Shown piece by piece: positions 1-64,000 of a stretch of 64,000 nucleotides of DNA. Each line of letters begins with the position of its first letter. Positions within the stretch are counted from its first letter, which is position 1. This DNA is from Candidatus Shapirobacteria bacterium (GTDB lineage: Bacteria > Patescibacteriota > Microgenomatia > UBA12405): assembly GCA_030698565.1 (NCBI GenBank), contig JAUYJS010000008.1, positions 15,098 to 79,097 on the forward strand. The letters run 5' to 3'. The notes beneath the pieces were generated by a model that saw nothing but the letters and a program-made list of their open reading frames with translations, ran no database searches and had not been told where the DNA came from. Both the position numbers and the translations under genes were made by a program.

Positions 1-805
1 TAATCTAATCTTAATCTTGTCTTTAACTTTAAACAAAGCTTGCAGTTCACTAACTTTTTCCCAAGATACTTCAGAGATATGAACTAAACCCTCCAAGTTC
101 AAAAAAGTACCTTTTTGGTCATAGCTAACTTTAACAAAAATACCAAATGGCTCAACCCTAACTATTTCTGCATCAAAAATATCATCTATCTTTAAATTTT
201 CAATGGCACTAACTTCTTCGCCGACCCGACCTGGCTCAGACACCAATCTTTCAGAAAAGACCAATCTATTTTTAGCCTGATCAACTTCCAAAACTTTAAC
301 CTTAATTTTTTTACCAATTAATTTATCTGGATCACCATCATATTTAGATCCAATTTGAGATCCGGGAATAAAACCAAAAAAACCAAATGGAGCAATTACT
401 ACAGTACCACCTCGATTTAATTCTTTGGCAAATACAGCCACCTCGCCACCACTCTTTTCCTTTTCAGAAAAATAATTCCAACCATAACCTGAAGCCGCTC
501 CACGAATCGAAACCAAAATTTGTCCTTTATCATTTTCTGGAGATTTTACTTGAACTTCGATTTCATCGCCAACTTTTAAATCAGCCACATAATCTTTGAC
601 AAATTCAAATTCTTTACCAGCCACCATCGCATCGGTTTTACCACCAATGTCAATATAAATAGCTTTATTCTTTATCGCAATAATTTTACCCTTAACATCT
701 TGACCTTTTTTTAAACCCAAAAGGTCAACACTTTCGCTTTTAAGCAGATCTTCCATACTCAAAATCTCTTCTTTCTTCTTTATCTTTTTTTCTTTCTTAG
801 CCATA
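1..805 (-). CDS. rpsA: 30S ribosomal protein S1 (N-terminal part; gene runs off the window start)
   Basis: Reverse-strand translation from ATG (cat at 803-805) gives MAKKEKKIKKKEEILSMEDLLKSESVDLLGLKKGQDVKGKIIAIK... with at least three S1 RNA-binding repeats (KVGDEIEVQV, GKKIKVKVLEVD, FGIFVKV). It is absent from the ORF track because it is truncated by the window edge. Confidence 0.7.
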
Positions 806-852
806 TGCTTTAAAATTTATCCTTCCGAAGCTCTTATTAGAGCGAAGGAGGA

Positions 853-877
853 CAAAAAACCCCGATTTGATCGGGGG
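853..877 (-). terminator. Rho-independent terminator downstream of 5S rRNA
   Basis: On the minus strand: ccccgatcaaatcgggg followed by tttttt (plus strand aaaaaa at 854-859, stem at 860-876). Confidence 0.5.
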
Positions 878-950
878 TATAGAGGGATTGGGTACCCCAA
901 ACAAATTAATAAGTAAGTTAAATTTCAATTTATTGAATCATTTTTAGTTT

Positions 951-1076
951 CTCGGTTCTGGCCACGACCTATCTTCAAGATCCCTTGCGGAAAGACTATT
1001 GTCAGTGCTAAAACGTTTCACTTCTCTGTTCGGAATGGGAAGAGGTGGTTCCATCTCGCTCCAGTGACCAGAACTG
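951..1076 (-). rRNA. rrf: 5S ribosomal RNA
   Basis: The reverse complement contains the hallmark CCCATTCCGAACAGAGAAGTGAAAC motif. Helix I ends pair (ttctggtca / tggccagaa). Length is about 125 nt. Confidence 0.85.
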
Positions 1077-1209
1077 AAAAACTAAAACAAAGTAATTATA
1101 AACTAATTTCTTGGCCTCTAAATAGAGTTGCCTAATCTGGCTCCTAAACCACAATAGAATTGTAGTCTAAGAGCCATACTATATAAAAAAGATTTCTTCG
1201 ATCTTTCCA

Positions 1210-4180
<2,971 letters not shown>

Positions 4181-4359
4181 TAGTTTTGGCAACTCAATTC
4201 AGTTGCCAAGAAATTGAAAGTCTTATAATTACTTTTTTCGATTCAATAAATTGTTAATGTGCAGTATTCAGTTTAAGGAAATAAATTTCTTTATTTCCTT
4301 ATTTCTAAATATCTCTTAAATGGATTTATCCACCGAAGTTCTGCTTTGCAGAACGTAGG

Positions 4360-4433
4360 TGGACCCAAGGAGAGTCGAACTCCTGATCTCCTCGTTGCAA
4401 ACGAGGCGCTTTAACCAACTGAGCTATGGGCCC
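4360..4433 (-). tRNA. tRNA-Ala (anticodon TGC)
   Basis: Reverse complement is gggcccatagctcagttggttaaagcgcctcgtttgcaacgaggagatcaggagttcgactctccttgggtcca. It folds as a cloverleaf with a 7-bp acceptor stem, anticodon loop tt-TGC-aa and TTCGA T-loop. CCA is not encoded. Confidence 0.9.
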
Positions 4434-4660
4434 AGAGACCATCTTCTACTTTATTAAAAGTGCCAAAAAACAAAAAAACCTGCCAGTCCGGCAGGCTGGC
4501 CGAAAGCTCTTGCTTTCGGCTACTTCAAATCCTTTTAAAACAATTTAATCGGCCCAGTCTAAACCTAAATAAGTTGTTTTTTTGTTATATTTAATAGCTT
4601 TCAGCATTCGCAAGTGTTCATATTCTACAAGATACCCGAGCCTACGTCAATTAGATAAAA

Positions 4661-5302
4661 TCACCAGTTTTTACCCATTTTTGCTTTAGCAAATTCTAGT
4701 CCAATTGGAATTATTGAAATTGCAATAATAACAACTACTACATAATGAAAATTAGCCTTAACAATAGGAAAATTTCCAAAATAAAATCCTCCAAATACAA
4801 ACAGAGCTACCCACACTAAACCACCAATAAAATTAAACCAAATAAATCTCCAATAATTCATTTTACCAACTCCCGCTACAAATGGAGCAAAAGTCCTCAC
4901 TATTGGTACAAACCTAGCCAAAATAATTGCCTTACCCCCATGTTTTTCGTAAAAATTAGTTGCTTTATCCAAATATTCTTTTTTCAAGAATCTGCTATTC
5001 ATGCTAAAAGCCCGAGGACCAATAAAATGACCAATCCAATAATTTATTGTATCACCCAAAAAAGCCGCCAAAAACAACAATAAAAATAAAATATAAACAT
5101 TAAAAGAACCAATTGCCGCCAAAGCCCCAGCCGCGAACAAAAGTGAATCACCTGGTAAAAATGGGGTAATTACAAAACCGGTTTCCATAAAAACCACCCC
5201 AAACAAAATTGCATAACTAAGCATTCCGTAATTTTGAATTACCAAAACCAAATTTTTATCTATATGCAAAAACAAATCAACCAAGTATTTTAAAATTGTC
5301 AT
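4661..5302 (-). CDS. DedA/SNARE-associated family membrane protein
   Basis: 213-aa ORF with typical DedA motifs (FMETGFVITPFLPGDSLLFAAGALAA ... ARFVPIVRTFAPFVAGVGKM). Confidence 0.75.
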   Translation of the reverse strand: MTILKYLVDLFLHIDKNLVLVIQNYGMLSYAILFGVVFMETGFVITPFLPGDSLLFAAGALAAIGSFNVYILFLLLFLAAFLGDTINYWIGHFIGPRAFSMNSRFLKKEYLDKATNFYEKHGGKAIILARFVPIVRTFAPFVAGVGKMNYWRFIWFNFIGGLVWVALFVFGGFYFGNFPIVKANFHYVVVVIIAISIIPIGLEFAKAKMGKNW

Positions 5303-5441
5303 AAAGCATTTTAGTCCCTCTGGCTAATCTTTTCCAGACCAAATTTTACTGTCCGCCAAATATTGTTAGCGCTTCCAAACAAAATCAACACCACTGCTCC
5401 CATTAATCCTACAATTCTAAAGTAGTTCCATTTTTTCATAG

Positions 5442-5515
5442 TGGGCAATAGTAGACTCGAACTACTGACCCCCGTCTTATCAGGACGGTGCTCTAACCAA
5501 CTGAGCTAATTGCCC
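5442..5515 (-). tRNA. tRNA-Ile (anticodon GAT)
   Basis: Reverse complement is gggcaattagctcagttggttagagcaccgtcctgataagacgggggtcagtagttcgagtctactattgcccac. Anticodon loop is ct-GAT-aa with a TTCGAGT T-loop. Confidence 0.9.
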
Positions 5516-5644
5516 TAAATTATTTTTAAAGTGTGCTCTAATTTACCATGCCGAAGTTCTGCTTTACAGAACGAAGGCTGGCCAACTGACCTGCCCGCCA
5601 GACTGCGAAGCTGTCGGTGGGGCTAATTGCCCTTAATTTCAAAA

Positions 5645-6595
5645 TTAGTATATCACAGCTTTTTCCACTAAAATCTCCACAACTGCTTTAGCTGTATTTA
5701 TTTTAGTTGCTTTTTCAAAACCCTGAAATTGGCACTGTCTGTTTACTTCTAAAACATAGCTATTATCAAACTCATCTTTCATTATATCCACCCCACAATA
5801 ATCCAACCCACACACCTGTGCCACTTTTTCCGCCAATTCGCTATCTTCTTTGGAAATTTCCCAGCTTTCTACCTCTCCGCCCAAAGAAAAATTACTCCTA
5901 AATTCATCGCCAACTGCCGATCGTTTCATCGCTCCCAATGTTTTTCCACCCAGAACAATAACTCTCATATCCCATCTGGTCGACAAGCATTTCTGCCACA
6001 GATACATTCCCAAGCTCTTTTCATCAATTTTCTTAAGCACCGTTTTTAATTCTTTTTCGTTATTAATTTTTCGAACACTTTTTCCCTGAAACCCTCTTTC
6101 ATGTTTACAAATAATTGGATATTCCCAACCAAAAAAAGTATTTCTCCCATTTTCAAGGGGAGATGTCCGTAGGACAGAGGGGTTTAGAACTTGTTCTCTT
6201 GTATAAAAGATTTTGGTCGGTACCACCGAAATATCATTCACCACAAATACCCCATGTTGAGAAATTTTTCCCATTCTCGGCCAACTCAAATAACTCACTT
6301 CATTAGCACAAAAAATTTTATCTTTCAAAAGTTTTAGCAGTAAATTTCTACCTTCAATATATTTACCCGATTCAGTTCCAGCCACTCGGCACCACACCGC
6401 CAAAGTATTTTCTTCATTAATTTCTTTACCACATGCCAAAACTTTAGTTTTTCCATTTTCCACTTCAAAACTTAATTCTTTATACAACACTCGACTAACC
6501 TCCACTCCCAATTTTCCTGCCTCTTCTACTAATCTATTTACCTCATAGCTACTTTGCTGTGCTGACATGGTCAACACTAAAATTTTTTTATTCAT
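5645..6595 (-). CDS. RimK-family ATP-grasp amino-acid ligase (alpha-L-glutamate-ligase-like)
   Basis: 316 aa. The C-terminal half matches the RimK ATP-grasp core (RVIVLGGKTLGAMKRSAVGDEFRSNFSLGGEVE..VCGLDYCGVDIM...VLEVN). It contains one in-frame repeat-derived insert, LNPSVLRTSPLENGRNT. Confidence 0.7.
   Translation of the reverse strand: MNKKILVLTMSAQQSSYEVNRLVEEAGKLGVEVSRVLYKELSFEVENGKTKVLACGKEINEENTLAVWCRVAGTESGKYIEGRNLLLKLLKDKIFCANEVSYLSWPRMGKISQHGVFVVNDISVVPTKIFYTREQVLNPSVLRTSPLENGRNTFFGWEYPIICKHERGFQGKSVRKINNEKELKTVLKKIDEKSLGMYLWQKCLSTRWDMRVIVLGGKTLGAMKRSAVGDEFRSNFSLGGEVESWEISKEDSELAEKVAQVCGLDYCGVDIMKDEFDNSYVLEVNRQCQFQGFEKATKINTAKAVVEILVEKAVIY
6139..6188. repeat. Palindromic repeat copy A (diverged), in frame inside the CDS 5645-6595
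   Basis: tatttctcccattttcaaggggagatgtccgtaggacagaggggttta. Same architecture as copies B-D: a ctcccc/ggggag hairpin plus a gagggg tail. Confidence 0.8.
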
Positions 6596-6609
6596 ATGTT
6601 TATATGTAC

Positions 6610-6629
6610 GGGCGATTCATGAATCGCCC
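6610..6629. terminator. Intergenic GC palindrome gggcgattcatgaatcgccc (family copy 1)
   Basis: Perfect 9-bp arms (gggcgattc/gaatcgccc) with a 2-nt loop, lying between two minus-strand ATP-grasp genes. Confidence 0.5.
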
Positions 6630-6636
6630 CTACGAA

Positions 6637-7650
6637 TTATTTTTTCAATCCAACTAAAAATTTAACTATTTCCGCAGGTACATCAATTCCCGTTGCCTTC
6701 ATAAAACCTTTAAACTGAGGTCCTTTATTAACTTCCCAAATTACAGGTTTATTTATATCATAATTTCTAAAAGCCACATCGACTCCGGCCACCCACAACC
6801 CACACACCTCCGCCGCTTTAACCGCTAAATCTTCAATTTCTTTGGGTAATTTAGCTACTTCCACCCTTCCTCCCGCACTATAATTATTTAAAAAATGATT
6901 CTTAGGAGCCGAACGTTTAATCACCCCAAGTACCTTTTTTCCCAAAACCAACACCCGGTAGTCCCCATCATTTTCAATATATTCTTGCAACATATATCTT
7001 CGGCCTTCTTCTGTTTCTGACTTTCTCAAATCCATCACCAATTTTTCTAATTCAGCCAAATTATTAGCCTTAAAAACCCTCGTTCCCCTATCCCCACCAC
7101 TACCCTTGAGAATTACTGGAAAAGTAAAAAAATATTTCTCCCCTTTATCAAGGGGAGATGTCGCAGCAGCGACAGAGGGGTTTTTCTGTTCTGTCTCTTT
7201 CATAAATTCATACAAATACCACAAACTACCATAAACAGTTTTAGGCACATCAATTCCCGCTCGCTTCATCACCAACATTTGGTAAGCCTTACACGTATCC
7301 GAAGGCCTACCTTTCAAAACCAACGGATCCACCACAACTGGCGTTTTATATTTCTCCCCTTTATCAAGGGGAGATGTCGCAGCAGCGACAGAGGGGTTTT
7401 TCACCGAATCTAAAATCAAATTTACTTCTTCCCAGTGTTTTCCTGTTGTTCTAAAAAACAAAACATCATAATCTTTAATATTTTTTTTTCTTCTTAATTT
7501 TACTTCCCCAAAATCAGTATCAAAACAAACTTCATTATAAGACACCAAATCCAAAACCACCCCCAGTTTCTTCGCCGCTCTTTTTATCATCATCAAATGC
7601 TGACTAACTTTTCCTCCAAAAAATAGGGCAATTCTTGTTTTTTTATTCAT
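6637..7650 (-). CDS. RimK-family ATP-grasp ligase carrying two identical in-frame repeat insertions
   Basis: 337 aa. The RimK-like C-terminus is YRVLVLGKKVLGVIKRSAPKNHFLNNYSAGGRVE...GVDVAF...IWEVNKGPQFKGF. The peptide KNPSVAAATSPLDKGEKY occurs twice and is encoded by two identical ~54-nt DNA repeats. Confidence 0.7.
   Translation of the reverse strand: MNKKTRIALFFGGKVSQHLMMIKRAAKKLGVVLDLVSYNEVCFDTDFGEVKLRRKKNIKDYDVLFFRTTGKHWEEVNLILDSVKNPSVAAATSPLDKGEKYKTPVVVDPLVLKGRPSDTCKAYQMLVMKRAGIDVPKTVYGSLWYLYEFMKETEQKNPSVAAATSPLDKGEKYFFTFPVILKGSGGDRGTRVFKANNLAELEKLVMDLRKSETEEGRRYMLQEYIENDGDYRVLVLGKKVLGVIKRSAPKNHFLNNYSAGGRVEVAKLPKEIEDLAVKAAEVCGLWVAGVDVAFRNYDINKPVIWEVNKGPQFKGFMKATGIDVPAEIVKFLVGLKK
7133..7186. 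repeat. Palindromic repeat copy B, in frame inside the CDS 6637-7650
   Basis: tatttctcccctttatcaaggggagatgtcgcagcagcgacagaggggttttt, identical to copy C. Confidence 0.85.
7347..7402. repeat. Palindromic repeat copy C, in frame inside the CDS 6637-7650
   Basis: Identical to copy B. On the coding strand it encodes KNPSVAAATSPLDKGEKY. Confidence 0.85.
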
Positions 7651-7665
7651 ATTTTTATTTATAAT

Positions 7666-7716
7666 TATTTCTCCCCTTTTTAAGGGGAGATACGGCGAAT
7701 GCCGAGAGGGGTTTAG
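7666..7716. repeat. Palindromic repeat copy D, intergenic, overlapping the stop codon of 7713-9038
   Basis: attatttctccccttttttaaggggagatacggcgaatgccgagaggggtttagc. It may double as a terminator hairpin. Confidence 0.75.
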
Positions 7717-9038
7717 CTTTTTGCCGAAATTAAAAACCCTCCCAAATCTTTTCTACCCAATAAAAATTTGGTTCTCAATTTATGTCGATCAGCCACATTG
7801 ACTGCGGTCACAATTTTCCGACCGTTTAACCAAAAAGTCAAACCCACCACTGGCCGATCATTATTTTTACCTAAAGCTGATTTATAATGCCGATAATACA
7901 ATATTTTATTTTCATCCAAAAGACCTAGTTCTTGAGCTAAAACTCTATCTATTGAACTCCTATAAGCTCCGGTATCGATCTTAGCCGTCACCTCTTTGAA
8001 ATTTTTCTTGCCTTTTCCAGTTTTAATTTTAATATTTTCCAAAGGACCTACTAACTTAACCTTTTCTTTTTCCTCAACTTTATCAGAGAAACTTTCACCA
8101 AATAAATATTTAGCCAAAGTAATGGCGTGTTCTGTACTTCTAACTTCTATTTCTTCCAGTTTATCCATCCTCGCTTTTAACCCCGCCTTATTGCATATTT
8201 GAATCGATAAACCCGGCCTAGCATTAACTTCCAAAACCATTGGCCCTTTTTCTTTATCCAACACCACATCCACACCCAAAAACCCCAAACCCGGAATAGC
8301 CTTTTGACAATTTACTGCTGTTTCCAAAATCTCTTTCCAAAAAGGAATTTTTATACCATTAACTTTTCTCATTTTCTTTTTGCCATAATCATAAATTCGT
8401 CTTATCGGTTCTCCCTTACCTTCAATTCCAAAAGTGGTAATTCCCGAAGCCAGATCAATCCCCAAACCCACCGCCCCCTGTTGTAAATTCGCCTTACCAC
8501 CACTTTTTTCTGTTGGAATTCTAAACATGGCCATTACCGGCACTTTGTTGTAGACAATTACCCGAATATCCGGCGTCCCGACCTTAGTAATCGCCAAAAA
8601 CATCGGATGAATTCTAATTCTCTCTTCCACCAAAACCGGATCCGATGCTCCGTGCATACTATAACGACCTGCCAAAACATCTTGACAATGAAGTTTAATA
8701 TCTTGAGTAGTTATAATCTGGCCATTCATTTTCTGCCATTCACCAGCCCATTTGGCTCTGCGTCGAATAATTATAATTCCCTCACCACCGTATCCTGATT
8801 CCGGTTTGATCACAAAATTTCCTTCCAAATCTTCCCAGCGAAAGTTATCTAATTCTTCAATCGTCTTAAATCTTTTGATTAGCAAAGGCACACCAATATT
8901 TGCTTTGGCCAATATCTTCTTAGTTCTATATTTACTATCCGCTACCATCCGATCAGCCGTTGTATTTTTTCTCAAATAAACCTTATTCCTTTCGTTTTTA
9001 GTTAAAAACTGACGATAAGGTTTCAAAAAGGCAAACAT
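7713..9038 (-). CDS. ATP-grasp domain protein fused to a C-terminal retropepsin-like (Zn_protease / RimK-associated aspartic peptidase) domain
   Basis: 441 aa. The N-terminal ATP-grasp signature is FVIKPESGYGGEGIIII ... MVLEVNARPGLS. The C-terminal IDTGAYRSSID carries the D-T-G-A retropepsin catalytic motif. Confidence 0.6.
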   Translation of the reverse strand: MFAFLKPYRQFLTKNERNKVYLRKNTTADRMVADSKYRTKKILAKANIGVPLLIKRFKTIEELDNFRWEDLEGNFVIKPESGYGGEGIIIIRRRAKWAGEWQKMNGQIITTQDIKLHCQDVLAGRYSMHGASDPVLVEERIRIHPMFLAITKVGTPDIRVIVYNKVPVMAMFRIPTEKSGGKANLQQGAVGLGIDLASGITTFGIEGKGEPIRRIYDYGKKKMRKVNGIKIPFWKEILETAVNCQKAIPGLGFLGVDVVLDKEKGPMVLEVNARPGLSIQICNKAGLKARMDKLEEIEVRSTEHAITLAKYLFGESFSDKVEEKEKVKLVGPLENIKIKTGKGKKNFKEVTAKIDTGAYRSSIDRVLAQELGLLDENKILYYRHYKSALGKNNDRPVVGLTFWLNGRKIVTAVNVADRHKLRTKFLLGRKDLGGFLISAKS

Positions 9039-9040
9039 AT

Positions 9041-9925
9041 CTACTTCTTTTTGTTCGAATCTCTAATCGCACTTTTAAACCTATTAAACTCAGCCAATCT
9101 TATCCCAGTATAATTCCCCACCACTAAATTGATAATTAATACCATTAATACCATTAATTCAGGATTGTATAAAATAATATTTTGAATCCAATTAAAGTTC
9201 ATAGTAATTGACCCAAAAATAGCCAATATTAACGTTCCCACAGTTAAGCTTCTGGCTTCCTTTCGACTTTTTACCAATTGAGTCCGCACAAATTCTTCCG
9301 CCAAAAGCACCATAAACAGAATTGGGAAAATAGAAATCTGACTCAAATCGACAAGTTTAAAAAACGAAGTAATCAGCATTAATCCAAATGTCCCCAAAGA
9401 AATAAACAAAAGATTGATTGATCTGGCTGGCCAAAAATGAATTCTTAATCGTCTTAAAATTAGATTAGACAATAACGATACTATTAATATCATGGCGAAC
9501 AAAAGCAATCCACCAAAAATACCCGTCGCCAAAAAGGTAATCGCAATCATCGTCGGCATAAAAGTCCCATAACCAGTCAAACCAAAAATATAGTGCAACA
9601 CCGACACTAAAGTAGCAATCAACGGCAACATCAATAGTAGAACTATAGTGTTTGTCGCCACTCCCCGAGTCATTGCCCACTTAATTAATATTCTAATAGT
9701 ATTAAATCCATTCCATTTACCTACATCATAACGCACCTGTTTAATTTCTGGTTCGGTAATATTGGCTGAAACTTCAGCCACCACAGTCGGCACTATTGTA
9801 GGCGACACACTAGTTACTGTTGGAGTAACAGATGTTTTTCCGGTAACTGCCAATATTTGGCTTCCACAAAACAAACTCAATAGTATTAATACTGAAATTA
9901 GGAAAATGGGGGTAATTTTTCTCAT
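9041..9925 (-). CDS. Polytopic (about 7-TM) membrane protein with signal peptide; candidate 7TM partner of the ATP-grasp/retropepsin system
   Basis: 294 aa. N-terminal signal peptide, then a Thr/Val/Pro-rich segment and about 7 hydrophobic helices. Its stop is 2 nt from the start of the ATP-grasp-retropepsin gene, so they are probably co-transcribed. Confidence 0.45.
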   Translation of the reverse strand: MRKITPIFLISVLILLSLFCGSQILAVTGKTSVTPTVTSVSPTIVPTVVAEVSANITEPEIKQVRYDVGKWNGFNTIRILIKWAMTRGVATNTIVLLLMLPLIATLVSVLHYIFGLTGYGTFMPTMIAITFLATGIFGGLLLFAMILIVSLLSNLILRRLRIHFWPARSINLLFISLGTFGLMLITSFFKLVDLSQISIFPILFMVLLAEEFVRTQLVKSRKEARSLTVGTLILAIFGSITMNFNWIQNIILYNPELMVLMVLIINLVVGNYTGIRLAEFNRFKSAIRDSNKKK

Positions 9926-10010
9926 ATGTTCGGTAGTTTATATTTTTTTAAAGTGTAAACGTTGCGTATTATATCACCAATTAGCTATCCACCTATTATC
10001 ACCTATTTAG

Positions 10011-10018
10011 TGTATAAT
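10011..10018 (+). promoter_or_regulatory. Extended -10 promoter element TGTATAAT, 10 nt upstream of the ATG at 10029
   Basis: tttagTGTATAATttccatatctATG. No Shine-Dalgarno is visible, suggesting a leaderless or near-leaderless transcript. Confidence 0.35.
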
Positions 10019-10028
10019 TTCCATATCT

Positions 10029-10358
10029 ATGACACAGTTACTCGCCGTAAACATAGGGGAGATCCCTCTGAGAACCGGTCAAAGTCTCGCAACTACTTAT
10101 CCAACAGTGTCTATTCTTTTCTCAATTATTATCAAAAATGCCCTTACTATAGTTGGTCTTATTTTTCTTGGCCTTTTGATTTACGGCGGTCTTTCTTATA
10201 TAATCGGTGCAGGTAGTGATGATGCCAAAAAAGCCGAACAAGCTAAGGGAATTATAACTAACGCTTTAATCGGATTTGCGATAGTCTTTCTAAGCTACTT
10301 TATAATCCAAATAATACAAATTATTACCGGAATTGACATCCTTAATCCAACTCTTTAA
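10029..10358 (+). CDS. Small two-helix membrane protein, VirB2/TrbC-like T4SS pilin candidate (paralog 1 of 6)
   Basis: 109 aa. Hydrophobic helix, then a charged loop (GAGSDDAKKAEQAKGIITNALIGFAIVF), then a second helix. Motif G(G/A)xxYIxSxGDxxKxxxAxxxITNAxIG is shared with the 5 downstream paralogs. Confidence 0.5.
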   Translation: MTQLLAVNIGEIPLRTGQSLATTYPTVSILFSIIIKNALTIVGLIFLGLLIYGGLSYIIGAGSDDAKKAEQAKGIITNALIGFAIVFLSYFIIQIIQIITGIDILNPTL

Positions 10359-10701
10359 ACCAAAATTAATATTAGCCGCTGACCCATTATTTGGTTCAGT
10401 TTCTAATCCAACCAAATACAATAGTAAGAACGGAGAAGGTCTCTTTCTTTTTTTAAGTAATATTTTCAAATTAATAGCCGTTATTGGCGGTATTTTTTTA
10501 ATTTTCCAAATAATTATGGCTGGTTTTGCCTATATTTCAGCCAGTGGTGATCCCAAAAAAACCGAAGCCGCTTGGACCAAAATTTGGCAAAGCATCCTCG
10601 GCTTACTCATTATTGCTTCAGCCTTTATTATTGCCGGTGTTGTTGAACGACTAACTGGCATCAATATTATTAATCCTGTCATTTATGGTCCAACTAATTA
10701 A
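10333..10701 (+). CDS. VirB2/TrbC-like pilin candidate (paralog 2)
   Basis: 122 aa with AGFAYISASGDPKKTEAAWTKIWQSILGLLIIASAFII. The start is uncertain because the ORF overlaps the previous one by 26 nt. Confidence 0.45.
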   Translation: MTSLIQLFKPKLILAADPLFGSVSNPTKYNSKNGEGLFLFLSNIFKLIAVIGGIFLIFQIIMAGFAYISASGDPKKTEAAWTKIWQSILGLLIIASAFIIAGVVERLTGINIINPVIYGPTN

Positions 10702-11050
10702 ACCGATTTTAGCTATAGGTAGTACTTCTTTTTCCTTAACCGGTCCAGGTATTGATCCTGGCACCGACCCCACTACAAAACTTGAAACTGTTATAAGCAA
10801 CACCATTGCTGTTTTAACCATTGTCGCTGTTATATTTTTCGTTTTACAAATTATTTTTGCCGGTTACGCTTTTATTTCTTCCCGTGGTGATGAAAAAAAA
10901 TTGGAAATTGCCAAGGACAGATTAACCAACAATGTCTTAGGCTTATTTATAGTTGTAGTTGCCGTTGGCTTAGGCGCCTTAATTGCCAAATTAGTCGGTA
11001 TACCCAATATTCTCGATCTAAATCAAACATTTACCAAAATGGGATTATAA
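10685..11050 (+). CDS. VirB2/TrbC-like pilin candidate (paralog 3)
   Basis: 121 aa with AGYAFISSRGDEKKLEIAKDRLTNNVLGLFIVVVAV. Confidence 0.45.
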   Translation: MVQLIKPILAIGSTSFSLTGPGIDPGTDPTTKLETVISNTIAVLTIVAVIFFVLQIIFAGYAFISSRGDEKKLEIAKDRLTNNVLGLFIVVVAVGLGALIAKLVGIPNILDLNQTFTKMGL

Positions 11051-11056
11051 AAAAAT

Positions 11057-11383
11057 ATGATTACCAATCCTCTTCTAAAAAACAACGACACTATAGTCAC
11101 CAACCCAAATGCCTATGTTAGCAACGTTATTGGTGCCGTTATTTCTATCTTTTTTATCGTGGGCATCATTTACTTCACCTGGAATGTCGTTTTTGCTGGT
11201 TACCATATGATCAACTCCCAAGGAGAGAGCAAAAAAGTCGAAGAAGCCAGAAGTCACTTAACCAATGCTGTTATTGGTATTTTTGTCGTCTTTTCTATTT
11301 TTGCTCTTCTCAAATTAGTTATTACCATTTTAGGCTTAAATATCGATACTAATAATCTCTTAATTTCACTACCATCCCTTTAA
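11057..11383 (+). CDS. VirB2/TrbC-like pilin candidate (paralog 4)
   Basis: 108 aa with AGYHMINSQGESKKVEEARSHLTNAVIGIFVVFSIF. Confidence 0.45.
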   Translation: MITNPLLKNNDTIVTNPNAYVSNVIGAVISIFFIVGIIYFTWNVVFAGYHMINSQGESKKVEEARSHLTNAVIGIFVVFSIFALLKLVITILGLNIDTNNLLISLPSL

Positions 11384-11446
11384 TATTTAAATAAATCCTG
11401 ATACAATAAATTATTATTTACAAATTAATATAAAAACCCAACAAAA

Positions 11447-11836
11447 ATGATCAAAAAAATAGCTAACCGCCTAAAAATGTTCTCTTTAATTCCTTCTGTT
11501 TACGCTGCAGGCGAGACAATTCAAATAGCTCCAACAGATACGGTTTGGGATAAGATTGTCAAAAACCTGACCGTCGGTAGTATAATTGGCGGCTTAATTA
11601 ATTTAGTGTTAATTGTTGCTTCGTTAATTTTCTTCTTTATCTTGGTCATTGGCGGTATCAAATGGATTGTTTCCAATGGCGATGAAAAAAGTGTCGAAAG
11701 TGCCCGATCTCAAATAACCAATGCCCTCATCGGTTTAGCTATCGTTTTTGCTGCCTGGGCAATCCTAAAGTTAATCGGTATACTTTTTGGACTTGATCTT
11801 ACTTCTGGATTCACCGTCCCTACATTTACAAAATAA
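11447..11836 (+). CDS. VirB2/TrbC-like pilin candidate (paralog 5)
   Basis: 129 aa with GGIKWIVSNGDEKSVESARSQITNALIGLAIVFAAWAILKLI. Confidence 0.45.
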   Translation: MIKKIANRLKMFSLIPSVYAAGETIQIAPTDTVWDKIVKNLTVGSIIGGLINLVLIVASLIFFFILVIGGIKWIVSNGDEKSVESARSQITNALIGLAIVFAAWAILKLIGILFGLDLTSGFTVPTFTK

Positions 11837-11860
11837 TTTCTGAAAAGTTAATTAATCAAT

Positions 11861-11884
11861 CCCCGCTGCGGCGGGGTTTTTGTT
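11861..11884 (+). terminator. Rho-independent terminator after paralog 5
   Basis: ccccgctgcggcgggg followed by tttttgtttt. Confidence 0.7.
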
Positions 11885-11889
11885 TTAAT

Positions 11890-11988
11890 ACGTCATTGCG
11901 ATGAGGCTTTGCGACGTGGCAATCTCATTAATAATTTAGACTAACTCACTCCCAAATAAGATTGTCACGCTTCGCTCGCAATGACGTG
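11890..11988. repeat. About 100-nt intergenic imperfect palindrome (12-bp perfect terminal inverted repeat acgtcattgcga / tcgcaatgacgt)
   Basis: Inverted repeats at 11890-11901 and 11977-11988, with nested partial complementarity (gcgacgtggcaatc / gattgtcacgc). It lies between pilin paralogs 5 and 6 and is followed by a second cggggtttttgttt tract. Confidence 0.5.
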
Positions 11989-12011
11989 CTTAGTACGGGG
12001 TTTTTGTTTAT

Positions 12012-12019
12012 TGTATAAT
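12012..12019 (+). promoter_or_regulatory. Extended -10 TGTATAAT, 9 nt upstream of the ATG at 12028
   Basis: ttatTGTATAATcaacacatATG. Confidence 0.35.
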
Positions 12020-12027
12020 CAACACAT

Positions 12028-12444
12028 ATGTTCAAACTCTTTTCTTATTTTTTACCATTAATTATTTTTGTTTCACTGATCTTTCCTTCAATTAATCCAG
12101 TCTTTGCTCAAAAAGAATGGAAACAAATTAATTCCAAATGTATTAGCTCTGTTTCTGGCGCCGAAGACGTCGCCACTATCCAAGGCTTCGAATGTATTTT
12201 CTACAATATTCTTCAAGTCATAGTTTATATTGCCGGAATTGCTTTCCTTTTTATGTTTATTACTGGCGGTTATCAATATCTTTTTTCAGCCAATGACCCA
12301 AAAAAAACCGCCCAAGCCTCTTCCACTCTCACCATGGCTATTTTGGGAGTTATCGGTATAATTGCCTCTTGGTTTATCCTCCGACTAATCTCTAATTTTA
12401 CTGGTATTACCAATTTAACCAACTTCGTCATTCCTGGCCCATAA
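12028..12444 (+). CDS. VirB2/TrbC-like pilin candidate (paralog 6, with signal peptide)
   Basis: 138 aa with GGYQYLFSANDPKKTAQASSTLTMAILGVIGIIASWFILRLI. Confidence 0.45.
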   Translation: MFKLFSYFLPLIIFVSLIFPSINPVFAQKEWKQINSKCISSVSGAEDVATIQGFECIFYNILQVIVYIAGIAFLFMFITGGYQYLFSANDPKKTAQASSTLTMAILGVIGIIASWFILRLISNFTGITNLTNFVIPGP

Positions 12445-12476
12445 CCTGCCACTAATTTACCTAGTCGTTATATAAT

Positions 12477-12485
12477 CTGTATAAT
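12477..12485 (+). promoter_or_regulatory. Extended -10 cTGTATAAT, 6 nt upstream of the ATG at 12492 (leaderless candidate)
   Basis: tataatcTGTATAATttcactATG. Confidence 0.3.
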
Positions 12486-12491
12486 TTCACT

Positions 12492-13334
12492 ATGCGTTAT
12501 TATCGGATTATTCTTTCTATATCAATTTTTGTCTTGTTTGTATTTTTATTTTCTGTTCCAATCAAAACCCTAGCCATTGAAATTACTACCGATCTTCCAA
12601 CTCCTGAAGTCCAAACAACCCCAGTTTCCACAGGCTCTACCACTGTGCCCACAACCCCAGCTCCGACAAAAATAAGTGAATTTATGAGTATCTGGGGGTC
12701 ATTCATCAACTTTTTTAAGTCATTTACTAAGTCCTATGCCGTTCAACCAAACAATCCTCCATCTTTAACTAATTTTGGTGACATCAACAATTCCGAAAAC
12801 ACCTATGATTCTGTCACTCGATCTACTGATTATAGTGATCAACTTAGTCAAAAAAACCAATACATCAGTGATGTAATTAATGGCATATACGAAGACAAAA
12901 ATATGTCTTCGTGTCCCAGTGATTCCGATATTACTATCAAAAAAGTAGCTTTTTATTTAATTAAAGTCAAAAACACTTCTCTAAATGTCGAATCTCAAAA
13001 AGAAACAGATTTTTTAAATAGTCCCGAATTTATTAACTTTAGTATCGATCCTTCTTTATATTCTTGTTACGACCAAATTTACGATCAATTTCCTTCCATT
13101 CCTCAAGGTGGTGAAAATAACGCCGAAAACGCCGCTGGTAGTCAGCAATTAAATAATTCTTTGCGTAGAATTATGCCCGACCGAGAAGTTGGTACTGCAG
13201 TTGGAAACAATAATGATAAAAACAAATATACCAACCAAAATAATGAACTACAGAAAGATGCTGGTAAATTTATGTCTCCCGAAAATTTTACTGTAAAAGA
13301 TTTTACGAATTTACGTCCTGCCGGTTGGCAATAA
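12492..13334 (+). CDS. Secreted protein, Thr/Pro-rich N-terminal region, function unknown (T4SS-locus associated)
   Basis: 280 aa. Signal peptide MRYYRIILSISIFVLFVFLFSVPIKTLA. No recognizable catalytic motifs. Confidence 0.4.
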   Translation: MRYYRIILSISIFVLFVFLFSVPIKTLAIEITTDLPTPEVQTTPVSTGSTTVPTTPAPTKISEFMSIWGSFINFFKSFTKSYAVQPNNPPSLTNFGDINNSENTYDSVTRSTDYSDQLSQKNQYISDVINGIYEDKNMSSCPSDSDITIKKVAFYLIKVKNTSLNVESQKETDFLNSPEFINFSIDPSLYSCYDQIYDQFPSIPQGGENNAENAAGSQQLNNSLRRIMPDREVGTAVGNNNDKNKYTNQNNELQKDAGKFMSPENFTVKDFTNLRPAGWQ

Positions 13335-13394
13335 TGCAATTTAAACCAATAGATTGTTTTTTTAATTACTGCTAAAATTGTAAAAGTTATACAT

Positions 13395-14966
13395 ATGTTT
13401 ATCAAGCAATTTCTCCACCATCTCAACCACCGCGACACCAAGATTTTAACCAAACCAAAAATTCCTCGACTTTCAAAATTCTGTTTAGTTTTTTTAGTTT
13501 TAATTTCCAGTATATATTTAGTCAAAGTAATTAAAGCCCAAAATATAATCGAGCAAGTTCAAAAAGCTCAAACCAAAGGCAACAACGCCGAATCTTGGCA
13601 TTTGAATGCACTTGAAACTACTGCCACCACATTAGCTACATCTTTATCTGGTAAGTTAGAATTCAATCCAGACGGATCTTTTAAATCTAGTTATTTACCT
13701 GGCGGAGCTATCGGAATGACCACAAATTTTATTGCCACTCTTTACAACCCTCCTGCTTCCGGCATTGAATATATTGCCCAAGTAAAAAATCAATTTCTGG
13801 GCGGCAATCCAGTCTACGCCCAAGGAGCCGGTTTCGCTGGTTTACAACCGATTCTTCCACTTTGGCGAGGATTTAGAAATGTTGTTTACGTTCTTTCAGC
13901 TTTAGTATTTGTCATTATCGGCTTAATGATTATGTTTCGAGTTAAAGTCAGTCCTCAAGCAGTTATCAATATTCAAAATGCCATTCCTCAAATAATCATT
14001 ACTCTAATATTAGTTACTTTTTCTTACGCTATCGCTGGTTTATTAATAGATATATCCACATTTTTTCAAACCATGGTTATGGCCCTTCTTTTTCAAAGTT
14101 ATGGTCAAAACGGTTTACTTTATCACACAGGTGCAATAAATTATAATTTTTCTCAACTTGCAAATCCTGGCTTCTGGAACGTTTTCAGTTTAATGAATAA
14201 AGCAGCACCAGCCGGGTTTCTTCTTTTGATGTCCGAGGTAATTAGCTTATTGATGGGACTAATTATCGGTATTACTCCAGCGGCTATCGGTGGTCCAGCT
14301 GTCGGTTTAGTTACTGTCGGTATCGGATTAAAATTTGGCTTTTTAGGAGGAATAATTTTATTCTTAATTATTGGAATCATAATTTTTATTTGGATACTCA
14401 AGTTTTTCTTCGGACTTATTAAAGTTTATGTTAGTCTTATTATTCGAATAATTTTAGCTCCTCTAGAAATTGGCATGGGAGCTTTTCCCAATTCAAAAAT
14501 TGGATTTTCTAGCTGGTTAATTAGTGTCTTGGCCGATCTTTCTGTCTTTCCTATCTCGATACTTTTTTTAGTATTTGCTAATATTCTTATTGAAACTTCG
14601 TCTCAAGGTTTATGGCGCCCCAGCCTTCTTGCTTTCACCGCACCTTTTGACTTAATTGGTATAGCTATAGGTTTAGCTACCCTCATGATGTTATCTCAAT
14701 TACCTGAATTAATTCCTCAGTTTGTTTTCCAGCTTAAACCATCACCTCTTGGTAATGCCGTTGGCGAAAGCTGGAAAAATATGCCATTTAGAGGATTAGC
14801 CTCCACTATTGGTGGTGAAGTCGGATACGCAACTGGCGGAGCCATAACTGAAGCAATTGGTAACAGATTAGAAAGAAGAGCCGGAGAAACAATTGACCGA
14901 CCAGCTAAAAAAAGACCACCTCTGGCCAATGAAAAAAGAAGACCTAGACGGCTTTTTGGATGGTAG
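13395..14966 (+). CDS. Polytopic membrane protein, VirB6/TrbL-like candidate
   Basis: 523 aa. Signal/TM, then a ~130-aa extracytoplasmic domain, then 6 or more TM helices, then a basic C-terminal tail (KKRPPLANEKRRPRRLFGW). It follows the pilin array directly. Confidence 0.4.
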   Translation: MFIKQFLHHLNHRDTKILTKPKIPRLSKFCLVFLVLISSIYLVKVIKAQNIIEQVQKAQTKGNNAESWHLNALETTATTLATSLSGKLEFNPDGSFKSSYLPGGAIGMTTNFIATLYNPPASGIEYIAQVKNQFLGGNPVYAQGAGFAGLQPILPLWRGFRNVVYVLSALVFVIIGLMIMFRVKVSPQAVINIQNAIPQIIITLILVTFSYAIAGLLIDISTFFQTMVMALLFQSYGQNGLLYHTGAINYNFSQLANPGFWNVFSLMNKAAPAGFLLLMSEVISLLMGLIIGITPAAIGGPAVGLVTVGIGLKFGFLGGIILFLIIGIIIFIWILKFFFGLIKVYVSLIIRIILAPLEIGMGAFPNSKIGFSSWLISVLADLSVFPISILFLVFANILIETSSQGLWRPSLLAFTAPFDLIGIAIGLATLMMLSQLPELIPQFVFQLKPSPLGNAVGESWKNMPFRGLASTIGGEVGYATGGAITEAIGNRLERRAGETIDRPAKKRPPLANEKRRPRRLFGW

Positions 14967-15000
14967 CACCCAAGTGATAATCTAATCTTTAATATAGAAA

Positions 15001-17280
15001 TTATCTTCGTCTACTAAACATTCTTTTAACAAAAGATCCTGAATCTTTGTAAACAAAATACTCTCCCAAATTCAAGCTCTCCACTATCCAATTCCACTGT
15101 TCTTCAGTCATAAAATGATCAGCGCTCGGTCCTAAAATCTTTTTTAAATGCCTATATTCCGGCTCATCATATTCATCCAAATTTATCTTATATTTAGTTG
15201 CTAAATATCGTACATTTTTAAAATCATCTTTAATCCACTCAGTCCTCATATCATTATTACTGGATTGTAAGACTCCTGCTAACCAATCAACAAAAAACGA
15301 CTGATTTTCCAGCTCATTACCTTCAACTGTGCATTTCATAAAAGCATCATACGTTCCTTCAAATAAAGGCACTCTCATATCGCCCGGTTTAACGGCATCT
15401 TTAGATTGTAATCCCACCTTAGCCTTCTTTACCTTTTGATTAACAATAGCTGTAAAATACGCCCAGAAATCTTTCTTCCCTTCTAGATTAGATAAACCTT
15501 TTAATATATCCTCGGTTTTAATCATTTTATCCGGATCTTTTTCTTTACAAAAATATCTAATCCAACCAGGAGTCAAAGACTTAATCAAATGTCGGGTTAC
15601 CTTCGGTCCAGACCCTGGTTTACCTTTACGTGACTCATCCTCTCGGAATTTACCAAAATGAATCATTTCCGAAAAATCATCTCCATCAATAAATTGGGCA
15701 TTAAAAACCGATTTTTCCGAGGAAGCAACTATAAATTTTTCGGCGATTTGCATTGCTTTTCTCGCCTTTGTATCACTACCTAACTGAGCTATCATGTATT
15801 CCCTAACCTGAGTCTGAGAAGAACTTCTCGCCCCTAATTCTTCATGTTCATCATATGTAAAACCCCAATATTTTTTCCCATAAAAAGGATCTTCAGTTGC
15901 TGGTTTGGCTCTTTTTTGTTCAATGATTTTCGGATCAACTCCGGCCTTAGCCATCATCTCCAGATAATTAAAATTAGCTTCTTCTACTAAATCCCACGAT
16001 CTTCCCAAATCAACACCCTGACCATTAAATAGACGATCCCCATCTACTTTCCAATCCTTAAACAAAAAGTACATCATATCTCTAGTAATAAATCTTTTTC
16101 TTCTACCAATATCACCAATGGCCTGCACTACTCCGCCACCTTTTTCTCCATAACCGCCACTAGCCATATCCATAAAATATTCAGTGTCATGGACCGCCAA
16201 TCTGGTTCTGATCATTCTATCAATAAACTTATACTGTTCCTTTTCTTTTTCAGTTTTACCCCTACCCTTAATCTCGTCTAATATGGCATTCAAATAGTTA
16301 GTTGATTCTCCGGAAATTTGTAAGTCGTTACTTTCGTATCCCGACCCTTCAATGAAATCCAAAACATCATCAGTAAACCTAAATAATATTTCTGGATTGT
16401 CATAGGGTATCTCTTTAGACCTACTCCCAATAATATCCCGAAAAAGTTTAAGTTTATCTGGTAACGCCTTTTCATTTTCAGCAACCCTTTTATCCCTTTT
16501 TGCCTTTGCTTGTCGCTGTCCTTCGGTCATTTCAATTTCTGGAGTTTCTTCATTATCATTTACATCCTCTTTATCAGGTTTAATTCTAGTAGGCACACTA
16601 GTAACTGGCTTCTTTTCTTCCGATCTTTCTCTTTCTTGAGCCAAATAAGCCATTAATGTCTTCCATTCTAATTCATAAGGTGTTTCTCTCAACCTTCGAT
16701 TTAATTGAGATGTTTCTTGTAAAAGCTGAACCGTCCTTTCGTTATAAGATTTTCTACCACTAGACATATTTAAATCAAAAATTTCTCTTAAATCTCTCAT
16801 CTCTTGAGCAATTGGAACTAATTGCTCACAAGAAATCATTCTTTTTTGAACACGTCCTTCTAATCCCTTTAATGCATCGGGTAGATGTCGATCAAGCCCA
16901 CCCAAAACAGAATCATCTTGGACATCAGCAATTCCTGATTCTATAACCGCTAAAGCCGCAGCATCTGCCAATTTATTCAAATCAGCTTCATCAATTTTTT
17001 CCCTACCCTCTGCTCTATTAGCGTTTTTTAATGAATTGTTGTAGCCCTCTACAGTATTCTCTCCATGACCCAGTCCTCCTATTATCCTTTGTACATTTGT
17101 TTCTCGATCTGGTACATTTGAGTCAAAAATATTAGCGGCTAAAAACTGATCTTTTATTTGCTGAACTTGCCTTTCTTTCATTAACATCACTTCCACATCG
17201 TGTACATCTTTATGTACAATTACAGCTTCATAAGACGAACTTTTCTCACTCATATCCCAAATTATATCATTTCTAATCAA
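15001..17280 (-). CDS. Large hypothetical soluble protein (759 aa)
   Basis: Long intact ORF with charged coiled-coil-like central region. I recognise no conserved catalytic motif. Confidence 0.5.
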   Translation of the reverse strand: MIRNDIIWDMSEKSSSYEAVIVHKDVHDVEVMLMKERQVQQIKDQFLAANIFDSNVPDRETNVQRIIGGLGHGENTVEGYNNSLKNANRAEGREKIDEADLNKLADAAALAVIESGIADVQDDSVLGGLDRHLPDALKGLEGRVQKRMISCEQLVPIAQEMRDLREIFDLNMSSGRKSYNERTVQLLQETSQLNRRLRETPYELEWKTLMAYLAQERERSEEKKPVTSVPTRIKPDKEDVNDNEETPEIEMTEGQRQAKAKRDKRVAENEKALPDKLKLFRDIIGSRSKEIPYDNPEILFRFTDDVLDFIEGSGYESNDLQISGESTNYLNAILDEIKGRGKTEKEKEQYKFIDRMIRTRLAVHDTEYFMDMASGGYGEKGGGVVQAIGDIGRRKRFITRDMMYFLFKDWKVDGDRLFNGQGVDLGRSWDLVEEANFNYLEMMAKAGVDPKIIEQKRAKPATEDPFYGKKYWGFTYDEHEELGARSSSQTQVREYMIAQLGSDTKARKAMQIAEKFIVASSEKSVFNAQFIDGDDFSEMIHFGKFREDESRKGKPGSGPKVTRHLIKSLTPGWIRYFCKEKDPDKMIKTEDILKGLSNLEGKKDFWAYFTAIVNQKVKKAKVGLQSKDAVKPGDMRVPLFEGTYDAFMKCTVEGNELENQSFFVDWLAGVLQSSNNDMRTEWIKDDFKNVRYLATKYKINLDEYDEPEYRHLKKILGPSADHFMTEEQWNWIVESLNLGEYFVYKDSGSFVKRMFSRRR

Positions 17281-17319
17281 AACTCAACCATTCCCAATAT
17301 TTTCCTTATAATTAAAAAC

Positions 17320-19005
17320 ATGGAGACAAAAATTCTCACTCCCGCTACCGTAAACGACATTGATTTTCATGTTCGTACCTATCGTACCGCTCTCAAAAGT
17401 AATTTAGAAGTGACTATTAACTCGCTGGTCAATTCTCATCTCAAAATGGAATCGATTCTTCATCCTCTAGGTAGCAATTCCAAAAAAGTAGATCTATCAG
17501 CCTTAATTTATTCACTTTTACGCTTACCCCACCAAACCGATCAAGCTCTCAAAATTATCGTCGGCCAAAATTTAGATATTTTTACTCAATCTGGCTATAC
17601 CAATGTTGACCAGTGGCCCGAAACCAAGGCCTTTTCCCGTCGCCGTAGCTGTTTTTATCAATCGTCTAAACACATCTTAGCTTGCTTTACCGCATCTATT
17701 TCTGACATTGATGATTTAGTAAATCTCTTAATCGCTTTTCAAACCGAATGGAACAAGTTTCATTTAATTCTCAAAAGTAAATATAAAAATCCCCTTGATT
17801 TTCAAAACTCTTTAAAAACCAATAAATTAAGTCAAGAATTAGATATATCAGAAAACGATTGGAACCGACTTATAACCGCTTTTGGACCTCAGTATAAGCT
17901 CCGCCTTAAAAGAGTTTTTCAGCAGTCACTAAATTTAAGGATTCAACTTTTAGCTGCTTCCTGGGTCAACTACACTAAAACTACCCAAAAATGGTGGAAA
18001 CATATTGCTATCCACGTTTCCGATCATTTTCACATTTCCCGCCAGCAAATATATTTCGTCTCCAGCAACACTCACAGTCTAATGAATTTATTTACCGGTT
18101 TCGCCCTCAAAAACCAAAATAAAATCTTATCTTTAATAAAAACCGACCGCCCTGATTTATATGCTGTCTGGGAACAAATCCAAAGTAAAGAAAGTTTATT
18201 GCAATCTAATGATTTCCTTTATTTTGTGTTTAAATTTTATTCTGATAATTTATTAAAAACTGAATTCTTAGAATATCAGCAAAAACTAGGCATCATCAGT
18301 ATTCCAAATTCTCATTTTTTAGATGTCGATGTCCAAATTTTCCCCGTCAAAAACTTAATTCATTCAGCCGATTCCCGACTCAAAATTTCTAAACCCAAAA
18401 CCTTAGTTAAATCAGAAGCTTTAATCTTTAATGTTGATTACCCATTAGGTTTCTCCGCCTATCATGTTTTAACCGAAATTCTAGAGAATGTCCAAAAAGT
18501 AAAAGGTGTTTACATCTTGAGCAAGGCCGCCGTCTTAAATAGTCAAATCGGTGATATCCAAGCACCTCGATTAGTTTTTGATGAACATACCCAAAATTCT
18601 TATATTTTTAAAAACTGTTTTAACTCTTTTTTTCCTTTTGTTAACAACCAAGGATCCATTTTAACCAATCAAAAAGCTGTTTCGGTTTTAGGTACATTTT
18701 TAGAAAACGAAGCCCTACTTAAAAATTATTTCGAAAACAATATTACGATTATTGAAATGGAATCCGGTCCTTATCTAAATGCTATTACCGAGGCTAGCTA
18801 TGACCAACAAACTCCAAAGAACACCATTATTGATTTAAACAACACCCCTTTCGATCTGGGTATTATTAACTACACTTCCGACACACCCTATTCCCAAGCT
18901 CAAAATCTAGGATCAGGTAGTTTGTCTTTAAATGGCATCGAACCGGTAAATCTTGGCTCCCTTGCTATTTTGCAACGAATAATTAATCTCGAAGAATCCA
19001 TTTAA
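17320..19005 (+). CDS. Hypothetical protein with C-terminal nucleoside phosphorylase-like (PNP/UDP/MTAN-family) domain
   Basis: Start re-assigned to ATG 17320 (METKILTP...). The track start at 17200 would overlap the divergent gene. The C-terminus (LIFNVDYPLGFSAYHV...KGVYILSKAAV...TIIEMESGPYLNAI) resembles the PNP_UDP_1 fold with an EMES-type motif. Confidence 0.4.
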   Translation: METKILTPATVNDIDFHVRTYRTALKSNLEVTINSLVNSHLKMESILHPLGSNSKKVDLSALIYSLLRLPHQTDQALKIIVGQNLDIFTQSGYTNVDQWPETKAFSRRRSCFYQSSKHILACFTASISDIDDLVNLLIAFQTEWNKFHLILKSKYKNPLDFQNSLKTNKLSQELDISENDWNRLITAFGPQYKLRLKRVFQQSLNLRIQLLAASWVNYTKTTQKWWKHIAIHVSDHFHISRQQIYFVSSNTHSLMNLFTGFALKNQNKILSLIKTDRPDLYAVWEQIQSKESLLQSNDFLYFVFKFYSDNLLKTEFLEYQQKLGIISIPNSHFLDVDVQIFPVKNLIHSADSRLKISKPKTLVKSEALIFNVDYPLGFSAYHVLTEILENVQKVKGVYILSKAAVLNSQIGDIQAPRLVFDEHTQNSYIFKNCFNSFFPFVNNQGSILTNQKAVSVLGTFLENEALLKNYFENNITIIEMESGPYLNAITEASYDQQTPKNTIIDLNNTPFDLGIINYTSDTPYSQAQNLGSGSLSLNGIEPVNLGSLAILQRIINLEESI

Positions 19006-19016
19006 TACCAAAACGT

Positions 19017-19038
19017 AGGGGCGAATCACGATTCGCCC
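19017..19038. terminator. Bidirectional terminator-like palindrome ggggcgaatcacgattcgccc (family copy 3) between convergent genes
   Basis: 9-bp arms gggcgaatc/gattcgccc followed by aatttt. Located between the stop of 17320-19005 (+) and the stop of ftsH (-). Confidence 0.55.
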
Positions 19039-19047
19039 AATTTTAAA

Positions 19048-21009
19048 TTAAACAGATGGGTTTTCCACCATCAATGCCTCAAATTCCATCTGGCCCAAAC
19101 TTTCTTTTTCAACTAAAACCTTGGCAATTCTGTCTAAATTTTCTCTATTATCCAGCAATACTTTCTGAGCCCTCTCAAAAGCCTTGTTAATAAATTTTTT
19201 AATTTCAGTATCAACTTTAGACATCATTCGGTCAGAAATTTTTGCTGGTTCCATATAAGTCTTACCCCAATTCCCCACATCAATTTGCGGTCCCAAATTT
19301 ACCGGGCCTAAAGCACTCATACCCCATTCAACTACCATATCTCGGGCAATCCGCGTCGCATGGGAAATATCAGACGAAGCTCCAGTAGTAATATCACCAA
19401 AAACTAATTCTTCAGCCGCCCGACCACCCATCGCCATAGCCATTAACTTAATTAATCGTGATTTAGTTTCATGCACTCTATCCTTTTTGGGTGGAATCAA
19501 AGTAAACCCAAGTGCCATACCTCGAGATACAATTGAAATTCTTTGGACTGGATCTAATTCTTCCACGTAATTGACAATAGCATGACCAGCTTCATGATAA
19601 GCCGTCATTAGTCTGTCTTCATCGGTTTGAGACCGTCTTTTTTCCGCACCCATTTTTACTCTCAAAGCTGCCTCTTCTACATCAGCGAAATTTATTTTAT
19701 CTTTATTGTTTCTAGCTGCCGCAATAGCTGATTCATTTAGCATATTTTCCAGATCAGCACCCGAAAAACCAACGGTTCTTCTAGCCACCGCATCCCAGTC
19801 CACATCTTTATCAAAAGGCTTACCTCGAGCATGAATTGCTAAAATTTCTTTTCTAGATTCAATATCCGGTAACTCCAAAACTACCCTTCTGTCAAACCGA
19901 CCCGGACGAAGTAAAGCCGGATCCAACAAATCGCCTCTGTTAGTCGCCGCTAATACTACAACCGCAGTATTAGCTTCAAATCCGTCCATTTCTACCAATA
20001 TTTGATTTAATGTTTGTTCTCTTTCTGAGTGTCCTCCCTCCAAACCACCCCTCATCCTACCGATAGCGTCAATTTCGTCAATAAAAATAATCGCCTTACC
20101 AGCCTTTTTAGCCGTAGAAAACAAATCTCTTACTCTAGACGCTCCAATACCGACCAACATTTCCATGAATTCTGATCCGGCCATAGCATAAAAAGGCACA
20201 TTAGCCTCGCCGGCCACCGCTTTAGCCAAAAGGGTTTTACCCACCCCACTCGGACCGACCAACAATACACCCTTCGGTGCTCTTGCTCCCATTTTTCGGT
20301 ATTTCTCTGGATGTTTCAAAAAATCAACCACTTCCACTAAATCATTTTTAGCCTCTTCAACTCCAGCTACATCCTTAAATGACATATTCTGTTTTCCCTT
20401 AATAAACAATTTAGCCGTCGATTTCCCAAACCCAAAAATACTTCCAGCACCACCAGTTTGACGACCAAAAATCCAAAATATAAACAAAATAGGCAACCCT
20501 ACAGTCAAAAGTAAACTCAAAACTTCACCAAAAGTTTTCCAACCTTGCCTATTTTCTACCTGGAAACTAACTTTCGACATATCAATTCCTTCCCTTTGCA
20601 AAATTTCCGCCATTGAAGTTGTTGGTTCCTTTGAAGAGACCAGAACTTTATCGTCTTTCAAAGTCACCACCACCTCATTATCCGACACAGTAATACTCTT
20701 TTGCTCATCTTTTTTTATAGACTCAATTACATTAGACAAAGATACTCGACTTATTTCCTGTGGTAAAAATAACTGTCTCAAGGTTGAAATAACCCAAAAA
20801 ACCAAAACAGTATATAAAATAAATTTAATTATTGATTGCGGCGTAATCTCGATTCTTTTGATTTTTACGCCAGGTGGTAATTTATCTCTAATCTCCTTTG
20901 GTATATCCAAATTATTTTTTTTAGCCGACGGCCACAACTTTTTTAGCTTGTCTAAAAATATATTACTCAATTTCATCTTACGATTATACCATCCCAGCTT
21001 TGTATTCAA
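19048..21009 (-). CDS. ftsH: ATP-dependent zinc metalloprotease FtsH
   Basis: 653 aa. N-terminal TM, AAA Walker A (GPSGVGKTLLAKA), Walker B (IIFIDEIDA), SRH, and HEAGHAIV zinc motif. Confidence 0.95.
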   Translation of the reverse strand: MNTKLGWYNRKMKLSNIFLDKLKKLWPSAKKNNLDIPKEIRDKLPPGVKIKRIEITPQSIIKFILYTVLVFWVISTLRQLFLPQEISRVSLSNVIESIKKDEQKSITVSDNEVVVTLKDDKVLVSSKEPTTSMAEILQREGIDMSKVSFQVENRQGWKTFGEVLSLLLTVGLPILFIFWIFGRQTGGAGSIFGFGKSTAKLFIKGKQNMSFKDVAGVEEAKNDLVEVVDFLKHPEKYRKMGARAPKGVLLVGPSGVGKTLLAKAVAGEANVPFYAMAGSEFMEMLVGIGASRVRDLFSTAKKAGKAIIFIDEIDAIGRMRGGLEGGHSEREQTLNQILVEMDGFEANTAVVVLAATNRGDLLDPALLRPGRFDRRVVLELPDIESRKEILAIHARGKPFDKDVDWDAVARRTVGFSGADLENMLNESAIAAARNNKDKINFADVEEAALRVKMGAEKRRSQTDEDRLMTAYHEAGHAIVNYVEELDPVQRISIVSRGMALGFTLIPPKKDRVHETKSRLIKLMAMAMGGRAAEELVFGDITTGASSDISHATRIARDMVVEWGMSALGPVNLGPQIDVGNWGKTYMEPAKISDRMMSKVDTEIKKFINKAFERAQKVLLDNRENLDRIAKVLVEKESLGQMEFEALMVENPSV

Positions 21010-21141
21010 GTTTACTTATAACCTCTTTTCCCCGCACATAAACCGTTTTTATTCCGCAACGGTAAAATACAATATACAAAAATATTTTAACGTTGCAGGA
21101 ACGTTTAAATTACATCGTAATTTATTACGTTCCGCATGCTT

Positions 21142-21429
21142 TTAATTTTTATTTAACTCCAACAGTAGTTCCCTATCATCCTTAATACCTTCTCTCACCC
21201 AAAACCGATGACTGCACTGCATGCACTTATACCAAATCCTAAATTTACCCTTTTCAAAACTAGTTCTAATCGGTTCCATTAAGCCTTTACAATCACTCAC
21301 CCTATCCCCTGGTGTTTCATAATCTACATGCTTTCCCCACAAACAATTAGGGCAATGATCAGTATACCCATCACCGATTATCTTAGCTCCACATTTTTCA
21401 CAAACAAAATTTTCAATTACTCTTTTCAT
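21142..21429 (-). CDS. Small zinc-ribbon protein, RNHCP-domain-like
   Basis: 95 aa with paired CxxC motifs: CEKCG...TDHCPNCLWGKH...CMQCSH. Confidence 0.4.
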   Translation of the reverse strand: MKRVIENFVCEKCGAKIIGDGYTDHCPNCLWGKHVDYETPGDRVSDCKGLMEPIRTSFEKGKFRIWYKCMQCSHRFWVREGIKDDRELLLELNKN

Positions 21430-21435
21430 GATTAT

Positions 21436-24288
21436 TTATTTCCCCAATTCAACCCCCATTTTAATATCCCGATCTAATTTCTGATTAAATAACAATTTTC
21501 CACCTACTAAGCTCGCTGCCGGCTGCACCTGTGTCGGTTGCCATTCTGCCGGATAAGAAATTAAAGTAACCAAACCAGTATCCCCAAAACCAGGCTGCTT
21601 TTGCACATAATTTAGATAAGAAAATTTAGTCTTTTGGCTCAAATCGATTCCACTCGAATATCTAATTTCTATTAATCTTTTTTTATTAGCCGGTACTACC
21701 ACCAAAAAACCCACCTCTTTTTTGTTACCTTCCTGCCTTATTTTTAGTTCATCAGCCCCATAAATTCTTCGACTATCAGGATTATCAACATCAGTTACAC
21801 TCACTTGAGCCAAATTAATATCAATTGGTAAGTAAACCCTTAAATAATTTTTATAATCTCCACCCGGCCAATTAGTATTCTTGGCTGTATTTTCGTAATT
21901 AATCTTTACTATCCTGGCAATTGACCCCGTTGAAATATCGATCTGTTCCTCAATATTTCTATATAAAAAATAGTTTACTTTGTTAACTCCCAAATTAGCC
22001 TCAACTAAATATAAATAATCAGCCAGACAATTTTCCAGCGCACATTTACCCTGATACATCGCCCCATCCCACCCCAAATCGGCCATAATTTTAGCCGATT
22101 CTTTTTGGTTTAAAGCCATTATAATTTCATTTTTTTCCAAAAGATCAATTATGGTTTTACCCAAAAGCATATCTTGATCAGTTTTTAGGTTTTTAATCTC
22201 TTCAAATAACTGCTTCCCTAAACCACCTAAAAACGATGCCTTCTGGTTTGATCCTGGAAAAAAATTCTTTTCCGAATAATATTCGGCCTGTTCGTATAAA
22301 TTATCTTTATTAATTTTTTCTTTGAAATCCGGCACATAAACTTCTCCCACTACCCCCAAAATTGACCTAGCAACGGCAAGGTCTACACCAATTACTCCGT
22401 CTACTTTTCTACCAATTTCTTTGTCCAAAAACCATTGTAAATCAGCCGCCGCCAAAGGAAAACTTGCCTTCCAATTAGCATCTCGCATAAACCACCCCGC
22501 CTCACCCAAAATATTCTTAATTTCTTCAGGCGGTTCCACATGACCATTTATCTGTCCGTCAGCTTCGTAAACATCTTTAACTTCTAAATTTAAAAGATGA
22601 CCATTTTCAAAACTCAAAATTCCAAATGAACCAATAAATCCACCTGTTGGTCTTAACTCCATTTCATTTTGAAACAACACCAAATAATCTCTTTTCTTAC
22701 CATCAGCACCAACTAAATCTGGCAAAACTTTTATTCCTTTTTTTACCAATTCTACTGTATTTTTTATTTCGTTTAACTGTTTTACCCCATTTTGTGGCCA
22801 AGATCTAAAACGAGCTGGCAACCAACTCCAATTACCCCCCAATCTTGCTTGCAATAAACCAAAACCTTGATCTATTTCTGCGAGATTACTATCTATTTTG
22901 GCTAACTCTTTTGGCCAATCAATTGTTTTACCTTGAAAAATTGCTTTATCGATTATTTCGCCACTTTTAGCTAATTGAATCCCGCTTTTTTCCAACAACA
23001 ATACATCCTCAGCCACTTTAATTAAAGATTGATAATTTCTAATTATTCCAATTTTATTTAAACCCCAATCATCAATTTGACTATCAGTGATTTTGTTTTT
23101 ATTCCAGTAATAATCCACCTGTTTTTCTGCTTGGTCATATTTCTTTTCTTTAATTAATTTTTCTACTCCATAAATATTTTTAACCGTCAAATAATTTATC
23201 CTCAGCCAATTTAATGGTAATAGCACCAAAATTAAAGCCAACCCACCAACATACCACCACCACTTACCCAAATTAATATTAAGTTTTAAATTAAAACGTC
23301 TTTTATTTACTGTGTCATTTTTTGACACAACAATTTCTTTAACTGGTTCATCGTCTTCTTCTATTATTTCTTCCTCGTTTTCAATTTTTTTAGTTACCTC
23401 TCTTAATTTCGAATTCTTAATTAAAGGCTTAAAATCATTCCAATCAATTTCTTCTTTTACTACTTCTTCGGCTTCCACCACTACTTCATATTTTTCTTCT
23501 TTTTTAGATCTGCCTTGCAGTTCTTTATTTTTTCTCCGGCTTTCCTCATCTAATCGACACAAAAAATATTGCAATGTCTCTTTAATACTTTCCTTAAGTT
23601 CTTCTCTCGGTTGCCATCTTAGTTTATTTTTGACTATTTTTATTTCCTCTTCACTCCACAAGTCTGTTTGAATATCATTCTGAATCACTTTAAATCTAGT
23701 CATCTTCGCCTCATCAATCAAAATTTTAGCCACCACCTCCGAATCGAATTCATTTCCTACTATCAAAAATTCTTCTCTTTCGGTTCCCGACAAAAAACTG
23801 GCCCTCAAAATCGCTTCAACCAAATCTTTAATTCCCAATAATCTATATTTTAAATTTAAAGAAGGCAAAACTAAATTTTTATTACTTGCCGCCTGTTTTA
23901 ACGCTGTCGTCAAAAACCAATTATCTTCCATCCCTGGTCCGACCACTCCCTGACCATCAACCAGCCTCCAATTTATTTCTAAGTTCTTAGCCTTGTCATT
24001 TAACTCTTTAGCTTTTTCACTATCATTTACACAAACAATAGTTAATTTTCCTGATTTAATTTTATTCCAAAAATCAGTCTCCCCTCTAAAATCAAAAACA
24101 TAACTAAACTCCTCTTTCTCCAATTCCTCCAAATCCATTTTAATTTCCAAATTTGTCCCGCTCAAATCAGCCACATGTTCGCCCACACCAATTACTTTTA
24201 TATCTTTATTCAACAATTCTATAGCCAAATTCTTGGCCACAAAATGATCTATTCCTATTATTAAAGCAGATGGAACCGAATGACTCAT
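21436..24288 (-). CDS. Fusion protein: N-terminal NAD-dependent epimerase/dehydratase-like Rossmann domain + TM + C-terminal DUF4012-like extracytoplasmic domain
   Basis: 950 aa. The N-terminus (ALIIGIDHFVAKNLAIELLNKDIKVIGVG) is Rossmann-like. A central charged linker and TM helix follow. The C-terminal region contains ELRPTGGFIGSFG, which I recall as typical of DUF4012 envelope proteins. Confidence 0.4.
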   Translation of the reverse strand: MSHSVPSALIIGIDHFVAKNLAIELLNKDIKVIGVGEHVADLSGTNLEIKMDLEELEKEEFSYVFDFRGETDFWNKIKSGKLTIVCVNDSEKAKELNDKAKNLEINWRLVDGQGVVGPGMEDNWFLTTALKQAASNKNLVLPSLNLKYRLLGIKDLVEAILRASFLSGTEREEFLIVGNEFDSEVVAKILIDEAKMTRFKVIQNDIQTDLWSEEEIKIVKNKLRWQPREELKESIKETLQYFLCRLDEESRRKNKELQGRSKKEEKYEVVVEAEEVVKEEIDWNDFKPLIKNSKLREVTKKIENEEEIIEEDDEPVKEIVVSKNDTVNKRRFNLKLNINLGKWWWYVGGLALILVLLPLNWLRINYLTVKNIYGVEKLIKEKKYDQAEKQVDYYWNKNKITDSQIDDWGLNKIGIIRNYQSLIKVAEDVLLLEKSGIQLAKSGEIIDKAIFQGKTIDWPKELAKIDSNLAEIDQGFGLLQARLGGNWSWLPARFRSWPQNGVKQLNEIKNTVELVKKGIKVLPDLVGADGKKRDYLVLFQNEMELRPTGGFIGSFGILSFENGHLLNLEVKDVYEADGQINGHVEPPEEIKNILGEAGWFMRDANWKASFPLAAADLQWFLDKEIGRKVDGVIGVDLAVARSILGVVGEVYVPDFKEKINKDNLYEQAEYYSEKNFFPGSNQKASFLGGLGKQLFEEIKNLKTDQDMLLGKTIIDLLEKNEIIMALNQKESAKIMADLGWDGAMYQGKCALENCLADYLYLVEANLGVNKVNYFLYRNIEEQIDISTGSIARIVKINYENTAKNTNWPGGDYKNYLRVYLPIDINLAQVSVTDVDNPDSRRIYGADELKIRQEGNKKEVGFLVVVPANKKRLIEIRYSSGIDLSQKTKFSYLNYVQKQPGFGDTGLVTLISYPAEWQPTQVQPAASLVGGKLLFNQKLDRDIKMGVELGK

Positions 24289-24596
24289 AAAATTATTTTA
24301 AAGCAAAAGACAAGTACAAACTAGGTACGGTAATAATTCGGTTATTATGCGGTTAATTCCCAAGCTAATTTCGTCCCAACCCGGACTAGGTTTAAGTAGC
24401 GACGTGAAAAATGTAATGACATAAGATATCGAAAGGTTATAAAAAACGTACATATAAAATAAATTTCTTGGCTTTAAAATCTATTGTCACAAGGTTAATT
24501 GTGTTTTTAAAAAACGTCATAACTCCCAAATTAAAATATGAAGAATGTTCTGATATTAAACAGGGAACTGGATCAAAAAAACATATAACTCCGTAG

Positions 24597-24616
24597 GGGC
24601 GATTCATGAATCGCCC
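24597..24616. terminator. Intergenic GC palindrome gggcgattcatgaatcgccc (family copy 2)
   Basis: Identical core to copy 1. A second palindrome ggacaggtcgcgacctgtcc at 24652-24671 overlaps the stop of the flippase gene. Confidence 0.5.
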
Positions 24617-24671
24617 TCAACAAATCGAAAATTAAACAGGGGGTTTTGTACGGACAGGTCGCGACCTGTCC

Positions 24672-25919
24672 CTATCTCTTAATTGTTTGCCACAATTTAA
24701 AGCTCATCAAGCTGCAAGCCAGTGCCTCTGTTAACACAGTCACCCACGCCGCTCCATAAATTCCAAATCTAGGTATCGCCCACAGGTTTCCTCCTAAATT
24801 AAAAACCAAAGCAATTAAACCAAACCACAAAATTTCTTTTTGTCCACCTCGGGAAATCAAAGTAAATCCAATTAAATGTTCGATATAAGAAAAGAACAGG
24901 GCAATTAAAAGAATTCTCAAAACACCAGCCGAAGCGGCGTATTGGTTTCCAGCTAAAACTTGGATAATCCAAGGAGCCATAAAATATATAACTGGTATTA
25001 CCAAAAAAACACTACCTACCAAAAGCAAAGCCGAAGTTTTAAATAATCTTTTTTTCCATTCAAGACCAAATTCTTTTTCCGATTCTTGGTGATCAGCAGA
25101 AAGTAGGGGAAAGATACTATTTACAAAAAAATAAGCTGGTTGAACCAAACTAGAGTAGATTTTGTACGCCAATCCATACCAAGCTACAGCCGCAATTCCA
25201 ACATATCTTTGTATCAACATCGAGTCGACTGCCCGATCATAACCCGCAAAAACAATCAAATAAACTCCCATCGGCCACGTCTCTTTTAATAATCTCTTAA
25301 TTATAATCCAGTTAATTTTTTTAATTTTTAAGTTAAATCCAATATTACCCAAGAATTTAGATCCAATCATTAAGCTTAAAACTCGTGCAAAAAGATAAGT
25401 CGAAAACACCCAAAGCAAGTTGATTAATCCCGGCCAAAACCATAAAACAATTAAAAAAAACAAAGGAAAAGCCACATCCATAAATACTTTAAGTTCCATT
25501 TTCAATTTACTTTGGAAAATTATTTCCATGCTTCCCGCCAAAGAAGTAAACCAAATCATACTCAAAGCCACTAAAGCTTCGCCTCGGATTGGTGCAAATC
25601 CCGACCACAAAAAGATTAGTGTTATACCCAAAACAAAAGCCACCCCCGTGATCATCAATCTCAACCAAATCAACTGCTCAAAAAGTTCCTTTTTGTTTTC
25701 ACTTTTTTCCGTTGAAGTTTCTCTTACCCCAATAATTTTTATACCAAAGTCAGCTAATGAATCTAATAATAAAAATACAGACGTCACCAAAGTAAAACTA
25801 CCGTAAACTTCCACCCCTAATTTCCGTGTCAAAATACCAGTCGTTACCAGGCTAATTAAAACTGTAATGGTTTTACCGGCCACCTGAGCCATAGTATTTA
25901 TAATTGGCCGCTTAAACAT
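24672..25919 (-). CDS. Polysaccharide/oligosaccharide flippase (Wzx / MOP-superfamily PST-type)
   Basis: 415 aa, about 12 TM. The N-terminus (AQVAGKTITVLISLVTTGILTRKLGVEVYGSF) is typical of the Wzx/PST family. Confidence 0.6.
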   Translation of the reverse strand: MFKRPIINTMAQVAGKTITVLISLVTTGILTRKLGVEVYGSFTLVTSVFLLLDSLADFGIKIIGVRETSTEKSENKKELFEQLIWLRLMITGVAFVLGITLIFLWSGFAPIRGEALVALSMIWFTSLAGSMEIIFQSKLKMELKVFMDVAFPLFFLIVLWFWPGLINLLWVFSTYLFARVLSLMIGSKFLGNIGFNLKIKKINWIIIKRLLKETWPMGVYLIVFAGYDRAVDSMLIQRYVGIAAVAWYGLAYKIYSSLVQPAYFFVNSIFPLLSADHQESEKEFGLEWKKRLFKTSALLLVGSVFLVIPVIYFMAPWIIQVLAGNQYAASAGVLRILLIALFFSYIEHLIGFTLISRGGQKEILWFGLIALVFNLGGNLWAIPRFGIYGAAWVTVLTEALACSLMSFKLWQTIKR

Positions 25920-25932
25920 AATATAGATGTTA

Positions 25933-27162
25933 TCAGATAAAACCCAAAACCACAGCCAAAAGCCAAAAATTTTGTGGTAGGGTAATCCAGTAGTGATCCC
26001 ACATAGCCGTCGCCAAAATTACCAATAAAAGAACTATCTTTTTTATGTTTAATTTTGGTTTAATTGTTTGTTTTATCAACCAAACTAAAACAATTATTCC
26101 TATTAGTCCCAATTCTGTCCAAAGCAAAAAGAAAACATTATGAACTGGTTGCAACCAAAAATAAAAATTATGTTTCTCGAATTCTGGTAACTTGACCAAA
26201 AAATTTCCCAAACCTATTCCCAAAAAAGGTTTTTCTTTAATCATATTAAAAGCCGCCCCAGTTAAATTTATTCTTTTTTCTATATCCACAGGATCAAAAC
26301 CACCAATAAATCTATTAATCGGATAATTAATATTAATAAAAGCCAACACCCCCAAAAATAATCCACCTAAAATTAAAATTATTCCTAATATATATTTTTT
26401 ACTTTTATTCCCCAAATAAACCAAAGACATCCAAACCAACAAGGTTAGTAACCAAACCAACCGACTGCCTGTAATTATAATTCCAAAATTTAAAAGCCAA
26501 GTAATTGCCCACCACCAAATCTTTGACCAACTGTCTACTTTTCCTTTTAAAATAAACCAAAGTATTAAACTGGTTAATAAAAATCCAGCCAAGCTATTTG
26601 GATGAGAGAAAGTTCCATAAGCTCTCAATAATCCTTGTCCCATCACCGATATTTGGGCAATCCCAATCGTATTAAAATTAAAACTTCTTTCTCCCAGCCA
26701 ATAAAAAATTCCGCCAACACTTCTACCCAAAAAAATTTGGCTCAAAGCCAAAAATACTTCGATGACTGTCCAAACACTAATCGCCACCACTAAATTACTT
26801 TTTAATTCAATCTTTTTTCTCAGAAAATAAACTAATGTCAAAATCCACTGTCCAATTCTCAACCATCGGTACATTGCCACCCACTTATTTTGAGCCAATA
26901 CCACATTTACCGCCATTAATATCAAAAAAATAATTGTTTTTTCCCAAGCCACCTTGTTTAACCTTATTTCTTTTATGCCAACCAAGATAAATCCCAGAAA
27001 CCAAATAGCATCCAAAAAATAAAAAGTAGGGGACAGATAATCAACTCTCAAACCTTGTACAAAACTCCAATCCGGCCAGAAATGCTTACCCAGCTGGGTC
27101 GGAATCAACAATAAAAATACCAAAAAAACTACTTTTTCGAATCTAGCCAGCACATTCTTCAC
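25933..27162 (-). CDS. O-antigen ligase/polymerase-like (Wzy_C) membrane protein
   Basis: 409 aa, polytopic. Central IIITGSRLVWLLTL motif followed by a periplasmic loop. Confidence 0.5.
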   Translation of the reverse strand: MKNVLARFEKVVFLVFLLLIPTQLGKHFWPDWSFVQGLRVDYLSPTFYFLDAIWFLGFILVGIKEIRLNKVAWEKTIIFLILMAVNVVLAQNKWVAMYRWLRIGQWILTLVYFLRKKIELKSNLVVAISVWTVIEVFLALSQIFLGRSVGGIFYWLGERSFNFNTIGIAQISVMGQGLLRAYGTFSHPNSLAGFLLTSLILWFILKGKVDSWSKIWWWAITWLLNFGIIITGSRLVWLLTLLVWMSLVYLGNKSKKYILGIILILGGLFLGVLAFININYPINRFIGGFDPVDIEKRINLTGAAFNMIKEKPFLGIGLGNFLVKLPEFEKHNFYFWLQPVHNVFFLLWTELGLIGIIVLVWLIKQTIKPKLNIKKIVLLLVILATAMWDHYWITLPQNFWLLAVVLGFI

Positions 27163-27178
27163 GTCCTATCTTAGCACA

Positions 27179-27649
27179 TTAGGCCTTTGGCTTAATCACA
27201 ATATGCCTATCTTCACCCTCACCCTCAGATTCCGACACTATTCCCTCCGTTTCCGCAATCGCCATATGGCAAATTCTTCGTTCATAAGAACTCATGTGAG
27301 CCAAAACTACCGGAGTACCAGTTGATTGAACTTTCTTAACCAAATTTTCTACCATACCAACCAATCTCTCTTTTTGTTCAGCCCTGTAATTATTTATATC
27401 CAAAAGGACTCTAATCCATTCATTATTTTTATTTTTAATCATCAATGACAACACTGTTTGAATTGCCGATAAATTTCTACCTCTAAATCCAATCAAGTTA
27501 GCAGGGTTAGCTACAGTAATTCCTACCAGTACCTGACTTTCTTCACCTTCCATATCTTCTACAAAAGCATTTTCCACTTCAAAATTCATCTTTTCCAAAA
27601 GGTCGCAAGTTAATTTCAAGATGACTTCATTTCTTTCTTTATTATCCAT
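27179..27649 (-). CDS. jag: Jag/KhpB RNA-binding protein (KH + R3H domains)
   Basis: 156 aa with R3H motif SYERRICHMAI. Canonical position downstream of yidC. Confidence 0.8.
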   Translation of the reverse strand: MDNKERNEVILKLTCDLLEKMNFEVENAFVEDMEGEESQVLVGITVANPANLIGFRGRNLSAIQTVLSLMIKNKNNEWIRVLLDINNYRAEQKERLVGMVENLVKKVQSTGTPVVLAHMSSYERRICHMAIAETEGIVSESEGEGEDRHIVIKPKA

Positions 27650-27680
27650 AACGCCTATTTTAACATGCTTAAAAAAGTTT

Positions 27681-28463
27681 TCACTTGCTATTTACCGTCA
27701 ACTTATTAGTAATTAATTGTTGCCCAATCATTACTAAAGAATTCACAAACCAATAAAGAAGCATACCTAAATTAAAACTCCATCCCAAAAAGATTGTCAT
27801 TAACGGCATCAAATATGTTGATTGGGTTCGCATCATCGACATCATGTCATCTTCCTTATTTTTAGTTACCTTAACCACATTTTTATCAACCGCTGGTGCT
27901 GGCATCATTAATTTAGCGCTCCAATACTGAAGTAAACCCGAACCTACCAATAAAATAAAAGGTAAAATCATTTGAGCTACAACTCCTCCATCAAATAATT
28001 TAGCTGGAGTTTGAGTCAGATTTGATCCAAAAAACATTAAATCAAATTTAAAATCCTGACTTATTTGATAAGGTGCTACTAATAATTTATTGATATCTTC
28101 AAAACTACCCTTACCCTCCGAAAACTGCGACACCACGTTAAAGGCTTGAAAAAATATTATTAAAACAGCAATTTGCAAAATATTAGGCAAACAACCAGCC
28201 ACTGGATTTATTCCTTCTTGCTTATAAAGTTCCATTTGAGCCTTTGCCAAAGCCTCTTTTTGATTTCCATATTTTTCCTTTAATTTATTTATCTTTGGCT
28301 GCAAGTCCCTCATTCTATTTGCCGACTTTAAGCTAGGAAAAACTAAAGGTAGTAACAAAAGTCTAATTAAAATTGTTATCAAAATGATTGCCCAACCCAA
28401 ATTACCAACCATATAATAAAGACCAAACAAGGCGTTAACAAAAGGAGCTATAAATAAATTCAT
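27681..28463 (-). CDS. yidC: Membrane protein insertase YidC (short form)
   Basis: 260 aa, Oxa1/YidC 5-TM core (INPVAGCLPNILQIAVLIIFFQAF). Confidence 0.9.
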   Translation of the reverse strand: MNLFIAPFVNALFGLYYMVGNLGWAIILITILIRLLLLPLVFPSLKSANRMRDLQPKINKLKEKYGNQKEALAKAQMELYKQEGINPVAGCLPNILQIAVLIIFFQAFNVVSQFSEGKGSFEDINKLLVAPYQISQDFKFDLMFFGSNLTQTPAKLFDGGVVAQMILPFILLVGSGLLQYWSAKLMMPAPAVDKNVVKVTKNKEDDMMSMMRTQSTYLMPLMTIFLGWSFNLGMLLYWFVNSLVMIGQQLITNKLTVNSK

Positions 28464-28466
28464 GGA

Positions 28467-28673
28467 CTATTTTAACAGATCAACTCCACTCCCGCCTCCA
28501 GGACGGCAGCGTAAAATTCTTTTAAATCCCAAAAACAAACCCTTTATCACACCATATTTATCTACCGCCTCATAAGTATATTCAGAACAGCTAGGAATAA
28601 AGCGGCAATTATATCCCGAGGATAAATATTTTTTATACCAAATCAATATTTTTAATACTATTTTTTTAATCAT
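28467..28673 (-). CDS. yidD: Membrane protein insertion efficiency factor YidD
   Basis: 68 aa with the CRFIPSCSEY motif. Confidence 0.85.
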   Translation of the reverse strand: MIKKIVLKILIWYKKYLSSGYNCRFIPSCSEYTYEAVDKYGVIKGLFLGFKRILRCRPGGGSGVDLLK

Positions 28674-29007
28674 TCAATTTAAGTTGGCTAAAAACCCTAA
28701 TTACTTCATTGTCGACTTCCATAAAACTTTTCAAAAGAATTTCCCTTTTAGTCAAAAAAACCATTTTCCAGCCCATGCCATTTTCCAGCCCATGCCTTTT
28801 AACGCTTTCCGATAAATATCTTTTAATTCGATTTCTATCAACTGCTCTTTTAGAAATTCTTTTGGAAATAATAAATCCAAATTGATTCTTATCAATATCA
28901 TTCTTTAGATAAATTAAACCAAAAAAAGGGGATTGATAAATCCGCCCTTTTTCTTTTACATTTAAAAAGTCAGTTCTTTTACAGATTCTATTTTCTTTTT
29001 TCAACAC
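28666..29007 (-). CDS. rnpA: RNase P protein component
   Basis: 113 aa with IISKRISKRAVDRNRIKR RNR-type motif. Contains a 17-nt tandem DNA duplication at 28767-28800. Confidence 0.85.
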   Translation of the reverse strand: MLKKENRICKRTDFLNVKEKGRIYQSPFFGLIYLKNDIDKNQFGFIISKRISKRAVDRNRIKRYLSESVKRHGLENGMGWKMVFLTKREILLKSFMEVDNEVIRVFSQLKLND

Positions 29008-29015
29008 AACTTATT

Positions 29016-29160
29016 TTACATCAGACACGGTCAGTTTAGTTCTACCCTTAGCTCTTCTTCTTTTTATAACATTTCTACCGTCGTGATCAAACATCCGCTT
29101 TAAAAATCCGTGAACACGAGAGCGTTTTTTACTTTTAGGTTGAAAAGTTCTTTTTGGCAT
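29016..29160 (-). CDS. rpmH: 50S ribosomal protein L34
   Basis: Reverse strand translates to [48 protein letters not shown]. Too short for the ORF track. Sits in the canonical rpmH-rnpA-yidD-yidC-jag order. Confidence 0.85.
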
Positions 29161-29231
29161 AATGGCTATTTTAGCATAAACACCACTTTTAAATTTGATA
29201 TCTTTTAATTTGTGGAAAACTCCTCTATGAT

Positions 29232-29240
29232 TAATGTGGA
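29232..29240. promoter_or_regulatory. DnaA box (tgtggataa = TTATCCACA) in the rpmH-dnaA intergenic region
   Basis: Perfect 9-mer consensus, 95 nt upstream of dnaA. Confidence 0.5.
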
Positions 29241-29333
29241 TAACCTAAAACCTCCCCGTTTTTATTCTCCTGCTTTACTGCCAATTTTATAGTATTTTTT
29301 CTAAATACTACATAAAAATAATAAATAATAAAA

Positions 29334-30680
29334 ATGGATATAGATCGGATTTGGAAAAACACTCAAGAAGAACTCAAGGTTGTTCTGGCTCCAGCCGTTT
29401 TTCAAACTTTTGTCGCCAAAACTCAGCTAATTAGCCTCCAAAATAATATTGCCACTATTGCTTGCCCCAATTCTTATTTAGTCGATATTAATCACAAACG
29501 CTACTATCAATTATTTAAGGGCGCTTTGGATAATCAAACCAAAAGTGATAATCAACTAAATTTTATTATTCAGGAAATTCCTAAAATCGATTTAGAAAAT
29601 TCTAATTCAGCCCCGCTTTTTACTTATGCTTCTCCCAAAAAAACTTTTTCCGATTCCAATTTACATCCCAAATATACCTTTGAAAATTTAATTGTGGGCA
29701 ATAGTAACAATTTTGCTTATGCTGCCGCCCAGGGTATTGTCAAAAACCCTGGTCTAACTTACAACCCATTTTTCATTTGGGGTGGAGTAGGTGTGGGTAA
29801 AACCCATTTAATGCAGGCTGTTGGCCATGAACTTCTCAAGAGCAACCCTGATTTCAAAGTCAAATATTTTCCCGCCGAAACCTTTGCCAATGAATTAATC
29901 GGTGCTTTAAAATCCAAAAACATGAACCAATTTAAAAATAAGTACCGCAGTTTAGACTGTATTTTAGTTGATGATATTCAATTTATTGCCGGCAAAGAGT
30001 ATATCCAAGAGGAATTTTTTCACACTTTCAACGCCCTTCATATGGCTGGTAAACAAGTTATTTTAACCTCCGATCGCAAACCTAGTGAGATCAAAGATTT
30101 AAAAGACCGCTTGGTTTCTCGTTTTATGGGTGGTTTAACTGTTGATATTCAAATGCCAGATTATGAAATGCGAGTCGCTATTATTAAGCAAAAAATGGAA
30201 GAACGGGGGAGTAGAATCACCAATGAAGCCATAAGTTATTTAGCTGAAAATGTGGTTTCCAATATTCGCGACATCGAAGGTCGGCTTCAAGAATTGACTA
30301 TCCAAGCTATGGCCAAAAATATTCCTGAAATAAATTTAGAATTCATTCAGTTTATTATCAATCCTAACTCCAATACTTTTTTTGAATCTGCCTCTGCAAA
30401 AGTTACTCCTCGTCACTTAATTTCCGTTTGCGCCAAATATTTTAATATTAAAACAGGGGATTTGTGTGGCAAAAGTCGAAAAAAAGAATTGGTTTCCGCC
30501 CGTCATATCACAGCCTACTTACTTTTAACCGAAATTGAGTTACCCCTAGAAGAAGTCGGTCATCTTTTGGGTGGCCGCGATCATACCAGTATTATGCACG
30601 CTCGTGACAAAGTTCAAACAGAGTTCTCCACTAATCCACAAATTCGACAACTTATCAACCAAATTAAAGGCACCTTCTAA
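29334..30680 (+). CDS. dnaA: Chromosomal replication initiator protein DnaA
   Basis: 448 aa with AAA+ Walker A (GGVGVGKTHLMQAVG), sensor motifs, and a C-terminal DNA-binding domain. Confidence 0.95.
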   Translation: MDIDRIWKNTQEELKVVLAPAVFQTFVAKTQLISLQNNIATIACPNSYLVDINHKRYYQLFKGALDNQTKSDNQLNFIIQEIPKIDLENSNSAPLFTYASPKKTFSDSNLHPKYTFENLIVGNSNNFAYAAAQGIVKNPGLTYNPFFIWGGVGVGKTHLMQAVGHELLKSNPDFKVKYFPAETFANELIGALKSKNMNQFKNKYRSLDCILVDDIQFIAGKEYIQEEFFHTFNALHMAGKQVILTSDRKPSEIKDLKDRLVSRFMGGLTVDIQMPDYEMRVAIIKQKMEERGSRITNEAISYLAENVVSNIRDIEGRLQELTIQAMAKNIPEINLEFIQFIINPNSNTFFESASAKVTPRHLISVCAKYFNIKTGDLCGKSRKKELVSARHITAYLLLTEIELPLEEVGHLLGGRDHTSIMHARDKVQTEFSTNPQIRQLINQIKGTF

Positions 30681-30689
30681 TTTAACTTT

Positions 30690-30990
30690 TGACTTATCCA
30701 CTTTTTTTTAAAGTTATCCACCAACTTATCCACTTTTTTATTTTTGTTTTTCCCCCGAAAGAAACCCAAACTTCAAGTCAAATTATAAGCTAATTTATCT
30801 AATTTTTCCCTAATTTTAGACAAACAATCAATTTTACACCCCTCTAAAATAACACTTTATCCACAAAAATCCATCAATAAAAATAATCTTCCACTAATCC
30901 ACCACCTCTAATAACAACACTACTATTCTTTTTATTAAAAAATCTTTATTAACAACTTTAACTTTTAAACATAAATTGATAATATAAGTC
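30690..30990. promoter_or_regulatory. oriC candidate: DnaA-box cluster plus AT-rich unwinding region between dnaA and dnaN
   Basis: ttatccac at 30695-30702, 30714-30722 and 30726-30733. A perfect ttatccaca at 30857-30865 and taatccacc at 30895-30903. Then about 80 nt of more than 80% AT (30905-30990). Confidence 0.7.
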
Positions 30991-30991
30991 A

Positions 30992-32116
30992 ATGAAACTT
31001 TCCCTTCTTCAGGAAAATTTAAATTCCGCCTTAAGTAACGTTTCCCGATTCGTTTCTTCCAAGTCTCAATTACCTATATTAAATAACATTCTTATAACTA
31101 CTGATAATGGCCGTCTTAAACTATCGGCTACCAATTTAGAGTTGGGAATAAATTATTGGGTTGGTGCCAAAATCGAGCAAGAAGGTGTCCTGGCTTTACC
31201 CGCCAAAGAAATTACTGAATTTGTTTCCTACTTATCCTCTGGCAAAATTGATTGTGAATTAAACGATAAAAATCTTTTAAGTATATTTTCTACCAAGGCC
31301 GAATCTACTTTTGCCACAATTCCCGCTACAGATTTTCCTACCATTCCTTCAATAAATCCCAGTACTGCCTTTGAAATTGATTTATCTTTATTAGCCACTG
31401 CTGTTTCTCAAGTGGCTTTCGCTGCCGCTTCTGATGATTCCCGCCCAATTTTGACAGCTATTTTATGTAAATTCACCTCTCAAAGTTTTACTTTAGTGGC
31501 CACTGATGGTTTTCGACTATCACTTAAAACCATAAAATTAGTTAATCCAATCAAATTAAATGATGGTCAAGAAGAATTGACATTTTTAATTCCCGCCCGA
31601 AGTTTAATCGAAGTTACTAAACTCGCCAAGAACACTAAAAAAATTACAATTGGTTTAACATCTGATGGTCACCAGGTTGTATTCGTTCTAGACGATCTAG
31701 AGTTAGTTTCTCGATTGATTGAAGGGGATTACCCTGACTTCAAAAGGATCATCCCTGATAGTTTTACTACTCGAATATTTATTAATCGGGAAGAATTTTC
31801 TCAGGCAGTTAAAATTGCTTCTGTTTTTGCTCGGGAGTCAGCTAATGTTGTTCGCTTTAATTTAAAAGCTAATGCATTAGAATTAACTGCCAATGCACCT
31901 CAAATCGGGCAAAATCGGGCCACTGTCGAAGCCAAAATAGAAGGCAATCCTTTTCAGGTAGCTTTTAATTTTAAGTTTATTAATGATTTTCTCAATATTT
32001 GCAAAGGTGAAGAAATTCTCATAGAACTAAATGAAACATTTTCTCCGGTTTCTTTTCAGGATCAATCTGATCCGAGTTTAACCCACATTATCGGTCCAGT
32101 CAGTGTTCAAAACTAA
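30992..32116 (+). CDS. dnaN: DNA polymerase III beta sliding clamp
   Basis: 374 aa, three-domain clamp. N-terminus is MKLSLLQENLNSALSNVSRFV. Confidence 0.9.
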   Translation: MKLSLLQENLNSALSNVSRFVSSKSQLPILNNILITTDNGRLKLSATNLELGINYWVGAKIEQEGVLALPAKEITEFVSYLSSGKIDCELNDKNLLSIFSTKAESTFATIPATDFPTIPSINPSTAFEIDLSLLATAVSQVAFAAASDDSRPILTAILCKFTSQSFTLVATDGFRLSLKTIKLVNPIKLNDGQEELTFLIPARSLIEVTKLAKNTKKITIGLTSDGHQVVFVLDDLELVSRLIEGDYPDFKRIIPDSFTTRIFINREEFSQAVKIASVFARESANVVRFNLKANALELTANAPQIGQNRATVEAKIEGNPFQVAFNFKFINDFLNICKGEEILIELNETFSPVSFQDQSDPSLTHIIGPVSVQN

Positions 32117-32120
32117 ATTT

Positions 32121-32510
32121 TTATTCCCATTCAATCAAATGGCTTTGAGGATCCACCTCGTTTTGTATTAGCCACTTTGTAATTTCGCCTTCAATTGTCT
32201 CTTTATTTCCTGATTTAATTTTCACGGTTAAAGTTAGGGGTTTTTGATATTGTTGAATAGTAAATCCTTTTCCTTGGTAGGGTAATATTCGCCACAACGG
32301 GTATTTCTCTTCATTAGTTAGTGCAATTGTGGGAACCAAAGTCGGAGTCGCAATTATTGGTTCATTTGTTGGTGTCGGTAAAATTACTTGATTTTGATTA
32401 ATTTCTTCCACCTTATTACCATAAATTACCTTAATACTCGCCATTACTACCACAATCAAGCTCAATGCCACAATTAATTGGTACTTTTTTAAAAATTGAT
32501 TTAATTTCAT
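32121..32510 (-). CDS. Small exported/membrane-anchored protein, unknown (T4SS-like locus)
   Basis: 129 aa with an N-terminal TM/signal. Confidence 0.35.
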   Translation of the reverse strand: MKLNQFLKKYQLIVALSLIVVVMASIKVIYGNKVEEINQNQVILPTPTNEPIIATPTLVPTIALTNEEKYPLWRILPYQGKGFTIQQYQKPLTLTVKIKSGNKETIEGEITKWLIQNEVDPQSHLIEWE

Positions 32511-32520
32511 TTAACAAATT

Positions 32521-33528
32521 TTATTCTTTTAATAATGGAACCGCTAGAGTTATTGTGGCCGGCCCGGTATCTAATATTCCTTTACCGAGACAAATTAAAT
32601 AAGGTCTCAGAAGAGGATAATTATCAACATCCAAATAAGCTATATAAGTCTGATTAATATTCACTTCCTCAGGTGCCTTGTCTTCAAAATTGGTTAAATC
32701 ATATTGGGCTCCGCCATCAATATTAATAATTTTAAAATTATTAATTGGCAAGGCTTTTATTTCATCAAAATTAAAAGTTGGATAATCATCTTGTTTGGCA
32801 ATTATGGAAGACAAAAGGTCAACATCTAATTTAATTAAAGTGCCGTCCCAAGAAAATCTAGCTACAATGGGAAAGCCTTTATCAGTTAAAATCGGGTAAT
32901 TTTTAATGGCATAATAAGCGTTAATCTTCACAATTTGTGAATTTTCTTTACTACTGCTGACAAATCTGGGATTAATAATTTCCTCATATTCCACATTGTT
33001 TATCGAAATATTTAAACCACTTAAATTCAAGTTTTGATTAACAAGCTTTAAAAAAATATTTTTAATCTGCTCCACTTCTAGTTTTTGGGACACTATCGGG
33101 ATAGGGTTTAGTAAAAGATTTTTATAATAAGAAATCTTATTTTCAGTTTTGTTTATTTCTAAAGTAGATTTATCAGTTTCATTTTCAAAAACAGTTAAAC
33201 TAGAATTATCCAATTTAGAATTATTAAATCCCAAATTTTGGCTCATTTTATTTCCAATTTCTGTAGTATTTGCTTCCCCTAAAACTTTATAAACAGTCAA
33301 GGTGGGATCAATTTTTATATCGTTTATTCCCCAACTAATTTGATTAGGGGATTTCTGGTAGGGTAAAAGATTAGATTGGAATTGTGTTGGTGTTGGGTCA
33401 GTCTTGTTAATAGGTTTTGTAACTGGTTGCTGCTTCAGAAAAAGTAATATTAAAAAAATAACTCCAATCCCAATAATTAAGATTTTTCTAATTGTTTTTA
33501 TTTGGCTCATTTTTATAATTTTCCACAA
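32521..33528 (-). CDS. Exported protein with N-terminal TM anchor, unknown (T4SS-like locus)
   Basis: 335 aa, N-terminal TM. Overlaps the upstream gene by 16 nt, suggesting translational coupling. Confidence 0.35.
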   Translation of the reverse strand: MWKIIKMSQIKTIRKILIIGIGVIFLILLFLKQQPVTKPINKTDPTPTQFQSNLLPYQKSPNQISWGINDIKIDPTLTVYKVLGEANTTEIGNKMSQNLGFNNSKLDNSSLTVFENETDKSTLEINKTENKISYYKNLLLNPIPIVSQKLEVEQIKNIFLKLVNQNLNLSGLNISINNVEYEEIINPRFVSSSKENSQIVKINAYYAIKNYPILTDKGFPIVARFSWDGTLIKLDVDLLSSIIAKQDDYPTFNFDEIKALPINNFKIINIDGGAQYDLTNFEDKAPEEVNINQTYIAYLDVDNYPLLRPYLICLGKGILDTGPATITLAVPLLKE

Positions 33529-36071
33529 TTATCTAAGCAACCTCGTGGTACATCTTTTGGTAAATAAGTATTAATTTGATCCAATTCATTAAGTTGGTAA
33601 TGAAGATGCGGCCCAGTGCTATTACTACCAGTGTTTCCGCTTTCTCCAATTACCTCTCCTGCCTTAAACTCTTTTTGCCCAGTAAAGTTAATACTGTTTA
33701 AATGAAGATATGAAGTATAAAATTCTTTTCCTTTACAAGTACTGTGTAATCTAATAATCTCTCCACCAGTACTACTGCGTTCCCTGATAGCCACTCCATT
33801 ATGGGTAGCTAATACCGGGGTACCAGTACCCACACCAATGTCAATTGATTCCTTAATTGTTCTACAATGAGAACCGGTTGAACCTAAGTTAGGATCACAA
33901 TTTGTATCTGATCCTTGAGTAACATCTTTTCCTGGTGCATTTACTGGCCAACCGTTTGGACAACTTGAGGGTAGCGGGGTATTAGGATCTAAATTTGATG
34001 TTACTTCTTCTCCTCCACCCCCCATACCTGCCGGTGTTACTAAACTAGAAACCTGACTTGAAGTAAAAATCATATAAATAAATAAAAACCCAAACACTCC
34101 TATTATTATTGGGCCAGCGGCTGCTGTCGCTGCGGCTGTAGCCGATGCTAACGCACCAGCTAAGGCCGGACCAAGAAGAGTTGTGGCAATACCTAATCCC
34201 ATTTTACCAAGACTACCTAAAGCATCACCTAAATTACCCTGTAAAAAATTTTTTAGAAAAGATAATCCTCCCATGATTGCTGCGCCAATTCCGCCAGTAG
34301 CTGCCCCAGCTACTGTACTCACTGCGGATTGGACTGCTCCACTAGCCAATGCTTTTCCAGCCATCGAGGCTCCTGCCTTCATACTACTTCCAAAAAAATT
34401 ACCCATGGCCATTTTTAAGCCTTGCCCTAGGCCATTTTTTGATATCAGTCCAAAAGTATTTTGAGCAAAGACTCTAAAACCACCTTCAACTCCATTATTT
34501 AAAAAATTACCTAATTTTGGGAAAATTTTAGTAACAAAACCACCAGTAAACTTATCGGCTTTTTGAATAAAATTTGTCCAACCCTGAGCTTTATTAAAAT
34601 AACCCATTAAGTTATTATCTGTTTTAATTTCGCCAAAAAAACTTTGCAGTCTATCGACATCTGCCAAACCATCTATATGTAGATTTACATCGACAGCACG
34701 TTGATTCAGTAATTCAAATCTTTTAATTACAGTTTCAACCTTTTCTTGCCCGGTAACTAATCCAACTGTCATTTTTGTATATTCAAAATCTCTCTCCATC
34801 TTGGCACTATTCTCGCCTCCAACACCTGCCTTGACCTTAATCTCCTTACTAAAACTATCAATCGGGTTATTAACAAAGGGTTTAATAAAGTCTTTTAAAT
34901 CATTAGCCACAACCCTTTGTTCTTCCGTTAAATTAGGATTTGACTCAATAATCTTGTTATCAAAAACCTCCTCAAACATTTCACCTCTATAAGTATTAAT
35001 TAATCCTGGATTTCCCTTTATCAAACTACTAATCTCTTCCTCTACTCCTCTTGCTTCAAATTTTACTGTCGACAGTTCTGTTGCCGTCAGCTCCGGCAAG
35101 ATTCTAATTACTTCATTTGAAAAAGTATTTGTGTAAATTTCTCCCGTTTCTAAATCACGCCCAGAAAAGGCATTAATTACTGTTTGTTCAATTTTTGGTT
35201 TTAAAAATCTCACTCGGTTTTTAGTTATTTGAGAAACGCTTGGATTGTCTTCTAAGTGAGATGCCAAATTTTCAACCAGAGATTCACTTTTATTTTCAAT
35301 TTTAATCCTAGTATCTATTCCATAAACTGCTTCTGCCAGCTCTGCATTGACCTTTTTTCTAACCACTGGCTTAGTAATTTCTTTAGTAATTTCAGCTATT
35401 TCTTTTTTTGGTTCAATTATTAGTTTTTGTTCTAAAATCCTAGGACCGAACTGCTTAAAAATTTTTTCTACAACAATACTGGCCTGTTCAGCAGTAACGC
35501 CCAAACTTTTAATTTTAGTCTCAACTCTCTTTGTATTTTGGTCGACTAATCTTTCAATTCCGCTTTTATCCTTACTTTGAATTATTTCTTTTTGTTTTGT
35601 TTCAGTAACTTTCTCTGTATTTAGATCCCTTTGTTCTTTGGCAATTTTTTGTTGACCCTCAATAAAATTATCTATATTATTTTTAATCGTTTCTGGCTGG
35701 ACCAAACCTTCATTCTTTTTAATTTCTTCCTCAGCTTGTTTACTTTGTAGTTCTTTTAAAGTTTCTTTATCTATAACAACAGATTCCTGTTTTACAGTAG
35801 TTTCTTCTAATAAATCCTTAATTTTTTCATCTTTTAAATCTTCAGGAATTTCATTTAAAGCATTTAAAATTCCATCAACATCATCAATCCTTAATTTACC
35901 CCATCTATCTAAGTGTGAAAGTAATTTTTGGCTAGAAATAATTAGCCCATTATCGGGATTTAATTGAATTCCAATATCTTTTACAATTTTAAAAGCGTCA
36001 ATTAGATCCGAGACAACAGTATATTTTTTTGTGTTGTTCTCAATTTCCAGTCTAATAGCAGAAGAATCCAT
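33513..36071 (-). CDS. T4SS-associated cell-wall hydrolase candidate: coiled-coil N-terminus, Gly/Ala-rich membrane segment, C-terminal M23 (LytM) peptidase
   Basis: 852 aa. The C-terminus has the M23 motifs GEVIGESGNTGSNSTGPHLHYQ. The middle region (GASMAGKALASGAVQS...AAATAAAGPIIIGVFGFLFIYMIF) is Gly/Ala-rich and hydrophobic. Confidence 0.6.
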   Translation of the reverse strand: MDSSAIRLEIENNTKKYTVVSDLIDAFKIVKDIGIQLNPDNGLIISSQKLLSHLDRWGKLRIDDVDGILNALNEIPEDLKDEKIKDLLEETTVKQESVVIDKETLKELQSKQAEEEIKKNEGLVQPETIKNNIDNFIEGQQKIAKEQRDLNTEKVTETKQKEIIQSKDKSGIERLVDQNTKRVETKIKSLGVTAEQASIVVEKIFKQFGPRILEQKLIIEPKKEIAEITKEITKPVVRKKVNAELAEAVYGIDTRIKIENKSESLVENLASHLEDNPSVSQITKNRVRFLKPKIEQTVINAFSGRDLETGEIYTNTFSNEVIRILPELTATELSTVKFEARGVEEEISSLIKGNPGLINTYRGEMFEEVFDNKIIESNPNLTEEQRVVANDLKDFIKPFVNNPIDSFSKEIKVKAGVGGENSAKMERDFEYTKMTVGLVTGQEKVETVIKRFELLNQRAVDVNLHIDGLADVDRLQSFFGEIKTDNNLMGYFNKAQGWTNFIQKADKFTGGFVTKIFPKLGNFLNNGVEGGFRVFAQNTFGLISKNGLGQGLKMAMGNFFGSSMKAGASMAGKALASGAVQSAVSTVAGAATGGIGAAIMGGLSFLKNFLQGNLGDALGSLGKMGLGIATTLLGPALAGALASATAAATAAAGPIIIGVFGFLFIYMIFTSSQVSSLVTPAGMGGGGEEVTSNLDPNTPLPSSCPNGWPVNAPGKDVTQGSDTNCDPNLGSTGSHCRTIKESIDIGVGTGTPVLATHNGVAIRERSSTGGEIIRLHSTCKGKEFYTSYLHLNSINFTGQKEFKAGEVIGESGNTGSNSTGPHLHYQLNELDQINTYLPKDVPRGCLDNCGKL

Positions 36072-36105
36072 TAAATAAAATTATATCAATTGCCCCATCT
36101 TTCTC

Positions 36106-38478
36106 CTAGACAATATCTTTACCCAAAAGCTTGTCGTAATCTGGTTTTTTATCGTTATTTTGTTTGTTGTCAATAAATTCCGGCACATTTTTTTTAGCAA
36201 ATTGCGGTGGCTGGGGAATTTTTGGCTCAGTTTGATTTATAAAAACTGGCCCTTTATTATTATTTTGAGGAACCACAGTTTCTGGTTTAGGTGGTTCAAA
36301 TTTGGGCAAGGGCGGCAAAGGAGGTAGTTTGTCCGAGTCACTGAAAGATTTAAATAAATCTTTATACTTAGGCGAATCTATTTCATTTGCTTTTTTTTCG
36401 ATTTCTCCATCTTTTACTTGTTTTTCGTGCTCATCAAGTTTTTTTTGTTCCAAAACCTCAAGTTCTGAAATCCTTTGGTTTAAAGCATTTTCTATTTTTT
36501 CCGCTTCATTTATGTTTATTTGTTGGGGTTTTTCTACGACCGTTTCTAAAAACATTTTTCTATTTTCATTTACTGGTACTGGTATAGGTTGAGCCGGCAA
36601 AGACGGTTTAACCTCTTCTGTCTTTTTAGGTTCCAAATTTATTGGTGGGCTAATTGGCTTAACTGGTTCAGCAGCCGTTTTTTGTTGTTTTAATTTTTCT
36701 TCCGGGTTTGAAGTAATTAATCTATGTTCATCTTCAGAGGCAATTACTTTAATAGCCACATGGTTTTGTCCGGCAAAAAATATGCCTTCACCTTTACCCG
36801 CACTCAAAAGTAGTTGTTTTTCTCCTTCAGATAAATAAAATACTTCCGCTAATTGGTCAATAGCCGCACTGTGCTGTTTTAAAAGAATTTGAATCGAACT
36901 GTTGGTCACTATTTCTTTACCATACGGTGTTTGCAAAAAATCATCCACGTCTTGGGTAATTGTCGTTACTCCCAGATAATATTTTCTACCTCTTTTAACC
37001 ACACCTCTTAAAAACGCGGCCGAATCCGGATACTGCATCAAATACCAAGCCTCATCGACTATCAAAATTCTTTTTTTAAGATTATTTTTAATTACCGTCC
37101 ACACATAATCCAAGATGATATACATAGCTACTGGTCGTAGGGAATCTTCCAAGTTTCTTATTCCAAAAACGACAAAATTACTAGTTAAATTAACTGTTGT
37201 TTTTTGGTTAAAAATACCCGCAAAAGCGCCTTTAATATATCTTTCCAGTCGGGCAGCAATATTGGCAGCTTTCGGATCTTCCATTCCAATTAGTGATTTA
37301 TATAAATCTTCTACTAATGGAGCTTCCTTGTTTTGTGTTTCCGGATCTGGGGTTATCCCTTTCATTTTGTAGGCATCCAATAGAGCCCGATCCAAGATCG
37401 ATTCTTCCATAGGATCCATTTGCCCCAACATTACCTTAAACAATTGATGTAAAGACAGCATTTTAGAATTAAGGGCGTTTTCCCCCTCTTCCATAGTTAA
37501 AGATAAATCAAAAGGATTAATTTTTGAATTTTCATTATAACCAAAGGCAACATATTGGCCTCCGACTGATTCACACAAGTCACGGTATTCATTTTCTGGA
37601 TCAATAACAATAATATCTGTTCCAAACATAGCCGATCTCAATGCTTCTAATTTTATTAAATATGATTTACCCGCACCAGCAGTCGCAAAAACCACCGAAT
37701 TATAATTAGGCATAGAGAACCTGTCAAAAATTACCAGAGATCCGTTATGTTGATTTATTCCATACATTATTCCCTTATCATCCGAGAGGTCTGAAGACAC
37801 AAATGGAAAAGTCGTCGCCAAGGAAGTTGTATCCATATTTCGAGTTATTTGAAGTTTATCGTCGCCAATTGGTAGGGTAGTGATAAAACCATCTTCCATT
37901 TGCAAAGTAGCCCTTTTACTAATAATTAAAAGTGCTCCCAAGGCTGCTTCTAAATTTTTATTAATTCTGTTAAGCTCCGCTACAGAGTCAGCTGTAATTG
38001 TTATATATAAACCAAATTGAAAAAAGCGTTCTTCTCCTTTAACCAAATCAGCTTGTAAATTCAAAGCATCTTCTAATTTAGCTTGAGTTGCTGGATTAAC
38101 CAATCTTCCTCTCTGAATATCCGAACCAATTTCCGCTTCCATTTCAGTAATTTTTCGCCTCAAATCATCCAAAATTTCCTTACCATCAGTTGGATAAATA
38201 AACATGGAAATATTAAGTGAGGCATCGAAATTAATTAAAGATGACAACCAATTTATGCCGACAAATCGGGGATATGCCGCCACAAACAAGGTTCGATAAT
38301 ATTTATTGTCAATTCTTAAATAATCAAAATCCACTTCAATTGCCGAAGGTGCAATCACATCTTTAGTGGTTACTAATCCTTCCGCAAACGGCTTAATATT
38401 ATTATTTGTTTCAATTGTCGACACTACCGTTTCCGGTTTTATATCTGTTTTTTTTATTAATTTATTTAAAAAACTCAT
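36106..38478 (-). CDS. VirB4/TrsE/TraC-family T4SS ATPase with unusual ~200-aa Pro/Lys-rich C-terminal tail
   Basis: 790 aa. N-terminal RTLFVAAYPRFVGINWL region, Walker A FATAGAGKSYLIK, and Walker B ILIVDEAWYLM. The C-terminal tail (PISPPINLEPKK...PPLPPLPKFEPPKPE) is low-complexity. Confidence 0.8.
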   Translation of the reverse strand: MSFLNKLIKKTDIKPETVVSTIETNNNIKPFAEGLVTTKDVIAPSAIEVDFDYLRIDNKYYRTLFVAAYPRFVGINWLSSLINFDASLNISMFIYPTDGKEILDDLRRKITEMEAEIGSDIQRGRLVNPATQAKLEDALNLQADLVKGEERFFQFGLYITITADSVAELNRINKNLEAALGALLIISKRATLQMEDGFITTLPIGDDKLQITRNMDTTSLATTFPFVSSDLSDDKGIMYGINQHNGSLVIFDRFSMPNYNSVVFATAGAGKSYLIKLEALRSAMFGTDIIVIDPENEYRDLCESVGGQYVAFGYNENSKINPFDLSLTMEEGENALNSKMLSLHQLFKVMLGQMDPMEESILDRALLDAYKMKGITPDPETQNKEAPLVEDLYKSLIGMEDPKAANIAARLERYIKGAFAGIFNQKTTVNLTSNFVVFGIRNLEDSLRPVAMYIILDYVWTVIKNNLKKRILIVDEAWYLMQYPDSAAFLRGVVKRGRKYYLGVTTITQDVDDFLQTPYGKEIVTNSSIQILLKQHSAAIDQLAEVFYLSEGEKQLLLSAGKGEGIFFAGQNHVAIKVIASEDEHRLITSNPEEKLKQQKTAAEPVKPISPPINLEPKKTEEVKPSLPAQPIPVPVNENRKMFLETVVEKPQQININEAEKIENALNQRISELEVLEQKKLDEHEKQVKDGEIEKKANEIDSPKYKDLFKSFSDSDKLPPLPPLPKFEPPKPETVVPQNNNKGPVFINQTEPKIPQPPQFAKKNVPEFIDNKQNNDKKPDYDKLLGKDIV

Positions 38479-38479
38479 T

Positions 38480-39184
38480 TTATTTTTTAGTACTAACCAT
38501 TGGGGCGGTGTAATTTAATGTCTGAATTTTTTGATTTATCGAATTTTCTTCATTATATATTTTATAAAACAATTCTATTAATTCTTTAGTTGCTAGTTGC
38601 CTTATTTCCAAACCCAACCTAGCAAATAGTCTCATCAAATGATCTCGTTTAGGTTCCAAATTAGCCTTTGCTTTTTCTAAAATATAATTTTTATCATAAG
38701 GTAATACTTGAGACTTTTTTTTCATCGGCAGTAAACTAGCCAAAATTTGTTTATTAGCCGATTTTATACCCAACTCTAAAACTGAAAATCTAACTAAAAC
38801 ATAAAATGATTTAGATAGTACTTCATTTTTTTTAACCGTCTCTTCTATAAATTTTCTATAAAGCTGAATTCTCTGTTTCAATAGCGGGTTAATTTGTTTT
38901 TCTTCAGCCGTCTTCAAATTATTTAAATAAGCGCTTACATCTTTTGTATTTGATCTGATTAGAATTTGAATTGGAAAATTAAGTGAATTTAAAATTCCAC
39001 CATATGCAAAAACCAAAGACGACTGTTCTTTTTCCGACAAAAGGTCGAAATTTACCGATGATAATTGCATTACCATAGCGCACGACCCATCTTTTAAAAT
39101 CACCACATTATCCACCACATCTTCAATCTGAAGATGCTCTTGAGTAGTTCCTTTAATGGCGATTTTTAATGGGTCACTTGGCAT
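38480..39184 (-). CDS. Hypothetical soluble protein encoded immediately upstream of VirB4 (1-nt gap)
   Basis: 234 aa, no TM segments or recognised motifs. Tight spacing implies co-translation with the ATPase. Confidence 0.35.
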   Translation of the reverse strand: MPSDPLKIAIKGTTQEHLQIEDVVDNVVILKDGSCAMVMQLSSVNFDLLSEKEQSSLVFAYGGILNSLNFPIQILIRSNTKDVSAYLNNLKTAEEKQINPLLKQRIQLYRKFIEETVKKNEVLSKSFYVLVRFSVLELGIKSANKQILASLLPMKKKSQVLPYDKNYILEKAKANLEPKRDHLMRLFARLGLEIRQLATKELIELFYKIYNEENSINQKIQTLNYTAPMVSTKK

Positions 39185-39206
39185 ACCTTTTATTATTAAT
39201 CATAAC

Positions 39207-40142
39207 TTAATTAGAAGCAATAATTCTTATTGGTTTAACAATCTGACCAGACAAATCAATATTAACCCGATCAAAATTACTACCTTCTTTTTCGGCAATC
39301 ATTAAGTAACGACCGTTGGCTAAAGGCGTTGAAGTTTTAAATTGACCCAAAGAGTTAGTTTTTAAAACTCGAGAAGAATTACCATGTTCATCTTGAATTT
39401 CAACAATTACCCCCTCCACTATTCCGCCTTGGATATCCGTCGCCATCCCCACCACTACATTTGGCACATCGGGAATATCTGGCATGGGTATAGTACCAAA
39501 CACAGCACTACCAGTTGCCTCCAATTTTTCCGTTTTTAAGTCTAAATTTGTTTTTTGATTTTTCCAATCGTTGGCAGTGTTTTTAATTTGTGCCTCGGTT
39601 TTTATTACTTCAACTGGTTTACTCGGCTCATCAATTACCGTTGATTTAATTATCTTTTGATCAGGCTTAAAATCCTCCTCTTTTTCCATTTCTGTTTCTT
39701 TAGGTTCCCCTAAAGTCAATGATTTCAGATAATCACTTATCTTTCTTTTTTTGTCTTCATCTTTTAATTGCCAACCTTTATTATTGTTTTCTTCCGCACT
39801 TTCTTCATCCCTATTTTTAGGTTCACTAAAATCAGTTTTAAGCCAGTTTACGTCAACACTTTTTTTGTAAATAAAAATAGTTGGAGAGTAGATTGCCTTA
39901 ATAAAAGAAGATATCCATTTTTCTAATGGTCTATCTTGGAGGGGAACAAAAGCCAATATTAATCCGCCCCCAGCAAAAATTGCCATTAATGGCCATTTAA
40001 CTAGAATCATTATGTTAGTCGCGTTAAATAGCATGGCAATTATTACTCCAGCCGCAGCTTTTAAAAACTGCTTTAAGGTCATTTCACCGACGAGTTTGAA
40101 TTCATACGATGAAATTTGCTGTGGTATTGGGTGTTGTTCCAT
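39207..40142 (-). CDS. Membrane protein: VirB3-like N-terminal 2-TM segment + C-terminal carboxypeptidase-regulatory-like beta-sandwich domain
   Basis: 311 aa. The N-terminal two TMs (LKAAAGVIIAMLF...WPLMAIFAGGGLILAFV) match the small membrane protein that classically precedes VirB4. The C-terminus (VVVGMATDIQGGIVEGVIVEIQDEHGNSS...GQFKT) is CarbopepD_reg-like. Confidence 0.4.
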   Translation of the reverse strand: MEQHPIPQQISSYEFKLVGEMTLKQFLKAAAGVIIAMLFNATNIMILVKWPLMAIFAGGGLILAFVPLQDRPLEKWISSFIKAIYSPTIFIYKKSVDVNWLKTDFSEPKNRDEESAEENNNKGWQLKDEDKKRKISDYLKSLTLGEPKETEMEKEEDFKPDQKIIKSTVIDEPSKPVEVIKTEAQIKNTANDWKNQKTNLDLKTEKLEATGSAVFGTIPMPDIPDVPNVVVGMATDIQGGIVEGVIVEIQDEHGNSSRVLKTNSLGQFKTSTPLANGRYLMIAEKEGSNFDRVNIDLSGQIVKPIRIIASN

Positions 40143-40170
40143 TGGTTAAATTTTACAGTAAATTCTAGCC

Positions 40171-41097
40171 GTGATGTTAAACTATCTCATGCGTCGACTT
40201 TTAATTGTGGATGGCCATGCCATCGCTCATCGGGCTTATCATTCAATTCCACCCTTAACTTTTCAAGGTCAACCAGTCAACGCCATCTATGGTTTTTATT
40301 CAATGTTATTAACCGCCATCAGCAGTTTAAAACCTCATTATTTAATTGTTTGCTTAGATTCTCCCGGACCAACTCTTCGGCAACATGAGTTTATTGGTTA
40401 TCGAGCCAAACGTAAACCAACCGACATGGATTTAGTTTCCCAACTACCCTTACTTCAGGAAAGTTTACAAACCTCAACCATTCCCAATTTTGCTATTGGT
40501 GGGTACGAAGCCGATGATTTAATTGCCTCTTTAACCAAATTAGCCTTAAAAAAGGTCAGAAAAGGTATAATTTCTCAGATAACCATTATTACTGGTGACA
40601 AAGATTTAATGCAACTAGTAGGACCACAAGTAGAACTTTTTGTCCCAATTCGCGGTTTGTCGGAAACTAAAATTTTCCAAAAAGATGATGTCAAAGAAAA
40701 ACTAGGAGTTTTTCCTACTCAAGTTATCGACCTAAAAGCCTTAATGGGAGACATGTCAGATAATTATCCTGGAGTAGCTGGTATTGGCCCAAAAGTGGCG
40801 GTCGATTTACTTAGCCAATACAAAAATCTGGATAATATTTATCAACATTTAGATGAAATCAAGCCGGCAGTCAAAGAAAAATTAATTAACGGTCGGGAAA
40901 ACGCTTATTTATCCCAAAAACTAGCCTCTCTAATTTACGACATTCCTTTTAAATTTAAATTAAAAGAGGCCTTATGGAATCAAAACAGAATGGAAAATTT
41001 AAAACAACTTTTTTTAAACTATAATTTTAAATCCTTAGCCGCGAGGTTAGACAAAAAGAATCCACCAAAAAAAATTAATCAAACTTCATTATTTTAA
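40171..41097 (+). CDS. 5'-3' exonuclease (Pol I N-terminal domain-like, FEN family)
   Basis: 308 aa. LLIVDGHAIAHRAYH, GDKDLMQLV, and the H3TH motif PGVAGIGPKVA. Confidence 0.85.
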   Translation: MMLNYLMRRLLIVDGHAIAHRAYHSIPPLTFQGQPVNAIYGFYSMLLTAISSLKPHYLIVCLDSPGPTLRQHEFIGYRAKRKPTDMDLVSQLPLLQESLQTSTIPNFAIGGYEADDLIASLTKLALKKVRKGIISQITIITGDKDLMQLVGPQVELFVPIRGLSETKIFQKDDVKEKLGVFPTQVIDLKALMGDMSDNYPGVAGIGPKVAVDLLSQYKNLDNIYQHLDEIKPAVKEKLINGRENAYLSQKLASLIYDIPFKFKLKEALWNQNRMENLKQLFLNYNFKSLAARLDKKNPPKKINQTSLF

Positions 41098-41100
41098 TAC

Positions 41101-42276
41101 ATGAAAAAAAAAATATTTAATCTACAAGTAGTCTTGGTCCACGATTATTTAAAAGAATTTGGGGGAGCTGAAGCAGTTTTGGAAACCTTGTCAGAAATTT
41201 TTCCAAAAGCTCCCATTTTTACCACTCTTTATTGTCCTAAATTTTTTGGACCACACCAAGATCGTTTAGAAAAAAAATGGCATAGTAGAATTCATCAAAG
41301 TTTTTTTCAATTTATCCCATTTGCTTATAAAATAGTCAGCCCATTACGTCTCTTGTCACCTCTGGCTTTTAAATCTTTTGATTTTTCTTCATACGATTTA
41401 ATTATTACATCAGCTACTGGTGCCTATTTTCCAAATTCTTTGAATAAAAAAGGAGCTCGTCTAATTTGTTATTGTCACACTCCACCGCGTTATCTTTATG
41501 GTTTACCGACAGCCAGAAATTTAACAAACAACAAGTTTATTCGACTTTTTATAAACTTTATAAACCATTTTCTCCGTTTACTCGATTTCCATTTTGCCAA
41601 AAACGTCGATTTATTCATTGCCAATTCAAATACCACTTCTCAAAGAATCAAAAAATTTTATCGCCGCGAATCTACGATTATTAATCCTCCTATTGATATA
41701 TTAAAAAAGGCGAAGGGTGTTTTTTTAGGAGCGGAATCATGTCCCGAAGGGACGCGTGAGCACCTCCAAAAAATACCCGAGCAGTACTACATCACTGGAG
41801 GTAGACTAGCCCGAGCCAAAAGATATGACATTGCCATTCAAGCTTGTAATCAACTTAAAGTTAAATTAAAAATTTTTGGTCGGGACTTTGCTAATTTTGA
41901 ATCCGAATTAAAACAGCTTGCCGGTCCTACTGTCGAATTTTTAGGTGAAATTACTCAATCTCAAAAATCTCAACTCCTAGCCACAGCCGAAGCTTTTATT
42001 TTTTGTTCCGACAATGAAGATTTTGGCATTGTGCCAGTTGAAGCCATGGCTTATGGTTGTCCTGTAGTGGCTTATAAAAGTGGTGGCACGGCCGAAACAG
42101 TCATTGAAGGCCAAACGGGCATATTTTTTACCAAGTTAACCGCCGACTCTTGTGTTCAAGCTATTAAAAAATTATCAACCCTAAAAATTGATCCCAAAAA
42201 ATGTATAGCACGAGCTACCGAATTTAGTACTGATAACTTTATCAAGAAAATTAAAGCCTCGGTTTCTAAAACTTAG
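41101..42276 (+). CDS. Glycosyltransferase family 4 (GT-B, group 1)
   Basis: 391 aa with C-terminal EDFGIVPVEAMAYGCPVVA and the E-x7-E region. Confidence 0.8.
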   Translation: MKKKIFNLQVVLVHDYLKEFGGAEAVLETLSEIFPKAPIFTTLYCPKFFGPHQDRLEKKWHSRIHQSFFQFIPFAYKIVSPLRLLSPLAFKSFDFSSYDLIITSATGAYFPNSLNKKGARLICYCHTPPRYLYGLPTARNLTNNKFIRLFINFINHFLRLLDFHFAKNVDLFIANSNTTSQRIKKFYRRESTIINPPIDILKKAKGVFLGAESCPEGTREHLQKIPEQYYITGGRLARAKRYDIAIQACNQLKVKLKIFGRDFANFESELKQLAGPTVEFLGEITQSQKSQLLATAEAFIFCSDNEDFGIVPVEAMAYGCPVVAYKSGGTAETVIEGQTGIFFTKLTADSCVQAIKKLSTLKIDPKKCIARATEFSTDNFIKKIKASVSKT

Positions 42277-43229
42277 GAACCATTCTCTAGCCATTTTTGA
42301 ACATCAAGTGCCGCCTTGCAACCATCTCCGGCAGCTGCCACAGCTTGACGATACACACTATCAGCACAATCTCCGGCTGCAAAAATGCCCTCTGTACTGG
42401 TCATTGTTGGAAAATCTGGATTTTTATGTGTCACCACATAACCCGATTCTTCTAATTCAACTAAATTTTGCAAAAAAATGCTTGATGGTTCTCTGCCTAT
42501 TGCCACAAATAAGCCATCAACTTCCACTAACTTTTCTTCACCGGTTAAATTATTTTTTACTTTAATCTTTTCTAGTTTTTCCTGCCCAATTATTTCAGTC
42601 ACCTCACTATTCCACCAGATCTCAATTTTATTATTCCCCAAAATTCTTTTTTGTTCAATCTGTACAGCTCTAAACTTATCTCGGCGGTGAATCATGTAGA
42701 TTTTACTGGCAAATTTTGCCAAAAAACTTCCATCTTCGCATGCCGTATTTCCGCCACCTACCACGGCGACAACCTTGTCTTTAAAAAATATTCCATCGCA
42801 GGTTGCGCAACCACTAACTCCATGACCAATTAATTCTTTTTCACCCTTAATTCCCAGCCACTTAGACTGGGCTCCAGTGGCTATTATTATTGATTTTGAT
42901 TTAATAATTTCTCCATTTTCAAGATAAATATCAAATATATCGGCAGTTTTTTTAATTTCTTTTACTACTCCTTGTTTTATTTCACCACCCAAATTTTTTA
43001 CCTGGGACTGCATGTCCATCATTAATTTAACTCCACCAATACCGGTTGAAAATCCTGGGTAATTATCAACATAAGTTGTCAATGTTAGCTGTCCACCTGG
43101 TTGATTTCCAGCAATAATCAATGTTTTTAAATCAGCTCGAATATTATAAATAGCCGCTGTTAATCCAGCCGGCCCCGAACCTACAATTAGAGTGTCATAA
43201 ACGACTTGAGTGTCTATCATATGGTCCAT
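42273..43229 (-). CDS. trxB: Thioredoxin reductase
   Basis: 318 aa with FAD site GSGPAGLTAAIY, redox CATCDG, and NADPH site GGGNTA. Confidence 0.9.
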   Translation of the reverse strand: MDHMIDTQVVYDTLIVGSGPAGLTAAIYNIRADLKTLIIAGNQPGGQLTLTTYVDNYPGFSTGIGGVKLMMDMQSQVKNLGGEIKQGVVKEIKKTADIFDIYLENGEIIKSKSIIIATGAQSKWLGIKGEKELIGHGVSGCATCDGIFFKDKVVAVVGGGNTACEDGSFLAKFASKIYMIHRRDKFRAVQIEQKRILGNNKIEIWWNSEVTEIIGQEKLEKIKVKNNLTGEEKLVEVDGLFVAIGREPSSIFLQNLVELEESGYVVTHKNPDFPTMTSTEGIFAAGDCADSVYRQAVAAAGDGCKAALDVQKWLENGS

Positions 43230-43278
43230 TTTATCATCTAATACTTGATACTAAGCACAGAATCCTCAATACTAAATA

Positions 43279-44202
43279 ATGAACCGAGAAATTAGAGGAA
43301 CTATTATTTTTGTTCTTAAATTAATTAAGACTAAGGGTAGTTTTTTATTTTGGTTTTTTGTTCGTTTATTTTCGGCCACACTTCCTCTAATTTCAATTTA
43401 TCTATTTTCTCGTACTATTAGTCTATTGGAAAAAGGCACTGATTTAAAGCAAATAGTTTCCTTGATATTAATTATTTTTTTGGTTTTTCTCTTAGAAAAT
43501 TTTACCCGGAACTTATCATTGTCGAAACTGGAAGTAATAAACAACAATATCCAATTTGATATTCATAATTATTTAATTCCTGGACTCGAATTAAAAAATA
43601 AGCTTTCTCGTCATCAAGGTATTCAAACTATTAGAAATTTTTCCGAAGCCTTGAGGATGACATTGGAACTATTACGTCAACCTGGAGCCGACAGCCTTAT
43701 TTCTCTTATTGCTACTCCAATTATTCTTTACTTTTTAGATCTCAGGGTTTTTGTGATTGAAGTCGCTTATATATCCATTTATTTTTTAGTCGATATTTAT
43801 ACAACTCAACATTATATATTTTTGAAAAATTTAAGTCATGCCAAAACCGAAGCTTATTATGCCCGGCTTCAAGATTCTAACGACATTGATTTGGAAGAAA
43901 CCCAATACAACCGATTGATAGTTAAATTAAGTCGTTGGGCTTTTACCGAAGGATTTTTTCTCCAAACCACCATGACTATTTTTTATTCCCTAATCCTTTT
44001 TTATTTAGTTTTATCAGTATCCATGGGTTTTAAAACCGTTTCAGACTTGGTTTTGATTATGGGTTACGTAGTTTCTACTCAAACTTTTCTTAATTCATTA
44101 AGTACTATCAAAGACAAGCTAACCGACACCAAGGTCGCTCTTTATCGTTTAGCTAAAAGTGAATCGGTCGACTGTATAAATATCGACGATTTGATAACAT
44201 AG
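43279..44202 (+). CDS. ABC-exporter-type transmembrane domain protein lacking an ATPase domain
   Basis: 307 aa, 6 TM in type-I exporter layout. Ends (VALYRLAKSES) where an NBD would normally begin. The next gene starts 4 nt later. Confidence 0.35.
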   Translation: MNREIRGTIIFVLKLIKTKGSFLFWFFVRLFSATLPLISIYLFSRTISLLEKGTDLKQIVSLILIIFLVFLLENFTRNLSLSKLEVINNNIQFDIHNYLIPGLELKNKLSRHQGIQTIRNFSEALRMTLELLRQPGADSLISLIATPIILYFLDLRVFVIEVAYISIYFLVDIYTTQHYIFLKNLSHAKTEAYYARLQDSNDIDLEETQYNRLIVKLSRWAFTEGFFLQTTMTIFYSLILFYLVLSVSMGFKTVSDLVLIMGYVVSTQTFLNSLSTIKDKLTDTKVALYRLAKSESVDCINIDDLIT

Positions 44203-44206
44203 GTTC

Positions 44207-45073
44207 ATGCCAGAATTACCTGAGGTTGAAGTTATTCGCCAATTTTTAGACAAGAATTTAATCAACAAAACCATTGCTGATTTAACAATACTAAACCCTA
44301 AATCTTTTGTGGGTAACACTGACCAGGTCATAGGCCAAAAAATAGTTTCATTTTCTCGTTTAGGTAAACAATTATCATTTAATCTATCAAACGACTTAAT
44401 TCTCCTGTTTCATCTCAAAATGACTGGACAATTAGTAATTATCAAAAAGACAAAAACCGTTTTAGGTCACCCTACACCAAAAACCAATGAACTATCTTTA
44501 CCTCACAAAGCCACTCGGTTAATTTTAACCTTTTCCGAAGATACTAATCTCTACTTTAATGATCAACGTAAATTTGGTTGGGTAAAATTACTTAAACCAG
44601 AGGAACTAAAAGATTTTCAAAAAACTCTCGGTTTAGATATTTTTGATTCTAATTTCACCTCCAAATATTTTTATTCTCAACTCCAAAAAAGTGGTCGCGG
44701 TATAAAATTAGTCCTTTTGGATCAAAACAAATTCGCTGGCATTGGCAATATTTATGCCAATGACGCTTTGTTTTTAAGCCAGATTCATCCTCAAACCCCT
44801 GCCAATTGTGTGACTAAAACTCAAGCAAAAAATCTTCATTCCTACCTAATTTCTTTGATGACTGAATCAATCAAACACGGAGGCTCTACTGCCAAAGACA
44901 ATAAATACATTCACCCCGACGGCTCTTTTGGTCAGCACCAGTACTATTTTAGGGTTTACCAAAAAGAAGGCGAACCTTGTTCTGTTTGCACTACTCCTAT
45001 AAAACGCCTTAAAATAAGTGGTCGTTCAGCTTTCTTTTGTCCATCTTGTCAAATCAAAAGTAATTGCTTGTAA
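44207..45073 (+). CDS. mutM: Formamidopyrimidine-DNA glycosylase (Fpg/Nei family)
   Basis: 288 aa. N-terminal MPELPEVE, H2TH region, C-terminal zinc finger CSVC...CPSC. Confidence 0.85.
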   Translation: MPELPEVEVIRQFLDKNLINKTIADLTILNPKSFVGNTDQVIGQKIVSFSRLGKQLSFNLSNDLILLFHLKMTGQLVIIKKTKTVLGHPTPKTNELSLPHKATRLILTFSEDTNLYFNDQRKFGWVKLLKPEELKDFQKTLGLDIFDSNFTSKYFYSQLQKSGRGIKLVLLDQNKFAGIGNIYANDALFLSQIHPQTPANCVTKTQAKNLHSYLISLMTESIKHGGSTAKDNKYIHPDGSFGQHQYYFRVYQKEGEPCSVCTTPIKRLKISGRSAFFCPSCQIKSNCL

Positions 45074-45122
45074 TAAAAAAATAAATTTTGCGTATTAATA
45101 TTAAGTTAATAATTTTTTTAAA

Positions 45123-45689
45123 ATGAAAAACACAACTAAAACATTTTTTTTAATAACCGCCTTATATTTATTTTTAACCACCCCAACTTTTGCTGTTGAG
45201 TCTACTCTTACCCCTGCTAAAACTGTTAAGTTAGAGCGTGAGGACAAACAAGGATTAAAAGAAGAAAAACAAGAGTTTAAAAACACGATTAAGAAAACTC
45301 AACAAGAAGACAAAACTCAAAAGAAACAAGTTTTAAGTCAACTCAAAAAAACTAGATTAGAAAACAGCTTTAATCGAATTAAAAAAGAGTTAAATACCAG
45401 ACTAAATTATCTTACGTCCATGAAAACCAAAATCGAAGCCAGACTTAATCAAAAGAAAGCCGCCGGTAAAGATGTCAGCGCGGCGGAAACCAAATTAAAA
45501 GAATTTGACACTACAGCTTATACCGCTGATATGGCTGCTCTTAACACTCAAATTAGTCAAATTATGACAGTAGATAAACCAGTCAGTTTAATGCCCCAAC
45601 TTCGAGCGGCAGTTAATAAAGTTAGGACCGACTTAAACAACTTACACAAAGTTTTAGTCGATAGTTTAAGACTTATTGTCAGAAACTAA
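45123..45689 (+). CDS. Secreted coiled-coil protein, unknown
   Basis: 188 aa with signal peptide and Lys/Glu/Gln-rich helical repeats. Confidence 0.4.
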   Translation: MKNTTKTFFLITALYLFLTTPTFAVESTLTPAKTVKLEREDKQGLKEEKQEFKNTIKKTQQEDKTQKKQVLSQLKKTRLENSFNRIKKELNTRLNYLTSMKTKIEARLNQKKAAGKDVSAAETKLKEFDTTAYTADMAALNTQISQIMTVDKPVSLMPQLRAAVNKVRTDLNNLHKVLVDSLRLIVRN

Positions 45690-45764
45690 GATTATAAAAT
45701 GCAAATCAAAAAAAACCCCATCTCTTTTTATTAGGACGGTTTTTTTTGTTATAGTTTTATAAAT

Positions 45765-46019
45765 ATGAAAAAAAATATTGTTTATATTCTAACCATTTTA
45801 GCCGTTTCTTTTAGTCTTTCAGCTTGTACCACATCAGAATTAAAAATTAAATTATTGGAAAAAGTAGGTCAAAAGGTGGAAAAAGTAGAAAATAAAATTA
45901 ACCAAAAAACTGATGATGAAAAAACCGAAATTAATGACCAAACCCTTCAAGAGTTAAACACCTCTCCTGGTTCAACTATCGACCAGGACCTTGATCAAAT
46001 CGAAATCGATCTTAAATAA
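45765..46019 (+). CDS. Small lipoprotein candidate
   Basis: 84 aa with a signal peptide ending LSAC (lipobox-like). Confidence 0.35.
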   Translation: MKKNIVYILTILAVSFSLSACTTSELKIKLLEKVGQKVEKVENKINQKTDDEKTEINDQTLQELNTSPGSTIDQDLDQIEIDLK

Positions 46020-46407
46020 GACCAAAAGATCTTATTAAAGATAATAATAGACTACAGACACTGACGGCAAATAAGACGCTTAACCAGATTCTAAAACGAG
46101 TTAATTTGTAGTTGTTTTCCAGTTGAGCAAAAATAAAACCGGCCAGTATTATAACCGATATAGTTATTAGCAGGGTAAAGTATGGGAAATCATTTATAAT
46201 TACCTCTCGGCCAATTTCCCCAAATTCAATTAACTCTTTAGGATTGATTACTCCGATTAAATACCAGACTAGTCTAACTAAAACAGAACTAATTATTATC
46301 AACAAAATCCAGCCACCCTTAATTCCTATTTTTTGAATCCGAAACCACCATTTGGGCTTCATTTTAATTTCTTTCTTTTTAATTTGGCTCATTATTTTTT
46401 CTTTCAT
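46012..46407 (-). CDS. Membrane protein, putative anti-sigma factor (by position)
   Basis: 131 aa, 3 TM. Overlaps the ECF sigma stop by 4 nt. Confidence 0.35.
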   Translation of the reverse strand: MKEKIMSQIKKKEIKMKPKWWFRIQKIGIKGGWILLIIISSVLVRLVWYLIGVINPKELIEFGEIGREVIINDFPYFTLLITISVIILAGFIFAQLENNYKLTRFRIWLSVLFAVSVCSLLLSLIRSFGLI

Positions 46408-46967
46408 TTTAGTTTAATTAATTTGTGTTTTAATAATTTTTTAGCTCTAAACAACAATACTCCAACTTGACTATGAGGAATATGTAAAATATCGGAAATT
46501 TCCTCGTAATTTCTATTATCATAATAAAAAAGAAGAATACTTTCTTTATATTTTAAATCTAACTCATTTATGTATTTTTTTATTAATAGGTTCCGTTCAG
46601 TCTCTATTTCTAAATCTTCCGCTAATTTTTGATTGTTATCAAAGTAATCTTCTTTAAAATCCAAAGATTCACTTTTTAGTCTCTTTTTGCTTTTAAAATA
46701 ATCGATGGCGTTGTTGTGGGCTATCCGGTAAATCCAACTGGAAAATTTTTTTTGGGTATCAAATGACTGGATATTTACATAAACACTTACAAAAACCTCT
46801 TGAAGTAAATCTTCCACATCTTCTCCAGATTGATTAATCAAGTTCTTTAAATAAAAAAACAGTTTCTTTTCGTATCTGTCGATCACTAATCCAAACTTTT
46901 CTTGTTTACCTTTTTGGATTAAATTAATTAATTCCTCATCAGTCATAAGTCTATTATACAAGCCCAT
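46404..46967 (-). CDS. ECF-type RNA polymerase sigma-70 factor
   Basis: 187 aa with region 2 (DLLQEVFVSVY...FSSWIYRIAHNNAIDYFK) and region 4 HTH. Confidence 0.8.
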   Translation of the reverse strand: MGLYNRLMTDEELINLIQKGKQEKFGLVIDRYEKKLFFYLKNLINQSGEDVEDLLQEVFVSVYVNIQSFDTQKKFSSWIYRIAHNNAIDYFKSKKRLKSESLDFKEDYFDNNQKLAEDLEIETERNLLIKKYINELDLKYKESILLFYYDNRNYEEISDILHIPHSQVGVLLFRAKKLLKHKLIKLK

Positions 46968-46968
46968 G

Positions 46969-46981
46969 CTACACTTGTAGT
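46969..46981. promoter_or_regulatory. cop-box-like dyad cTACActTGTAgt abutting the ATG of the BlaI/CopY-like repressor gene
   Basis: Matches the TACAnnTGTA operator consensus of BlaI/MecI/CopY repressors. Related dyads occur at 47366-47382, 53273-53288 and 56355-56370. Confidence 0.45.
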
Positions 46982-47350
46982 ATGAATTGCCAAGTTAAAT
47001 GTCGTCAAAAATGCCAATTATTAGGCTCTTTAGAACAAAAAATAATTGAAGTTTTGTGGAATGCGAAAAACCCGCTTAAGCCAGCCGAAGTCCTAATGAA
47101 AATTGAAGGTGAATATTCATATACCACCATCATGACTGTATTAAAAAGGATGTCTTTAAAAGGAATTTTAAAAAGAGAGTTGAATGGTAAGGTCTATTTT
47201 TACAGTCCTTTAAAAATCAAAGAAACTTTTGTTGCCGATTGTTTAAATGACTTATTCGCCCGCCTTTTTGATTGTTATGGGCAAGCTGTAGTTGATTCTT
47301 TTTATTCTTCTGCTAAAGAAGCTAATATTAAAACCTCACTTGCTTCTTGA
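46982..47350 (+). CDS. BlaI/MecI/CopY-family winged-helix transcriptional repressor
   Basis: 122 aa with LGSLEQKIIEVLW...YTTIMTVLKRMSLKGIL. Has an extra Cys-rich N-terminus, MNCQVKCRQKCQ. Confidence 0.7.
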   Translation: MNCQVKCRQKCQLLGSLEQKIIEVLWNAKNPLKPAEVLMKIEGEYSYTTIMTVLKRMSLKGILKRELNGKVYFYSPLKIKETFVADCLNDLFARLFDCYGQAVVDSFYSSAKEANIKTSLAS

Positions 47351-47381
47351 CATTTTTTTTAACTCTACTACACTTTGTAGT

Positions 47382-48893
47382 ATGTCAACAAAAAATAAAG
47401 TTCAAACATTCTTTGTCCAAGGTCTTCACTGTGCCTCTTGTCAATTAATAATCGAAAAAAGATTAATTAAAGAAGATGGTATTGAGATGGTTGATGTTTC
47501 CCTAAACAAAGGATCTCTAACGATTGAACACAATCCTGATCTCAAAATAACACCCGATGTTTTAAATAGAATCTTTAATGAAGACGGTTACAAATTTGCT
47601 CGTGAACATTTCAAAAAGACCCAACAAATAGCTAAAAATAGTCATTGTGCTATTCCAGACGAAGCTCCATCTAATCCTTTAAATTCATATTTAATTGCAG
47701 GTATCTTTATTTTGGGTTATCTATTTTTATCCAAGAGTGGTTTTTCTTCTCTAATTTCAGTTAATTCCCAATCATCTTTACCAGTATTTTTTCTTTTTGG
47801 ATTATTAGCCGGCCTTTCTAGTTGTGCTGCCTTAGTCGGTGGAATAATTTTATCTTTAAGTAAACAATGGTTATCAGTATATAGCTCCGACGAATCAACC
47901 CTGAGAAAATCCGAGCCCCATATTCTTTTTAATCTAGGTCGAGTTTTAGGTTATGTCGTTTTAGGGGGAGTTTTAGGTTACATCGGTAATTTCTTTAGAC
48001 TATCGCCAATTACCACCGCATCGATAGTTATCTTAGTTTCTTTATTTATGGCCGCTTTAGGTTTACAAATGGTTGGAGTAAAAGCTTTGCGTAATTTTCA
48101 AATTCGATTACCCACATCTATAACCCGAAAATTAGCTGATGAAACTAATTTCCAAGGGCGTTTGGGACCATTTTTAATGGGGGCCTTAACTTTCTTTTTA
48201 CCCTGTGGTTTTACTGCTACCGCTCAGGCTTTAGCTCTTTCTTCAGGTAATCCTACTCAAGGAGCTTTGATTATGGGTTTATTTGCACTAGGTACGGTTC
48301 CTGGCCTTTTAGCTATTGGTTTAAGTAGTGTCAAATTTTATAGTGATCCCAAAATTTCTCGTCAGTTTTCTTTAATTGCCGGAATTTTAGTTCTGTTCTT
48401 TTCCATTTTCAATATCAATTCTCAGATGTCGGTTTTAGGTGTTTCTAGTCTAAGTGATTTAATTCCGAGTAACATAGCAACAAAAACCCAAACTGTGGGG
48501 GAGTTGCCGCCAATGGTGAACGGAAAACAAGTTATTAAAATTAAAGCGTCTTCCACTGGTTACATTCCAAATCGTATTACGATGAGAGCCAATACTCCAA
48601 CACGCTGGGAAGTTACCGATACTGGTACTAGTGGTTGTACCAACGCTATTATTTCCCGAAGTTTATTTGAAGGTCAAATTGACTTAACCCCCGGTACTAT
48701 ATCTTTTAAGGAATTTACATCACCTAAGCCAGGGAAATACAAGTTCTCTTGTTGGATGGGGATGATATCTGGAACAGTAGAAGTAGTGGATGAAACTGGC
48801 TCAACTGGAGCTACTGCAAATGCCGTACCAGTTGAATCTGGAGCCAAAGGTTGTGGTTGTGGTGGAGGCGGTAGCGCCTGTGGCGGCCGCTAA
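47382..48893 (+). CDS. Heavy-metal-associated (HMA) domain + DsbD_2/CcdA-like membrane domain + C-terminal cupredoxin-like domain protein
   Basis: Start reassigned to ATG 47382 (MSTKNKVQTF). GLHCASCQ HMA motif, about 6 TM with an LPCG motif, and a C-terminal cupredoxin-like domain (KPGKYKFSCWMGMISGTVEVV) with a Gly/Cys tail. Confidence 0.55.
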   Translation: MSTKNKVQTFFVQGLHCASCQLIIEKRLIKEDGIEMVDVSLNKGSLTIEHNPDLKITPDVLNRIFNEDGYKFAREHFKKTQQIAKNSHCAIPDEAPSNPLNSYLIAGIFILGYLFLSKSGFSSLISVNSQSSLPVFFLFGLLAGLSSCAALVGGIILSLSKQWLSVYSSDESTLRKSEPHILFNLGRVLGYVVLGGVLGYIGNFFRLSPITTASIVILVSLFMAALGLQMVGVKALRNFQIRLPTSITRKLADETNFQGRLGPFLMGALTFFLPCGFTATAQALALSSGNPTQGALIMGLFALGTVPGLLAIGLSSVKFYSDPKISRQFSLIAGILVLFFSIFNINSQMSVLGVSSLSDLIPSNIATKTQTVGELPPMVNGKQVIKIKASSTGYIPNRITMRANTPTRWEVTDTGTSGCTNAIISRSLFEGQIDLTPGTISFKEFTSPKPGKYKFSCWMGMISGTVEVVDETGSTGATANAVPVESGAKGCGCGGGGSACGGR

Positions 48894-48943
48894 ATTTATT
48901 GAATTTATTAATTCTTAATTATTAATTTTTAATTAAACTAATT

Positions 48944-49156
48944 ATGCAAACAGTAACTTTTAGTATTCCCGACATGCACTGTCCTTCTTGTCCTAAATTA
49001 ATCAAATTGACTTTACTAGACATCGATGGGGTTAATGAAGTTGAAGCTTCGTTAGACACAAAAAAAGTAGTTGTTAATTTTGATTCTCAAAAAACTTCAG
49101 TTGTTTCACTTATTAATTCAATCAAAGAAACTGGATATACCGCCAGTCTTAAATAA
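48944..49156 (+). CDS. copZ: Copper chaperone CopZ (HMA domain)
   Basis: 70 aa with the MHCPSC metal-binding motif. Near-duplicate of the first HMA domain of the downstream ATPase. Confidence 0.8.
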
Positions 49157-49160
49157 ATCT

Positions 49161-52100
49161 ATGACTCAAGATATAAAATCAAAGCAGGTGATTTTATCTG
49201 TTCCCGATATGCACTGTCCTTCTTGTCCTAAATTAATTACTCTCGGCCTCAAGGATCAATCCGGAGTTATTTCTGTTAATGCTTCTTTGGAAAATAAACA
49301 AGTCGTTGTTAATTTTGATCCGGAAAAAATTAAAATCAACGATTTATTAGCCAACATAAAAGAATCTGGATATACAGCCATATCCAAAGAGAACGGAGAT
49401 ATGCCTGTTATCGAAAATGCACCACCTGAATTACCTACAAAAACAATTACTCCAACTACTGTTTCTGGTACCCAGGTTGCCCTTTTAAATTTAACTGGTA
49501 TGCACTGTTCTTCATGTGCTGGTTTAATTGAAAGGTCTCTTAAAAAAATACCCGGCGTGACTGAAGTCAATGTTAATTTTGCCTCGGAAAAAGCCCGGAT
49601 TGTTTACAATTCCAACACAACAAAGGTTGAAGATTTGATTAAAGGTGTCGAATCAGCTGGTTACCACGCCTCACAGCCTGGTGAAAAAGAAGAAAACCAG
49701 AAAGAAAAACGAGCCCACGAAATTAGTTATTGGTCCAAAAAATTTCTCCTAGGTCTGGTTTTGAGTTTACCCATGATTCTTTTCATGGTTTACGATTTCA
49801 CTAATGCCATTCCATTTAAGACCAGCATTATGCCTTACGCCGGAATTCTCTCACTGCTTTTATCCACCCCGGTTCTTTTTTATGTCGGATCAAACTTTTT
49901 CGCTGGTTTTTGGTCAGCCCTAAAAATGCGAACTTTTTCTATGGATTCGTTAATTGCTATCGGTACCGGTACTGCTTTCACCTACAGTCTTTACGAATTC
50001 ATTAAATATGCTTCTGAAACAGGTTCCATTATTGGTTTAAATGGCACAAAGGTTCCAGATCTTTATTTTGAAGTAGCGGCATTTTTAATCACCTTTGTTT
50101 CTTTAGGTAAATATCTTGAAGCCAAAGCCAAAGGCAAAACTTCCGAAGCGATTGAAAAACTCACAGGGTTAGCTCCTAAAACCGCCCGAGTTATGCGTCA
50201 AGGTCAACCAATCGATATCCCAGTAGAACAGGTCGTTGTGGGGGATATCATTGTTGTTCGTCCTGGTGAAAGAATTCCAGTTGATGGTGAGGTAGTTTCT
50301 GGTTATTCAGCTGTCGATGAATCGATCCTTACGGGTGAATCTTTACCTGTTGAAAAACAAATTGGGTCTAAAGTTTATACAGCTTCTATCAATAAAACCG
50401 GTTCCTTCGAATTTAAAACTACAAAAATTGGTGCCGACACAGCCTTAAGTCAAATCGTAAAATTAATTGAAGATGCCCAAGGGTCTAAGGCGCCAATCCA
50501 AGCTGTTGCCGACAAAATTTCTTCAATTTTCGTTCCAGTGGTTATTGGAATTGCCATTCTTACCTTCATAGTTTGGTATTTTTTACTTAGTGCCACTTTA
50601 ACCTTTTCTCTTTTAGCTTTTGTTGCTGTTATCGTTATTGCCTGTCCTTGCGCCTTAGGCTTAGCTACTCCGACTTCAATCATGGTCGGAACTGGCAAAG
50701 GGGCCGAATATGGTGTTTTGATAAAAGGTGGTGAACCTTTAGAAATGGCTGAAAAAATCAAGGCCATCGTCTTTGACAAAACTGGTACCCTAACTAAGGG
50801 TAAACCAGAAGTAACCGACTTTATAAATTACCTGCCAGGTGATCAAACTATTCTTTCAGTTTTGTATTCAATTGAACAAAAAAGCGAGCATCCCTTGGCC
50901 GAAGCCATTGTTCGTTATGGTCAAAATACTGGTGCTGTTAATTATGCCATTGAAGACTTTCAAGCCATCCCAGGTCATGGTGTCAAAGCCACCGTTAATG
51001 GGCAAGTCTATTTTGTAGGTAATCGTAAACTTTTGGAAATCAACCAAATTCCTCTAACTTCTGGTTATGACATGGAAAGATTAGAAAACGATGGTAAAAC
51101 CGCCATGGTCATAGCTAATCAAGAAAAAGTTTTAGGTTTAATTGCTGTAGCCGATCAAGTTAAAGAATCATCTGCTTCAGTTGTCTCCAAGCTAACAAAA
51201 ATGGGTATAACTGTTTATATGATTACTGGCGACAACCGTCGTACAGCTGATGCAATCGCTAAACAGGTCGGTATTACTAATGTATTAGCTGAAGTTTTAC
51301 CTCAAAATAAAGCTGAGGAAGTTAAAAAGCTTCAAGATTCTGGTATTAAAGTTGCCATGGTTGGTGATGGTATTAATGACGCTCCAGCTCTAACTCAAGC
51401 TGATTTAGGTATAGCCATGGCCTCTGGTGCCGATATTGCCATGGAATCAGGAAATATTGTAATAATGACCAACGACTTAAACGGCGTTTTAACTGCCATA
51501 AGTCTATCGCGGGAAACTGTTGGTAAAATTCGTCAAAACATGTTTTTTGCCTTATTTTATAACGTCTTAGGTATCCCGATTGCAGCCCGCGCCTTAGCTT
51601 TTATGGGTCTTATTCTTAAGCCTGAGCTAGCTGGCTTGGCTATGGCATTGTCTTCAGTTTCAGTTGTGACCAATTCTTTAACCCTAAAATTATTTAAGCC
51701 AGGTAAATTCAATTGGATTTCTCGTTTAGCCCCTTTTGTTATGGTGGGTCTATTTTTAGGTGTATTTATCGAATTTGCTCGATTTTCTTCCCAAATGGGA
51801 GGATTAGAGTCTGGGGCCAAATCTGGGCCGGCTGCCTATATTCAAAAAGCTCCAGTTATTAAAACAGTCATAAATAGGCTTTTGGTCGACAATGCTTCCA
51901 AGATTGGTTTTGCGGAAAACCTCCCTAAGTTATTTATAGGTGTCAACAAATTACCTGAATCAATAATGCTAGCCGAGGGCTCCTCCGATCTTTCAGAACA
52001 GGGAAGTGTCATTTTAGGTGCCAAAGAAGCTGCCATGATGACAGAAGAAGGTTTAATTAGTGGTATCAATTCTGAGATCCCTGACTTTTTCGGGCTACCC

Positions 52101-52544
52101 AAATTAAAAGTTGTCGGCATCCTGGCTCCTACTGGCACGATTCTAGACGAATATCATATCTTTAGTAAAGATAGCTTAGAAGGTTTAACCAAAGCTAATA
52201 ATGATTTTCTAATTACAGAAACTCCCCTAGAAGACCTTAAACTTTTTTATCTTTATGACAGTGCCAATATCCCTAAGGCTTTAGATTCACTTATCAACCC
52301 AGCCAAAACTTCATATACGATTGATGGAACTAAATATCTTTCGACCGTAATTGGTTATGATGAGGCCAAAATGATGATTAAAGAAAAACTTTTCCAAAAA
52401 AAGTTTGACACCATCAAAGATATTTTTGGCAACAATATTATAATTACCGGTCTTCCTAAAAAGACTCTTACTAGTCTTGATATGATGCACTTTGTACCCA
52501 GGGAATTTAAAGATAATTTTATTTCCACCTCTGAAAATAAATAA
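49161..52544 (+). CDS. copA: Copper-translocating P1B-type ATPase CopA with two N-terminal HMA domains and a ~300-aa C-terminal extension
   Basis: Start reassigned to ATG 49161 (MTQDIKSK), directly after the copZ stop. Motifs: MHCPSC, GMHCSSC, TGES, CPC ([12 protein letters not shown]), [17 protein letters not shown]. About 300 aa follow the last TM, with no counterpart in canonical CopA. Confidence 0.85.
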
Positions 52545-52556
52545 TCTATATAAAGT

Positions 52557-52970
52557 ATGAAAATTCCACCAAATTTAATACTTATTACTATTCTTATTGT
52601 TGGTGGATTTTTATTATTAAAATCTCCCACTGTTGTGACTACAACCAATCCAATATTAGAGGTAACTCCGACAACAGTTCCGGTTACAGACAAAGTACAA
52701 ATTTTAAAAGCCACATATGGACCACCAACAGGTTTTTACCCCATAGAATTTACTGTTAAAGCTGGTCAGCCAGTTCGACTTGAAGTTTTAGCCACTGAAA
52801 ACGGTCGTGGATGTATGGGAAGTATTATGGTTCCGGATTTTCTTCCTGACGATATTCAGTTTTTTACAAAAGGGGAAACAAATGTTTTTGAATTTACACC
52901 CACTATCCCAGGGGAATACCAAATAACCTGTGGCATGGGCATACCCCACGCTAGTTTAGTCGTTAAATGA
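52557..52970 (+). CDS. Membrane-anchored cupredoxin-like protein
   Basis: 137 aa, N-terminal TM. Its C-terminal domain is homologous to the C-terminus of 47382-48893 (EYQITCGMGIPHASLVV vs KYKFSCWMGMISGTVEVV). Confidence 0.5.
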   Translation: MKIPPNLILITILIVGGFLLLKSPTVVTTTNPILEVTPTTVPVTDKVQILKATYGPPTGFYPIEFTVKAGQPVRLEVLATENGRGCMGSIMVPDFLPDDIQFFTKGETNVFEFTPTIPGEYQITCGMGIPHASLVVK

Positions 52971-52972
52971 CC

Positions 52973-53236
52973 TTATTTCTCAGTTATCTTGTTATAAAGC
53001 CAACCCGTCGAACAAACAACTATCCAGGTCATGGCTGCATAAAATACAGCACCAAAAAGCATTTCTGGAATATTTAAAACAGTTACTTGTAAATCAGTCA
53101 ATTTAATTCCATGAAAAGCCATTGAGTACATTCTAAAAGAAATTTCAGGAAATAAATTTGTGATTACCGAGCACAACAAAAAATAAACAAATGTTACCGC
53201 CGCTGCTGCAATTGCTAAGATTCTATGCCTAATCAT
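52973..53236 (-). CDS. Small membrane protein, unknown
   Basis: 87 aa, 2-3 TM helices. Confidence 0.3.
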   Translation of the reverse strand: MIRHRILAIAAAAVTFVYFLLCSVITNLFPEISFRMYSMAFHGIKLTDLQVTVLNIPEMLFGAVFYAAMTWIVVCSTGWLYNKITEK

Positions 53237-53333
53237 TTAAATATTAATTAATAATTAAAAAAAAACGGTTACCTACTATAAAGTGTAGAATTACCTTAAG
53301 GAATTATCAACAGTTAAATTACTAGAATAAATT

Positions 53334-55364
53334 ATGGATCATTCAAAACATCAAATGCACGATATGTCCCACATAGACCATGAATCAGCCATGACCAATC
53401 CGAAAATGGCTGAGTTTATGGAAAAAGACATGCGTAACCGTTTCTTTTGGTCGTTACTTCTAACTATCCCCACGCTTTTGTTTACTTATCTTCCAATACC
53501 AACCGTAATCCCTAAAAACTGGTTATTAATGCTTTTGGTGACTCCAGTTGTCTTTAAATTTGGGTCGATTTTCCCTGTCGGTGCTTACGAAGCACTTAAA
53601 AAGAAAACTCTAAACATGATGGTTTTAATTGCCATCGGAGTATTAGCTGCCTACATTTTTAGCGTGGTAATAACTTTGTTCATTGGCGGTGAAACTTTTT
53701 TTGAAGCCGCGGCCATGTTGGTAACTTTTGTTCTCTTTGGCCATTGGATGGAGATGAAATCTCGTCGGGGAACATCAGACGCTCTTCGAGCTTTATTTGA
53801 TTTGGTTCCGCCACAGGCGCGAGTCTTTAGAGGTGGACAAGAATTAGTTATCTCTACTGCCGATGTTTTAATTGGTGATATTGTGATTCTTAAACCAGGC
53901 GATAAAGTTCCAGTTGATGGAGAAGTAGTTGAAGGCGAGACATCTATCGATGAATCTTTAGTAACTGGAGAATCGATTCCAGTTGAGAAAAAAGTTGGTG
54001 ATTTAGTCATTGGCGGATCGATCAATCAAATGGGATCACTTAAATTTAAGGCCATCAAGGTCGGTGCCGATACTGCTCTGGCACAAATCGTCAAACTGGT
54101 AGAAACCGCTCAAAATTCCAAAGCCCCAGGGCAAAGAATTGCCGACAAAGCTGCTCAATATTTAGTAATTTTAGCTATTGGATCAGGACTAATTACATTT
54201 ATAGTTTGGTATTTTGTACTAGGTCAATCATTATTATTTGCTTTAACTTTTGCTATTTCGGCTGTAGTCATTGCTTGTCCCGATGCCCTAGGACTGGCTA
54301 CCCCCACTGTCGTGGCTGTTGGTACTGGTTTGGGCGCTAAACATAATATTTTGATTAAAGATGCCACCACACTCGAACAAGTATCCAAAATTAATACTGT
54401 AGTGATGGACAAAACCGGGACTTTAACTGAAGGAAAACCAATTGTGACTCAAGTGATTGCGGCCAAAGGATTTACTGAAGATCAGGTCTTGATGTACGAT
54501 GCAGCGGTTGAAAAAATGTCGGGTCATCCATTAAGTAAAGCAATTCTTTCTGAAGTAGAAAAACGCAAACTGTCAATTTCAAATGACGTCAAAAACTTTA
54601 AAGCAATTTCCGGTCATGGAGTTGAGGCTATAGTTGATGGCAAACAGATAATCGTTGGCAATTTAAAACTAATTAAAGACAGGGGGATTGACATAGCCCC
54701 AATAGAATTATCGGTTCAAAAGCTTTTAAATGAAGGTAATACAATTATGTTATTGGCTATGGACAACAAGATTGCCGGAGTTGTTGGTGTCGCCGACCCA
54801 ATCAAAAAAAGCTCATATATCGCCGTTAAAAAGATGCAGGAAATAGGGATTGAAGTGGCTATGATTACCGGAGACAATCAAAAAACTGCAGATAATATTG
54901 GTAAAACTTTAGGAATTACTAGAATATTTGCCGAAGTGTTACCAGAAGATAAAGCCAATTATATTAAGAAACTCCAGAATGAGGGTAAATTTGTGGCCAT
55001 GGTTGGAGACGGAGTCAATGATGCACCAGCCCTCGCCCAAGCAAATATTGGTATTGCTATTGGCGCAGGAACTGACGTGGCTATTGAAACAGCTAATGTC
55101 GTCCTAATGAAGTCAGACCCATTAGATATTTTAAGAGCCATTCGATTAAGCAAAGCTACTGTCCGAAAAATGAAAGAAAATCTGGTTTGGGCCAGTGTTT
55201 ATAATGTTTTAGCCATTCCTATTGCCGCCGGAATATTATATCCAAGCATGGGTATAACTCTTCGTCCTGAAGTTTCAGCATTATTAATGTCTGTTTCTTC
55301 AATTATCGTGGCTACTAATGCAGTTTTATTGAAACGTGCGGAAAAGAATTTAATTACTATATGA
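53334..55364 (+). CDS. P1B-type heavy-metal ATPase, CopB-like (His/Met-rich N-terminus) with a CPD transmembrane metal-site motif
   Basis: 676 aa. The N-terminus (MDHSKHQMHDMSHIDHESAM) has no HMA domain. Motifs: TGES, IACPDALGLATP (CPD rather than CPC/CPH), DKTGTLT, GDGVNDAPAL. Confidence 0.8.
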   Translation: MDHSKHQMHDMSHIDHESAMTNPKMAEFMEKDMRNRFFWSLLLTIPTLLFTYLPIPTVIPKNWLLMLLVTPVVFKFGSIFPVGAYEALKKKTLNMMVLIAIGVLAAYIFSVVITLFIGGETFFEAAAMLVTFVLFGHWMEMKSRRGTSDALRALFDLVPPQARVFRGGQELVISTADVLIGDIVILKPGDKVPVDGEVVEGETSIDESLVTGESIPVEKKVGDLVIGGSINQMGSLKFKAIKVGADTALAQIVKLVETAQNSKAPGQRIADKAAQYLVILAIGSGLITFIVWYFVLGQSLLFALTFAISAVVIACPDALGLATPTVVAVGTGLGAKHNILIKDATTLEQVSKINTVVMDKTGTLTEGKPIVTQVIAAKGFTEDQVLMYDAAVEKMSGHPLSKAILSEVEKRKLSISNDVKNFKAISGHGVEAIVDGKQIIVGNLKLIKDRGIDIAPIELSVQKLLNEGNTIMLLAMDNKIAGVVGVADPIKKSSYIAVKKMQEIGIEVAMITGDNQKTADNIGKTLGITRIFAEVLPEDKANYIKKLQNEGKFVAMVGDGVNDAPALAQANIGIAIGAGTDVAIETANVVLMKSDPLDILRAIRLSKATVRKMKENLVWASVYNVLAIPIAAGILYPSMGITLRPEVSALLMSVSSIIVATNAVLLKRAEKNLITI

Positions 55365-55463
55365 AAACAATAAAAATAACCGCGATTCTCACCTGTCCCG
55401 AATGTAATAAAGCGCAATCAGTTATAATGTCCCTTAAAACAACTTGAAGGTACAAAAAAAGAT

Positions 55464-56309
55464 TTATTTTAATGCCGCATCAGCCACTGACTTCATATCA
55501 GTCCAGCTATATGCTCCAGCAAAGTTGGTCGAATTTAGATAAAATCCAGGAGTTCCGTTTACACCCAAGGAAGTCGCTAATGCAGAATCTTCAGCTAAAC
55601 GGGTATTATATTTGCCACTATCAAGACATTTCTTTAATTCACTTTTATTAACAGCAGATGCTAAGAAATCGGCTACCTGCTGCGATTTAGTGGCATCGTT
55701 TTTGACTTCGTCATTGATTAGTGTATAACCCTTGGCCGACATTAAAAGATCATGTGCTTGCCAAAACTTACCTTGATCAAAGGCACAATAAAGAGCCTTT
55801 GTTCCTAGTTCTCCGTTCCCGTGACCATTCGTATAAATCCACACAAAATCTGCTTTTCCTTGATCAATTAATTTTTTCATTTCCAAAATAGGTGGTACGT
55901 AAGTTCCACCCTGTGAAACTAATTTGAATTGTGGTCCCATTTGAGCTCCAATTTCAGTATTGGCTCCAGAGGCGACGCCGCAATAAGGACAGCTCGGATC
56001 CGATACTTCCACCATTAATAATTTTTTATCACCTTTACCAAATTTAATTACATTTTTAGAAAACAGACCCTTGATGGTTTCTTGTGATATTTGAGGTTTA
56101 CCTGGTACTTGTTGGGCTGGTTGAGGATCATTGACCGTCGGGTTGGCTACTACAGTAGCTTGATCACCATATTTGCTTTTCCCAAAAAGATACCCAACAG
56201 CAAAAGACAGAAGTATTATAAGCAAGGAAAAAAAATAAAGCATACTCTTATCTACCACTAATGGAGTAGGTGAATTATATCTTGTTGGTTGATTACTTTT
56301 TCTTATCAT
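55464..56309 (-). CDS. Membrane-anchored DsbA-like thiol:disulfide oxidoreductase (thioredoxin fold)
   Basis: 281 aa, N-terminal TM, CPYC active site (DPSCPYCG). Confidence 0.7.
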   Translation of the reverse strand: MIRKSNQPTRYNSPTPLVVDKSMLYFFSLLIILLSFAVGYLFGKSKYGDQATVVANPTVNDPQPAQQVPGKPQISQETIKGLFSKNVIKFGKGDKKLLMVEVSDPSCPYCGVASGANTEIGAQMGPQFKLVSQGGTYVPPILEMKKLIDQGKADFVWIYTNGHGNGELGTKALYCAFDQGKFWQAHDLLMSAKGYTLINDEVKNDATKSQQVADFLASAVNKSELKKCLDSGKYNTRLAEDSALATSLGVNGTPGFYLNSTNFAGAYSWTDMKSVADAALK

Positions 56310-56371
56310 ACTAGATTCTATTAACGCTAGCCAAAAATGTCAAGAAGGTAATGTGCTACAATAGGTAGTAT

Positions 56372-56740
56372 ATGGTAAAAACCGATCTTTTAGGTTCACT
56401 TGAGCAAAAAATCATGGATATTTTATGGACTGCCAAAACTCCCCAAAAACCAGCCCAAGTTCTAAAAAAACTTAAGGGAAAATACGCCTACACCACTATT
56501 ATGACTGTTCTAAAACGGATGAACGATAAGTGTGTTTTAGAAAGAAAATTAATTGGTAAGGTTTATTTTTATTCCCCCTTAGCCAATAAAGAAAAATTTA
56601 TTAAATCTAATTTGTCGGGAATTTTTGATGAATTAGTTGGTTCTTATGGCCACCTCGCCATCTCACAATTTGTCGATTCTATAAAAAATAATAAAGATGA
56701 TTTAAAATTACTTCAAAAATATTTAAGTCAAAACAAATGA
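56372..56740 (+). CDS. BlaI/MecI/CopY-family transcriptional repressor (paralog 2)
   Basis: 122 aa with LGSLEQKIMDILW...YTTIMTVLKRMNDKCVL. Overlaps the downstream M56 gene by 4 nt. Confidence 0.7.
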   Translation: MVKTDLLGSLEQKIMDILWTAKTPQKPAQVLKKLKGKYAYTTIMTVLKRMNDKCVLERKLIGKVYFYSPLANKEKFIKSNLSGIFDELVGSYGHLAISQFVDSIKNNKDDLKLLQKYLSQNK

Positions 56741-57693
56741 ACTCAAAAAGTTTAAACAGTTTTCGTAACCTTTTTTTCTTTTTAATTGTCAGTCTCGGTT
56801 TAATTTACACTTTAATACTAGTCAAAGGTTTAGGTCGGTCAATGTCGGGCTTTGTTATGCAACTAATTTTTCTTTTAGACATTTTAAAAACCCAACCACT
56901 TCTTTCATTAAAATTAATATTTTCATCCCAGTTCGTTTTTAATGTTGGTTTTGGTTTTACTATTTTATTTCTCAGCCTTAAATATTTAAACGCCTTACTT
57001 CGCTCATTATTAAACTTTAATTTAACTCAAAAAACCATAAAAAATTTAATAATTATTAAATCAAACAAGAAATATTTTATTTTTAAATCAACTCAACCCC
57101 AAGCTTTTACTGTCGGATTTTTCTTACCCAAAATTTATATTTCTACATCTCTTATTAGAAAAAGTACAGACATTGAACTTAAGGCTGTATATCGGCATGA
57201 ATTAAAACATAAAATGAACTTAGATCCACTAAAAGATTTTATTATTAATTTTATTTCACTATCACTTCCCCCATTTTTTGGTAAAAAAAAGTTTTTTGGT
57301 CAATATTCTGCCCTCGTGGAAATTAATTGTGACTCTTTTGCCCAATTAAAACTTAAAAGTAGTCTTCCTTTAGTTTCTGCCTTGCTCAAAACAACATCTT
57401 CTCATTCAGTAATCTTGGAAACCGCCGCTTATTTTTCTAGTCAAAGTGAAAGAATAAAAGTCTTGGTCGGTGAAAGTCGACTAAAAATTAAACAACTATT
57501 TTTAATGAATTCATTCATTTTAGTTTTTGCCATATTTAGTTTAAATCTGGTTACTAACACCAATCTTTTTTATAACTGCGAGCACGTACTTAAATGTGTC
57601 CAAATCTTTTTATCCGAGAATAAGCAAACTAAATTAGTTAATTCTTCACCTGTTTCAGTTTCTCCAGTTATGGACCATTGTCCCCAATGCTAA
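56737..57693 (+). CDS. BlaR1/MecR1-like M56-family membrane metallopeptidase (no C-terminal sensor domain)
   Basis: 318 aa, polytopic, HEXXH motif (YRHELKHKMN). C-terminal CPQC. Confidence 0.5.
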   Translation: MNSKSLNSFRNLFFFLIVSLGLIYTLILVKGLGRSMSGFVMQLIFLLDILKTQPLLSLKLIFSSQFVFNVGFGFTILFLSLKYLNALLRSLLNFNLTQKTIKNLIIIKSNKKYFIFKSTQPQAFTVGFFLPKIYISTSLIRKSTDIELKAVYRHELKHKMNLDPLKDFIINFISLSLPPFFGKKKFFGQYSALVEINCDSFAQLKLKSSLPLVSALLKTTSSHSVILETAAYFSSQSERIKVLVGESRLKIKQLFLMNSFILVFAIFSLNLVTNTNLFYNCEHVLKCVQIFLSENKQTKLVNSSPVSVSPVMDHCPQC

Positions 57694-57744
57694 ATAACAA
57701 CCATCTGTTTTGCTCTAACTCCTAGTAAATAGTATAATAAACGT

Positions 57745-57885
57745 ATGATGTTTCCTTATTTTTATGGTTCTGAGTTTGGTACTATGGGTATTTGGTTTAT
57801 TTTAAGTATTTTAACCTGGGCCGGTTTTTTAATTCTTTTATTCTTATTGATAGTTTATTTGCTTAAACGAATTCGCCAACAGTAA
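57745..57885 (+). CDS. Possible 46-aa single-TM micro-protein
   Basis: Translates to MMFPYFYGSEFGTMGIWFILSILTWAGFLILLFLLIVYLLKRIRQQ. Below the ORF-track length cut-off. No further support. Confidence 0.2.
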   Translation: MMFPYFYGSEFGTMGIWFILSILTWAGFLILLFLLIVYLLKRIRQQ

Positions 57886-57965
57886 AAACTCTTTAATAAC
57901 TACATATTGTAGTATATAATTATCTATTGCTTATTCTCTTATAAATTAACCTGTTAAAATAAACT

Positions 57966-58424
57966 ATGTTTTTAGTTAACCCAGCTTATGCCCAATGTCC
58001 GGTTTGTATTGTTACTGTTGGCGGTGGTATGTTTATCGCCAGAAAGCTAGGCGTAGACGATTTATTGGTTTCTACATGGATTGCAGCTTTAAATGTAGCC
58101 GCTTCTTTTTGGTTGGCTCCAAAAATAAAAAATAGAATATTGGGCAACCCGGTTATATTTTCCTTATTAATGCTCGGTTTCACTTTTTTTTATTTTTATA
58201 CTACAAAACAAATCGGTCTCCTTCATAGCAAAATTTTAGGAGTAGATAAAATTATTTTAGGTCAAATCATTGGAACCTTAATTATGTTTTTAGGCATCTT
58301 TATTGATCGTTTTTCTCGGATTAAAAACGGTGGTAAAATTCTTTTCCCTTACCAGAAAGTCATTTTTCCTATAGGTTCGCTTTTAATTATTACTCTTATT
58401 TTTAAATTTGCCTTCAATCTTTAA
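57966..58424 (+). CDS. Membrane protein, unknown (N-terminal CPVC motif)
   Basis: 152 aa, 4 TM. Confidence 0.35.
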   Translation: MFLVNPAYAQCPVCIVTVGGGMFIARKLGVDDLLVSTWIAALNVAASFWLAPKIKNRILGNPVIFSLLMLGFTFFYFYTTKQIGLLHSKILGVDKIILGQIIGTLIMFLGIFIDRFSRIKNGGKILFPYQKVIFPIGSLLIITLIFKFAFNL

Positions 58425-58437
58425 TATATAATCAACT

Positions 58438-58989
58438 ATGATCAACAACACTGACATCGATCAATTCATGTCCAAAATTAAAAAACTAGAAAAAGGCGAA
58501 CAACTAGATTTATCCTCAGACGAGGATTTATCTATAGCCATCATGAATTTAATTTCCATTGAAGAACATTTATTTTTCTCAGGCAACAAAACCGGCGATA
58601 ATAAATATTTTGATTTAATCAACGAAATTAGGGAAATGAGAAAAGGCCTTTTGAAAATGATTATCAAAGATTATGAAGGGGAAGTTTGGTGTATTAGCAA
58701 GCATCTCCTCGCTGCTTCAATGCGTCTCATGGAAGTGGGGACTAAAGCCCAAACCAAAGGCAATCAAGCCAAAGCCAATGAATTATTTAAAAAATCTTAT
58801 GATTTATACAATCTCTTTTGGGGTCTAAATTTAGGTATGGTTAAAAACAGCGATCTAAAATCATCTCCAAGCAAAGCTTTAGTTCAGGACATTGACGACA
58901 AAGAAGCTCCAATTTCTTATTCTAAAAATGAATTTTTAGGTAAAGTCAGTAGTGTTATTGGTAAGATTTTGGATTGTTGCCGGGAATAA
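58438..58989 (+). CDS. Hypothetical soluble protein
   Basis: 183 aa, no recognised motifs. Confidence 0.35.
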   Translation: MINNTDIDQFMSKIKKLEKGEQLDLSSDEDLSIAIMNLISIEEHLFFSGNKTGDNKYFDLINEIREMRKGLLKMIIKDYEGEVWCISKHLLAASMRLMEVGTKAQTKGNQAKANELFKKSYDLYNLFWGLNLGMVKNSDLKSSPSKALVQDIDDKEAPISYSKNEFLGKVSSVIGKILDCCRE

Positions 58990-58997
58990 TTCCACAC

Positions 58998-59645
58998 TTA
59001 TATTTTAGCTATTTCTTTTAATTTTTCCAAATTTTTGACGGCTATTCTTCGTCCCACAGCTGAAATATAACCTTCTTTTTGCAGTTTTAAAATCTGCAAA
59101 GTTACTGTTTCTCTGGTTAATCCGGTCATACTAGCAATCATTCGATGTGGAGTATTAAAATTAATTGTGACCCCTTTTCTGTTTGGTTCACCAAACTTAT
59201 TAGACATAGAATATATTAGTCCGGCAATTTTAGTATAAGCATCTCCAAAAACCAATTGCTGCATACTATCAGTTAGTTCCATAAATTCAGACCACATAGT
59301 TCGGCTTAACTTATCAAATAATTCTTTGTCACTTCTAATAAAATTTAAGGTCTCTTCCTTTGGTGCTACCCAAATTTCCAAAGGGCTAATAGATTCAAAA
59401 TAATATTTATTTTTTTCGCCTGTTAAAGCCGTTATCATAGAAACTGTAAAAAGAGGTTTGAATAATGGTAAAGTAATCTCTCGACCATCTTTGGACACAG
59501 TATAAACTCTCGAATAACCACTTTTTTCAAAAACAATTCCTGATATTTCTTCGTCTGGACTAAAAACAATTCTTCCTTTTTTAAACTTTATAAGTTTGTG
59601 TTTTTTAAAGTAAGCAACCAGTTTTTTCTTGATTATTTCGTTCAT
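58998..59645 (-). CDS. Crp/Fnr-family transcriptional regulator
   Basis: 215 aa with a cNMP-binding-like N-terminus and C-terminal HTH (RMIASMTGLTRETVTLQILKLQKEGYI). Confidence 0.7.
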   Translation of the reverse strand: MNEIIKKKLVAYFKKHKLIKFKKGRIVFSPDEEISGIVFEKSGYSRVYTVSKDGREITLPLFKPLFTVSMITALTGEKNKYYFESISPLEIWVAPKEETLNFIRSDKELFDKLSRTMWSEFMELTDSMQQLVFGDAYTKIAGLIYSMSNKFGEPNRKGVTINFNTPHRMIASMTGLTRETVTLQILKLQKEGYISAVGRRIAVKNLEKLKEIAKI

Positions 59646-59787
59646 TTTTGTTTGATTAACTTATATATATTTATATGTAATGTTGAATACAACACTCAAC
59701 CAGTATAATTCAATTTTGTATTGAAGTAAACAATCATATCATTGCCACCTTAAATCAAAGTTAAGTTCATAATTGAGTAACCTATAA

Positions 59788-60459
59788 TCATACTGATTCT
59801 TCAAAACGATAGCCTAAACCATACATAGATTTTATAAATTTATCTTTAGTAAAATTTTGCAACTTCTTTCGAATCCTTTTTATGTGGACATCAATTGTGT
59901 TTGAATTATAAAAATTTTTATCCTTCCAAACGTAGCTATATAACTCTTCTCTGGAAACCAACTTATCTCTATTGATTATCATATATCTTAAGAGTAGATA
60001 TTCTTGATGAGATAATTTTATAATTTGTTCATTCCAAAAAATACAATGTTTAGATAAATCCAGAACTAAATTACCAACTCTAATACATTTTCCCTTTTTA
60101 AGATCTTCTGTTCTTCTGAATAAAGCTCTAATCCTTGCTTCCAATTCAGCAAAGATAAAAGGTTTAGTTAAGTAATCATCCGCTCCAACATCCAATGCTT
60201 CAACAATTATTTCTTTATTTTCATTAGTGGTGAACAATAAAATTGCTACTTTTTTATCGGATTCTCTCACCTTTTTGCAAATGCTTATTCCATCAGTATC
60301 TGGTAAATAATAATCAATAATTAAAAGATCGTATTCCTTGTTACGAAATCTTTTTAATCCTTCCTTGCCCGCACCAGCCACATCAACACTATATTTATTT
60401 AGTTTCGTCTTAATAATTTTTGACAAATGTAAATCGTCTTCAATATAAAGAATATTCAT
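59788..60459 (-). CDS. Two-component response regulator, OmpR/PhoB family
   Basis: 223 aa. Receiver domain (LLIIDYYLPDTDG) plus winged-helix trans_reg_C output. Confidence 0.85.
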   Translation of the reverse strand: MNILYIEDDLHLSKIIKTKLNKYSVDVAGAGKEGLKRFRNKEYDLLIIDYYLPDTDGISICKKVRESDKKVAILLFTTNENKEIIVEALDVGADDYLTKPFIFAELEARIRALFRRTEDLKKGKCIRVGNLVLDLSKHCIFWNEQIIKLSHQEYLLLRYMIINRDKLVSREELYSYVWKDKNFYNSNTIDVHIKRIRKKLQNFTKDKFIKSMYGLGYRFEESV

Positions 60460-60524
60460 AATTTAATAATACTATTACAATAATCTGGCACGATTTCATT
60501 CCACTCCTAATCTTTAATTTAATA

Positions 60525-61415
60525 TTATTGATTTGGGATAATGATATTAAATTGACTACCTTTTCCATAAGTACTAGTAAAATTTATTTCTCCATTAAAA
60601 TAATCTTTAATGATATTTTGGCTAATATACAAACCAAAACCTGTTCTTTCATGGCTATTTTTATTAGTAAAGAAAGGTCGAAAAATCATTTTTCTGTCTT
60701 CATTTTTAATACCACAACCATTATCGATAATACTTATAAATAATTTATCAATTTCCTTTTTAATTTCGATCCGCACAAATCTTTCAACCCGGTCAATGTT
60801 TTTGAAAGAATCTATACTATTCATAATAATATTAGCTACTATTCTTGACAATTTTACCGAAAAACCCATAATCTGATTTTTGTGTACCGGTTGGAAAATT
60901 AATTTTACTTGCTGTCGTTCAGCTGTGTGAGTTAGGAGTAATAATATATTTTTAATTTCTACATTTAAATCAAATTGTTCTTTTGTTTCCTCGTGAACTA
61001 ATTGTTTTTGAGAATTTTTAATTATTGATTCGACTGTCTTTGAAGCTATTAGGGATTGATTAATTAAGCCCAAAATATCGAGACCATTATTTTTTAATAA
61101 TTTACACGACTCTTGTTTTAGACTATCTAAATTTAAGGAAATGACAGTTAGGGGATTTTTAATATCATGCAATAATCCCGCTGAAATTTTACCAAACTCA
61201 GCTAAATTATTTAAATCCATCATTCTTTGTAACTGATATTCTCTAATTTCCCTTGTTCTTTTATTAACTTCTATCTTTAGGTTTATATTTTGTTTCTTTA
61301 ATTTATTAGCCAAATTAACCGCTTCTTTTTCCCTAAATAAACTATAAAGGCCAAAAAGCCTAAAAACCGACATTAAAGATAATCTTTTTTTTGGCACGTT
61401 ATTAATATCCGACAT
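60525..61415 (-). CDS. Sensor histidine kinase (apparently cytoplasmic, no TM sensor)
   Basis: 296 aa. H-box LLHDIKNPLTVIS, and HATPase_c N/G boxes (IIDNGCGI, GFGLYISQ). Confidence 0.8.
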   Translation of the reverse strand: MSDINNVPKKRLSLMSVFRLFGLYSLFREKEAVNLANKLKKQNINLKIEVNKRTREIREYQLQRMMDLNNLAEFGKISAGLLHDIKNPLTVISLNLDSLKQESCKLLKNNGLDILGLINQSLIASKTVESIIKNSQKQLVHEETKEQFDLNVEIKNILLLLTHTAERQQVKLIFQPVHKNQIMGFSVKLSRIVANIIMNSIDSFKNIDRVERFVRIEIKKEIDKLFISIIDNGCGIKNEDRKMIFRPFFTNKNSHERTGFGLYISQNIIKDYFNGEINFTSTYGKGSQFNIIIPNQ

Positions 61416-61544
61416 TTCTCGATTCTTTATTAGTCAGCACTCTTTTTAATAATTTATTCATTATTTTTCACCTCCTTTTCATTGTAATAGATAATCAATT
61501 CCATTAAACAACATAATGATGAACAAATTATGAATTCTATGTTC

Positions 61545-63307
61545 TTACAATTGTTCCAGTCGTAATTGCCATTCCTTTATGATAAAAAAACTATCATTCC
61601 AAATTTGTTTCGAGTTAATATCAATTCCAACTTCTTTTAAAATTTTTGTTGGATTCTGAGAACCACCAGCCATTAAAATAGTTTCGATATTAGATACAAA
61701 CTCTTGCCTTTCATTTTTATATCTGGCAAATAGTGCATAAGACAAAAGTTCACCAAAATTATAGGCATAACAGTAAAACGGGGTATTGACGATATGGGGG
61801 ATATATGACCATTCGTATTTAAATATCTGATCAATCTCCACACTATCACCAAATTGTTCTTTTAATGTCTCTAGCCATAATTCAGATAACTGTTTTGCAG
61901 TACAACCCTTAGAAATTAATTCATGGGCTCTAATTTCAAAAATAACAAAATAATTTTGTCTTAAAATTGAAGCATAAGAATCGGCCAATTTTTCCATTAG
62001 CATTGATTTTCTAATTTTTGGATCAGTTTCTTTTTGATATAAATTTTCAAACAAAATCATTTCCGCCAAAGTTGAAGCTGTTTCCGCCAAAGGCAAATTA
62101 GCGTGTTGGACAGAGGGTAGATGTTGACTTGCCAATAAACTATGAACCGCATGACCTAATTCATGAGCCAAGGTCGACACATCTCTAATTCTGCCAGTAA
62201 AATTCAGCATTACATACGGTGTAATTTTAGGGTTAACTGTGGCGCAAAAAGCGCCACTTCTTTTATTTGGTTGAGGATGACTATCGATATGTTTTTGGTC
62301 TATTACTTTATTGGCCAAGTTGCCAAATTGAGGTGAAAATTCATTAAAGACATCTTTTACTATTGCCACCGCTTCGTCAAATCTAATTTGCTTTTCTTTA
62401 CTTTCTATTGGGGCGTAAATATCAAATCTTTTCAGTTTATTTTGTCCAAGTATTTTAGCTTTATATTTGAAAAAATCTTGGAATATGGTTCTGTTTTTCT
62501 GGCAAACTGACAATAAATTTTCAATCGCTTTGTCACTAATTTGGTTGGCAAAGTTCCTAACTTGAATTGGTGTCTCGTAACCTCTCAGCTTAGCTTCGTA
62601 GTCCCAATCTTTAACAATCGCCTGATAAATGGCAAAAAATTTATCTAAATTATCCTTTTGTTTTTCTAGAAGAGATCTATAAGCTGCCTCCCTTAATTCC
62701 GCTTTAGGACTGTGGACCAAGGCTAATAGTTCTGATTGAGTTTTTATTTTTTTTTAATTTCATATTTAAATTCGGTTTCAATTAAATTTCTTAAATCAAT
62801 CAAAACATTACTCCCGCTTATATCTTTTTGGGCAATAATAATTTCTTCTTTTTGGCTTAAAGTGTACTTGGCCGCCAGCCGATTGTAATTTAATGAATAT
62901 TCCAAATCCTTAATCGCTCCAAAAAGTCTCTTGGCGTTTTTATCATCTAATTTCTCTTTTCCCTTAATTTTTTTGCCTTTTAACCAATGCGAAATTGGTC
63001 TGGTTTTATGACTATATTCTAAAAAAAGATTATCTGTCTGGCTTTTATAAAGTTTGGCTACAGAATTTTTCTGATCAACTGCTTCCATTAAATGAGGTAA
63101 ATAACTAAGACGAGACATTTGGCTAGTCAAGTTTTCTCTAAATTTCACCAACTTTTTAAAATCATTTTCTTTCATTGACGGATCTAATTTTAAAATCCAT
63201 CCATCTATTTTTTTTAACTCAACTTCAATTTCGTCATATAACTTAGAAAAATATTTTACTGGCAGAATATTATCCAGGTTCCATTTTAAAATTGTATCAA
63301 TTGACAT
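61545..63307 (-). pseudogene. pepF: Oligoendopeptidase F (M3B) split by a frameshift in an A9 homopolymer into an N-terminal ORF (62744-63307) and a C-terminal ORF (61545-62720)
   Basis: The C-terminal ORF has the HELGHAVHS zinc motif. The N-terminal ORF matches the Peptidase_M3_N region. The two frames overlap across ttttttttt at 62747-62755, and a 1-nt indel there would fuse them (...EIKKKIKTQSELLALVHSP...). Confidence 0.6.
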
Positions 63308-63344
63308 TATTTATTTTACCAGTCTTGGTCTGATACAATGGCTT

Positions 63345-64000
63345 GTGTCCCAAAAAATAATTATTGTTGGTGCTGGCCCGGCTGGGCTTTTTGCTGCTTT
63401 AGAATTGACCAAGGATGCCGACCATCCCGAAGTTACAATTATTGAACAAGGCCCGTCCTTAGAAAGTCGCCCCAGAACCGAAACTATGATTGGTGTAGGT
63501 GGGAGTGGTACATTTTCTGACGGTAAACTTCATTTCACTCCAGTTTTATCTCATGAAAAATTATTTGATCTTTACTCTTTGGAAGAATATCAAACTTTTT
63601 TAGATTATTCTGAAAAGTTATTTTTAGACTACGGTGTTACTGCTCCCAATACCCCGGAAAATTTAGCTGAAGCCGACGAGATAGTGGAACAATGTCACCA
63701 ACAAGGAATTAAATTATACATTCGTCGATGTCGTCATGTTGGTAGCGATATGTTGCCCGGGGTTGTTAAAAATATGGTTGATGAACTTGAAAAAAGAGGA
63801 GTTAAATTTATTTGTCAAACAAAAATTGACCAAATTGTTGCCAAATATAAAAAAATTATCAGTATTAAATCGGGGAATCAGAATTTTACAGCCGATTCTT
63901 TTTTAATCGCTCCAGGTCGAATTGGAGCTATCTGGTTTCAAAATCAGGCTAAAATTCTGGGTTTAAATTATAAATATCAGGAAGTAGAAATCGGAGTTAG
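63345..64000 (+). CDS. FAD-dependent oxidoreductase (COG2509-like), N-terminal part; gene runs off the window end
   Basis: Frame from GTG 63345 translates to VSQKIIIVGAGPAGLFAALEL...GGSGTFSDGKL... with a dinucleotide-binding GxGxxG fold. Not in the ORF track because there is no stop in the window. Confidence 0.55.
   Translation, partial: MSQKIIIVGAGPAGLFAALELTKDADHPEVTIIEQGPSLESRPRTETMIGVGGSGTFSDGKLHFTPVLSHEKLFDLYSLEEYQTFLDYSEKLFLDYGVTAPNTPENLAEADEIVEQCHQQGIKLYIRRCRHVGSDMLPGVVKNMVDELEKRGVKFICQTKIDQIVAKYKKIISIKSGNQNFTADSFLIAPGRIGAIWFQNQAKILGLNYKYQEVEIGV

Follow-up and report, generated by a model that had tools for sequence, protein, structure and literature searches.

Hairpin modules, and a DedA gene between the spacer tRNAs, in an rRNA locus of Candidatus Shapirobacteria that has no linked 16S gene

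How does an rRNA locus come to have a protein gene between its two spacer tRNAs, a repeated hairpin on either side of that segment, a fragment of tRNA upstream and no 16S gene in sight? The locus that raises this question lies at one end of the window, by which we mean the whole stretch of Candidatus Shapirobacteria DNA that was analyzed, 64,000 nt in length. A first-pass annotation of the same DNA had read the arrangement as the scar of an insertion or rearrangement within an ancestral operon. Our analysis leads to a different answer. The locus is probably a lineage-typical, 16S-unlinked rRNA locus of Candidatus Shapirobacteria, a CPR group, that was inherited in this form, and the hairpins R1, R2 and R3 within it are best regarded as copies of a REP-like module.

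The gene order and coordinates of the first-pass annotation could be reproduced throughout, as every feature that it described is present. All parts of the locus are encoded on the minus strand. Its upstream neighbor is a RimK-like ATP-grasp gene (5645-6595; Pfam RimK, 99.6 bits), and the stop codon of this gene overlaps the motif TGATATACT (5647-5655). It is followed by a partial copy of tRNA-Ile (5533-5632), with the R2 hairpin (5541-5585) at the position of its D-loop, by an A/T-rich spacer (5516-5532), and by the intact tRNA-Ile(GAT) (5441-5515), which ARAGORN detected and which scored 70.3 bits when scanned locally with Rfam, after the whole-window Rfam run had missed it. Only 2 nt past this tRNA begins a conserved small ORF of 42 aa (5311-5439) with one predicted hydrophobic helix; homologous ORFs of 41-43 aa follow tRNA-Ile in the relatives L066 and L070. 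The next gene encodes a DedA/VTT-domain membrane protein of 213 aa (4661-5302; Pfam PF09335, 89 bits), 100% identical to MDP4009898.1 from Candidatus Shapirobacteria. A conserved stretch found in the promoter and terminator scan, a predicted promoter and leader (4434-4650), leads to tRNA-Ala(TGC) (4358-4433; ARAGORN; Rfam 66.9 bits), and the 3' end of this tRNA is used by the outer stem of the R1 hairpin (4323-4367). The 5' flank of the 23S gene (4176-4262) contains a boxA-like motif and the 5' arm of a processing helix. The 23S gene itself is full-length (1185-4175; Rfam RF02541, 2306 bits, model positions 1-2925) and is separated by 112 nt from the 5S gene (956-1072; Rfam RF00001, 66.4 bits), the spacer (1073-1195) forming the 3' arm of the long 23S helix through the inverted repeats I1, I13 and I17. 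Beyond the 5S gene, the terminator scan placed an intrinsic terminator hairpin with a T-run (860-876), which has an ortholog in L066. R3 (815-856) sits between this terminator and the start codon (ATG, 804-802) of an S1-domain (rpsA-like) gene, of which the 5' part (1-804) is present, with Pfam S1 matches in three stretches (E 4.6e-26), and which runs past the window start. RimK lies upstream of the locus also in L066 and L086, and in both of them an S1 gene follows the 5S gene.

Because rRNA regions are frequently misassembled in MAGs, an artefact in which tRNA or rRNA repeats had led to a chimeric join, a worry already voiced in the first-pass annotation, had to be considered. However, two independent Logan assemblies from different runs are 100% identical to the window from RimK through R2, tRNA-Ile, DedA, tRNA-Ala and R1 to the start of the 23S gene, and the gene order recurs in four other lineages from NCBI, ENA and JGI. 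The agreement of three independent assemblies excludes misassembly, and we give an artefact a negligible probability.

The separation of the 16S gene from the 23S gene, which had been proposed because no 16S lies within 5 kb upstream, is supported by the whole window. No SSU match was found anywhere in the 64 kb, 58 kb of which lie upstream of the 23S gene, and two universal 16S motifs were absent from it even when 3 mismatches were allowed. In the relatives, a 16S gene was not found within 3.5-10 kb either. Brewer et al. (10.1101/705046) regard rRNA genes as unlinked if 16S and 23S are more than 1500 bp apart; here, no 16S gene lies within 1.5 kb upstream of the 23S gene, while 23S and 5S are still linked and have a predicted promoter-like site of their own and a flanking helix. 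Unlinked rRNA genes in CPR bacteria have already been published, with 27 of 34 circularised CPR genomes in this state according to Lui et al. 2021 (PMC8172020), who also noted spacers with tRNAs and protein genes. A 23S-5S unit without 16S therefore adds little by itself. Like the published loci (10.1101/705046; PMC8172020), the present one has its 16S gene apart from 23S-5S; unlike in these, both canonical spacer tRNAs stay with the 23S gene and yet are parted by 1-4 protein genes, DedA is always among the parting genes, and the order is kept across five deep lineages. Our literature searches retrieved no description of a tRNA-Ile/DedA/tRNA-Ala layout, and nothing relevant on rRNA in Shapirobacteria. 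Another parallel is the rRNA locus of Borrelia burgdorferi, with 16S, tRNA-Ala, ORFs, tRNA-Ile and tandem 23S-5S, where protein-coding DNA likewise parts the spacer tRNAs from each other and from the rRNA genes. In Borrelia, however, the 16S gene is still nearby, the order and orientation of the tRNAs differ, and 23S-5S is duplicated.

Comparison with relatives speaks to the age of the arrangement. The order tRNA-Ile, DedA, tRNA-Ala, 23S, 5S, S1 is common to five lineages, that of the window and those represented by L066-69, L070, L073/74 and L086/87. Their 23S genes share no more than 74-84% identity, and the position of DedA between the two spacer tRNAs must therefore be regarded as old and fixed, and not as the result of a recent insertion. 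The DedA homologs at this position in the relatives are 69-72% identical. Two other homologs, P0020 and P0033, occur in another context, between DNA ligase and a P-type ATPase. A scan of 60 GTDB DedA loci found none flanked by tRNA-Ile or tRNA-Ala; these homologs are at most 65% identical and all come from other taxa, so that they carry no information on synteny.

The direct repeat reported by the first-pass annotation is real. Its 23-nt core has exactly two sites in the window, one without mismatch and one with 1, where shuffles led us to expect 0. With flanks included, R1 and R2 align over some 45 nt, and about 37 of the 41 aligned positions agree. The hairpin within it, described as perfect, has a perfect stem in R1 but one G-U pair in R2. 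R1 folds with an outer stem (GUCCACC/GGUGGAU), a 3x3 internal loop, a 7-bp inner stem and an AAA loop (CM match 56.1 bits; -21 kcal/mol, z -5.8). R2 scores 62.1 bits and folds with -17.8 kcal/mol (z -3.5). A third copy, R3, which had escaped notice, covers 856-815 (49.6 bits, E 1e-13; -12.7 kcal/mol) and has the inner stem GCUCU/AGAGC. Together with copies from other genomes, they define a family of two-part hairpins of 35-45 nt, in which an outer stem with a bulged A leads through a UUC/UUC internal loop to an inner stem-loop; (A)UAAAU often comes next. Across the copies, 93.6% of the cells in the alignment pair, compared with 87.2% in shuffles (0 of 500 reach 93.6%) and 32-43% in slid controls, and 13 cells have compensatory changes, which support the fold. 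The stems covary, but the internal loop and its closing pairs (CC-UUC-G / C-UUC-GG) keep their sequence. The pairing carries no strand signal, since U-G and A-C departures both occur in the stems. With an E-value limit of 10, the only Rfam 15 matches that overlap R1 or R2 are those to tRNA itself and a weak one, antisense, over tRNA-Ala.

The distribution of the module is patchy. Among the five lineages with this operon, three (L066, L073 and L086) lack it. The repeat is thus not ordinary spacer sequence present in all relatives; had it been, this would have counted against the first-pass interpretation. Relative to L066, R1 is a clean insertion of 30 nt (4353-4324) and R3 one of 37 nt (853-817), and a further hairpin at 4499-4479 is a clean 20-nt indel relative to L073; no target duplication was seen at any of these junctions. 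In a CM scan, the three copies of the window all fell into the rRNA locus, on the strand of the RNA, with none in the other 58 kb. An identical 22-nt core is present on 11 JGI metagenome contigs, in unrelated intergenic contexts, and these contigs also carry diverged copies. Other genomes have 1-3 copies per contig of 4-14 kb, and in three related contigs (L078, L080 and L084) the module is kept at the same site. About 8 of 10 independent contexts are in sense orientation to the neighboring genes and two are antisense, one of the latter abutting the 3' end of a tRNA-Ser (L083); some of the contexts are unrelated mRNAs, upstream of ordinary protein genes. Viral contigs contained neither the module nor a D-arm interrupted as in the partial tRNA copy, and literature searches on palindromic repeats and MITEs of CPR bacteria returned nothing relevant. 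As far as we found, the module is undescribed, has no Rfam match and is common to different CPR-like genomes. Calling it dispersed rests on small numbers, as the known copies per locus are few.

The fragment of tRNA upstream had been taken for a remnant of 14 nt. It is a genuine duplication scar, but a longer one, corresponding to nt 1-27 of tRNA-Ile and spread over 5632-5533 in three pieces that are collinear with the tRNA and separated by two inserts. The 11-mer GGGCAATTAGC (5632-5622), whose only other site is the 5' end of tRNA-Ile, is followed by a 32-nt insert (5621-5590), the piece TCAGTTGG (5589-5582), a second insert consisting of R2 (5581-5546) and TAAAT (5545-5541), and the piece TAGAGCAC (5540-5533). 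The tRNA-Ile gene of L070 is preceded by a copy built in the same way; L066 has the same upstream flank, but joined straight to the real tRNA-Ile. Two tRNA-Arg genes on the unrelated contig L083 have comparable partial 5' copies, with hairpins, upstream of them. The spacer at 5516-5532 is probably a decayed copy of the interval between promoter and tRNA, because the spacing of "ACT" and GGG in it, 14 nt, equals that in the upstream flank. The scar probably goes back to a tandem duplication of some 50 bp, in which the leader was copied along with the -10 element before it and nt 1-27 of tRNA-Ile after it; two hairpin elements would have been inserted later into the extra tRNA-Ile copy. Between the window and L070, the inserts cannot be aligned, whereas the tRNA-like pieces are nearly identical, which counts against a neutral relic, since such a relic would be expected to have decayed. 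In a rather unlikely reading, to which we return below, the recurrence of partial 5' copy, hairpin and intact cognate tRNA in this order might reflect a footprint of the module or a selected leader structure.

Two transcription units can be proposed for the locus. The motif TGATATACT (5655-5647) is likely an extended -10 promoter of the tRNA-Ile unit; it also stands upstream of tRNA-Ile in L066 and L070, and its place is taken by TGGTATAAT in L073 and by TGTTATAAT in L086. This promoter would drive the leader, tRNA-Ile, the 42-aa ORF and DedA. A second putative promoter, TTGACG-17-TAGAAT at 4650-4622, is, like the first, assigned by consensus match only, and a terminator-like hairpin 3' of it counts against the assignment. 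The leader that it precedes begins with AACACUUG..AAUGCUGAA and contains a hairpin at 4520-4499, the additional, inserted hairpin at 4499-4479 with a U-run after it, and the A/T motif GGCACTTTTAATAAAG at 4464-4449. Promoter, leader start, a covarying hairpin with U-run and the A/T motif are kept in the five lineages, and the Rfam E-value scan gave no family for the leader. Promoter and leader (4650-4434) would serve tRNA-Ala, the boxA-like motif and the helix-flanked 23S gene, and then 5S, terminator and S1. At both sites, promoter use is predicted from the DNA sequence. The 23S flanks cofold with -103 kcal/mol, and an equivalent helix exists in L066. This helix forms from the flanks alone, outside R1 and R2, which does not fit the earlier idea that the two repeats pair with the 23S flanks as processing stems; R1 and R2 are each self-contained hairpins. 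Candidate duplexes of R1 or R2 with the 23S or 5S flanks were rejected, as they were scattered and barely better than the self-folds.

What, then, are the modules? If the segment of tRNA-Ile, DedA and tRNA-Ala had entered an ancestral 16S-23S spacer as a cassette, R1 and R2 could be the att-like or target-site duplications left behind, in line with the presence of direct repeats on both sides and of a partial tRNA copy adjoining R2. The cassette order is kept in five deep lineages, however, three of which have protein genes between tRNA-Ile and tRNA-Ala without any R copy, R1 and R3 are simple hairpin indels, and R3 lies outside the segment. The resemblance to tRNA duplications at integrase attachment sites is confined to the presence of a partial tRNA copy beside an intact gene: here the 5' part (nt 1-27) was copied, upstream of the gene, and not the 3' part that integrases typically use, copy and gene are set apart by an interval of 17-20 nt and hairpins, and there is no integrase among the annotated neighboring genes. 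An origin of R1 and R2 as bounds of a DedA insertion is largely refuted and in our opinion scarcely credible. It is also very improbable that the R hairpins belong, as the boxB-like part, to antitermination modules of the nut type (boxB-boxA). E. coli rrn operons carry such modules in leader and spacer, and a boxA-like motif, GCACATTAACAATTTATTGAAT, is indeed found upstream of the 23S gene, 3' of R1 (4262-4241), resembling the E. coli rrn boxA, GCTCTTTAACAATTTATC; A/T-rich boxA-like strings also occur after R2 and before tRNA-Ala. Yet the motif is kept in L066, L070 and L073 and partly recognisable in L086 (as AACATTAACAATTAAC), although L066, L073 and L086 have no R hairpin, and the hairpins are thus not its conserved partner. 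R3, moreover, sits past the terminator, and the module is also found upstream of ordinary protein genes. R2 and the string that follows it were rejected as a leader module, since the string is a tRNA D-arm followed by the decayed promoter copy and relatives keep boxA-like sequence without R; a nut-type nature of the hairpins is disfavoured on all these counts.

A distinct, if minor, possibility is that the modules are functional RNA signals, either sites at which a nuclease or an RNA-binding protein would bind or cleave, or stabilisers of 5' or 3' ends. They would then stand where precursor RNAs need to be cut or protected, in the tRNA-Ile leader, the gap between tRNA-Ala and 23S and the 5' UTR of S1. 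The confinement of the three window copies to the sense strand of the rRNA locus is at least as compatible with an operon-linked function as with random spread, and the conservation of loop and closing pairs across distant genomes, against covarying stems, suggests recognition by a protein. Retention at the same site in L078, L080 and L084, the predominance of sense orientation and the pairing of R1 with the tRNA-Ala 3' end point the same way. The orthologous sites are empty in three of the five lineages with the same operon, however, so the module is dispensable; other copies lie in unrelated mRNAs or antisense, one of them against a tRNA-Ser 3' end, the pairing lacks a strand signal, and the analysis yielded no cognate protein. 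Rather unlikely is a further reading, in which the module would not be a generic REP-like repeat but an undescribed CPR element tied specifically to tRNA-like sequence, be it a new kind of small mobile element that targets tRNAs or a new signal for pre-tRNA/rRNA processing. Its sites include the D-loop of partial tRNA copies (window, L070 and L083) and tRNA 3' ends (R1, and tRNA-Ser of L083).

On balance, we regard the modules as palindromic, REP-like elements that colonise RNA spacers. Like the REP/BIME elements of enterobacteria and pseudomonads, they are imperfect palindromes of about 35 nt with a bulge, form a stable, covarying hairpin and reside in transcribed intergenic DNA; their presence varies between relatives, clustered or nested copies are possible, and so is action through an RNA hairpin. 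They differ from REPs in that their ends lack the GTAG-type 5' tetranucleotide, their known copy number is low, and it is their internal loop that is conserved, not the sequence of the stem. They are not MITEs, as the whole unit is a single hairpin and its junctions show no duplication; neither a transposase nor terminal inverted repeats nor a target-site duplication was found for the module. Another comparison is with the Rickettsia palindromic elements (RPEs), small palindromic repeats of a reduced genome that enter non-coding RNA regions and, in frame, protein genes. RPEs, however, measure 100-150 bp, whereas the elements here have 20-55 nt and are unrelated in sequence. A separate observation concerns a second repeat family, present in RimK genes, which inserts in frame into protein genes as RPEs do.

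In the model that we favor, the REP-like one, R1, R2 and R3 would be copies of a short palindromic module and not the ends of an inserted cassette. The module would spread within and between CPR-like genomes and be tolerated in transcribed non-coding spacers. It is presumably selfish or neutral, and any effect would come through the RNA hairpins; a role in RNA processing or stability may exist.

For this clade, the cassette order with DedA offers a stable synteny marker. The locus presents an rRNA operon that fragments and yet keeps a predicted promoter of its own, a boxA-like motif and a processing helix. Several genomes have a partial 5' tRNA copy with such hairpins immediately before the intact tRNA. 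Should the module and the partial tRNA copies turn out to be general, they would be relevant to the spread of repeats and to the processing of stable RNAs in very small genomes.

The gene order described in the first-pass annotation is present, and the observation can be confirmed and extended. On the minus strand, a RimK-like CDS (6595-5645) is followed by tRNA-Ile(GAT) (5515-5441), a DedA/VTT membrane-protein CDS (5302-4661), tRNA-Ala(TGC) (4433-4358), 23S (4175-1185), 5S (1072-956), a terminator (876-860) and an S1-domain CDS that starts at 804. The tRNA-Ile scores 70.3 bits in an Rfam scan of the region alone; its absence from the whole-window Rfam output at gathering threshold is due to filter settings, not to a defective tRNA. 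The absence of a linked 16S also stands: neither Rfam nor two universal 16S motifs (three mismatches allowed) detect an SSU rRNA in the 64 kb, and upstream the distance to the 16S must therefore be 58 kb or more. Misassembly, for which a check had been proposed, is ruled out by two independent Logan assemblies that match the window base for base from RimK through the start of the 23S.

An identical DedA protein, MDP4009898.1, comes from a Candidatus Shapirobacteria MAG, and through DedA homologues with 69-72% identity the layout was traced to four more lineages. The order is RimK, RimK, ORF174, tRNA-Ile, DedA, two ORFs, tRNA-Ala, 23S, 5S, ORF82, S1 in Shapirobacteria GW2011 genomes (L066-L069); tRNA-Ile, GH18, DedA, tRNA-Ala, 23S in L070; tRNA-Ile, GH18, DedA, two ORFs, tRNA-Ala, 23S in L073/L074; and RimK, tRNA-Ile, DedA, tRNA-Ala, 23S, 5S in L086/L087, where an ORF at the S1 position runs off the contig. 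None of these loci has a 16S upstream within the available 3.5-10 kb. As the layout is kept in lineages whose 23S genes are only 74-84% identical, among themselves and to the window, and as a flanking tRNA-Ile or tRNA-Ala is absent from all 60 scanned loci that carry DedA homologues of other taxa, the presence of protein genes between the two tRNAs, DedA always among them, is a trait of the clade that is old and fixed. Two other CPR-like DedA homologues lie in a different gene context. The earlier reading of DedA as an insertion scar, with the hairpin repeats R1 and R2 as its boundaries, therefore finds no support, all the more since R1 (4353-4324) is a clean 30-nt insertion relative to L066.

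The transcription and processing signals of the locus are conserved to varying degrees, and we infer their roles in part. An extended -10-like motif, TGATATACT (5655-5647), overlaps the RimK stop codon, so that the last RimK gene of the window ends inside a putative -10 element; it is also found 5' of tRNA-Ile in L066 and L070, with TGGTATAAT in L073 and TGTTATAAT in L086 at the equivalent position. A 42-aa hydrophobic ORF (5311-5439, minus strand; MKKWNYFRIVGLMGAVVLILFGSANNIWRTVKFGLEKISQRD) begins 2 nt past tRNA-Ile and has homologues in L066 and L070 at the corresponding position; its mRNA would be nearly leaderless after tRNA-Ile 3' processing. The region before tRNA-Ala (window 4434-4650, minus strand; L066 11430-11673; L070 5740-5977; L073 8550-8792; L086 2290-2510) has no Rfam match in its leader. 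All five lineages share a sigma-70-like promoter 3' of DedA (TTGACG-17-TAGAAT, 4650-4622) and a leader that starts with CACUU..AAUGCUGAAGCAA plus a CUGUUCGGAAACAG hairpin. They also have in common a covarying hairpin with a U-run behind it and, before tRNA-Ala, an A/T-rich, boxA-like motif resembling GCACUUUUUAAAUAAG. The terminator-like hairpin that follows the conserved promoter may represent an attenuator, a boxB-like element or the gene of a small RNA. Ahead of the 23S, GCACATTAACAATTTATTGAAT (4262-4241), which we take to resemble E. coli boxA, is conserved in L066, L070 and L073 and partly recognisable in L086. A long helix joins the two 23S flanks (cofold -103 kcal/mol in the window, -94 in L066). 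R1 and R2 lie outside this helix, which forms without either, contrary to the idea of RNase III-type stems pairing them with the flanks.

The repeat core occurs exactly twice, with no occurrence expected in shuffles. R1 (-21 kcal/mol, z -5.8) and R2 (-17.8 kcal/mol, z -3.5) each self-fold into a two-part hairpin: the outer stem measures 6-8 bp, UAC or UUC faces UUC in a 3x3 internal loop, and the 7-bp inner stem GUUCUGC/GCAGAAC is capped by an AAA loop. Compared with R1, the outer stem of R2 has a further G-C pair and a bulged A. The module is present a third time as R3 (856-815), in the interval from the 5S terminator to the S1 start; this copy keeps the outer architecture and the loop, with a different inner stem (GCUCU/AGAGC). 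R3 is likewise a clean insertion relative to L066 (37 nt, 853-817), and comparison with L073 shows another clean indel, a GC hairpin at 4499-4479; the junctions of these two and of R1 show no target duplication. A covariance model of the module, made from 12 copies, matches only R2, R1 and R3 in the window (62, 56 and 50 bits). Across 16 aligned copies, 93.6% of cells are paired versus 87.2% in shuffles (0/500 reach it), and compensatory changes affect 4 pairs (13 cells), with slid controls at 32-43%. The module matches no Rfam family, and no description of it was found in the searchable literature.

The partial tRNA noted in the first pass proved to be a real duplication scar, but only a local one. 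The 11-mer GGGCAATTAGC has just two occurrences, one being the tRNA-Ile 5' end. The other, at 5632-5622, opens a partial copy (5632-5533) in which nt 1-11 and nt 12-19 of the tRNA are separated by a 32-nt insert, and nt 12-19 and nt 20a-27 by R2 (36 nt) plus TAAAT; between this copy and the intact tRNA lies a 17-nt A/T spacer. R2 thus sits at the D-loop position of the copy. L066 has the same upstream flank, gtgatatactaatt..gaaattaa, but joined directly to the real tRNA. In L070 all three tRNA-like pieces recur, separated by other inserts and with a module of the L070 subtype (CCTTCG-CTAAAG-CTTCGG); the pieces are near-identical to those of the window, whereas all between them has diverged beyond alignment. 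The distance from 'ACT' to the tRNA start is kept at 14 nt, and the L070 spacer still reads TGTTATACA, which agrees with a model in which some 50 bp (-10 element, leader, tRNA nt 1-27) were duplicated in tandem and hairpins were inserted afterwards. The pattern of partial copy plus hairpin is recurrent, since an unrelated metagenome contig (L083 5050-5620, minus strand) has two tRNA-Arg genes, GCG and CCG, and in front of each gene lies an incomplete copy of its 5' part, covering acceptor strand and D-arm; one copy has a module in the D-loop, and the other is followed by a 46-nt GC hairpin. At L070 6054-6140, downstream of the intact tRNA-Ala, lies a second, decayed tRNA-Ala-like copy that has a perfect palindrome, GTCCGGTGTACACCGGAC, in place of the anticodon arm and a 3' end that matches the L066/L073 allele.

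In L066 (4973-9172), a 7TM-transglutaminase-like gene, ATPgrasp_ST and two RimK-like genes form a conserved cluster immediately upstream of the tRNA-Ile unit; at 5645-9038 of the window, the three ATP-grasp genes of this cluster are confirmed. A second palindromic family, with core TCTCCCCTTnnnnAAGGGGAGA, is found at 6131-6167, 7132-7186, 7348-7402 and 7658-7694. One RimK-like CDS contains two in-frame 55-nt copies, 100% identical, that yield a duplicated peptide NPSVAAATSPLDKGEKY, and the adjacent CDS, also RimK-like, contains a related copy; in the L066 RimK orthologues (70% identical) such inserts are absent or replaced. The repeats thus behave like Rickettsia palindromic elements. A diverged copy of the hairpin module (L083 2187-2221, minus strand; 21 bits) lies within a 244-aa ORF on the same strand and may be another in-frame insertion.

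The main alternative to the reading favoured below, that the modules are functional RNA processing or stability signals, seems rather unlikely, although they cluster on the sense strand of this single operon and their internal loop is conserved. Three lineages with the same operon (L066, L073/L074 and L086) have none. L070 has two, one orthologous to the R2 site and the other within the 23S 5' processing arm. Elsewhere the contexts are unrelated: a scan of JGI metagenome contigs with a 22-nt core gave 11 contigs (35-45% G+C), with the module in intergenic places: 5' of a gene for a small membrane protein (three related contigs share this site), of a methyltransferase-like ORF and of an ORF whose N-terminus appears HrcA-like, abutting a tRNA-Ser 3' end in opposite orientation, or a few kb from a 16S. 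The covariance model added weaker, diverged copies on these metagenome contigs. Two near-identical contigs, L079 (~7240-7285) and L075 (~2600-2620), differ by a 41-nt hairpin-containing insertion directly beside the module, which suggests strain-level turnover of such hairpins. On balance we favour, with some reservation, an inherited split rRNA locus whose spacers would carry REP-like hairpin modules.

Unlinked rRNA genes, including cases with protein genes in the spacers, have been published for CPR bacteria (10.1101/705046; PMC8172020), and the locus type is already known for this group. Two variants deserve to be recorded: the conserved order tRNA-Ile, DedA, tRNA-Ala, 23S, and the hairpin module.

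Follow-up and report, generated by a model that had tools for sequence, protein, structure and literature searches.

Two genes for RimK-like ATP-grasp ligases are found on the window's minus strand (the window being the whole 64-kb stretch of DNA that was analysed); the encoded paralogs are 32% identical, and paralog 2 corresponds to Q8P53_02865 in a MAG of Candidatus Shapirobacteria. A ~50-nt element is present here in four copies, located at 6139-7716 as an earlier sequence-only reading had placed them, all within 1.6 kb and in the same orientation (Table 1). Copies B and C, 216 nt apart, are 100% identical across 55 nt (repeat family D6), and copies A and B occupy homologous positions in the two paralogs. 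That reading had also described three copies as in frame inside the ligase genes and the fourth as intergenic and overlapping a stop codon, and the translations agree with this: ORFs 5645-6595 and 6637-7650 are both intact and read through copies A, B and C, and the final T (7713) of copy D overlaps the TAA stop of ORF 7713-9038. An example of a tryptic peptide containing insert-derived residues is NPSVAAATSPLDK. A structure-only scan of the 64 kb for motifs with a pyrimidine (Y) arm, a purine (R) arm and a mirrored third arm returned exactly copies A-D and nothing in 50 shuffles, the core pattern had 6 matches in the window against 0.01 expected, and no further copy of the element was found in the 64-kb window outside 6139-7716. 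A CRISPR repeat, a riboswitch and a ribozyme were considered and rejected, as were an intrinsic terminator (there is no U tract right after the hairpin), a Shine-Dalgarno site in copy D (which lies about 20 nt from the ATG) and an intein or intron (the element is too short).

Table 1 Coordinates of the element copies, their host genes and a neighbouring repeat in the window
Feature	Position	Strand	Details
RimK-like ATP-grasp ligase paralog 1, 316 aa	5645..6595	-	Host of copy A; PF08443, 2e-28
Copy A, diverged	6139..6188	+	G-rich strand is +; in frame in ORF 5645-6595, reads LNPSVLRTSPLENGRNT; Y arm TCTCCC 6143-6148; R arm GGGGAGA 6157-6163; mini-hairpin GTCC-GTA-GGAC 6165-6175; mirror third arm AGAGGGGTT 6176-6184
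REP-like palindrome with GTAG head (CGTAGGGGCGATTCATGAATCGCCC)	6605..6634	.	Between the two ATP-grasp genes; separate from the triplex element
RimK-like ATP-grasp ligase paralog 2, 337 aa	6637..7650	-	Host of copies B and C
Copy B	7132..7186	+	In frame in ORF 6637-7650, residues 156-173, reads KNPSVAAATSPLDKGEKY; Y arm TCTCCCCTT 7137-7145; loop TATC; R arm AAGGGGAGA 7150-7158; hairpin GTCGC-AGCA-GCGAC 7160-7173; third arm AGAGGGGTT 7174-7182
Copy C	7348..7402	+	In frame in ORF 6637-7650, residues 84-101, reads KNPSVAAATSPLDKGEKY; Y arm 7353-7361; R arm 7366-7374; hairpin 7376-7389; third arm 7390-7398
Copy D, intergenic	7666..7716	+	Flanked by the start of ORF 6637-7650 and the stop of ORF 7713-9038 (7713-7715); Y arm TCTCCCCTT 7670-7678; R arm AAGGGGAGA 7682-7690; hairpin CGGC-GAAT-GCCG 7693-7704; third arm AGAGGGGTT 7705-7713

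On the + strand the ~50-nt element runs in the order TCTCCCCTT, loop, AAGGGGAGA, variable mini-hairpin, AGAGGGGTT, and a 49-nt oligonucleotide of its G strand reads 5'-TTTCTCCCCTTTATCAAGGGGAGATGTCGCAGCAGCGACAGAGGGGTTT-3'. The third block is the mirror of the second block, not its complement. The alternative hairpins proposed in the sequence-only reading do not form as drawn, since GAGGGG mirrors GGGGAG and is not complementary to CTCCCC, with only a 4-bp CCCC/GGGG pairing beyond this. Alignment of the four copies showed that the segment it had called a variable 15-18 nt is in fact a hairpin of 4-6 bp with compensatory changes in its arms; across loci, the hairpin that forms this second connector measures 10-20 nt and has a stem of 3-7 bp. 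In copy A, one C of the Y arm is mutated to A, resulting in the loss of one Watson-Crick pair. The Y-R-mirror layout is a signature of an intrastrand purine-motif DNA triplex, and from this we infer that the element has a predicted class II intrastrand purine-motif triplex fold.

A perfect mirror third arm was seen in 99 of 182 distinct elements in the collected loci, which were gathered with a pattern demanding all three arms, so that the variant elements alone are free of that bias. A variant search covering 910 kb, with two hairpins as the only criterion, gave 73 distinct variants with a duplex arm other than GGGGAGA. Of these, 23 had a perfect mirror third arm, relative to a permutation mean of 2.9 and maximum of 8 (1000 permutations); examples of duplex arm and third arm are AAAGGAAG with GATGGATT, AAGGGAGGA with AGGTGGGTT, and AGGGAAAG with GATAGGGT. 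In 101/109 elements the G strand has T as the base adjoining the third arm, which fits the T.A-T triple of the purine motif only, and the pyrimidine-motif rule was also satisfied by only 15 of the 99 perfect elements. A C-G pair closes 57/67 mini-hairpins and, on the G strand, 28/40 triloops have the sequence GNA, d(C-GNA-G) being a very stable DNA mini-hairpin. Orientation relative to flanking genes showed no bias among 125 copies (16 vs 12 in tandem settings, 7 vs 12 inside ORFs). The third-strand T opposite A-T, the GNA triloops and the unbiased orientation point to G-strand DNA rather than RNA, consistent with published work in which RNA does not adopt purine-motif triplexes and a BoxC oligonucleotide forms a triplex in vitro (PMC4666352). 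Triplex formation by E. coli BoxC was not detected in vivo (PMC4666352). GC skew indicated that the + strand of the window is the lagging-strand sequence, four clustered copies being too few for an orientation statistic, and the template strand of the genes, like the leading-strand template, carries the G-rich arm. The strand most exposed in single-stranded form is a different one, and this counts against the fold model.

Extending the search beyond the window, as had been proposed for relatives, located the same consensus at at least 120 loci in 596 Gb of genomes, with a chance expectation estimated at roughly 0.07. The carriers include Bacteroidota, Cyanobacteria, Clostridia, Gammaproteobacteria, Margulisbacteria, Cloacimonadota, Peribacteria, Parcubacteria and others, with the cultured isolates Salinimicrobium, Labilibaculum, Marinifilum and Ancylomarina among them, and several genomes have many copies. 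Among the loci listed, matches in many phyla are mostly intergenic; its settings also include gaps between convergent genes, the interior of genes in either orientation and sites upstream of rRNA operons, with in-gene copies in other lineages located in MnmA, a UvrD-like helicase, TsaD and a chorismate-binding enzyme. Pairs of inverted copies, spaced 30-100 nt, were seen in Clostridia, some Bacteroidota and a cyanobacterium, the cyanobacterial pair lying within a ~200-nt unit bearing its own terminal inverted repeats, and one locus (L123) has an inverted pair of two subtypes. A metagenome scan for recent bursts using the exact B/C core gave one unrelated intergenic match, which is not a copy count for the source genome. 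There were no matches to the consensus in 2.9 million viral contigs or in 72,556 plasmids, and carriage by phages or plasmids was dropped as an explanation due to its absence from both collections. Among the papers searched, none describes such a repeat for CPR, in agreement with the sequence-only reading.

Alignment to orthologs, a check that the same reading had suggested, showed that insert-free orthologs of paralog 2 are 300-304 aa in length compared with 337 aa, and that orthologs of paralog 1 are mostly without an insert at site A. The insertion sites are hotspots, where orthologs also hold REP-like units and a 75-110-nt inverted repeat, and many orthologs have peptides resembling NPS...SPL.KGE in the same two or three loops. 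Two different reading frames of the element are used among orthologs, and all in-gene copies examined have a length divisible by 3 and lack stops, whichever frame is read. AlphaFold2 placed both inserts of paralog 2 in low-confidence loops between conserved secondary-structure elements (a loop pLDDT of about 45 for the copy B insert; pLDDT values of 70 dropping to 52 in the stretch that separates helix 73-84 from strand 105-107 for the copy C insert), bearing out the claim that the inserts sit between conserved blocks of the fold. A close relative (L121), ~98% identical to the window, has a different palindromic insert at site B, whereas at site C the element is present with its hairpin swapped to GTCCC-TTC-GGGAC. 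In its copy D one triple is altered on all three arms, from C.G-C to T.A-T, and at the site of the REP-like palindrome (6605..6634) it has a triplex-type variant instead (TCCTCC/GGAGGA/AGGTGG). In this near-identical relative, element content has thus been recently replaced or converted, in support of the earlier proposal of recent mobility or gene conversion. The clustering of four copies within 1.6 kb is a counterpoint to mobility and could mean a local rather than a genome-wide process.

The recurrence of these peptides in orthologs, and at homologous positions in paralogs sharing 32% identity, would be expected if the inserts were an ancient functional peptide loop of the ATP-grasp family, with the likeness at the DNA level a by-product of peptide conservation. 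This possibility, which the sequence-only reading had set against its own proposal, is refuted by the many orthologs that have nothing at these sites and by the intergenic copies in many phyla. Further points against it are that other orthologs have unrelated inserts, REP-like units or the 75-110-nt inverted repeat, that the reading frames differ, and that the inserts are modelled as disordered. An assembly artefact, which had likewise been raised, is suggested by two identical copies 216 nt apart in a metagenome-assembled genome, and the size of the ~50-nt hairpin-rich inserts resembles that of untranslated elements skipped by translational bypassing (byp elements, T4 gene 60). Either is very improbable, although a shade less so than the peptide loop: copies C and D were recovered at the same sites in two independent Logan assemblies from different runs, and translational bypass was ruled out by in-gene copies always being in frame and stop-free, neither of which a bypassed element needs.

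More weight, although still in the range of the unlikely, attaches to a structured RNA, in which the C-rich mRNA-sense strand would form two hairpins and perhaps a C+.G-C / U.A-U triple helix acting on translation, mRNA stability or termination. The RNA folding check called for earlier showed that both strands fold well (z -4 to -5.5; for copy B, -5.5 on the minus strand and -4.1 on the plus strand, counting Watson-Crick pairs only), and the hairpin arms covary. RNA is able to adopt the pyrimidine motif (PMC4666352), the seven core triples (CCCCTCT / TCTCCCC / GGGGAGA) suit a C-rich-strand pyrimidine-motif triplex of RNA or DNA equally well, and in the window the mRNA carries the C-rich strand, the form in which all four copies are sense-oriented. 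Against an RNA, Rfam yielded no family for the window or for nine loci at either gathering or permissive thresholds, gene orientation is unbiased over the 125 copies, and the element occurs between convergent genes, in genes of either strand and upstream of rRNA operons. The purine-motif-only base of the 101/109 elements and many variants is also at odds with it, C+ triples need acidic pH, and the loops are triloops rather than UNCG or GNRA tetraloops on the C strand. Slightly less likely again is a miniature inverted-repeat element of RPE or MITE type, mobilised by a transposase acting in trans, for which the ATP-grasp loops would be ordinary insertion sites. Insertion in frame into ORFs, as in RPEs, the high copy number in some genomes and the inverted pairs, above all the cyanobacterial unit with terminal inverted repeats, are consistent with such an element; however, a single unit is only ~50 nt, and the four-copy alignment and the comparison with the close relative revealed neither terminal inverted repeats nor a target-site duplication. 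No transposase or other gene family recurs near the loci (when 980 open frames of 120 loci were compared by all-against-all BLASTP, the most widely shared family was present at no more than 6 loci), the viral and plasmid collections lack the element, and a transposase binding duplex DNA would leave the mirror symmetry of the third arm unexplained.

The window copies are best read, with a probability of about 0.72, as members of a family of small non-autonomous chromosomal repeats with a conserved one-strand DNA fold, which would spread by means other than a linked transposase and be tolerated as in-frame copies; the architecture, cross-phylum distribution, three-way arm covariation and polymorphic in-frame insertions are its observed basis. 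In the proposed mechanism, the pyrimidine arm TCTCCCCTT would pair with the purine arm AAGGGGAGA on the G-rich strand, the short C-G-closed mini-hairpin would act as a connector, and the third arm AGAGGGGTT would lie antiparallel on the purine arm in G.G-C, A.A-T and T.A-T triples. The fold may arise while the DNA is transiently single-stranded, and spread and homogenisation may occur via recombination, gene conversion or template switching from copy to copy at stalled forks, with no linked transposase. Genic copies would survive only if they keep the frame, are stop-free and fall in tolerant surface loops, in which case they would simply be translated as 17-18 extra residues. The formation of intrastrand DNA triplexes in vivo has been an open question since the BoxC/PIT repeats, and here natural variation across phyla keeps the arms purine-motif matched; this three-arm matching is hard to explain without selection, which suggests that the fold itself is selected. 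A bolder, tentative extension, which we consider possible but doubtful, is a pan-bacterial class of elements defined by a single-stranded DNA fold (purine-motif triplex plus GNA mini-hairpin), with arms under selection, copying by trans-acting functions, and colonisation of coding loops. If true, the three-way covariation would be evidence from comparative genomics that intrastrand DNA triplexes arise in living cells and are of consequence there. CPR genomes, like Rickettsia, accept several families of structured repeats inside enzyme genes, so loops derived from repeats should be anticipated in CPR proteins during annotation and structure prediction, and the natural filled and empty sites provide material for the study of repeat movement.

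The sequence-only reading had assigned the element to the RPEs, and in-frame structured insertion stands while RPE identity does not. RPEs, reportedly described by Ogata et al. in 2000, are said to be plain palindromes of about 100-150 bp confined to Rickettsia and relatives. Common to both are a structure-forming repeat in frame in protein genes, an intact ORF and a peptide in surface loops; by these descriptions the present element is set apart by its ~50-nt length, its mirror arm, and its mostly intergenic location in many phyla, which is not lineage-specific. REP/BIME repeats with RAYT are short dispersed hairpin repeats, mostly intergenic, rarely between divergent genes and without target duplication. 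The triplex element shares all of these features, but it has no GTAG head, its conserved arms do not make up a simple palindrome, and the sequence available shows no RAYT gene; a REP-like family with a GTAG head coexists in the genome and occupies the same protein loops in orthologs. The consensus of the Whalefall-1 RNA motif (Rfam RF01762) has the same layout, consisting of a UCUCUCC/GGAGAGA hairpin, a second hairpin and a GGUGAGG tail, and read from the alignment this tail mirrors the purine arm at 6/7 positions under the purine-motif rule; at 14 bits and E 2.6, well below the gathering score and on the opposite strand, it is a lead and not a match. The closest resemblance is to the potential intrastrand triplex repeats BoxC/PIT/TMECO (Hoyne et al. 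2000; Holder et al. 2015, PMC4666352), with which the element has in common a pyrimidine arm, a purine arm and a mirroring G-rich arm on one strand (class II purine motif), T opposite A-T, G/C-rich stems, a multi-copy, dispersed, chromosomal distribution with no linked gene, frequent inverted pairs of two subtypes, and an association with local sequence turnover. The three-arm block of intrastrand triplex repeats is found in all four window copies, and multi-copy dispersal is seen across loci, the window copies being clustered in one orientation. The arm sequences differ (TCTCCCCTT/AAGGGGAGA/AGAGGGGTT here; CCCTCNCCC/GGGNGAGGG/GGGNGAGGG in theirs), and the TMECO consensus CCCTCNCCC-N3-6-GGGNGAGGG-N3-GGGNGAGGG (PMC4666352) does not fit, indicating the same kind of element but a different family. 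The arms here are 7-9 nt, and the second connector is a covarying 10-20-nt mini-hairpin where the TMECO loop is 3 nt, so that the published ITxF search, which used loops of 1-6 nt (PMC4666352), would miss a hairpin-connected element. TMECO is always intergenic in MG1655 (PMC4666352), and BoxC/PIT/TMECO are found in E. coli and other Proteobacteria, whereas the element described here occurs in frame inside genes and beyond Proteobacteria. Judged from its sequence, it appears to be a new repeat of the BoxC/PIT/TMECO kind, with a hairpin connector, that behaves like RPEs.

The plus-strand layout of the element is TT-TCTCCCCTT-loop-AAGGGGAGA-T-[hairpin]-AGAGGGGTT-T. Blocks one and two form a Watson-Crick hairpin, and the third block, set antiparallel to the purine block, offers G.G, A.A or T.A at all positions, which satisfies the rule of a purine-motif (reverse-Hoogsteen) intrastrand triplex. 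This anatomy points to a putative triple helix. The sequence-only reading had located the four copies correctly, but its proposed pairing of GAGGGG with CTCCCC fails because the two are not complementary (GAGGGG is the mirror image of GGGGAG), and the 15-18 nt that it took as variable are in fact a hairpin with arms that covary among copies (GTCGC/GCGAC, GTCC/GGAC, CGGC/GCCG). A scan using the pyrimidine arm, its complement and the mirror arm, and nothing else, returned exactly the four known sites in 64 kb and none in 50 shuffles; the core pattern has 6 matches in the window versus 0.01 expected. All four triplex-type copies lie within 1.6 kb (6139-7716) in a single shared orientation, and copies B and C are identical over 55 nt.

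Features in the window and in related loci
Locus	Feature	Position (nt)	Strand	Remarks
Window	Copy A	6139-6188	+ (G-rich)	in ATP-grasp paralog 1
Window	Copy B	7132-7186	+ (G-rich)	in ATP-grasp paralog 2
Window	Copy C	7348-7402	+ (G-rich)	in ATP-grasp paralog 2
Window	Copy D	7666-7716	+ (G-rich)	intergenic
Window	Paralog 1 ORF	5645-6595	-	316 aa
Window	Paralog 2 ORF	6637-7650	-	337 aa
Window	5S, 23S, tRNA-Ala, then VTT/DedA gene (4661-5302), then tRNA-Ile (5441-5515)	956-5640	-	no 16S gene in the window
Window	16-nt recurrence of tRNA-Ile 5' end and leader	5624-5640		
Window	REP-like palindromes with GTAG head (CGTAGGGGCGAtTCAtGAaTCGCCC)	6605-6634, 19014-19038, 24592-24616		all intergenic
Window	Three tandem repeats, ~235-290 nt each	48953-49592		at a gene start; encoded repeated modules look like heavy-metal-binding domains
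L121 (close relative)	Six T4SS_pilin paralogs in tandem	5290-7624		directly upstream of the 7TM_transglut/ATP-grasp operon
L124 (orthologous ATP-grasp locus)	Related REP-like units	~1673-1702, 1786-1812		translated in frame in loops of the ATP-grasp gene
L124	~60-nt intergenic repeat (AATTAACTTTTTTA.CGTCTGTGAATGTGTT.CCACGTTCAACGATCG)	1360-1420, 2548-2610		on either side of the ATP-grasp gene
L039 (also L036, L066, L093; Flavobacteriaceae and Salinimicrobium)	Triplex-type elements bracketing the rRNA operon	1893-1935, 7552, 7838 (L039)		two GGGAGGGGA variants downstream of 5S in L039

Whether the third arm follows the duplex arm was assessed in the window and 910 kb of collected loci by searching for two consecutive hairpins, the first of them purine/pyrimidine, with no condition downstream. 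Among 73 distinct elements with a duplex arm other than GGGGAGA, the third arm was a perfect mirror in 23 and had at most one mismatch in 32, while permuting the tails gave means of 2.9 and 12.8 (maxima 8 and 21), respectively. Asymmetric arms are among the mirror matches (duplex arm > third arm: AAAGGAAG > GATGGATT; AAGGGAGGA > AGGTGGGTT; AGGGAAAG > GATAGGGT and GAAAGGGT; GGGAGGGGA > GGGGAGGG; AAAGGGGAA > AAGGGGATT). In a relative represented by Logan assemblies L121 and L122, with flanking coding DNA ~98% identical to the window, copy D has one triple altered on all three arms (CCCCTCT/TCTCCCC/GGGGAGA to TCCCTCT/TCTCCCT/AGGGAGA). A mirror arm, reversed and non-complementary, is the product of no copying process, so its presence is most simply explained by selection on a fold.

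Four lines of evidence make the G-rich DNA strand the probable carrier of the fold, ahead of the complementary strand or RNA. On the complementary strand, the core seven positions are compatible with the pyrimidine motif as well (CCCCTCT parallel to GGGGAGA); across the collection, just 15 of the 99 perfect elements obey the pyrimidine rule too. Adjoining the third arm is a base that the search pattern left free. It faces a conserved A-T pair, and in 101 of 109 distinct elements the G strand has T there. The purine motif permits T.A-T, whereas the pyrimidine motif does not admit the complementary A. Third-arm bases facing A-T pairs are overall A in 194 cases and T in 125. The mini-hairpin is closed by C-G in 57 of 67 distinct cases and has a triloop in 40, which is GNA on the G strand in 28 of those 40; d(C-GNA-G) is a DNA mini-hairpin of unusual stability. 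The elements point either way relative to neighbouring genes, without bias (16 vs 12 in tandem-gene gaps, 7 vs 12 within ORFs), and the intergenic settings (16 convergent, 6 divergent, 28 tandem) are usual for REP-like DNA repeats. RNA reportedly does not form purine-motif triplexes (PMC4666352). In the window, the strand that bears the G-rich arm is the one the genes use as template, and it also templates leading-strand synthesis, so that folding in place is not obviously favoured.

Copies A, B and C are read in frame, as proposed, by intact ORFs encoding RimK-like ATP-grasp ligases, both with an ATPgrasp_ST/Zn-protease protein and a 7TM-transglutaminase-type protein as operon partners; the 337-aa protein is identical to Q8P53_02865 of a Candidatus Shapirobacteria MAG. 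Orthologs of paralog 2 range from 300 to 398 aa, and the shortest (P0112, P0091, P0071, P0109) are empty at sites B and C; the in-gene copies are insertions. Sites B, C and one third site are hypervariable, holding no insert, a triplex element reading NPS...SPL.KGE, a triplex element in another frame reading NPLSLRDISLEKGD (confirmed in DNA in L125), a REP-like palindrome GGGCGGAC-ACAA-GGGTCCGCCC-CTAC reading EGRTQGSAPT (confirmed in DNA in L124), or an unrelated 75-110-nt inverted repeat. Between them, the orthologs have three unrelated palindromic repeat families in these three loops. Copy A occupies a position homologous to copy B, the host paralogs being only 32% identical; paralog 1 orthologs mostly lack an insert at site A, with triplex-type peptides in ~20 of 120. 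In an AlphaFold2 model of the 337-aa protein (57-sequence alignment, mean pLDDT 85), the copy C insert (residues 84-101) falls between helix 73-84 and strand 105-107, where pLDDT drops to 52, and the copy B insert (residues 156-173) between helix 143-156 and strand 179-183, at pLDDT ~45.

In L121, site C retains the element with a different hairpin (GTCCC-TTC-GGGAC), site B carries a palindromic insert of another kind, and the counterpart of the REP-like unit at 6605-6634 is a triplex-type variant, indicating that element content changes much faster than the surrounding genes. The identical sequence of copies B and C most plausibly reflects recent conversion or re-insertion, in line with the recent mobility or conversion first suggested. 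Alignment of the four copies and comparison with L121 revealed no target-site duplication and no terminal inverted repeat of the element; there was no recurrent gene family nearby among the 120 loci listed, and no copies were found in viral contigs or plasmids. The fold may form on transiently single-stranded DNA and stall synthesis, and template switching or gene conversion between copies during repair could then spread and homogenise them. Host-gene selection would retain only in-frame, stop-free copies in tolerant loops, where they would be translated; survival in genes would be easy because the G/C-rich arms are without stop codons in most frames.

The element is not CPR-specific. A scan with CCCCTCT-N8-18-TCTCCCCTT-N3-8-GGGAGAAA, one genome per species, yielded at least 120 loci against ~0.07 chance matches expected by our estimate, and the matches listed spread over many phyla: Bacteroidota (including cultured isolates of Salinimicrobium, Labilibaculum, Marinifilum, Ancylomarina and Sungkyunkwania), one cyanobacterium with >15 copies, Clostridia, Gammaproteobacteria, Margulisbacteria, Cloacimonadota, Chlorobiales, Kapaibacteria, Rhizobiaceae, and within CPR the Shapirobacteria, Woesebacteria, Peribacteria, Parcubacteria, Falkowbacteria, Gracilibacteria and Absconditabacterales. 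Across the listed loci the three arms are near-invariant and the intervening hairpin varies freely with compensatory changes; about four fifths of the copies among these matches are intergenic. Several lineages have the unit embedded in a larger repeat of their own or arranged in inverted pairs. In the cyanobacterial MAG CAVPZC01 (L004, L017, L029, L030 and others) it is inside a MITE-like unit of ~200 nt, present in >15 near-identical copies; this unit is bounded by the terminal inverted repeats GTTCGGGATAAG...CTTATCCCGAAC and also contains a second triplex-type variant in inverted orientation. In Salinimicrobium and in a Flavobacteriaceae MAG, a canonical element precedes 16S rRNA by ~150-165 nt. 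In-frame residence extends beyond the ATP-grasp operon, to MnmA (two Falkowbacteria), a UvrD/AddA-like helicase and a chorismate-binding enzyme (Peribacteria), TsaD (a gammaproteobacterial MAG) and an Eco57I-like methylase (a Syntrophaceae MAG).

The analogy with Rickettsia palindromic elements holds functionally, for an in-frame repeat with recent turnover, but not as a family assignment, and membership of that family was rejected. No Rfam family matches the element, and a literature search found no paper on a hairpin-bearing variant or on in-frame palindromic repeats in CPR. Among known repeats, BoxC/PIT/TMECO comes closest in kind; it is described in Holder et al. 2015 (PMC4666352) and earlier work of Hoyne and Maher, with the consensus CCCTCNCCC-N3-6-GGGNGAGGG-N3-GGGNGAGGG and 3610 occurrences in 262 proteobacterial genomes (PMC4666352). 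In MG1655 these repeats are intergenic without exception, frequently as inverted pairs of two subtypes. They show neither promoter nor terminator activity and go along with local variability of the sequence; in vitro their single strand folds into a triplex, with none detected in vivo (PMC4666352). The second connector is N3 in that consensus, whereas here it is a hairpin, so the published search, which allowed loops of 1-6 nt (PMC4666352), would miss the present motif. Judged by its sequence, the element belongs with the intrastrand-triplex (BoxC/PIT) repeats as a variant that bears a hairpin, and it is widespread across bacteria.

Follow-up and report, generated by a model that had tools for sequence, protein, structure and literature searches.

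The window analysed here, a stretch of DNA of 64,000 nt taken as a whole, comes from a Candidatus Shapirobacteria genome. It contains four minus-strand genes running in the same direction, in the order TM7, FUS, RK2 and RK1. The co-directional, tightly spaced ORFs of the original prediction were all recovered with exactly the same coordinates, the intergenic gaps being 2 nt (TM7-FUS), 62 nt (FUS-RK2) and 41 nt (RK2-RK1). TM7 (9041..9925, minus strand; 294 aa) is an RloB-type 7TM membrane protein (PF14402). FUS (7713..9038, minus strand; 441 aa) joins an RloC-like ATP-grasp domain (PF14397) to a RimB/RloA-like retropepsin domain (PF05618). RK2 (6637..7650, minus strand; 337 aa) and RK1 (5645..6595, minus strand; 316 aa) are two RimK-family ATP-grasp ligases (PF08443). 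Upstream of TM7, an intergenic region of 103 nt (9926..10028), where promoter-like matches were weak and no more numerous than expected by chance, leads to six small genes on the plus strand (10029..12444). The divergent arrangement described earlier is therefore present.

The ligase-protease fusion and its 7TM partner

The proposed fusion of an ATP-grasp ligase to a retropepsin-like DTGA domain is borne out by Pfam. Residues 17-295 of FUS (8154..8990, minus strand) match PF14397 (ATPgrasp_ST) at 3e-60, and residues 376-432 match PF05618 (Zn_protease/RimB-like) at 3.9e-7, with 30.5 bits for a gathering score (GA) of 27. FUS also matches the TIGR02291 model ('alpha-L-glutamate ligase-like protein') at 5e-78 and 262 bits; we take this model to represent the RloC-type ligases. 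The best Foldseek PDB matches of the ATP-grasp domain are RimK (4iwx, 5zct) and ArgX/LysX, at 1e-9 to 1e-8. Residues K78, E138/E139, R159, K182/N184, D257 and E270/N272, which we assign to the canonical ATP-grasp motif positions, are invariant among 30 orthologs.

The retropepsin domain spans residues ~333-437 (7728..8042, minus strand), with its DTGA motif at residues 355-358 (7965-7976, minus strand). With a profile built from 22 diverse orthologs, it was observed to match the solved RloA-type retropepsins (PDB 9g59 at 1.4e-8, then 9g58 at 5e-7 and 2pma at 8e-5), which places the DTGA motif in a retropepsin fold, as had been supposed. ApRick (8e-3) and Ddi1 (0.1) gave weaker matches, and the match to NCBIfam RloA2/RloA3 was weak. 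No ortholog departs from D355-T-G-A, R395 or R418, and the closer set also shares K353 without exception. In 9g59, 9g58 and 2pma, the same residues stand at the positions aligned with the K-x-DTGA segment, R395 (in RPV) and R418 (in DR); the FUS domain also has a GR-x-D-L motif and lacks Cys. K353, R395 and R418 match the pattern of K46, R114 and R137, the residues of RloA that coordinate poly-E (PMC12239564). The hydropathy profile of FUS contains no predicted TM segment, and the protein is predicted to be cytoplasmic. Its sequence is identical (100%) to that of a protein from an NCBI Shapirobacteria MAG, and its orthologs are 65-84% identical.

The start of FUS lies 2 nt past the stop of TM7. 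The latter matches PF14402 (7TM_transglut) at 6e-24, with 85 bits (GA 25), and it matches the C-terminal (7TM) part of the NCBIfam RloB model at 3e-15. A signal-type helix at residues 7-25 is followed by seven TM helices, in keeping with the 7TM signal-peptide protein first described. An N-out/C-in topology is predicted from where the AF2 helices lie and how K/R residues are distributed, the K/R-rich stretches (loops or tail) being 158-166, 216-224 and 276-294. In this topology, the extracytoplasmic linker is rich in Thr/Pro/Val and the cytoplasmic tail is basic. TM7 contains no transglutaminase domain, and the 120 homologs listed all have ~290 aa with PF14402 as their only domain. A structure search with TM7 returned no solved fold.

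RimK-family ligases and inserted repeats

Two RimK-family ligases had been announced, and PF08443 (RimK) is found in RK2 at 3e-26 and in RK1 at 2e-28. Both proteins stay just under the NCBIfam rimK_fam cut-off, with 128 and 134 bits, respectively, versus 143. The best PDB matches are RimK 5zct/4iwx for RK2 (4e-16) and Pseudomonas RimK 7qyr for RK1 (4.5e-13); RK1 and RK2 are 32% identical to each other. That the ligases would be ordinary paralogs of D-Ala-D-Ala ligase (Ddl) or glutathione synthetase (GshB) was rejected, RimK/LysX being closest. RimK residues S7 and R8, which hold the growing poly-E chain, are kept neither in RK1 nor in RK2, as judged by eye. Where RimK has R211 in the alignment, RK2 carries a Leu, in contrast to the R or K of 36/36 orthologs of at least 54% identity.

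The invasion of the operon by in-frame repeats was also recovered. Four copies of a double-hairpin element of ~55 nt occur in the window, all inside the operon. Copy A (7348..7402, minus strand) encodes NPSVAAATSPLDKGEKY in frame within an indel-tolerant loop of RK2, and its RNA folds into two hairpins (-27.7 kcal/mol, z -6.5). Copy B (7132..7186, minus strand), likewise in frame in RK2, is 100% identical to copy A, so that both are recent; its hairpin and T-run score as terminator-like within the RK2 ORF. Copy C (about 6131..6185, minus strand) is in frame in RK1, at the site that corresponds by homology to that of copy B in RK2, and shows compensatory changes in hairpin 1. The intergenic copy D (about 7658..7714, minus strand) begins at the FUS stop codon, and in several orthologs the FUS ORF extends into this element. 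A different strong hairpin, GGGCGATTCATGAATCGCCC, occupies the RK2-RK1 spacer (6596..6636, minus strand; -17.8 kcal/mol, z -4.5). The double-hairpin repeat combines two conserved parts, a left box (CCCCTCT) and a hairpin, TCTCCCCTT/AAGGGGAGA, with a second hairpin that varies, and is found in contigs of GC content 0.29 to 0.64. The in-frame repeats belong to a widespread terminator-like element with a double hairpin. They resemble the Rickettsia palindromic elements and terminator-like MITEs such as SPRITE (reviewed in PMC10969869), short palindromic repeats found in frame in coding genes or as terminator-like hairpins after stops, but are much shorter (~35-55 nt versus ~150 nt).

Gene linkage and the neighbouring pilin array

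The fusion architecture had been thought novel. It is in fact conserved across Microgenomatia, with a relative in 289 GTDB species genomes, and is one of several permutations. The C-terminal retropepsin domain is kept in 79/80 retrieved loci. Co-occurrence of the genes, on which the idea of a system depended, was found in all informative loci: TM7 is directly upstream of FUS in 72/72, over a FUS identity range of 46-84%. In 67 of these 72 loci, FUS is followed by one or more RimK-like genes, the number of RimK paralogs varying from 0 to 3 copies per locus. FUS is the most conserved gene of the neighbourhood (65-84% identity, versus 37-69% for the pilins described below). Relatives of its protease domain occur as signal-anchor–retropepsin–7TM and double retropepsin–7TM proteins, as a single-chain retropepsin–7TM–ATPgrasp_ST protein, and as an ATPgrasp_ST–retropepsin–MATCAP fusion (P0371). 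At Chloroflexota and other loci, a retropepsin–7TM gene overlaps a downstream ATPgrasp_ST gene, and one such locus has glutamate dehydrogenase as its next gene. Because the protease relatives occur in every permutation, the ligase, the protease and the 7TM protein form a self-contained unit.

The six divergent neighbours are VirB2-like T4SS pilin genes, all above the gathering score of PF18895 (T4SS_pilin; 28-39 bits versus 26.6) and 26-38% identical to each other. Each product has two TM segments in a hairpin, joined by a loop rich in K/R, and 0-1 K/R in its C-tail, and the C-termini are therefore predicted to be extracytoplasmic. The earlier description of six small membrane proteins with hypervariable C-termini holds for their number, their membrane segments and their varying, short C-tails; the N-terminal region varies as well. 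In 45/45 Shapirobacteria-type loci the array directly adjoins TM7, even though pilin identity is only ~50%. A more distant relative (L052) has two pilin genes downstream, on the same strand and overlapping a RimK-like gene. An HMM search found pilins within 10 kb in 0/24 other distant Microgenomatia loci, and pilins are absent at the Chloroflexota and other two-gene retropepsin–7TM/ATPgrasp_ST loci. Pilin linkage is limited to Shapirobacteria and this one rearranged relative, and Woesebacteria-type loci are among those that lack it. Tandem VirB2-like arrays with PF18895, like the present one, are known in Patescibacteria, including Microgenomatia (Microb Genom 2025, PMC12102498). The same study reports no association of such arrays with ATP-grasp, retropepsin or 7TM genes, and the Shapirobacteria-wide adjacency of array and module appears to be unreported.

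Proposed function and known systems

The explanation that we favour, with somewhat better than even chances, is that the locus is the Microgenomatia (CPR) form of an RloABC/RimBK-type 'ATP-grasp ligase – 7TM protein – retropepsin' module with a peptide-chain mechanism. The domain identities, the conserved catalytic and motif-aligned substrate-binding positions, the strict gene linkage and the module fusions established above carry this reading. The RloC-like ATP-grasp domain of FUS would use ATP, in the cytoplasm, to add amino acids to what we infer to be a carboxylate acceptor, and RK1 and RK2 would probably catalyse the same addition. The amino acid would most likely be L-glutamate, added in alpha-peptide linkage so that acidic chains or tails of short length result. 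Within the oligomer, the retropepsin domain may dimerise and cut the chains, thereby setting their length or recycling them. TM7, translationally coupled, would hold the enzyme at the membrane and would most likely convey to the other side either the product or information on it; this transport role we purely infer, because TM7 is without a transglutaminase-like domain and the structure search gave it no solved relative. The lack of conservation of RimK S7/R8 in RK1 and RK2, as judged by eye, the predicted cytoplasmic position of the protease, unlike that in Rlo, the missing conserved basic residue of RK2 and the moderate confidence of the FUS and TM7 models (pLDDT 71 and 66) count against this explanation.

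Several other readings may be envisaged. In an envelope amidoligase model, the ATP-grasp enzymes would join amino acids to an acceptor other than a protein, for example a lipid-linked glycan or a peptidoglycan/teichoic-type precursor, that TM7 would flip or hold. The Pfam name of PF14397, 'sugar-transfer associated ATP-grasp', the envelope-related Rlo phenotypes (osmotic tolerance, beta-lactam sensitivity, cell shape; PMC12239564), a DedA/VTT membrane protein gene just downstream of the operon and Wzx/Wzy-like genes 15 kb from it in the window would fit. This model nevertheless seems unlikely: it leaves the conserved endopeptidase and its poly-E-type binding residues without a role, the linkage to DedA is not stable across other loci, and no glycosyltransferase belongs to the conserved core in the related loci, Chloroflexota-type included. 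We regard as quite unlikely a glutamylation of RpsF (S6) in the manner of RimK/RimB, where RK1/RK2 would add Glu to the S6 C-terminus, the fused protease would trim it and the 7TM protein would be a regulator or an anchor. RimK is indeed the nearest solved structure to RK1 and RK2, the FUS protease is Cys-free and predicted to be cytoplasmic, like RimB, and the operon adjoins 23S-5S rRNA genes in the window and nusG-rplKAJL in Woesebacteria-type loci. However, this ribosomal adjacency is convergent and lineage-specific, the conserved core consists of TM7 and the RloC-type ligase while the RimK paralogs vary, the single CPR S6 seen (L057) ends in ...LLIVIE with no acidic tail, and none of the ORFs in the 64 kb of the window encodes an acidic C-terminus.

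The pilins had been considered obvious candidate substrates, which the data do not favour. VirB2/TrbC pilins elsewhere are C-terminally processed and cyclised, and it may be imagined that the ligases and the protease modify the neighbouring pilins before or during membrane insertion, for instance by C-terminal trimming and amino-acid addition or cyclisation. The constant abutment of array and TM7 in Shapirobacteria and the second, rearranged linkage in L052 agree with this, as does an ATP-grasp-dependent pilin modification in Klebsiella, although it involves another enzyme family and another pilin type (PMC13419641). Yet the idea is weak, and we hold it for rather improbable, because the linkage is lineage-restricted, the other distant Microgenomatia loci and the two-gene modules having no pilins, and because the pilin C-termini are predicted outside the cell whereas FUS, RK1 and RK2 would be cytoplasmic; moreover, the C-tails are not acidic. 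Finally, the three in-frame insertions, the terminator-like copy inside RK2 and the RK2 Leu substitution might reflect genes degenerating in this genome. Such a decay is hardly credible: none of the four ORFs is interrupted, conservation of FUS and TM7 is high, and the insertions are multiples of three, in loops that accept different insertions in many species.

The peptide module that we favour has precedents. Iyer, Abhiman, Burroughs and Aravind reportedly predicted in 2009 a system of ATP-grasp, acid peptidase and 7TM/inactive-transglutaminase proteins for peptide synthesis or tagging; the link made to this prediction stands, the triad of families being the same by Pfam. Tubulin tyrosine ligase/MATCAP cycles, in which an ATP-grasp enzyme adds C-terminal residues and a dedicated peptidase opposes it, offer an analogy only: P0371 carries MATCAP, but the window contains neither a MATCAP domain nor a tubulin-like substrate. 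The system can no longer be called wholly uncharacterised, since Pseudomonas rloABC and rimABK were studied genetically and biochemically in 2025 (PMC12239564, PMC11957791). RloA and RimB of Pseudomonas are dimeric retropepsins cutting runs of at least 8 Glu, and loss of RloB or RloC suppresses the protease-null phenotype (PMC12239564). With the RimABK/RimK–RimB system of S6 glutamylation (PMC11957791, PMC10092738, PMC7343187), the locus shares RimK-family ligases and a cytoplasmic retropepsin partnered with a ligase; RimB binds RimK and stimulates its activity (PMC11957791), where FUS has a covalent fusion. The protease is, however, joined to an RloC-type rather than a RimK-type ligase, a 7TM partner is always present, RimA is not seen in the operon and an S6 acceptor is not evident.

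The RloABC operon of Pseudomonas aeruginosa (Lormand et al., 2025, mBio, PMC12239564) has the same three module types in one operon: RloC, a cytoplasmic ATPgrasp_ST/TIGR02291 ligase, RloB, a PF14402 7TM protein, and RloA, a PF05618 DTGA retropepsin whose poly-Glu-binding residues align with basic residues of FUS. The present proteins fall short of the NCBIfam equivalog cut-offs, TM7 has no counterpart of the inactive transglutaminase domain of RloB, one or two RimK-family ligases are added, and the host is a CPR bacterium instead of a Gammaproteobacterium. Being fused to the ligase C-terminus, the FUS protease would be cytoplasmic, with neither signal peptide nor disulfide Cys pair, whereas that of the Rlo and retropepsin–7TM proteins is extracytoplasmic; the cleavage site would thus differ, and the logic of the system may differ too. 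By its predicted role, this ligase-protease-7TM peptide module would be the CPR version of a bacterial membrane-linked system that builds and trims short chains of amino acids.

Domain composition and surroundings of the operon

The four genes lie on the minus strand at positions 5645-9925, exactly where the original prediction had placed them. They encode a 7TM protein (TM7; 9041-9925, 294 aa), an ATP-grasp–retropepsin fusion (FUS; 7713-9038, 441 aa) and two RimK-family ligases (RK2; 6637-7650, 337 aa, and RK1; 5645-6595, 316 aa). The domains proposed for them (7TM, ATP-grasp, retropepsin, RimK-type) were recovered by Pfam in all four proteins. Only 2 nt separate the stop codon of TM7 from the start of FUS, and RNA folding places a strong hairpin in each of the following gaps, between FUS and RK2 (62 nt) and between RK2 and RK1 (41 nt). 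FUS has 100% identity with a MAG protein of Candidatus Shapirobacteria (CPR, Microgenomatia) at NCBI.

Residues 17-295 of FUS match the ATPgrasp_ST family (PF14397; 3e-60, 204 bits for a GA of 31.4). They are also recognized, over nearly the full model, by TIGR02291, 'alpha-L-glutamate ligase-like' (262 bits, 5e-78). Because this score is below the equivalog cut-off of 314 bits, the FUS ligase can be classified as a homolog of RloC, the ligase of the Pseudomonas Rlo system, and not as a certified equivalog. At the canonical ATP-grasp motif positions, none of the residues varies across 30 orthologs, and the solved folds closest to the FUS model (pLDDT 71) are those of RimK and ArgX/LysX. As for the two paralogs, RK1 and RK2 match PF08443 well over GA (2e-28 and 3e-26, respectively; 99.6 and 92.5 bits for the pair) and score 127.9 and 133.7 as a pair against the NCBIfam rimK_fam model, whose cut-off is 143.4. 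Their best PDB matches are RimK and LysX/ArgX. The possibility that the ligases are ordinary Ddl or glutathione synthetase (GshB) paralogs, which would have spoken against the original prediction, was rejected since RimK, LysX and ArgX match best both in sequence and in structure. RK1 and RK2 share merely 32% identity with each other, and the chain-binding residues S7 and R8 of RimK are not evident by eye in either of them. It was also observed that residue ~256 of RK2 is a Leu (HFLNN) where 36 of 36 orthologs of at least 54% identity (from loci L001-L058) have R or K (EF[R/K]NN). This site aligns with R211 of the RimK substrate loop, and in this strain RK2 may have become impaired or retuned.

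The C-terminal ~110 residues of FUS match PF05618 with 30.5 bits, over the GA of 27. Single-sequence and whole-protein profile searches against PDB sequences gave weak matches for this region, and a clear match required a profile restricted to the domain and drawn from diverse orthologs. Such a profile, built from 22 diverse FUS orthologs, matches the RloA-type entries 9g59 (1.4e-8), 9g58 (5e-7) and 2pma (8e-5), then the Rickettsia retropepsin ApRick and then Ddi1, in keeping with the retropepsin-like character first attributed to the DTGA domain. The protease region is all-beta in the structural model. In the ortholog alignments, DTGA is invariant and GR-x-D-L is conserved; R395 (RPV) and R418 (DR) are invariant in both alignments, and K353 in the closer set. 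K353-x-D355, R395 and R418 align with identical residues in the RloA-type PDB chains and, judging from these motifs, K353, R395 and R418 would be the counterparts of K46, R114 and R137 of RloA. Because the protease domain has no cysteine and no TM segment is found in FUS by hydropathy, FUS, including its protease, is predicted to be cytoplasmic.

TM7 matches PF14402 (7TM_transglut; 6e-24, 85.3 bits, GA 25) as well as NCBIfam RloB (3e-15), the latter over the C-terminal 7TM part of the model. A signal-type helix is followed by a low-complexity Thr/Pro/Val-rich linker (residues 26-90) and by seven TM helices. Since the loops and the tail are K/R-rich, the N-terminus is predicted outside and the C-terminus inside. 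No match to a transglutaminase domain was found in TM7, and the 120 TM7 homologs listed are all ~290 aa long, with PF14402 only and without this domain. A Foldseek search of the PDB with the AlphaFold model of TM7 (pLDDT 66) returned nothing significant (best E 1.5), so that the fold gives no functional clue.

Close downstream of the operon are 23S and 5S rRNA genes and one tRNA gene (956-4433). The rRNA operon appears unlinked, since no 16S gene is adjacent to 23S-5S and the place expected for it is occupied by a DedA/VTT gene and the present operon. The DedA/VTT membrane protein (4661-5302, minus strand; PF09335, 3e-25) is encoded on the same strand as RK1, 342 nt downstream of it. Membership of this gene in the unit was rejected because its distance to the operon differs widely among loci, the gene lying 0.8-5 kb further downstream in other Shapirobacteria. 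An anti-phage defence function was rejected as well, since PADLOC, run on the four operon proteins and three neighbours, gave 0 matches to any defence model. On a larger scale, the GC skew is persistently and strongly negative (-0.1 to -0.46) across most of positions 1-48000, which brings to mind the disparity in strand composition that has been described in a Microgenomates genome (PMC7143001). Finally, three tandem repeats of ~235-290 nt (48953-49528), each with a C-x-x-C (MHCPSC) coding motif, sit at the start of, or upstream of, a 1157-aa ORF (49071-52544); they look like the repeated heavy-metal-binding domains of a P-type ATPase.

Conservation of the module and permutations of its domains

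Among the GTDB species genomes scanned, 289 have a FUS relative, and the six-frame ORFs of the best 80 of these 289 loci were compared with the window proteins. The retropepsin domain is kept in FUS in 79 of the best 80 loci. TM7 is directly upstream of FUS on the same strand in all 72 informative loci (FUS identity 46-84%), and at least one RimK-like gene is found downstream in 67 of these 72 (0 to 3 copies). The co-occurrence in relatives on which the original prediction hinged is thus observed. Identity is highest for FUS (65-84%) as compared with TM7 (50-66%) and with the neighbouring pilins (37-69%). CPR bacteria have tiny genomes, in spite of which the module is retained by Microgenomatia; the stronger conservation of FUS relative to its neighbours suggests an important envelope or proteome function. 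Woesebacteria-type loci are flanked by nusG-rplKAJL, thioredoxin and DsbA genes, uppS and a methyltransferase gene, none of which is present at the compared Shapirobacteria loci; their ribosomal-protein and thioredoxin neighbours were set aside as functional partners and regarded as lineage synteny only.

When the protease domain was used on its own as a query against 1.84 billion representative proteins, 352 relatives came up at E <= 1e-3. Their sequences and Pfam scans revealed small stand-alone retropepsin proteins, the same ATPgrasp_ST–retropepsin architecture as in the window and, repeatedly, signal-anchor–retropepsin–7TM proteins, including in Chloroflexota MAGs. P0260 (L201 6001-7464) has two tandem retropepsins before the 7TM domain, and the next genes encode an ATP-grasp protein, then a glutamate dehydrogenase. 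A signal anchor, a retropepsin, a 7TM domain and ATPgrasp_ST succeed one another in the single chain of P0384 (657 aa; L205 2008-3981), and ATPgrasp_ST–retropepsin is followed by a MATCAP carboxypeptidase in P0371 (798 aa, JGI contig). In the fetched loci, an ATPgrasp_ST gene lies downstream of the retropepsin–7TM gene, overlapping it or directly abutting it, and no pilins were found at the fetched retropepsin–7TM or Chloroflexota-type loci. When placed outside, the protease takes the position of the transglutaminase in RloB and of the bare linker in TM7.

These fusion permutations are the strongest new evidence in this analysis. It follows from the permutations and the two-gene loci that ligase, 7TM and protease constitute a self-contained functional unit without a dedicated encoded acceptor, and that the protease can be placed on either side of the membrane. 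Together with the ligase–protease fusion, the other permutations provide independent evidence that the ligase, the 7TM protein and the protease work on a single product. In addition, since the permutations place the protease on both sides, every model of how Rlo functions must allow for either location.

A palindromic repeat residing in the operon

The operon had also been described as invaded by in-frame repeats. There are indeed three in-frame copies, two in RK2 (7348-7402 and 7132-7186) and one in RK1 (6131-6185), as well as an intergenic one (7658-7714), and all four copies of the window are within this operon. In the gene sense, the repeat consists of AAACCCCTCT, a short variable hairpin, ATCTCCCCTT, a loop and AAGGGGAGAAAT. 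It is bipartite: the left box CCCCTCT precedes the conserved hairpin TCTCCCCTT/AAGGGGAGA, with an optional variable hairpin between the two. The repeat folds as two hairpins (z about -6), and the differences between copies in hairpin 1 are compensatory changes. The two RK2 copies are identical, and the RK1 copy occupies a site homologous to that of the copy at 7132-7186. Given the low identity between RK1 and RK2, the insertions are younger than the duplication. The copy at 7132-7186, together with a T-run, scores as an intrinsic terminator within RK2.

In ortholog alignments, the insertions at two RK2 loops and at the homologous RK1 loop differ or are absent by species, and one RK2/RK1 ortholog has a third insertion site. 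Across L001-L058, these surface loops carry unrelated in-frame insertions of 5-40 residues, with recurring peptides (...FSSGESAKQAQ..., ...PSLxKEG...), and are hot spots where several repeat families insert. Related copies of the repeat are present in other Shapirobacteria loci, and the reading frame of several FUS orthologs continues into a 3′ copy. The FUS stop codon is lost in L027, L031, L033, L034, L044, L046, L053 and L055, where the 15-45 extra residues result in variable C-terminal tails after the protease domain.

Metagenome matches to the conserved hairpin were expected to represent further copies of the operon. An exact scan returned at least 120 stretches, but the 80 loci with the repeat (L081-L160; GC 0.29 to 0.64) are unrelated; none has operon genes and no conserved gene stands beside the repeat. 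In 21 of these 80 loci, the repeat falls within a reading frame that runs without a stop for at least 150 codons. About two-thirds of the metagenome copies have the same left box, after which the conserved hairpin comes either directly or with a variable hairpin in between; 83% of the distinct long spacers fold, versus 36% of shuffled ones. No Rfam family matches the repeat at gathering or permissive thresholds, and no terminal inverted repeats, target-site duplications or transposase partner were identified. The scan is uninformative on the operon but shows the repeat to be widespread; it is best read as a non-autonomous, terminator-like palindromic element, not specific to the ligase–protease–7TM system. 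Being multi-copy, palindromic and in frame in coding genes, it is RPE/MITE-like, and its tolerance of in-frame residence is reminiscent of the Rickettsia palindromic elements (PMC10969869).

Possible acceptors and relation to the Rlo and Rim systems

The six small neighbour proteins all belong to the T4SS pilins (PF18895). They are tandem divergent paralogs forming two-TM hairpins, as in PF18895/PF04956 VirB2-like arrays, and fit the description of such arrays as a feature of Microgenomatia (PMC12102498). In each pilin, the loop between the two TM helices is K/R-rich, and the C-tail is short and neutral. These proteins had been regarded as obvious substrates. It may be imagined, though we consider it improbable, that Shapirobacteria and their relatives have co-opted the module to mature the VirB2-like pilins encoded beside it. 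The retropepsin would then trim the pilins at their variable ends, to which the ATP-grasp ligases would add amino acids or which they would cyclise, a scheme that we hold equally doubtful; if true, the pilus, used for episymbiosis, would be diversified or activated. The divergent array does abut TM7 in 45 of 45 Shapirobacteria-type loci. Moreover, locus L052 (FUS 59% identical) has two pilin genes that are located downstream, on the strand of the module, and that overlap its RimK-like gene, and this different, co-operonic arrangement brings real support for a link. However, in 24 further distant loci an HMM search detected no pilin within 10 kb, pilins are missing from the Chloroflexota-type modules and, following the positive-inside rule, the pilin C-termini are predicted on the outer side of the membrane, apart from the ligases, which are cytoplasmic. 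Pilin modification is possible but unlikely.

Other proteins of the vicinity were considered. In every Shapirobacteria locus, the pilin array is followed by the gene of a 523-aa polytopic membrane protein (13395-14966, plus strand), which is found with the module in L052 as well. This protein has no Pfam match at E <= 0.1 and may be a divergent version of the VirB6-like partner that Microgenomatia are said to lack. A 280-aa protein (12492-13334, plus strand) is poorly conserved, with sub-threshold Pfam hits only. In L052, a 902-aa Glu/Lys-rich protein (6312-9020, minus strand), with no match in Pfam, is encoded between the relative of the 523-aa protein and TM7. The rpsF gene is not in the 64-kb window, and S6 of one distant relative (L057), the sole CPR S6 inspected, ends with ...LLIVIE, with no acidic tail. 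In the search for candidate acceptors, no acidic-run C-terminus was found among the ORFs of the 64-kb window. Because the two-gene versions of the module are self-contained, a free polymer or a ubiquitous acceptor is favoured.

The general idea of a peptide-ligation and trimming system is supported by the present results. In the mechanism that we consider most likely, and towards which we lean modestly, the ATP-grasp enzymes would work in the cytoplasm and make short, acidic alpha-peptide chains of Glu, the fused retropepsin would trim these chains, and the 7TM partner would provide the coupling to the membrane. We infer, rather than show, which amino acid is used, what accepts it and any transport. 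FUS, a small and soluble protein, would be a convenient reagent for an in vitro product search, and the fusion network, together with the strong conservation in reduced genomes, offers a useful handle on what Rlo-type systems make.

Two Pseudomonas systems associate a ligase with a retropepsin. In P. aeruginosa, rloABC encodes RloA, a secreted DTGA retropepsin, RloB, in which an inactive transglutaminase is joined to a 7TM domain, and RloC, a cytoplasmic ATP-grasp protein (PMC12239564). The RloA dimer cuts runs of at least 8 Glu thanks to K46, R114 and R137, deletion of rloB or rloC suppresses the defects seen in a triple protease mutant, and an osmotic phenotype is among the Rlo genetic traits (PMC12239564). 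Antibiotic tolerance and biofilms are affected by the Rlo system in Pseudomonas. In the Rim system (RimABK), RimK makes poly-Glu tails, which are cut by the dimeric retropepsin RimB; RimB is, in addition, a binding partner and stimulator of RimK (PMC11957791).

The operon resembles Rlo in having an RloC-type ligase and an RloB-type 7TM protein, TM7 and RloB sharing the PF14402 7TM domain, and in the conservation of the FUS residues aligned with the poly-Glu binders of RloA. However, an extracytoplasmic inactive transglutaminase domain precedes the 7TM domain in RloB, whereas TM7 has only a linker there, and RloA starts with a signal peptide and has a conserved pair of disulfide-forming Cys, whereas the FUS protease domain has neither and forms the C-terminal part of the protein. 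On another side, the FUS protease resembles RimB in being cytoplasmic and Cys-free, and the operon also has RimK-family paralogs; unlike in Rim, the protease is covalently fused, and to the RloC-type ligase rather than to a RimK paralog. Although its architecture had been thought novel, the operon, with a fusion kept throughout nearly all of the best 80 loci, is a lineage-specific variant of the Rlo and Rim systems, mixing features of both.

Follow-up and report, generated by a model that had tools for sequence, protein, structure and literature searches.

The six pilin-like genes of the investigated locus (locus A) appear, judging from their sequences, to be ancient, individually conserved and non-redundant paralogs that stand in a fixed order and are not interchangeable alleles. 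They lie in chromosomal DNA of a Candidatus Shapirobacteria MAG (Microgenomatia), of which a stretch of 64,000 nt, here called the window, was analyzed. Locus A probably makes up the pilin/channel half of a T4SS already described in ultra-small Patescibacteria, and since VirB2-like arrays have been published for this group (Wang 2023; Quiñonero-Coronel 2025) it belongs to a known kind. In Southlakia epibionticum ML1 the pilin array was reported to be essential (Wang et al. 2023, PMC10633639), and the arrays of Patescibacteria were described as having 2-11 pilin genes near dnaA with the relaxase absent (Quiñonero-Coronel et al. 2025, PMC12102498). For comparison we used 55 genomes, retrieved via the homolog of the 523-aa VirB6-like protein, and the close relative L081 served as single-genome reference for divergence. 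The following features were found at locus A:

10011-10018, + strand: extended -10-like box TGTATAAT, 10 nt 5' of the ATG of pilin gene 1 (consensus match only)
10029-10358, + strand: p1, pilin-like paralog, 109 aa, PF18895 34.4 bits; two TM helices, no classical signal peptide
10333-10701, + strand: p2, pilin-like paralog, 122 aa, PF18895 38.2 bits; TTG start, true start uncertain
10685-11050, + strand: p3, pilin-like paralog, 121 aa, PF18895 30.7 bits; nearest to canonical TrbC/VirB2
11057-11383, + strand: p4, pilin-like paralog, 108 aa, PF18895 28.4 bits
11447-11836, + strand: p5, pilin-like paralog, 129 aa, PF18895 37.1 bits; classical signal peptide (cleavage between SVYA and AGE)
11861-11886, + strand: intrinsic-terminator-like hairpin (CCCCGC-TGCG-GCGGGG) with T-run, closing the p1-p5 unit
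11886-11995, no strand assigned: inserted 110-nt palindromic element, no component of the system, fold z = -5.4
12012-12019, + strand: box TGTATAAT, 8 nt 5' of the ATG of pilin gene 6
12028-12444, + strand: p6, pilin-like paralog, 138 aa, PF18895 39.3 bits; signal peptide (cleavage between VFA and QKE)
12492-13334, + strand: slot protein of 280 aa with signal peptide or anchor, Pro/Thr-rich linker and a domain of ~200 aa without known relative
13395-14966, + strand: VirB6-like polytopic membrane protein, 523 aa
15001-17280, - strand: orf759, soluble, charged and hypervariable, convergent with the VirB6-like gene; membership in the system uncertain

A preliminary description of this DNA had listed six consecutive small genes as VirB2/TrbC pilin candidates; all six are open reading frames on the + strand, and the C-terminal strings quoted there are exact. 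Applying a profile search we found that 6 of 6 paralogs exceed the gathering cutoff (26.6 bits) of the Pfam family T4SS_pilin PF18895, with independent E-values of 7e-10 to 2e-6, a similarity far beyond chance. For p3 the TrbC family PF04956 gave 26.5 bits, just below its cutoff of 27.9, and 13 of 43 p3 orthologs reached TrbC at E<=0.01. Sub-threshold matches to a Mycoplasma ICE pilin-like family were obtained from all six paralogs, the L081 orthologs are independently annotated as PF18895 in a public database, and no solved pilin structure was reached by sequence with the pilin profiles. The helix-loop-helix topology and the shared core motif of the earlier description proved real: each paralog is predicted to carry a charged loop between two strong hydrophobic helices, and the core follows the consensus GGYxYIxSxGDxKKxExAxSxITNAxIGL with the invariant residues G54, K67, A72, G82 and G101. 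The paralogs are 28-33% identical overall; split by region, identity is 30% for the core, 11% for the N-region and 15% for the C-tail. A signal peptide is classical in p5 and present in p6, while prediction recognised no cleavable one in p1-p4. Some positions have conserved features of their own, namely a tail ILnP.IyGP in p2, an N-terminal I.NP.l.n motif and a tail itwPtL in p4, and in p6 a mature N-terminal extension with two conserved Cys and a tail nvT.F.IPg. The profile matches support the assignment of the six predicted proteins to the VirB2/TrbC-type T4SS pilin family.

The comparison across genomes bears directly on what the multiplicity of the genes means. In the 55 genomes the array comprises exactly six genes in unchanged order, and the sole copy-number change was seen in two genomes, L052 and L059, where position 5 is tripled and the eight-gene arrays read 1-2-3-4-5-5-5-6; the constancy holds for the clade of the 523-aa homolog and not for Patescibacteria generally. 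Cross-genome best matches fell on the same array position in 92-100% of comparisons (99% for p1), and a leave-out test of the position assignment was correct in 35 of 36 cases. The preliminary description had understood the genes as alternative pilin alleles, the multiplicity of which suggests antigenic or host-range variation of a surface filament. Such variation has been proposed for Bartonella TrwL and the Anaplasma VirB2 paralogs, an analogy that was also offered for the arrays of Patescibacteria (PMC12102498). The paralogs do differ most at their ends, and the N-regions of p2, p3 and p6 are just 23-55% identical between the window and L081 (23% for p2 and 55% for p6, with cores of 94% and 96%). 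However, every position is an ortholog group in itself, the six copies share no DNA repeats and show no sign of gene conversion, and dN/dS is <1 everywhere. The tails, which had been called hypervariable, indeed diverge between paralogs but are conserved within each position, with a mean pairwise identity of 28-53% among the 55 genomes and 86-100% to L081. Whole proteins or cores are likewise close to L081, with 90% identity for p1, 98% for p5 and 100% for the core of p4 (dS 0.03); core conservation among the genomes is highest at position 5 (69%). Strain variation does exist but lies elsewhere than had been supposed, the sharp divergence from L081 being located in the N-regions of p2, p3 and p6, the slot protein, the VirB6-like loops and orf759. 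This variation separates orthologs and is accompanied by raised dS, which indicates import of alleles and not paralog switching. For the clade of the 523-aa homolog the notion of interchangeable alleles is thus largely refuted, and we regard it as very improbable.

The overlapping or nearly contiguous arrangement of the genes was confirmed (26 nt are shared by p1 and p2 and 17 nt by p2 and p3, and 6 nt lie between p3 and p4), but the single transcript deduced from it was not. In 47 of 55 genomes a hairpin with T-run follows position 5 within 110 nt, as compared to 1-3 of 55 after the other positions, so the array is not one transcript. Boxes of the type TGTATAAT stand before gene 1, gene 6 and the gene of the 280-aa protein. 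At position 1 a TATAAT-like box occurs 4-14 nt 5' of the called start in 34 of 55 genomes, and at position 6 the box is present in 33 of 55, 12 of these with an upstream TG; by direct reading no Shine-Dalgarno sequence is visible before pilin gene 1. On either side of the 110-nt palindromic element, which is absent from L081, stands one copy of a perfect 14-nt direct repeat (11872-11885 and 11996-12009). The last pilin gene (p6) and the genes of the slot and VirB6-like proteins are located 3' of this hairpin and may be expressed as a second unit.

As described earlier, the array is followed by a 280-aa protein with a hydrophobic segment at its N-terminus and then by the 523-aa polytopic membrane protein. 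The slot protein of the window consists of no more than the N-terminal module of a rapidly evolving family, whose other members carry the peptidoglycan-hydrolase domains SpoIID, VanY, SLT or GH5. These domains in the other genomes suggest that the family may act as a wall-breaching accessory, although the window copy has no hydrolase domain. For the 523-aa protein we detected no sequence similarity to VirB6/TrwI or DotA; its structural model, however, gave VirB6/TrwI of R388 and DotA of Legionella Dot/Icm as top matches by two independent methods (PDB 7o3v, 8rt9, 8rtd, 9ngy), which makes it a candidate VirB6-like protein by predicted fold only. At the position of orf759 nearly all genomes have a - strand open reading frame of 640-1100 aa. 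These counterparts fall into one BLAST component in 47 of 56 cases, and Pfam gave no match in 54 members; orf759 itself is almost unrelated to its L081 counterpart while the flanks are 96-99% identical.

A split T4SS-like apparatus with a VirB4 locus about 20 kb away had been proposed, and two loci were indeed found flanking dnaA/dnaN. The PrgI/TrsD/VirB4/M23 cluster (locus B) lies beyond dnaA-dnaN, its ATPase module being 17-25 kb from locus A across oriC and the VirB4-like gene 21 kb away:

32121-32510, - strand: bitopic protein, 129 aa
32521-33528, - strand: bitopic protein, 335 aa, with N-terminal TM segment
33513-36071, - strand: protein of 852 aa with C-terminal M23 peptidase domain (PF01551, E 1.8e-16)
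36106-38478, - strand: VirB4-like ATPase, 790 aa (TraG P-loop PF19044 E 7e-31, plus AAA_10 and DUF87)
38480-39184, - strand: TrsD/TraD-like protein, 234 aa (NCBIfam TrsD E 3e-7, below family cutoff)
39207-40142, - strand: PrgI/VirB3-like membrane protein, 311 aa (PF12666 PrgI 25.1 bits, cutoff 27); two TM segments

The 234-aa protein resembles the VirB4 N-terminal domain, with weak matches to the N-terminal regions of VirB4 models, and the 852-aa protein is a candidate cell-wall hydrolase, presumably analogous to VirB1. Pfam gave no match for the 335-aa protein. The two loci are linked in other genomes: homologs of the 129-aa protein are encoded directly upstream of the VirB6-like gene of locus A in six of them (full-length match at 36% identity in L067), and in L079 PrgI-TrsD-VirB4 follows directly 3' of the VirB6-like gene. 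Within the 64-kb window we found neither a relaxase nor a coupling protein (T4CP), so classical conjugation is unlikely, and protein export or molecule exchange with the host is more likely.

We consider it probable that locus A is the pilin/channel module of a chromosomal Patescibacteria-type T4SS, a type that derives from the monoderm MPF-FATA class, and that it works by way of a tube or pilus. The pilin-like proteins would insert in the membrane as helical hairpins whose charged GDxKK loop faces the cytoplasm. After their extraction by VirB4, polymerisation on an oligomeric VirB6-like platform would yield a short heteromeric tube or pilus crossing the envelope toward the host cell. As p5 is the most conserved paralog, has a signal peptide, is followed by the conserved terminator and is the only one amplified, we regard it as the most likely bulk subunit, and the other five may be specialised minor, initiator or tip subunits; we infer these roles from conservation and gene context only. 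Against a pilus it counts that p1-p4 have no recognisable signal peptide, that no solved pilin was matched by sequence, and that no filament or pilus has been reported for T4SSs of Patescibacteria, where it was mentioned as a "possibility" only (PMC12857230). These points, except for the solved pilins, would equally suit six membrane-embedded translocon subunits or a very short envelope conduit, that is, a heteromeric ring which never extends to an extracellular pilus. The nearest relatives, small T4SS proteins with two TM segments from monoderms and Mycoplasma, speak for this reading too, and the strict retention of six distinct paralogs fits a complex of fixed stoichiometry. However, the proteins belong to a pilin family, and according to a recent report (bioRxiv 10.64898/2025.12.18.695078) the Gram-positive PrgF, of the same kind, lines a pilus-like lumen. 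That p5 alone was amplified also agrees better with the bulk subunit of a polymer than with a ring of fixed stoichiometry, and we consider this reading rather unlikely. A DNA-uptake (ComB-like) T4SS, with pilins that serve to capture host or environmental nucleic acids, was among the roles speculated upon (PMC11665869) and agrees with the missing relaxase and coupling protein, but no uptake-specific feature was seen in the sequence, and S. epibionticum requires its T4SS but can do without comEC-dependent competence (PMC10633639, PMC12857230). This sets the T4SS apart from the known uptake route, though it may serve another one; overall, uptake seems improbable. Finally, two-TM proteins readily match many families weakly, and many matches here had E-values of 0.002-0.8, so that the small proteins might be unrelated peptides (holins, bacteriocin-immunity proteins and others) with a merely compositional likeness to pilins. 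The best holin match, however, had E=0.31 against six scores above a curated pilin cutoff, families of this sort, which the preliminary description had named as refuting, did not appear, and the independent annotation in L081 and the linkage to the VirB6-like gene (55/55 genomes) and to VirB4 (L079) already contradict this idea, which we judge extremely improbable.

Compared to known systems, the tube or pilus module proposed here shares with type IV pili and T2SS pseudopili, by analogy only, a set of distinct conserved pilin-fold paralogs encoded together with one likely bulk subunit, whereas fold and assembly machinery are unrelated and tip and initiator roles are here proposed only. VirB6/TrwI (R388) and DotA (Legionella Dot/Icm) are likewise polytopic helical membrane proteins whose genes adjoin pilin genes, but TrwI is about half the size of the 523-aa protein. 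Bartonella Trw (tandem trwL/trwJ) and the VirB2 families of Anaplasma and other Rickettsiales also combine multiple VirB2 paralogs with a non-conjugative host-association T4SS; these are, however, lineage-specific amplifications varying in copy number and sequence by species and strain, while the window has individually conserved paralogs of fixed number and order without inter-copy DNA repeats. Like PrgF and PrgH of pCF10-type systems, the paralogs are small two-TM VirB2-like proteins encoded beside a virB6-like gene in a monoderm T4SS (a likeness in topology and gene context), and VirB4, a PrgI/VirB3-like protein and a cell-wall hydrolase are shared too; the published model has PrgF form a pilus that stands on a pentamer of VirB6 (ter Beek et al. 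2025, bioRxiv 10.64898/2025.12.18.695078). The pCF10-type systems, though, are conjugative with one functional pilin each, relaxase and T4CP, whereas the conserved paralogs of the window number six, are chromosomal and come without DNA-processing genes. The closest likeness is to the published arrays of Patescibacteria (PMC12102498, PMC10633639), which were reported to be especially abundant in Microgenomatia and equally consist of tandem PF18895 pilin genes of ~25-30% mutual identity, chromosomal and near dnaA, with a monoderm-type VirB4, TrsD and PrgI and without relaxase and coupling protein. Six divergent pilins are likewise known from S. epibionticum (PMC12857230), but they lie inside its T4SS cluster, whereas here ~21 kb and the origin separate the pilin/VirB6 module from virB4. 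VirB6 was called "scarce" in Microgenomatia, where our candidate is recognised by fold only, and the published arrays were called variable (2-11 genes) with host adaptation suggested, in contrast to the fixed ordered hexad with positional orthology observed here.

Locus A comprises six tandem pilin-like genes, a 280-aa gene (the slot protein) and a gene for a 523-aa VirB6-like protein. A second cluster, locus B, lies beyond the origin. The features considered here are as follows.

10029-12444, plus strand: six tandem pilin-like genes (p1 to p6)
12492-13334, plus strand: slot protein, 280 aa
13395-14966, plus strand: VirB6-like protein, 523 aa
15001-17280, minus strand: orf759, soluble and highly charged, convergent with the VirB6-like gene
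29334-30680: dnaA
30992-32116: dnaN
32121-32510, minus strand: 129-aa bitopic protein, terminal gene of locus B
33513-36071, minus strand: M23 peptidase, 852 aa, beyond the origin
36106-38478, minus strand: VirB4-like ATPase, beyond the origin
38480-39184, minus strand: TrsD-like protein, beyond the origin
39207-40142, minus strand: PrgI/VirB3-like protein, beyond the origin
32521-33528, minus strand: 335-aa protein, the second bitopic protein of locus B besides the 129-aa one

The six plus strand ORFs agree in coordinates, sizes and C-terminal strings with the preliminary description, and the helix-loop-helix topology and common motif proposed there hold as well. By hydropathy every paralog has two strong hydrophobic segments flanking a charged loop, and a core of about 77 residues can be aligned in all six (consensus GGYxYIxSxGDxKKxExAxSxITNAxIGL, with G54, K67, A72, G82 and G101 invariant). 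The loop between the helices reads GDxKK with an invariant Lys, which fits the charged loop of VirB2-type pilins. Overall the paralogs are 28-33% identical to one another, with 30% identity in the core, 15% in the C-terminal tail and 11% in the N-region. All six score above the gathering cutoff (26.6 bits) of PF18895 (T4SS_pilin), with 34.4, 38.2, 30.7, 28.4, 37.1 and 39.3 bits for p1 to p6, so that the profile check for a T4SS pilin came out in favor of the assignment; the same profile matches 43 of 43 scanned position-3 orthologs and is a precomputed annotation of the orthologs in the close relative L081. The TrbC/VirB2 profile (PF04956) is matched by p3 alone, just under its cutoff (26.5 against 27.9 bits, E 7e-6), with no match for p1, p2, p4, p5 or p6, and is found at E<=0.01 in 13 of the 43 p3 orthologs. 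A model for a Mycoplasma ICE ‘pilin-like conjugal transfer protein’ gives sub-threshold matches from 6/6 paralogs, and a PDB sequence search with profiles of the six paralogs and of the 43 p3 orthologs returned nothing significant. The alternative that had been named in advance, a holin or bacteriocin-immunity family, did not materialise, as the best match (Phage_holin_3_6, E 0.31) scores 11.6 bits where 28.4 would be needed. Read from sequence and hydropathy, classical signal peptides are present in p5 (..VYA|AGE) and p6 (..VFA|QKE) and are kept in their orthologs, and no hydrophobic leader was seen by hydropathy in p1-p4.

We compared 80 loci from species-representative genomes, retrieved via the 523-aa family and searched with an HMM of the six paralogs in the window. 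The array was observed directly upstream of the 523-aa homolog in every locus with complete upstream sequence. Exactly six array genes occur in 55 such loci, the window included; since these 55 genomes were chosen through the 523-aa homolog, ‘always six’ holds for that clade only. Arrays shortened by contig ends retain their 3' members in order. Between genomes, 92-100% of best pilin matches are to the gene in the corresponding array position, and position-specific HMMs correctly placed 35 of 36 pilins from the six most divergent genomes, which had been withheld. Each paralog of the window shares 46-58% identity with its best match from the corresponding position, as against about 30% with the other paralogs. 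Hypervariable C-termini had been described for the array, and the tails do differ between paralogs (15% identity), but they are conserved within each position: their mean pairwise identity is 28-53% across the 55 genomes, and position-specific endings can be recognized (p2 ILnP.IyGP, p4 itwPtL, p5 iPtf, p6 nvT.F.IPg).

These observations bear on three ways in which such an array could generate variation. The preliminary description took the genes for multiple alleles of one pilin, suggestive of antigenic or host-range variation, which is contradicted by the fixed number and order, by the positional orthology and by the lack of DNA repeats between copies. Variation by cassettes or gene conversion is ruled out by the same lack, because no inter-paralog repeat exceeds about 30 nt and the repeats found are no more than 64-72% identical. 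A variable tandem VirB2 amplification of the Bartonella Trw or Anaplasma type does not fit the array, whose sole departure from six is seen in two loci with eight genes, L052 (2161-5847) and L059 (3170-6353), where position 5 alone is triplicated (1-2-3-4-5-5-5-6); apart from these two genomes the hexad is fixed. The fixed six, the positional orthology, the position-specific tails and the absence of inter-copy repeats together identify the six genes, as far as sequence comparison can tell, as ancient, non-redundant paralogs and not as a variable allele set.

The array had also been regarded as one transcript. Genes 1-4 indeed overlap or abut, but a single transcript is not supported, as a terminator-like GC-rich hairpin with a T-run can be read from the sequence at 11861-11886, 3' of gene 5. 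The 110 nt behind position 5 hold an equivalent hairpin and T-run in 47 of 55 genomes, against 1-3 of 55 for any other position; median intergenic gaps are 52 nt for p4-p5 and 66 nt for p5-p6. Position 5 stands out in combining the terminator with the top core identity (69%), a classical signal peptide and the only amplification ever observed. Extended -10-like boxes TGTATAAT, found by consensus match at 10011-10018, 12012-12019 and 12478-12485, lie 7-10 nt ahead of the ATG in p1, p6 and the 280-aa gene, and similar boxes occur in related genomes (p1 34/55, p6 33/55). We searched for Shine-Dalgarno sequences upstream of the eight locus genes and found none. The boxes hugging the ATGs, taken with this absence, suggest that the organism may use leaderless or near-leaderless mRNAs.

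Just past the p5 terminator we observed a palindromic element of 110 nt (11886-11995) with a long hairpin fold (z = -5.4), bounded by the perfect 14-nt direct repeat CGGGGTTTTTGTTT at 11872-11885 and 11996-12009. It is present in a single copy in the window, missing from L081 and without an Rfam match, and short perfect matches to it lie in the p4-p5 gap of another related locus (L014, 4220-4258). The element resembles a small, mobile MITE-like sequence.

The array is followed by the 280-aa protein, with its N-terminal hydrophobic segment, and by the 523-aa polytopic membrane protein. In all loci one plus strand ORF with a hydrophobic N-terminus, ranging from 240 to 925 aa, separates the array from the 523-aa gene. 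All but one of 48 such slot proteins (47/48) fall into one similarity component, whose common part is an N-terminal module of about 250 aa; the window protein consists wholly of this module, and the longer proteins carry extensions with SpoIID (10), VanY (4), SLT (3) or GH5 (2) domains. An exhaustive search of 1.84 billion representatives yielded 31 relatives of the 280-aa protein, and a word-indexed search, even with a 19-sequence profile, 3-4; judged from these sequences the family is small and fast-evolving. The slot protein showed no resemblance in fold to the solved structures of VirB5/TraC or VirB8.

The 523-aa protein has at least 654 homologs, among which no T4SS-related Pfam annotation was found. 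The protein itself has no Pfam match at E<=1 and no NCBIfam match at E<=0.1, a 50-sequence profile of its family found nothing significant and no VirB6 among PDB sequences, and sequence profiles did not place it in VirB6/TrbL. With its AF2 model (mean pLDDT 73.5, TM core >90), Foldseek ranked TrwI chains 1-4 and DotA 7th (best E 8.7e-3, TM 0.38-0.47), from which the protein may, with modest confidence, be called VirB6-like at the fold level. VirB6 homologs are described as ‘scarce’ in Microgenomatia by Quiñonero-Coronel et al. (2025, PMC12102498), so that the 523-aa family may plausibly supply the missing component. The model offers a putative fold-level VirB6 for this class, where profile searches had turned up almost none.

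For strain-level comparison we used L081, a 26.8-kb Logan contig with the same architecture as the window and its closest available relative, so that the values refer to one genome pair. Identity was very uneven along the locus.

Identity of the window to L081 by gene or region (amino acid identity, with dS where calculated)
Flanking ATP-grasp, 7TM and FtsH genes: 96-99%; dS 0.05-0.13
p5: 98%
p4 core: 100%; dS 0.03
p2: N-region 23%, core 94%
p3: N-region 55%, core 92%
p6: N-region 55%, core 96%
Slot protein: 78%; dS 0.53
VirB6-like protein: 56%; dS 1.16

The VirB6-like protein diverges mainly in residues 226-325, 401-425 and 451-523. At the DNA level, 92% identity holds as far as 11885, with 82% across 11996-14077; between about 14.08 and 17.27 kb most of the sequence cannot be aligned, and identity is back at 95-97% from 17271 on. 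Positive selection as the cause of this divergence is unsupported in this genome pair: pooled dN/dS is 0.42 for the pilin N-regions and 0.09 for the cores and never exceeds 1, and the segments concerned have a raised dS. The raised dS points to the import of divergent alleles rather than in-situ positive selection, so that the divergent segments may be imported alleles. The three ATP-grasp genes and the 7TM_transglut membrane protein at 5645-9925 (minus strand), two of the former RimK-like and the third an ATPgrasp_ST with a C-terminal Zn-protease-like domain, are placed upstream of the array, in divergent orientation, in 50 of 54 genomes related to the window, with 99% identity to L081.

Nearly all related genomes have an ORF of 640-1100 aa at the position of orf759. 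These ORFs represent a single family that evolves fast, with 47 of 56 in one BLAST component, and a Pfam scan of 54 members found no domain. The window and L081 copies are essentially unrelated (28% over 96 aa) between flanks of 96-99% identity, and the window copy is 37-39% identical to copies from more distant genomes. Such a pattern suggests allelic replacement, and orf759 could be an effector or specificity factor.

The window is chromosomal, with 23S and 5S rRNA genes, dnaA and dnaN. Hypothetical proteins of a Candidatus Shapirobacteria MAG (class Microgenomatia, 353.7-kb contig) match its 523-aa and 280-aa proteins with 100% identity. Within its 64 kb we found the features by which Patescibacteria-type T4SS arrays are recognized (PMC12102498): six pilins of 28-33% identity, VirB4/TrsD/PrgI and dnaA nearby. 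Two observations connect the loci. One comes from L079, a divergent genome in which the 523-aa gene is directly followed, on its own strand, by PrgI-TrsD-VirB4. The other concerns the 129-aa gene, the last of locus B here: in six other genomes it belongs to locus A, as the immediate upstream neighbor of the 523-aa gene (homologs at L067 7566-7970, L020 7540-7944, L024 7492-7956 and L072 7504-7959; full-length match to L067 at 36% identity), which indicates that the gene moved between the halves of the system. No relaxase or coupling protein (T4CP) domain was found among the scanned ORFs of the window, and DNA conjugation by the system is unlikely. Rfam matches in the window were confined to the 23S rRNA, the 5S rRNA and one tRNA, none of them inside the pilin locus. 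The rRNA region (956-4433, minus strand) holds these three genes, with a protein-coding gene after the tRNA; a 16S rRNA gene is absent from the 64 kb, so the rRNA genes appear unlinked. Elsewhere, 46982-57693 has a G+C of 0.38-0.40 against about 0.33-0.36 nearby, and encodes two BlaI/Penicillinase_R-type repressors, an M48 peptidase, two P-type ATPases with HMA domains, a DsbD_2/HMA/cupredoxin fusion protein and a DsbA-like thioredoxin; it could be a metal-resistance island.

As a probable mechanism, the six proteins would enter the membrane as helical hairpins, from which VirB4 would pull them for polymerisation on the VirB6-like platform. The product would be a short heteromeric tube aimed at the host cell, with p5 as the presumable bulk subunit and the remaining five as specialised subunits. 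We also considered a joint reading, which we regard as rather improbable as a whole: one conduit of six obligate, differentiated VirB2 paralogs, a wall-breaching slot protein and strain-exchanged parts. Its layout would comprise a base, a shaft of p5, a tip or adaptor of p6 with a disulfide-bonded extension, and the VirB6-like platform. The modular slot protein (SpoIID, VanY, SLT or GH5 in other genomes) would act as the head that breaches the host wall, and recombination would swap the exposed N-regions, the VirB6-like loops and orf759 between strains, as determinants of host specificity or of an arms race. To our knowledge, a T4SS pilus made from a fixed set of six different pilins is without described precedent.

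Arrays of this kind are already known from Patescibacteria, and the window adds another member. PMC12102498 reports 441 VirB2 arrays of 2-11 genes each in 383 assemblies, abundant in Microgenomatia and Saccharimonadia, with a mean identity of about 25% and the T4SS near dnaA. According to a 2025 preprint (10.64898/2025.12.18.695078), Gram-positive PrgF is VirB2-like and its gene adjoins virB6, and according to Wang et al. (2023, PMC10633639) the T4SS is essential to the epibiotic life of the sole genetically tractable Patescibacterium. The retrieved passages of these papers and of a 2025 review (PMC12857230) contain no fixed ordered hexad with positional orthology, no conserved terminator after p5, no modular slot family, no fold-level VirB6 candidate and no strain-level divergence island. 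The truly variable parts are the slot protein with its swappable wall-hydrolase domains, the VirB6-like loops and orf759, and host specificity more likely resides there. The authors of PMC12102498 draw the analogy of the arrays to Bartonella and Anaplasma, and Southlakia epibionticum likewise has six divergent VirB2-like pilins (PMC12857230). A hexad whose members are each conserved, and kept in the same order, in a second class, the Microgenomatia, argues against the idea of a variable array for host adaptation and in favor of a heteromeric machine with a defined composition.
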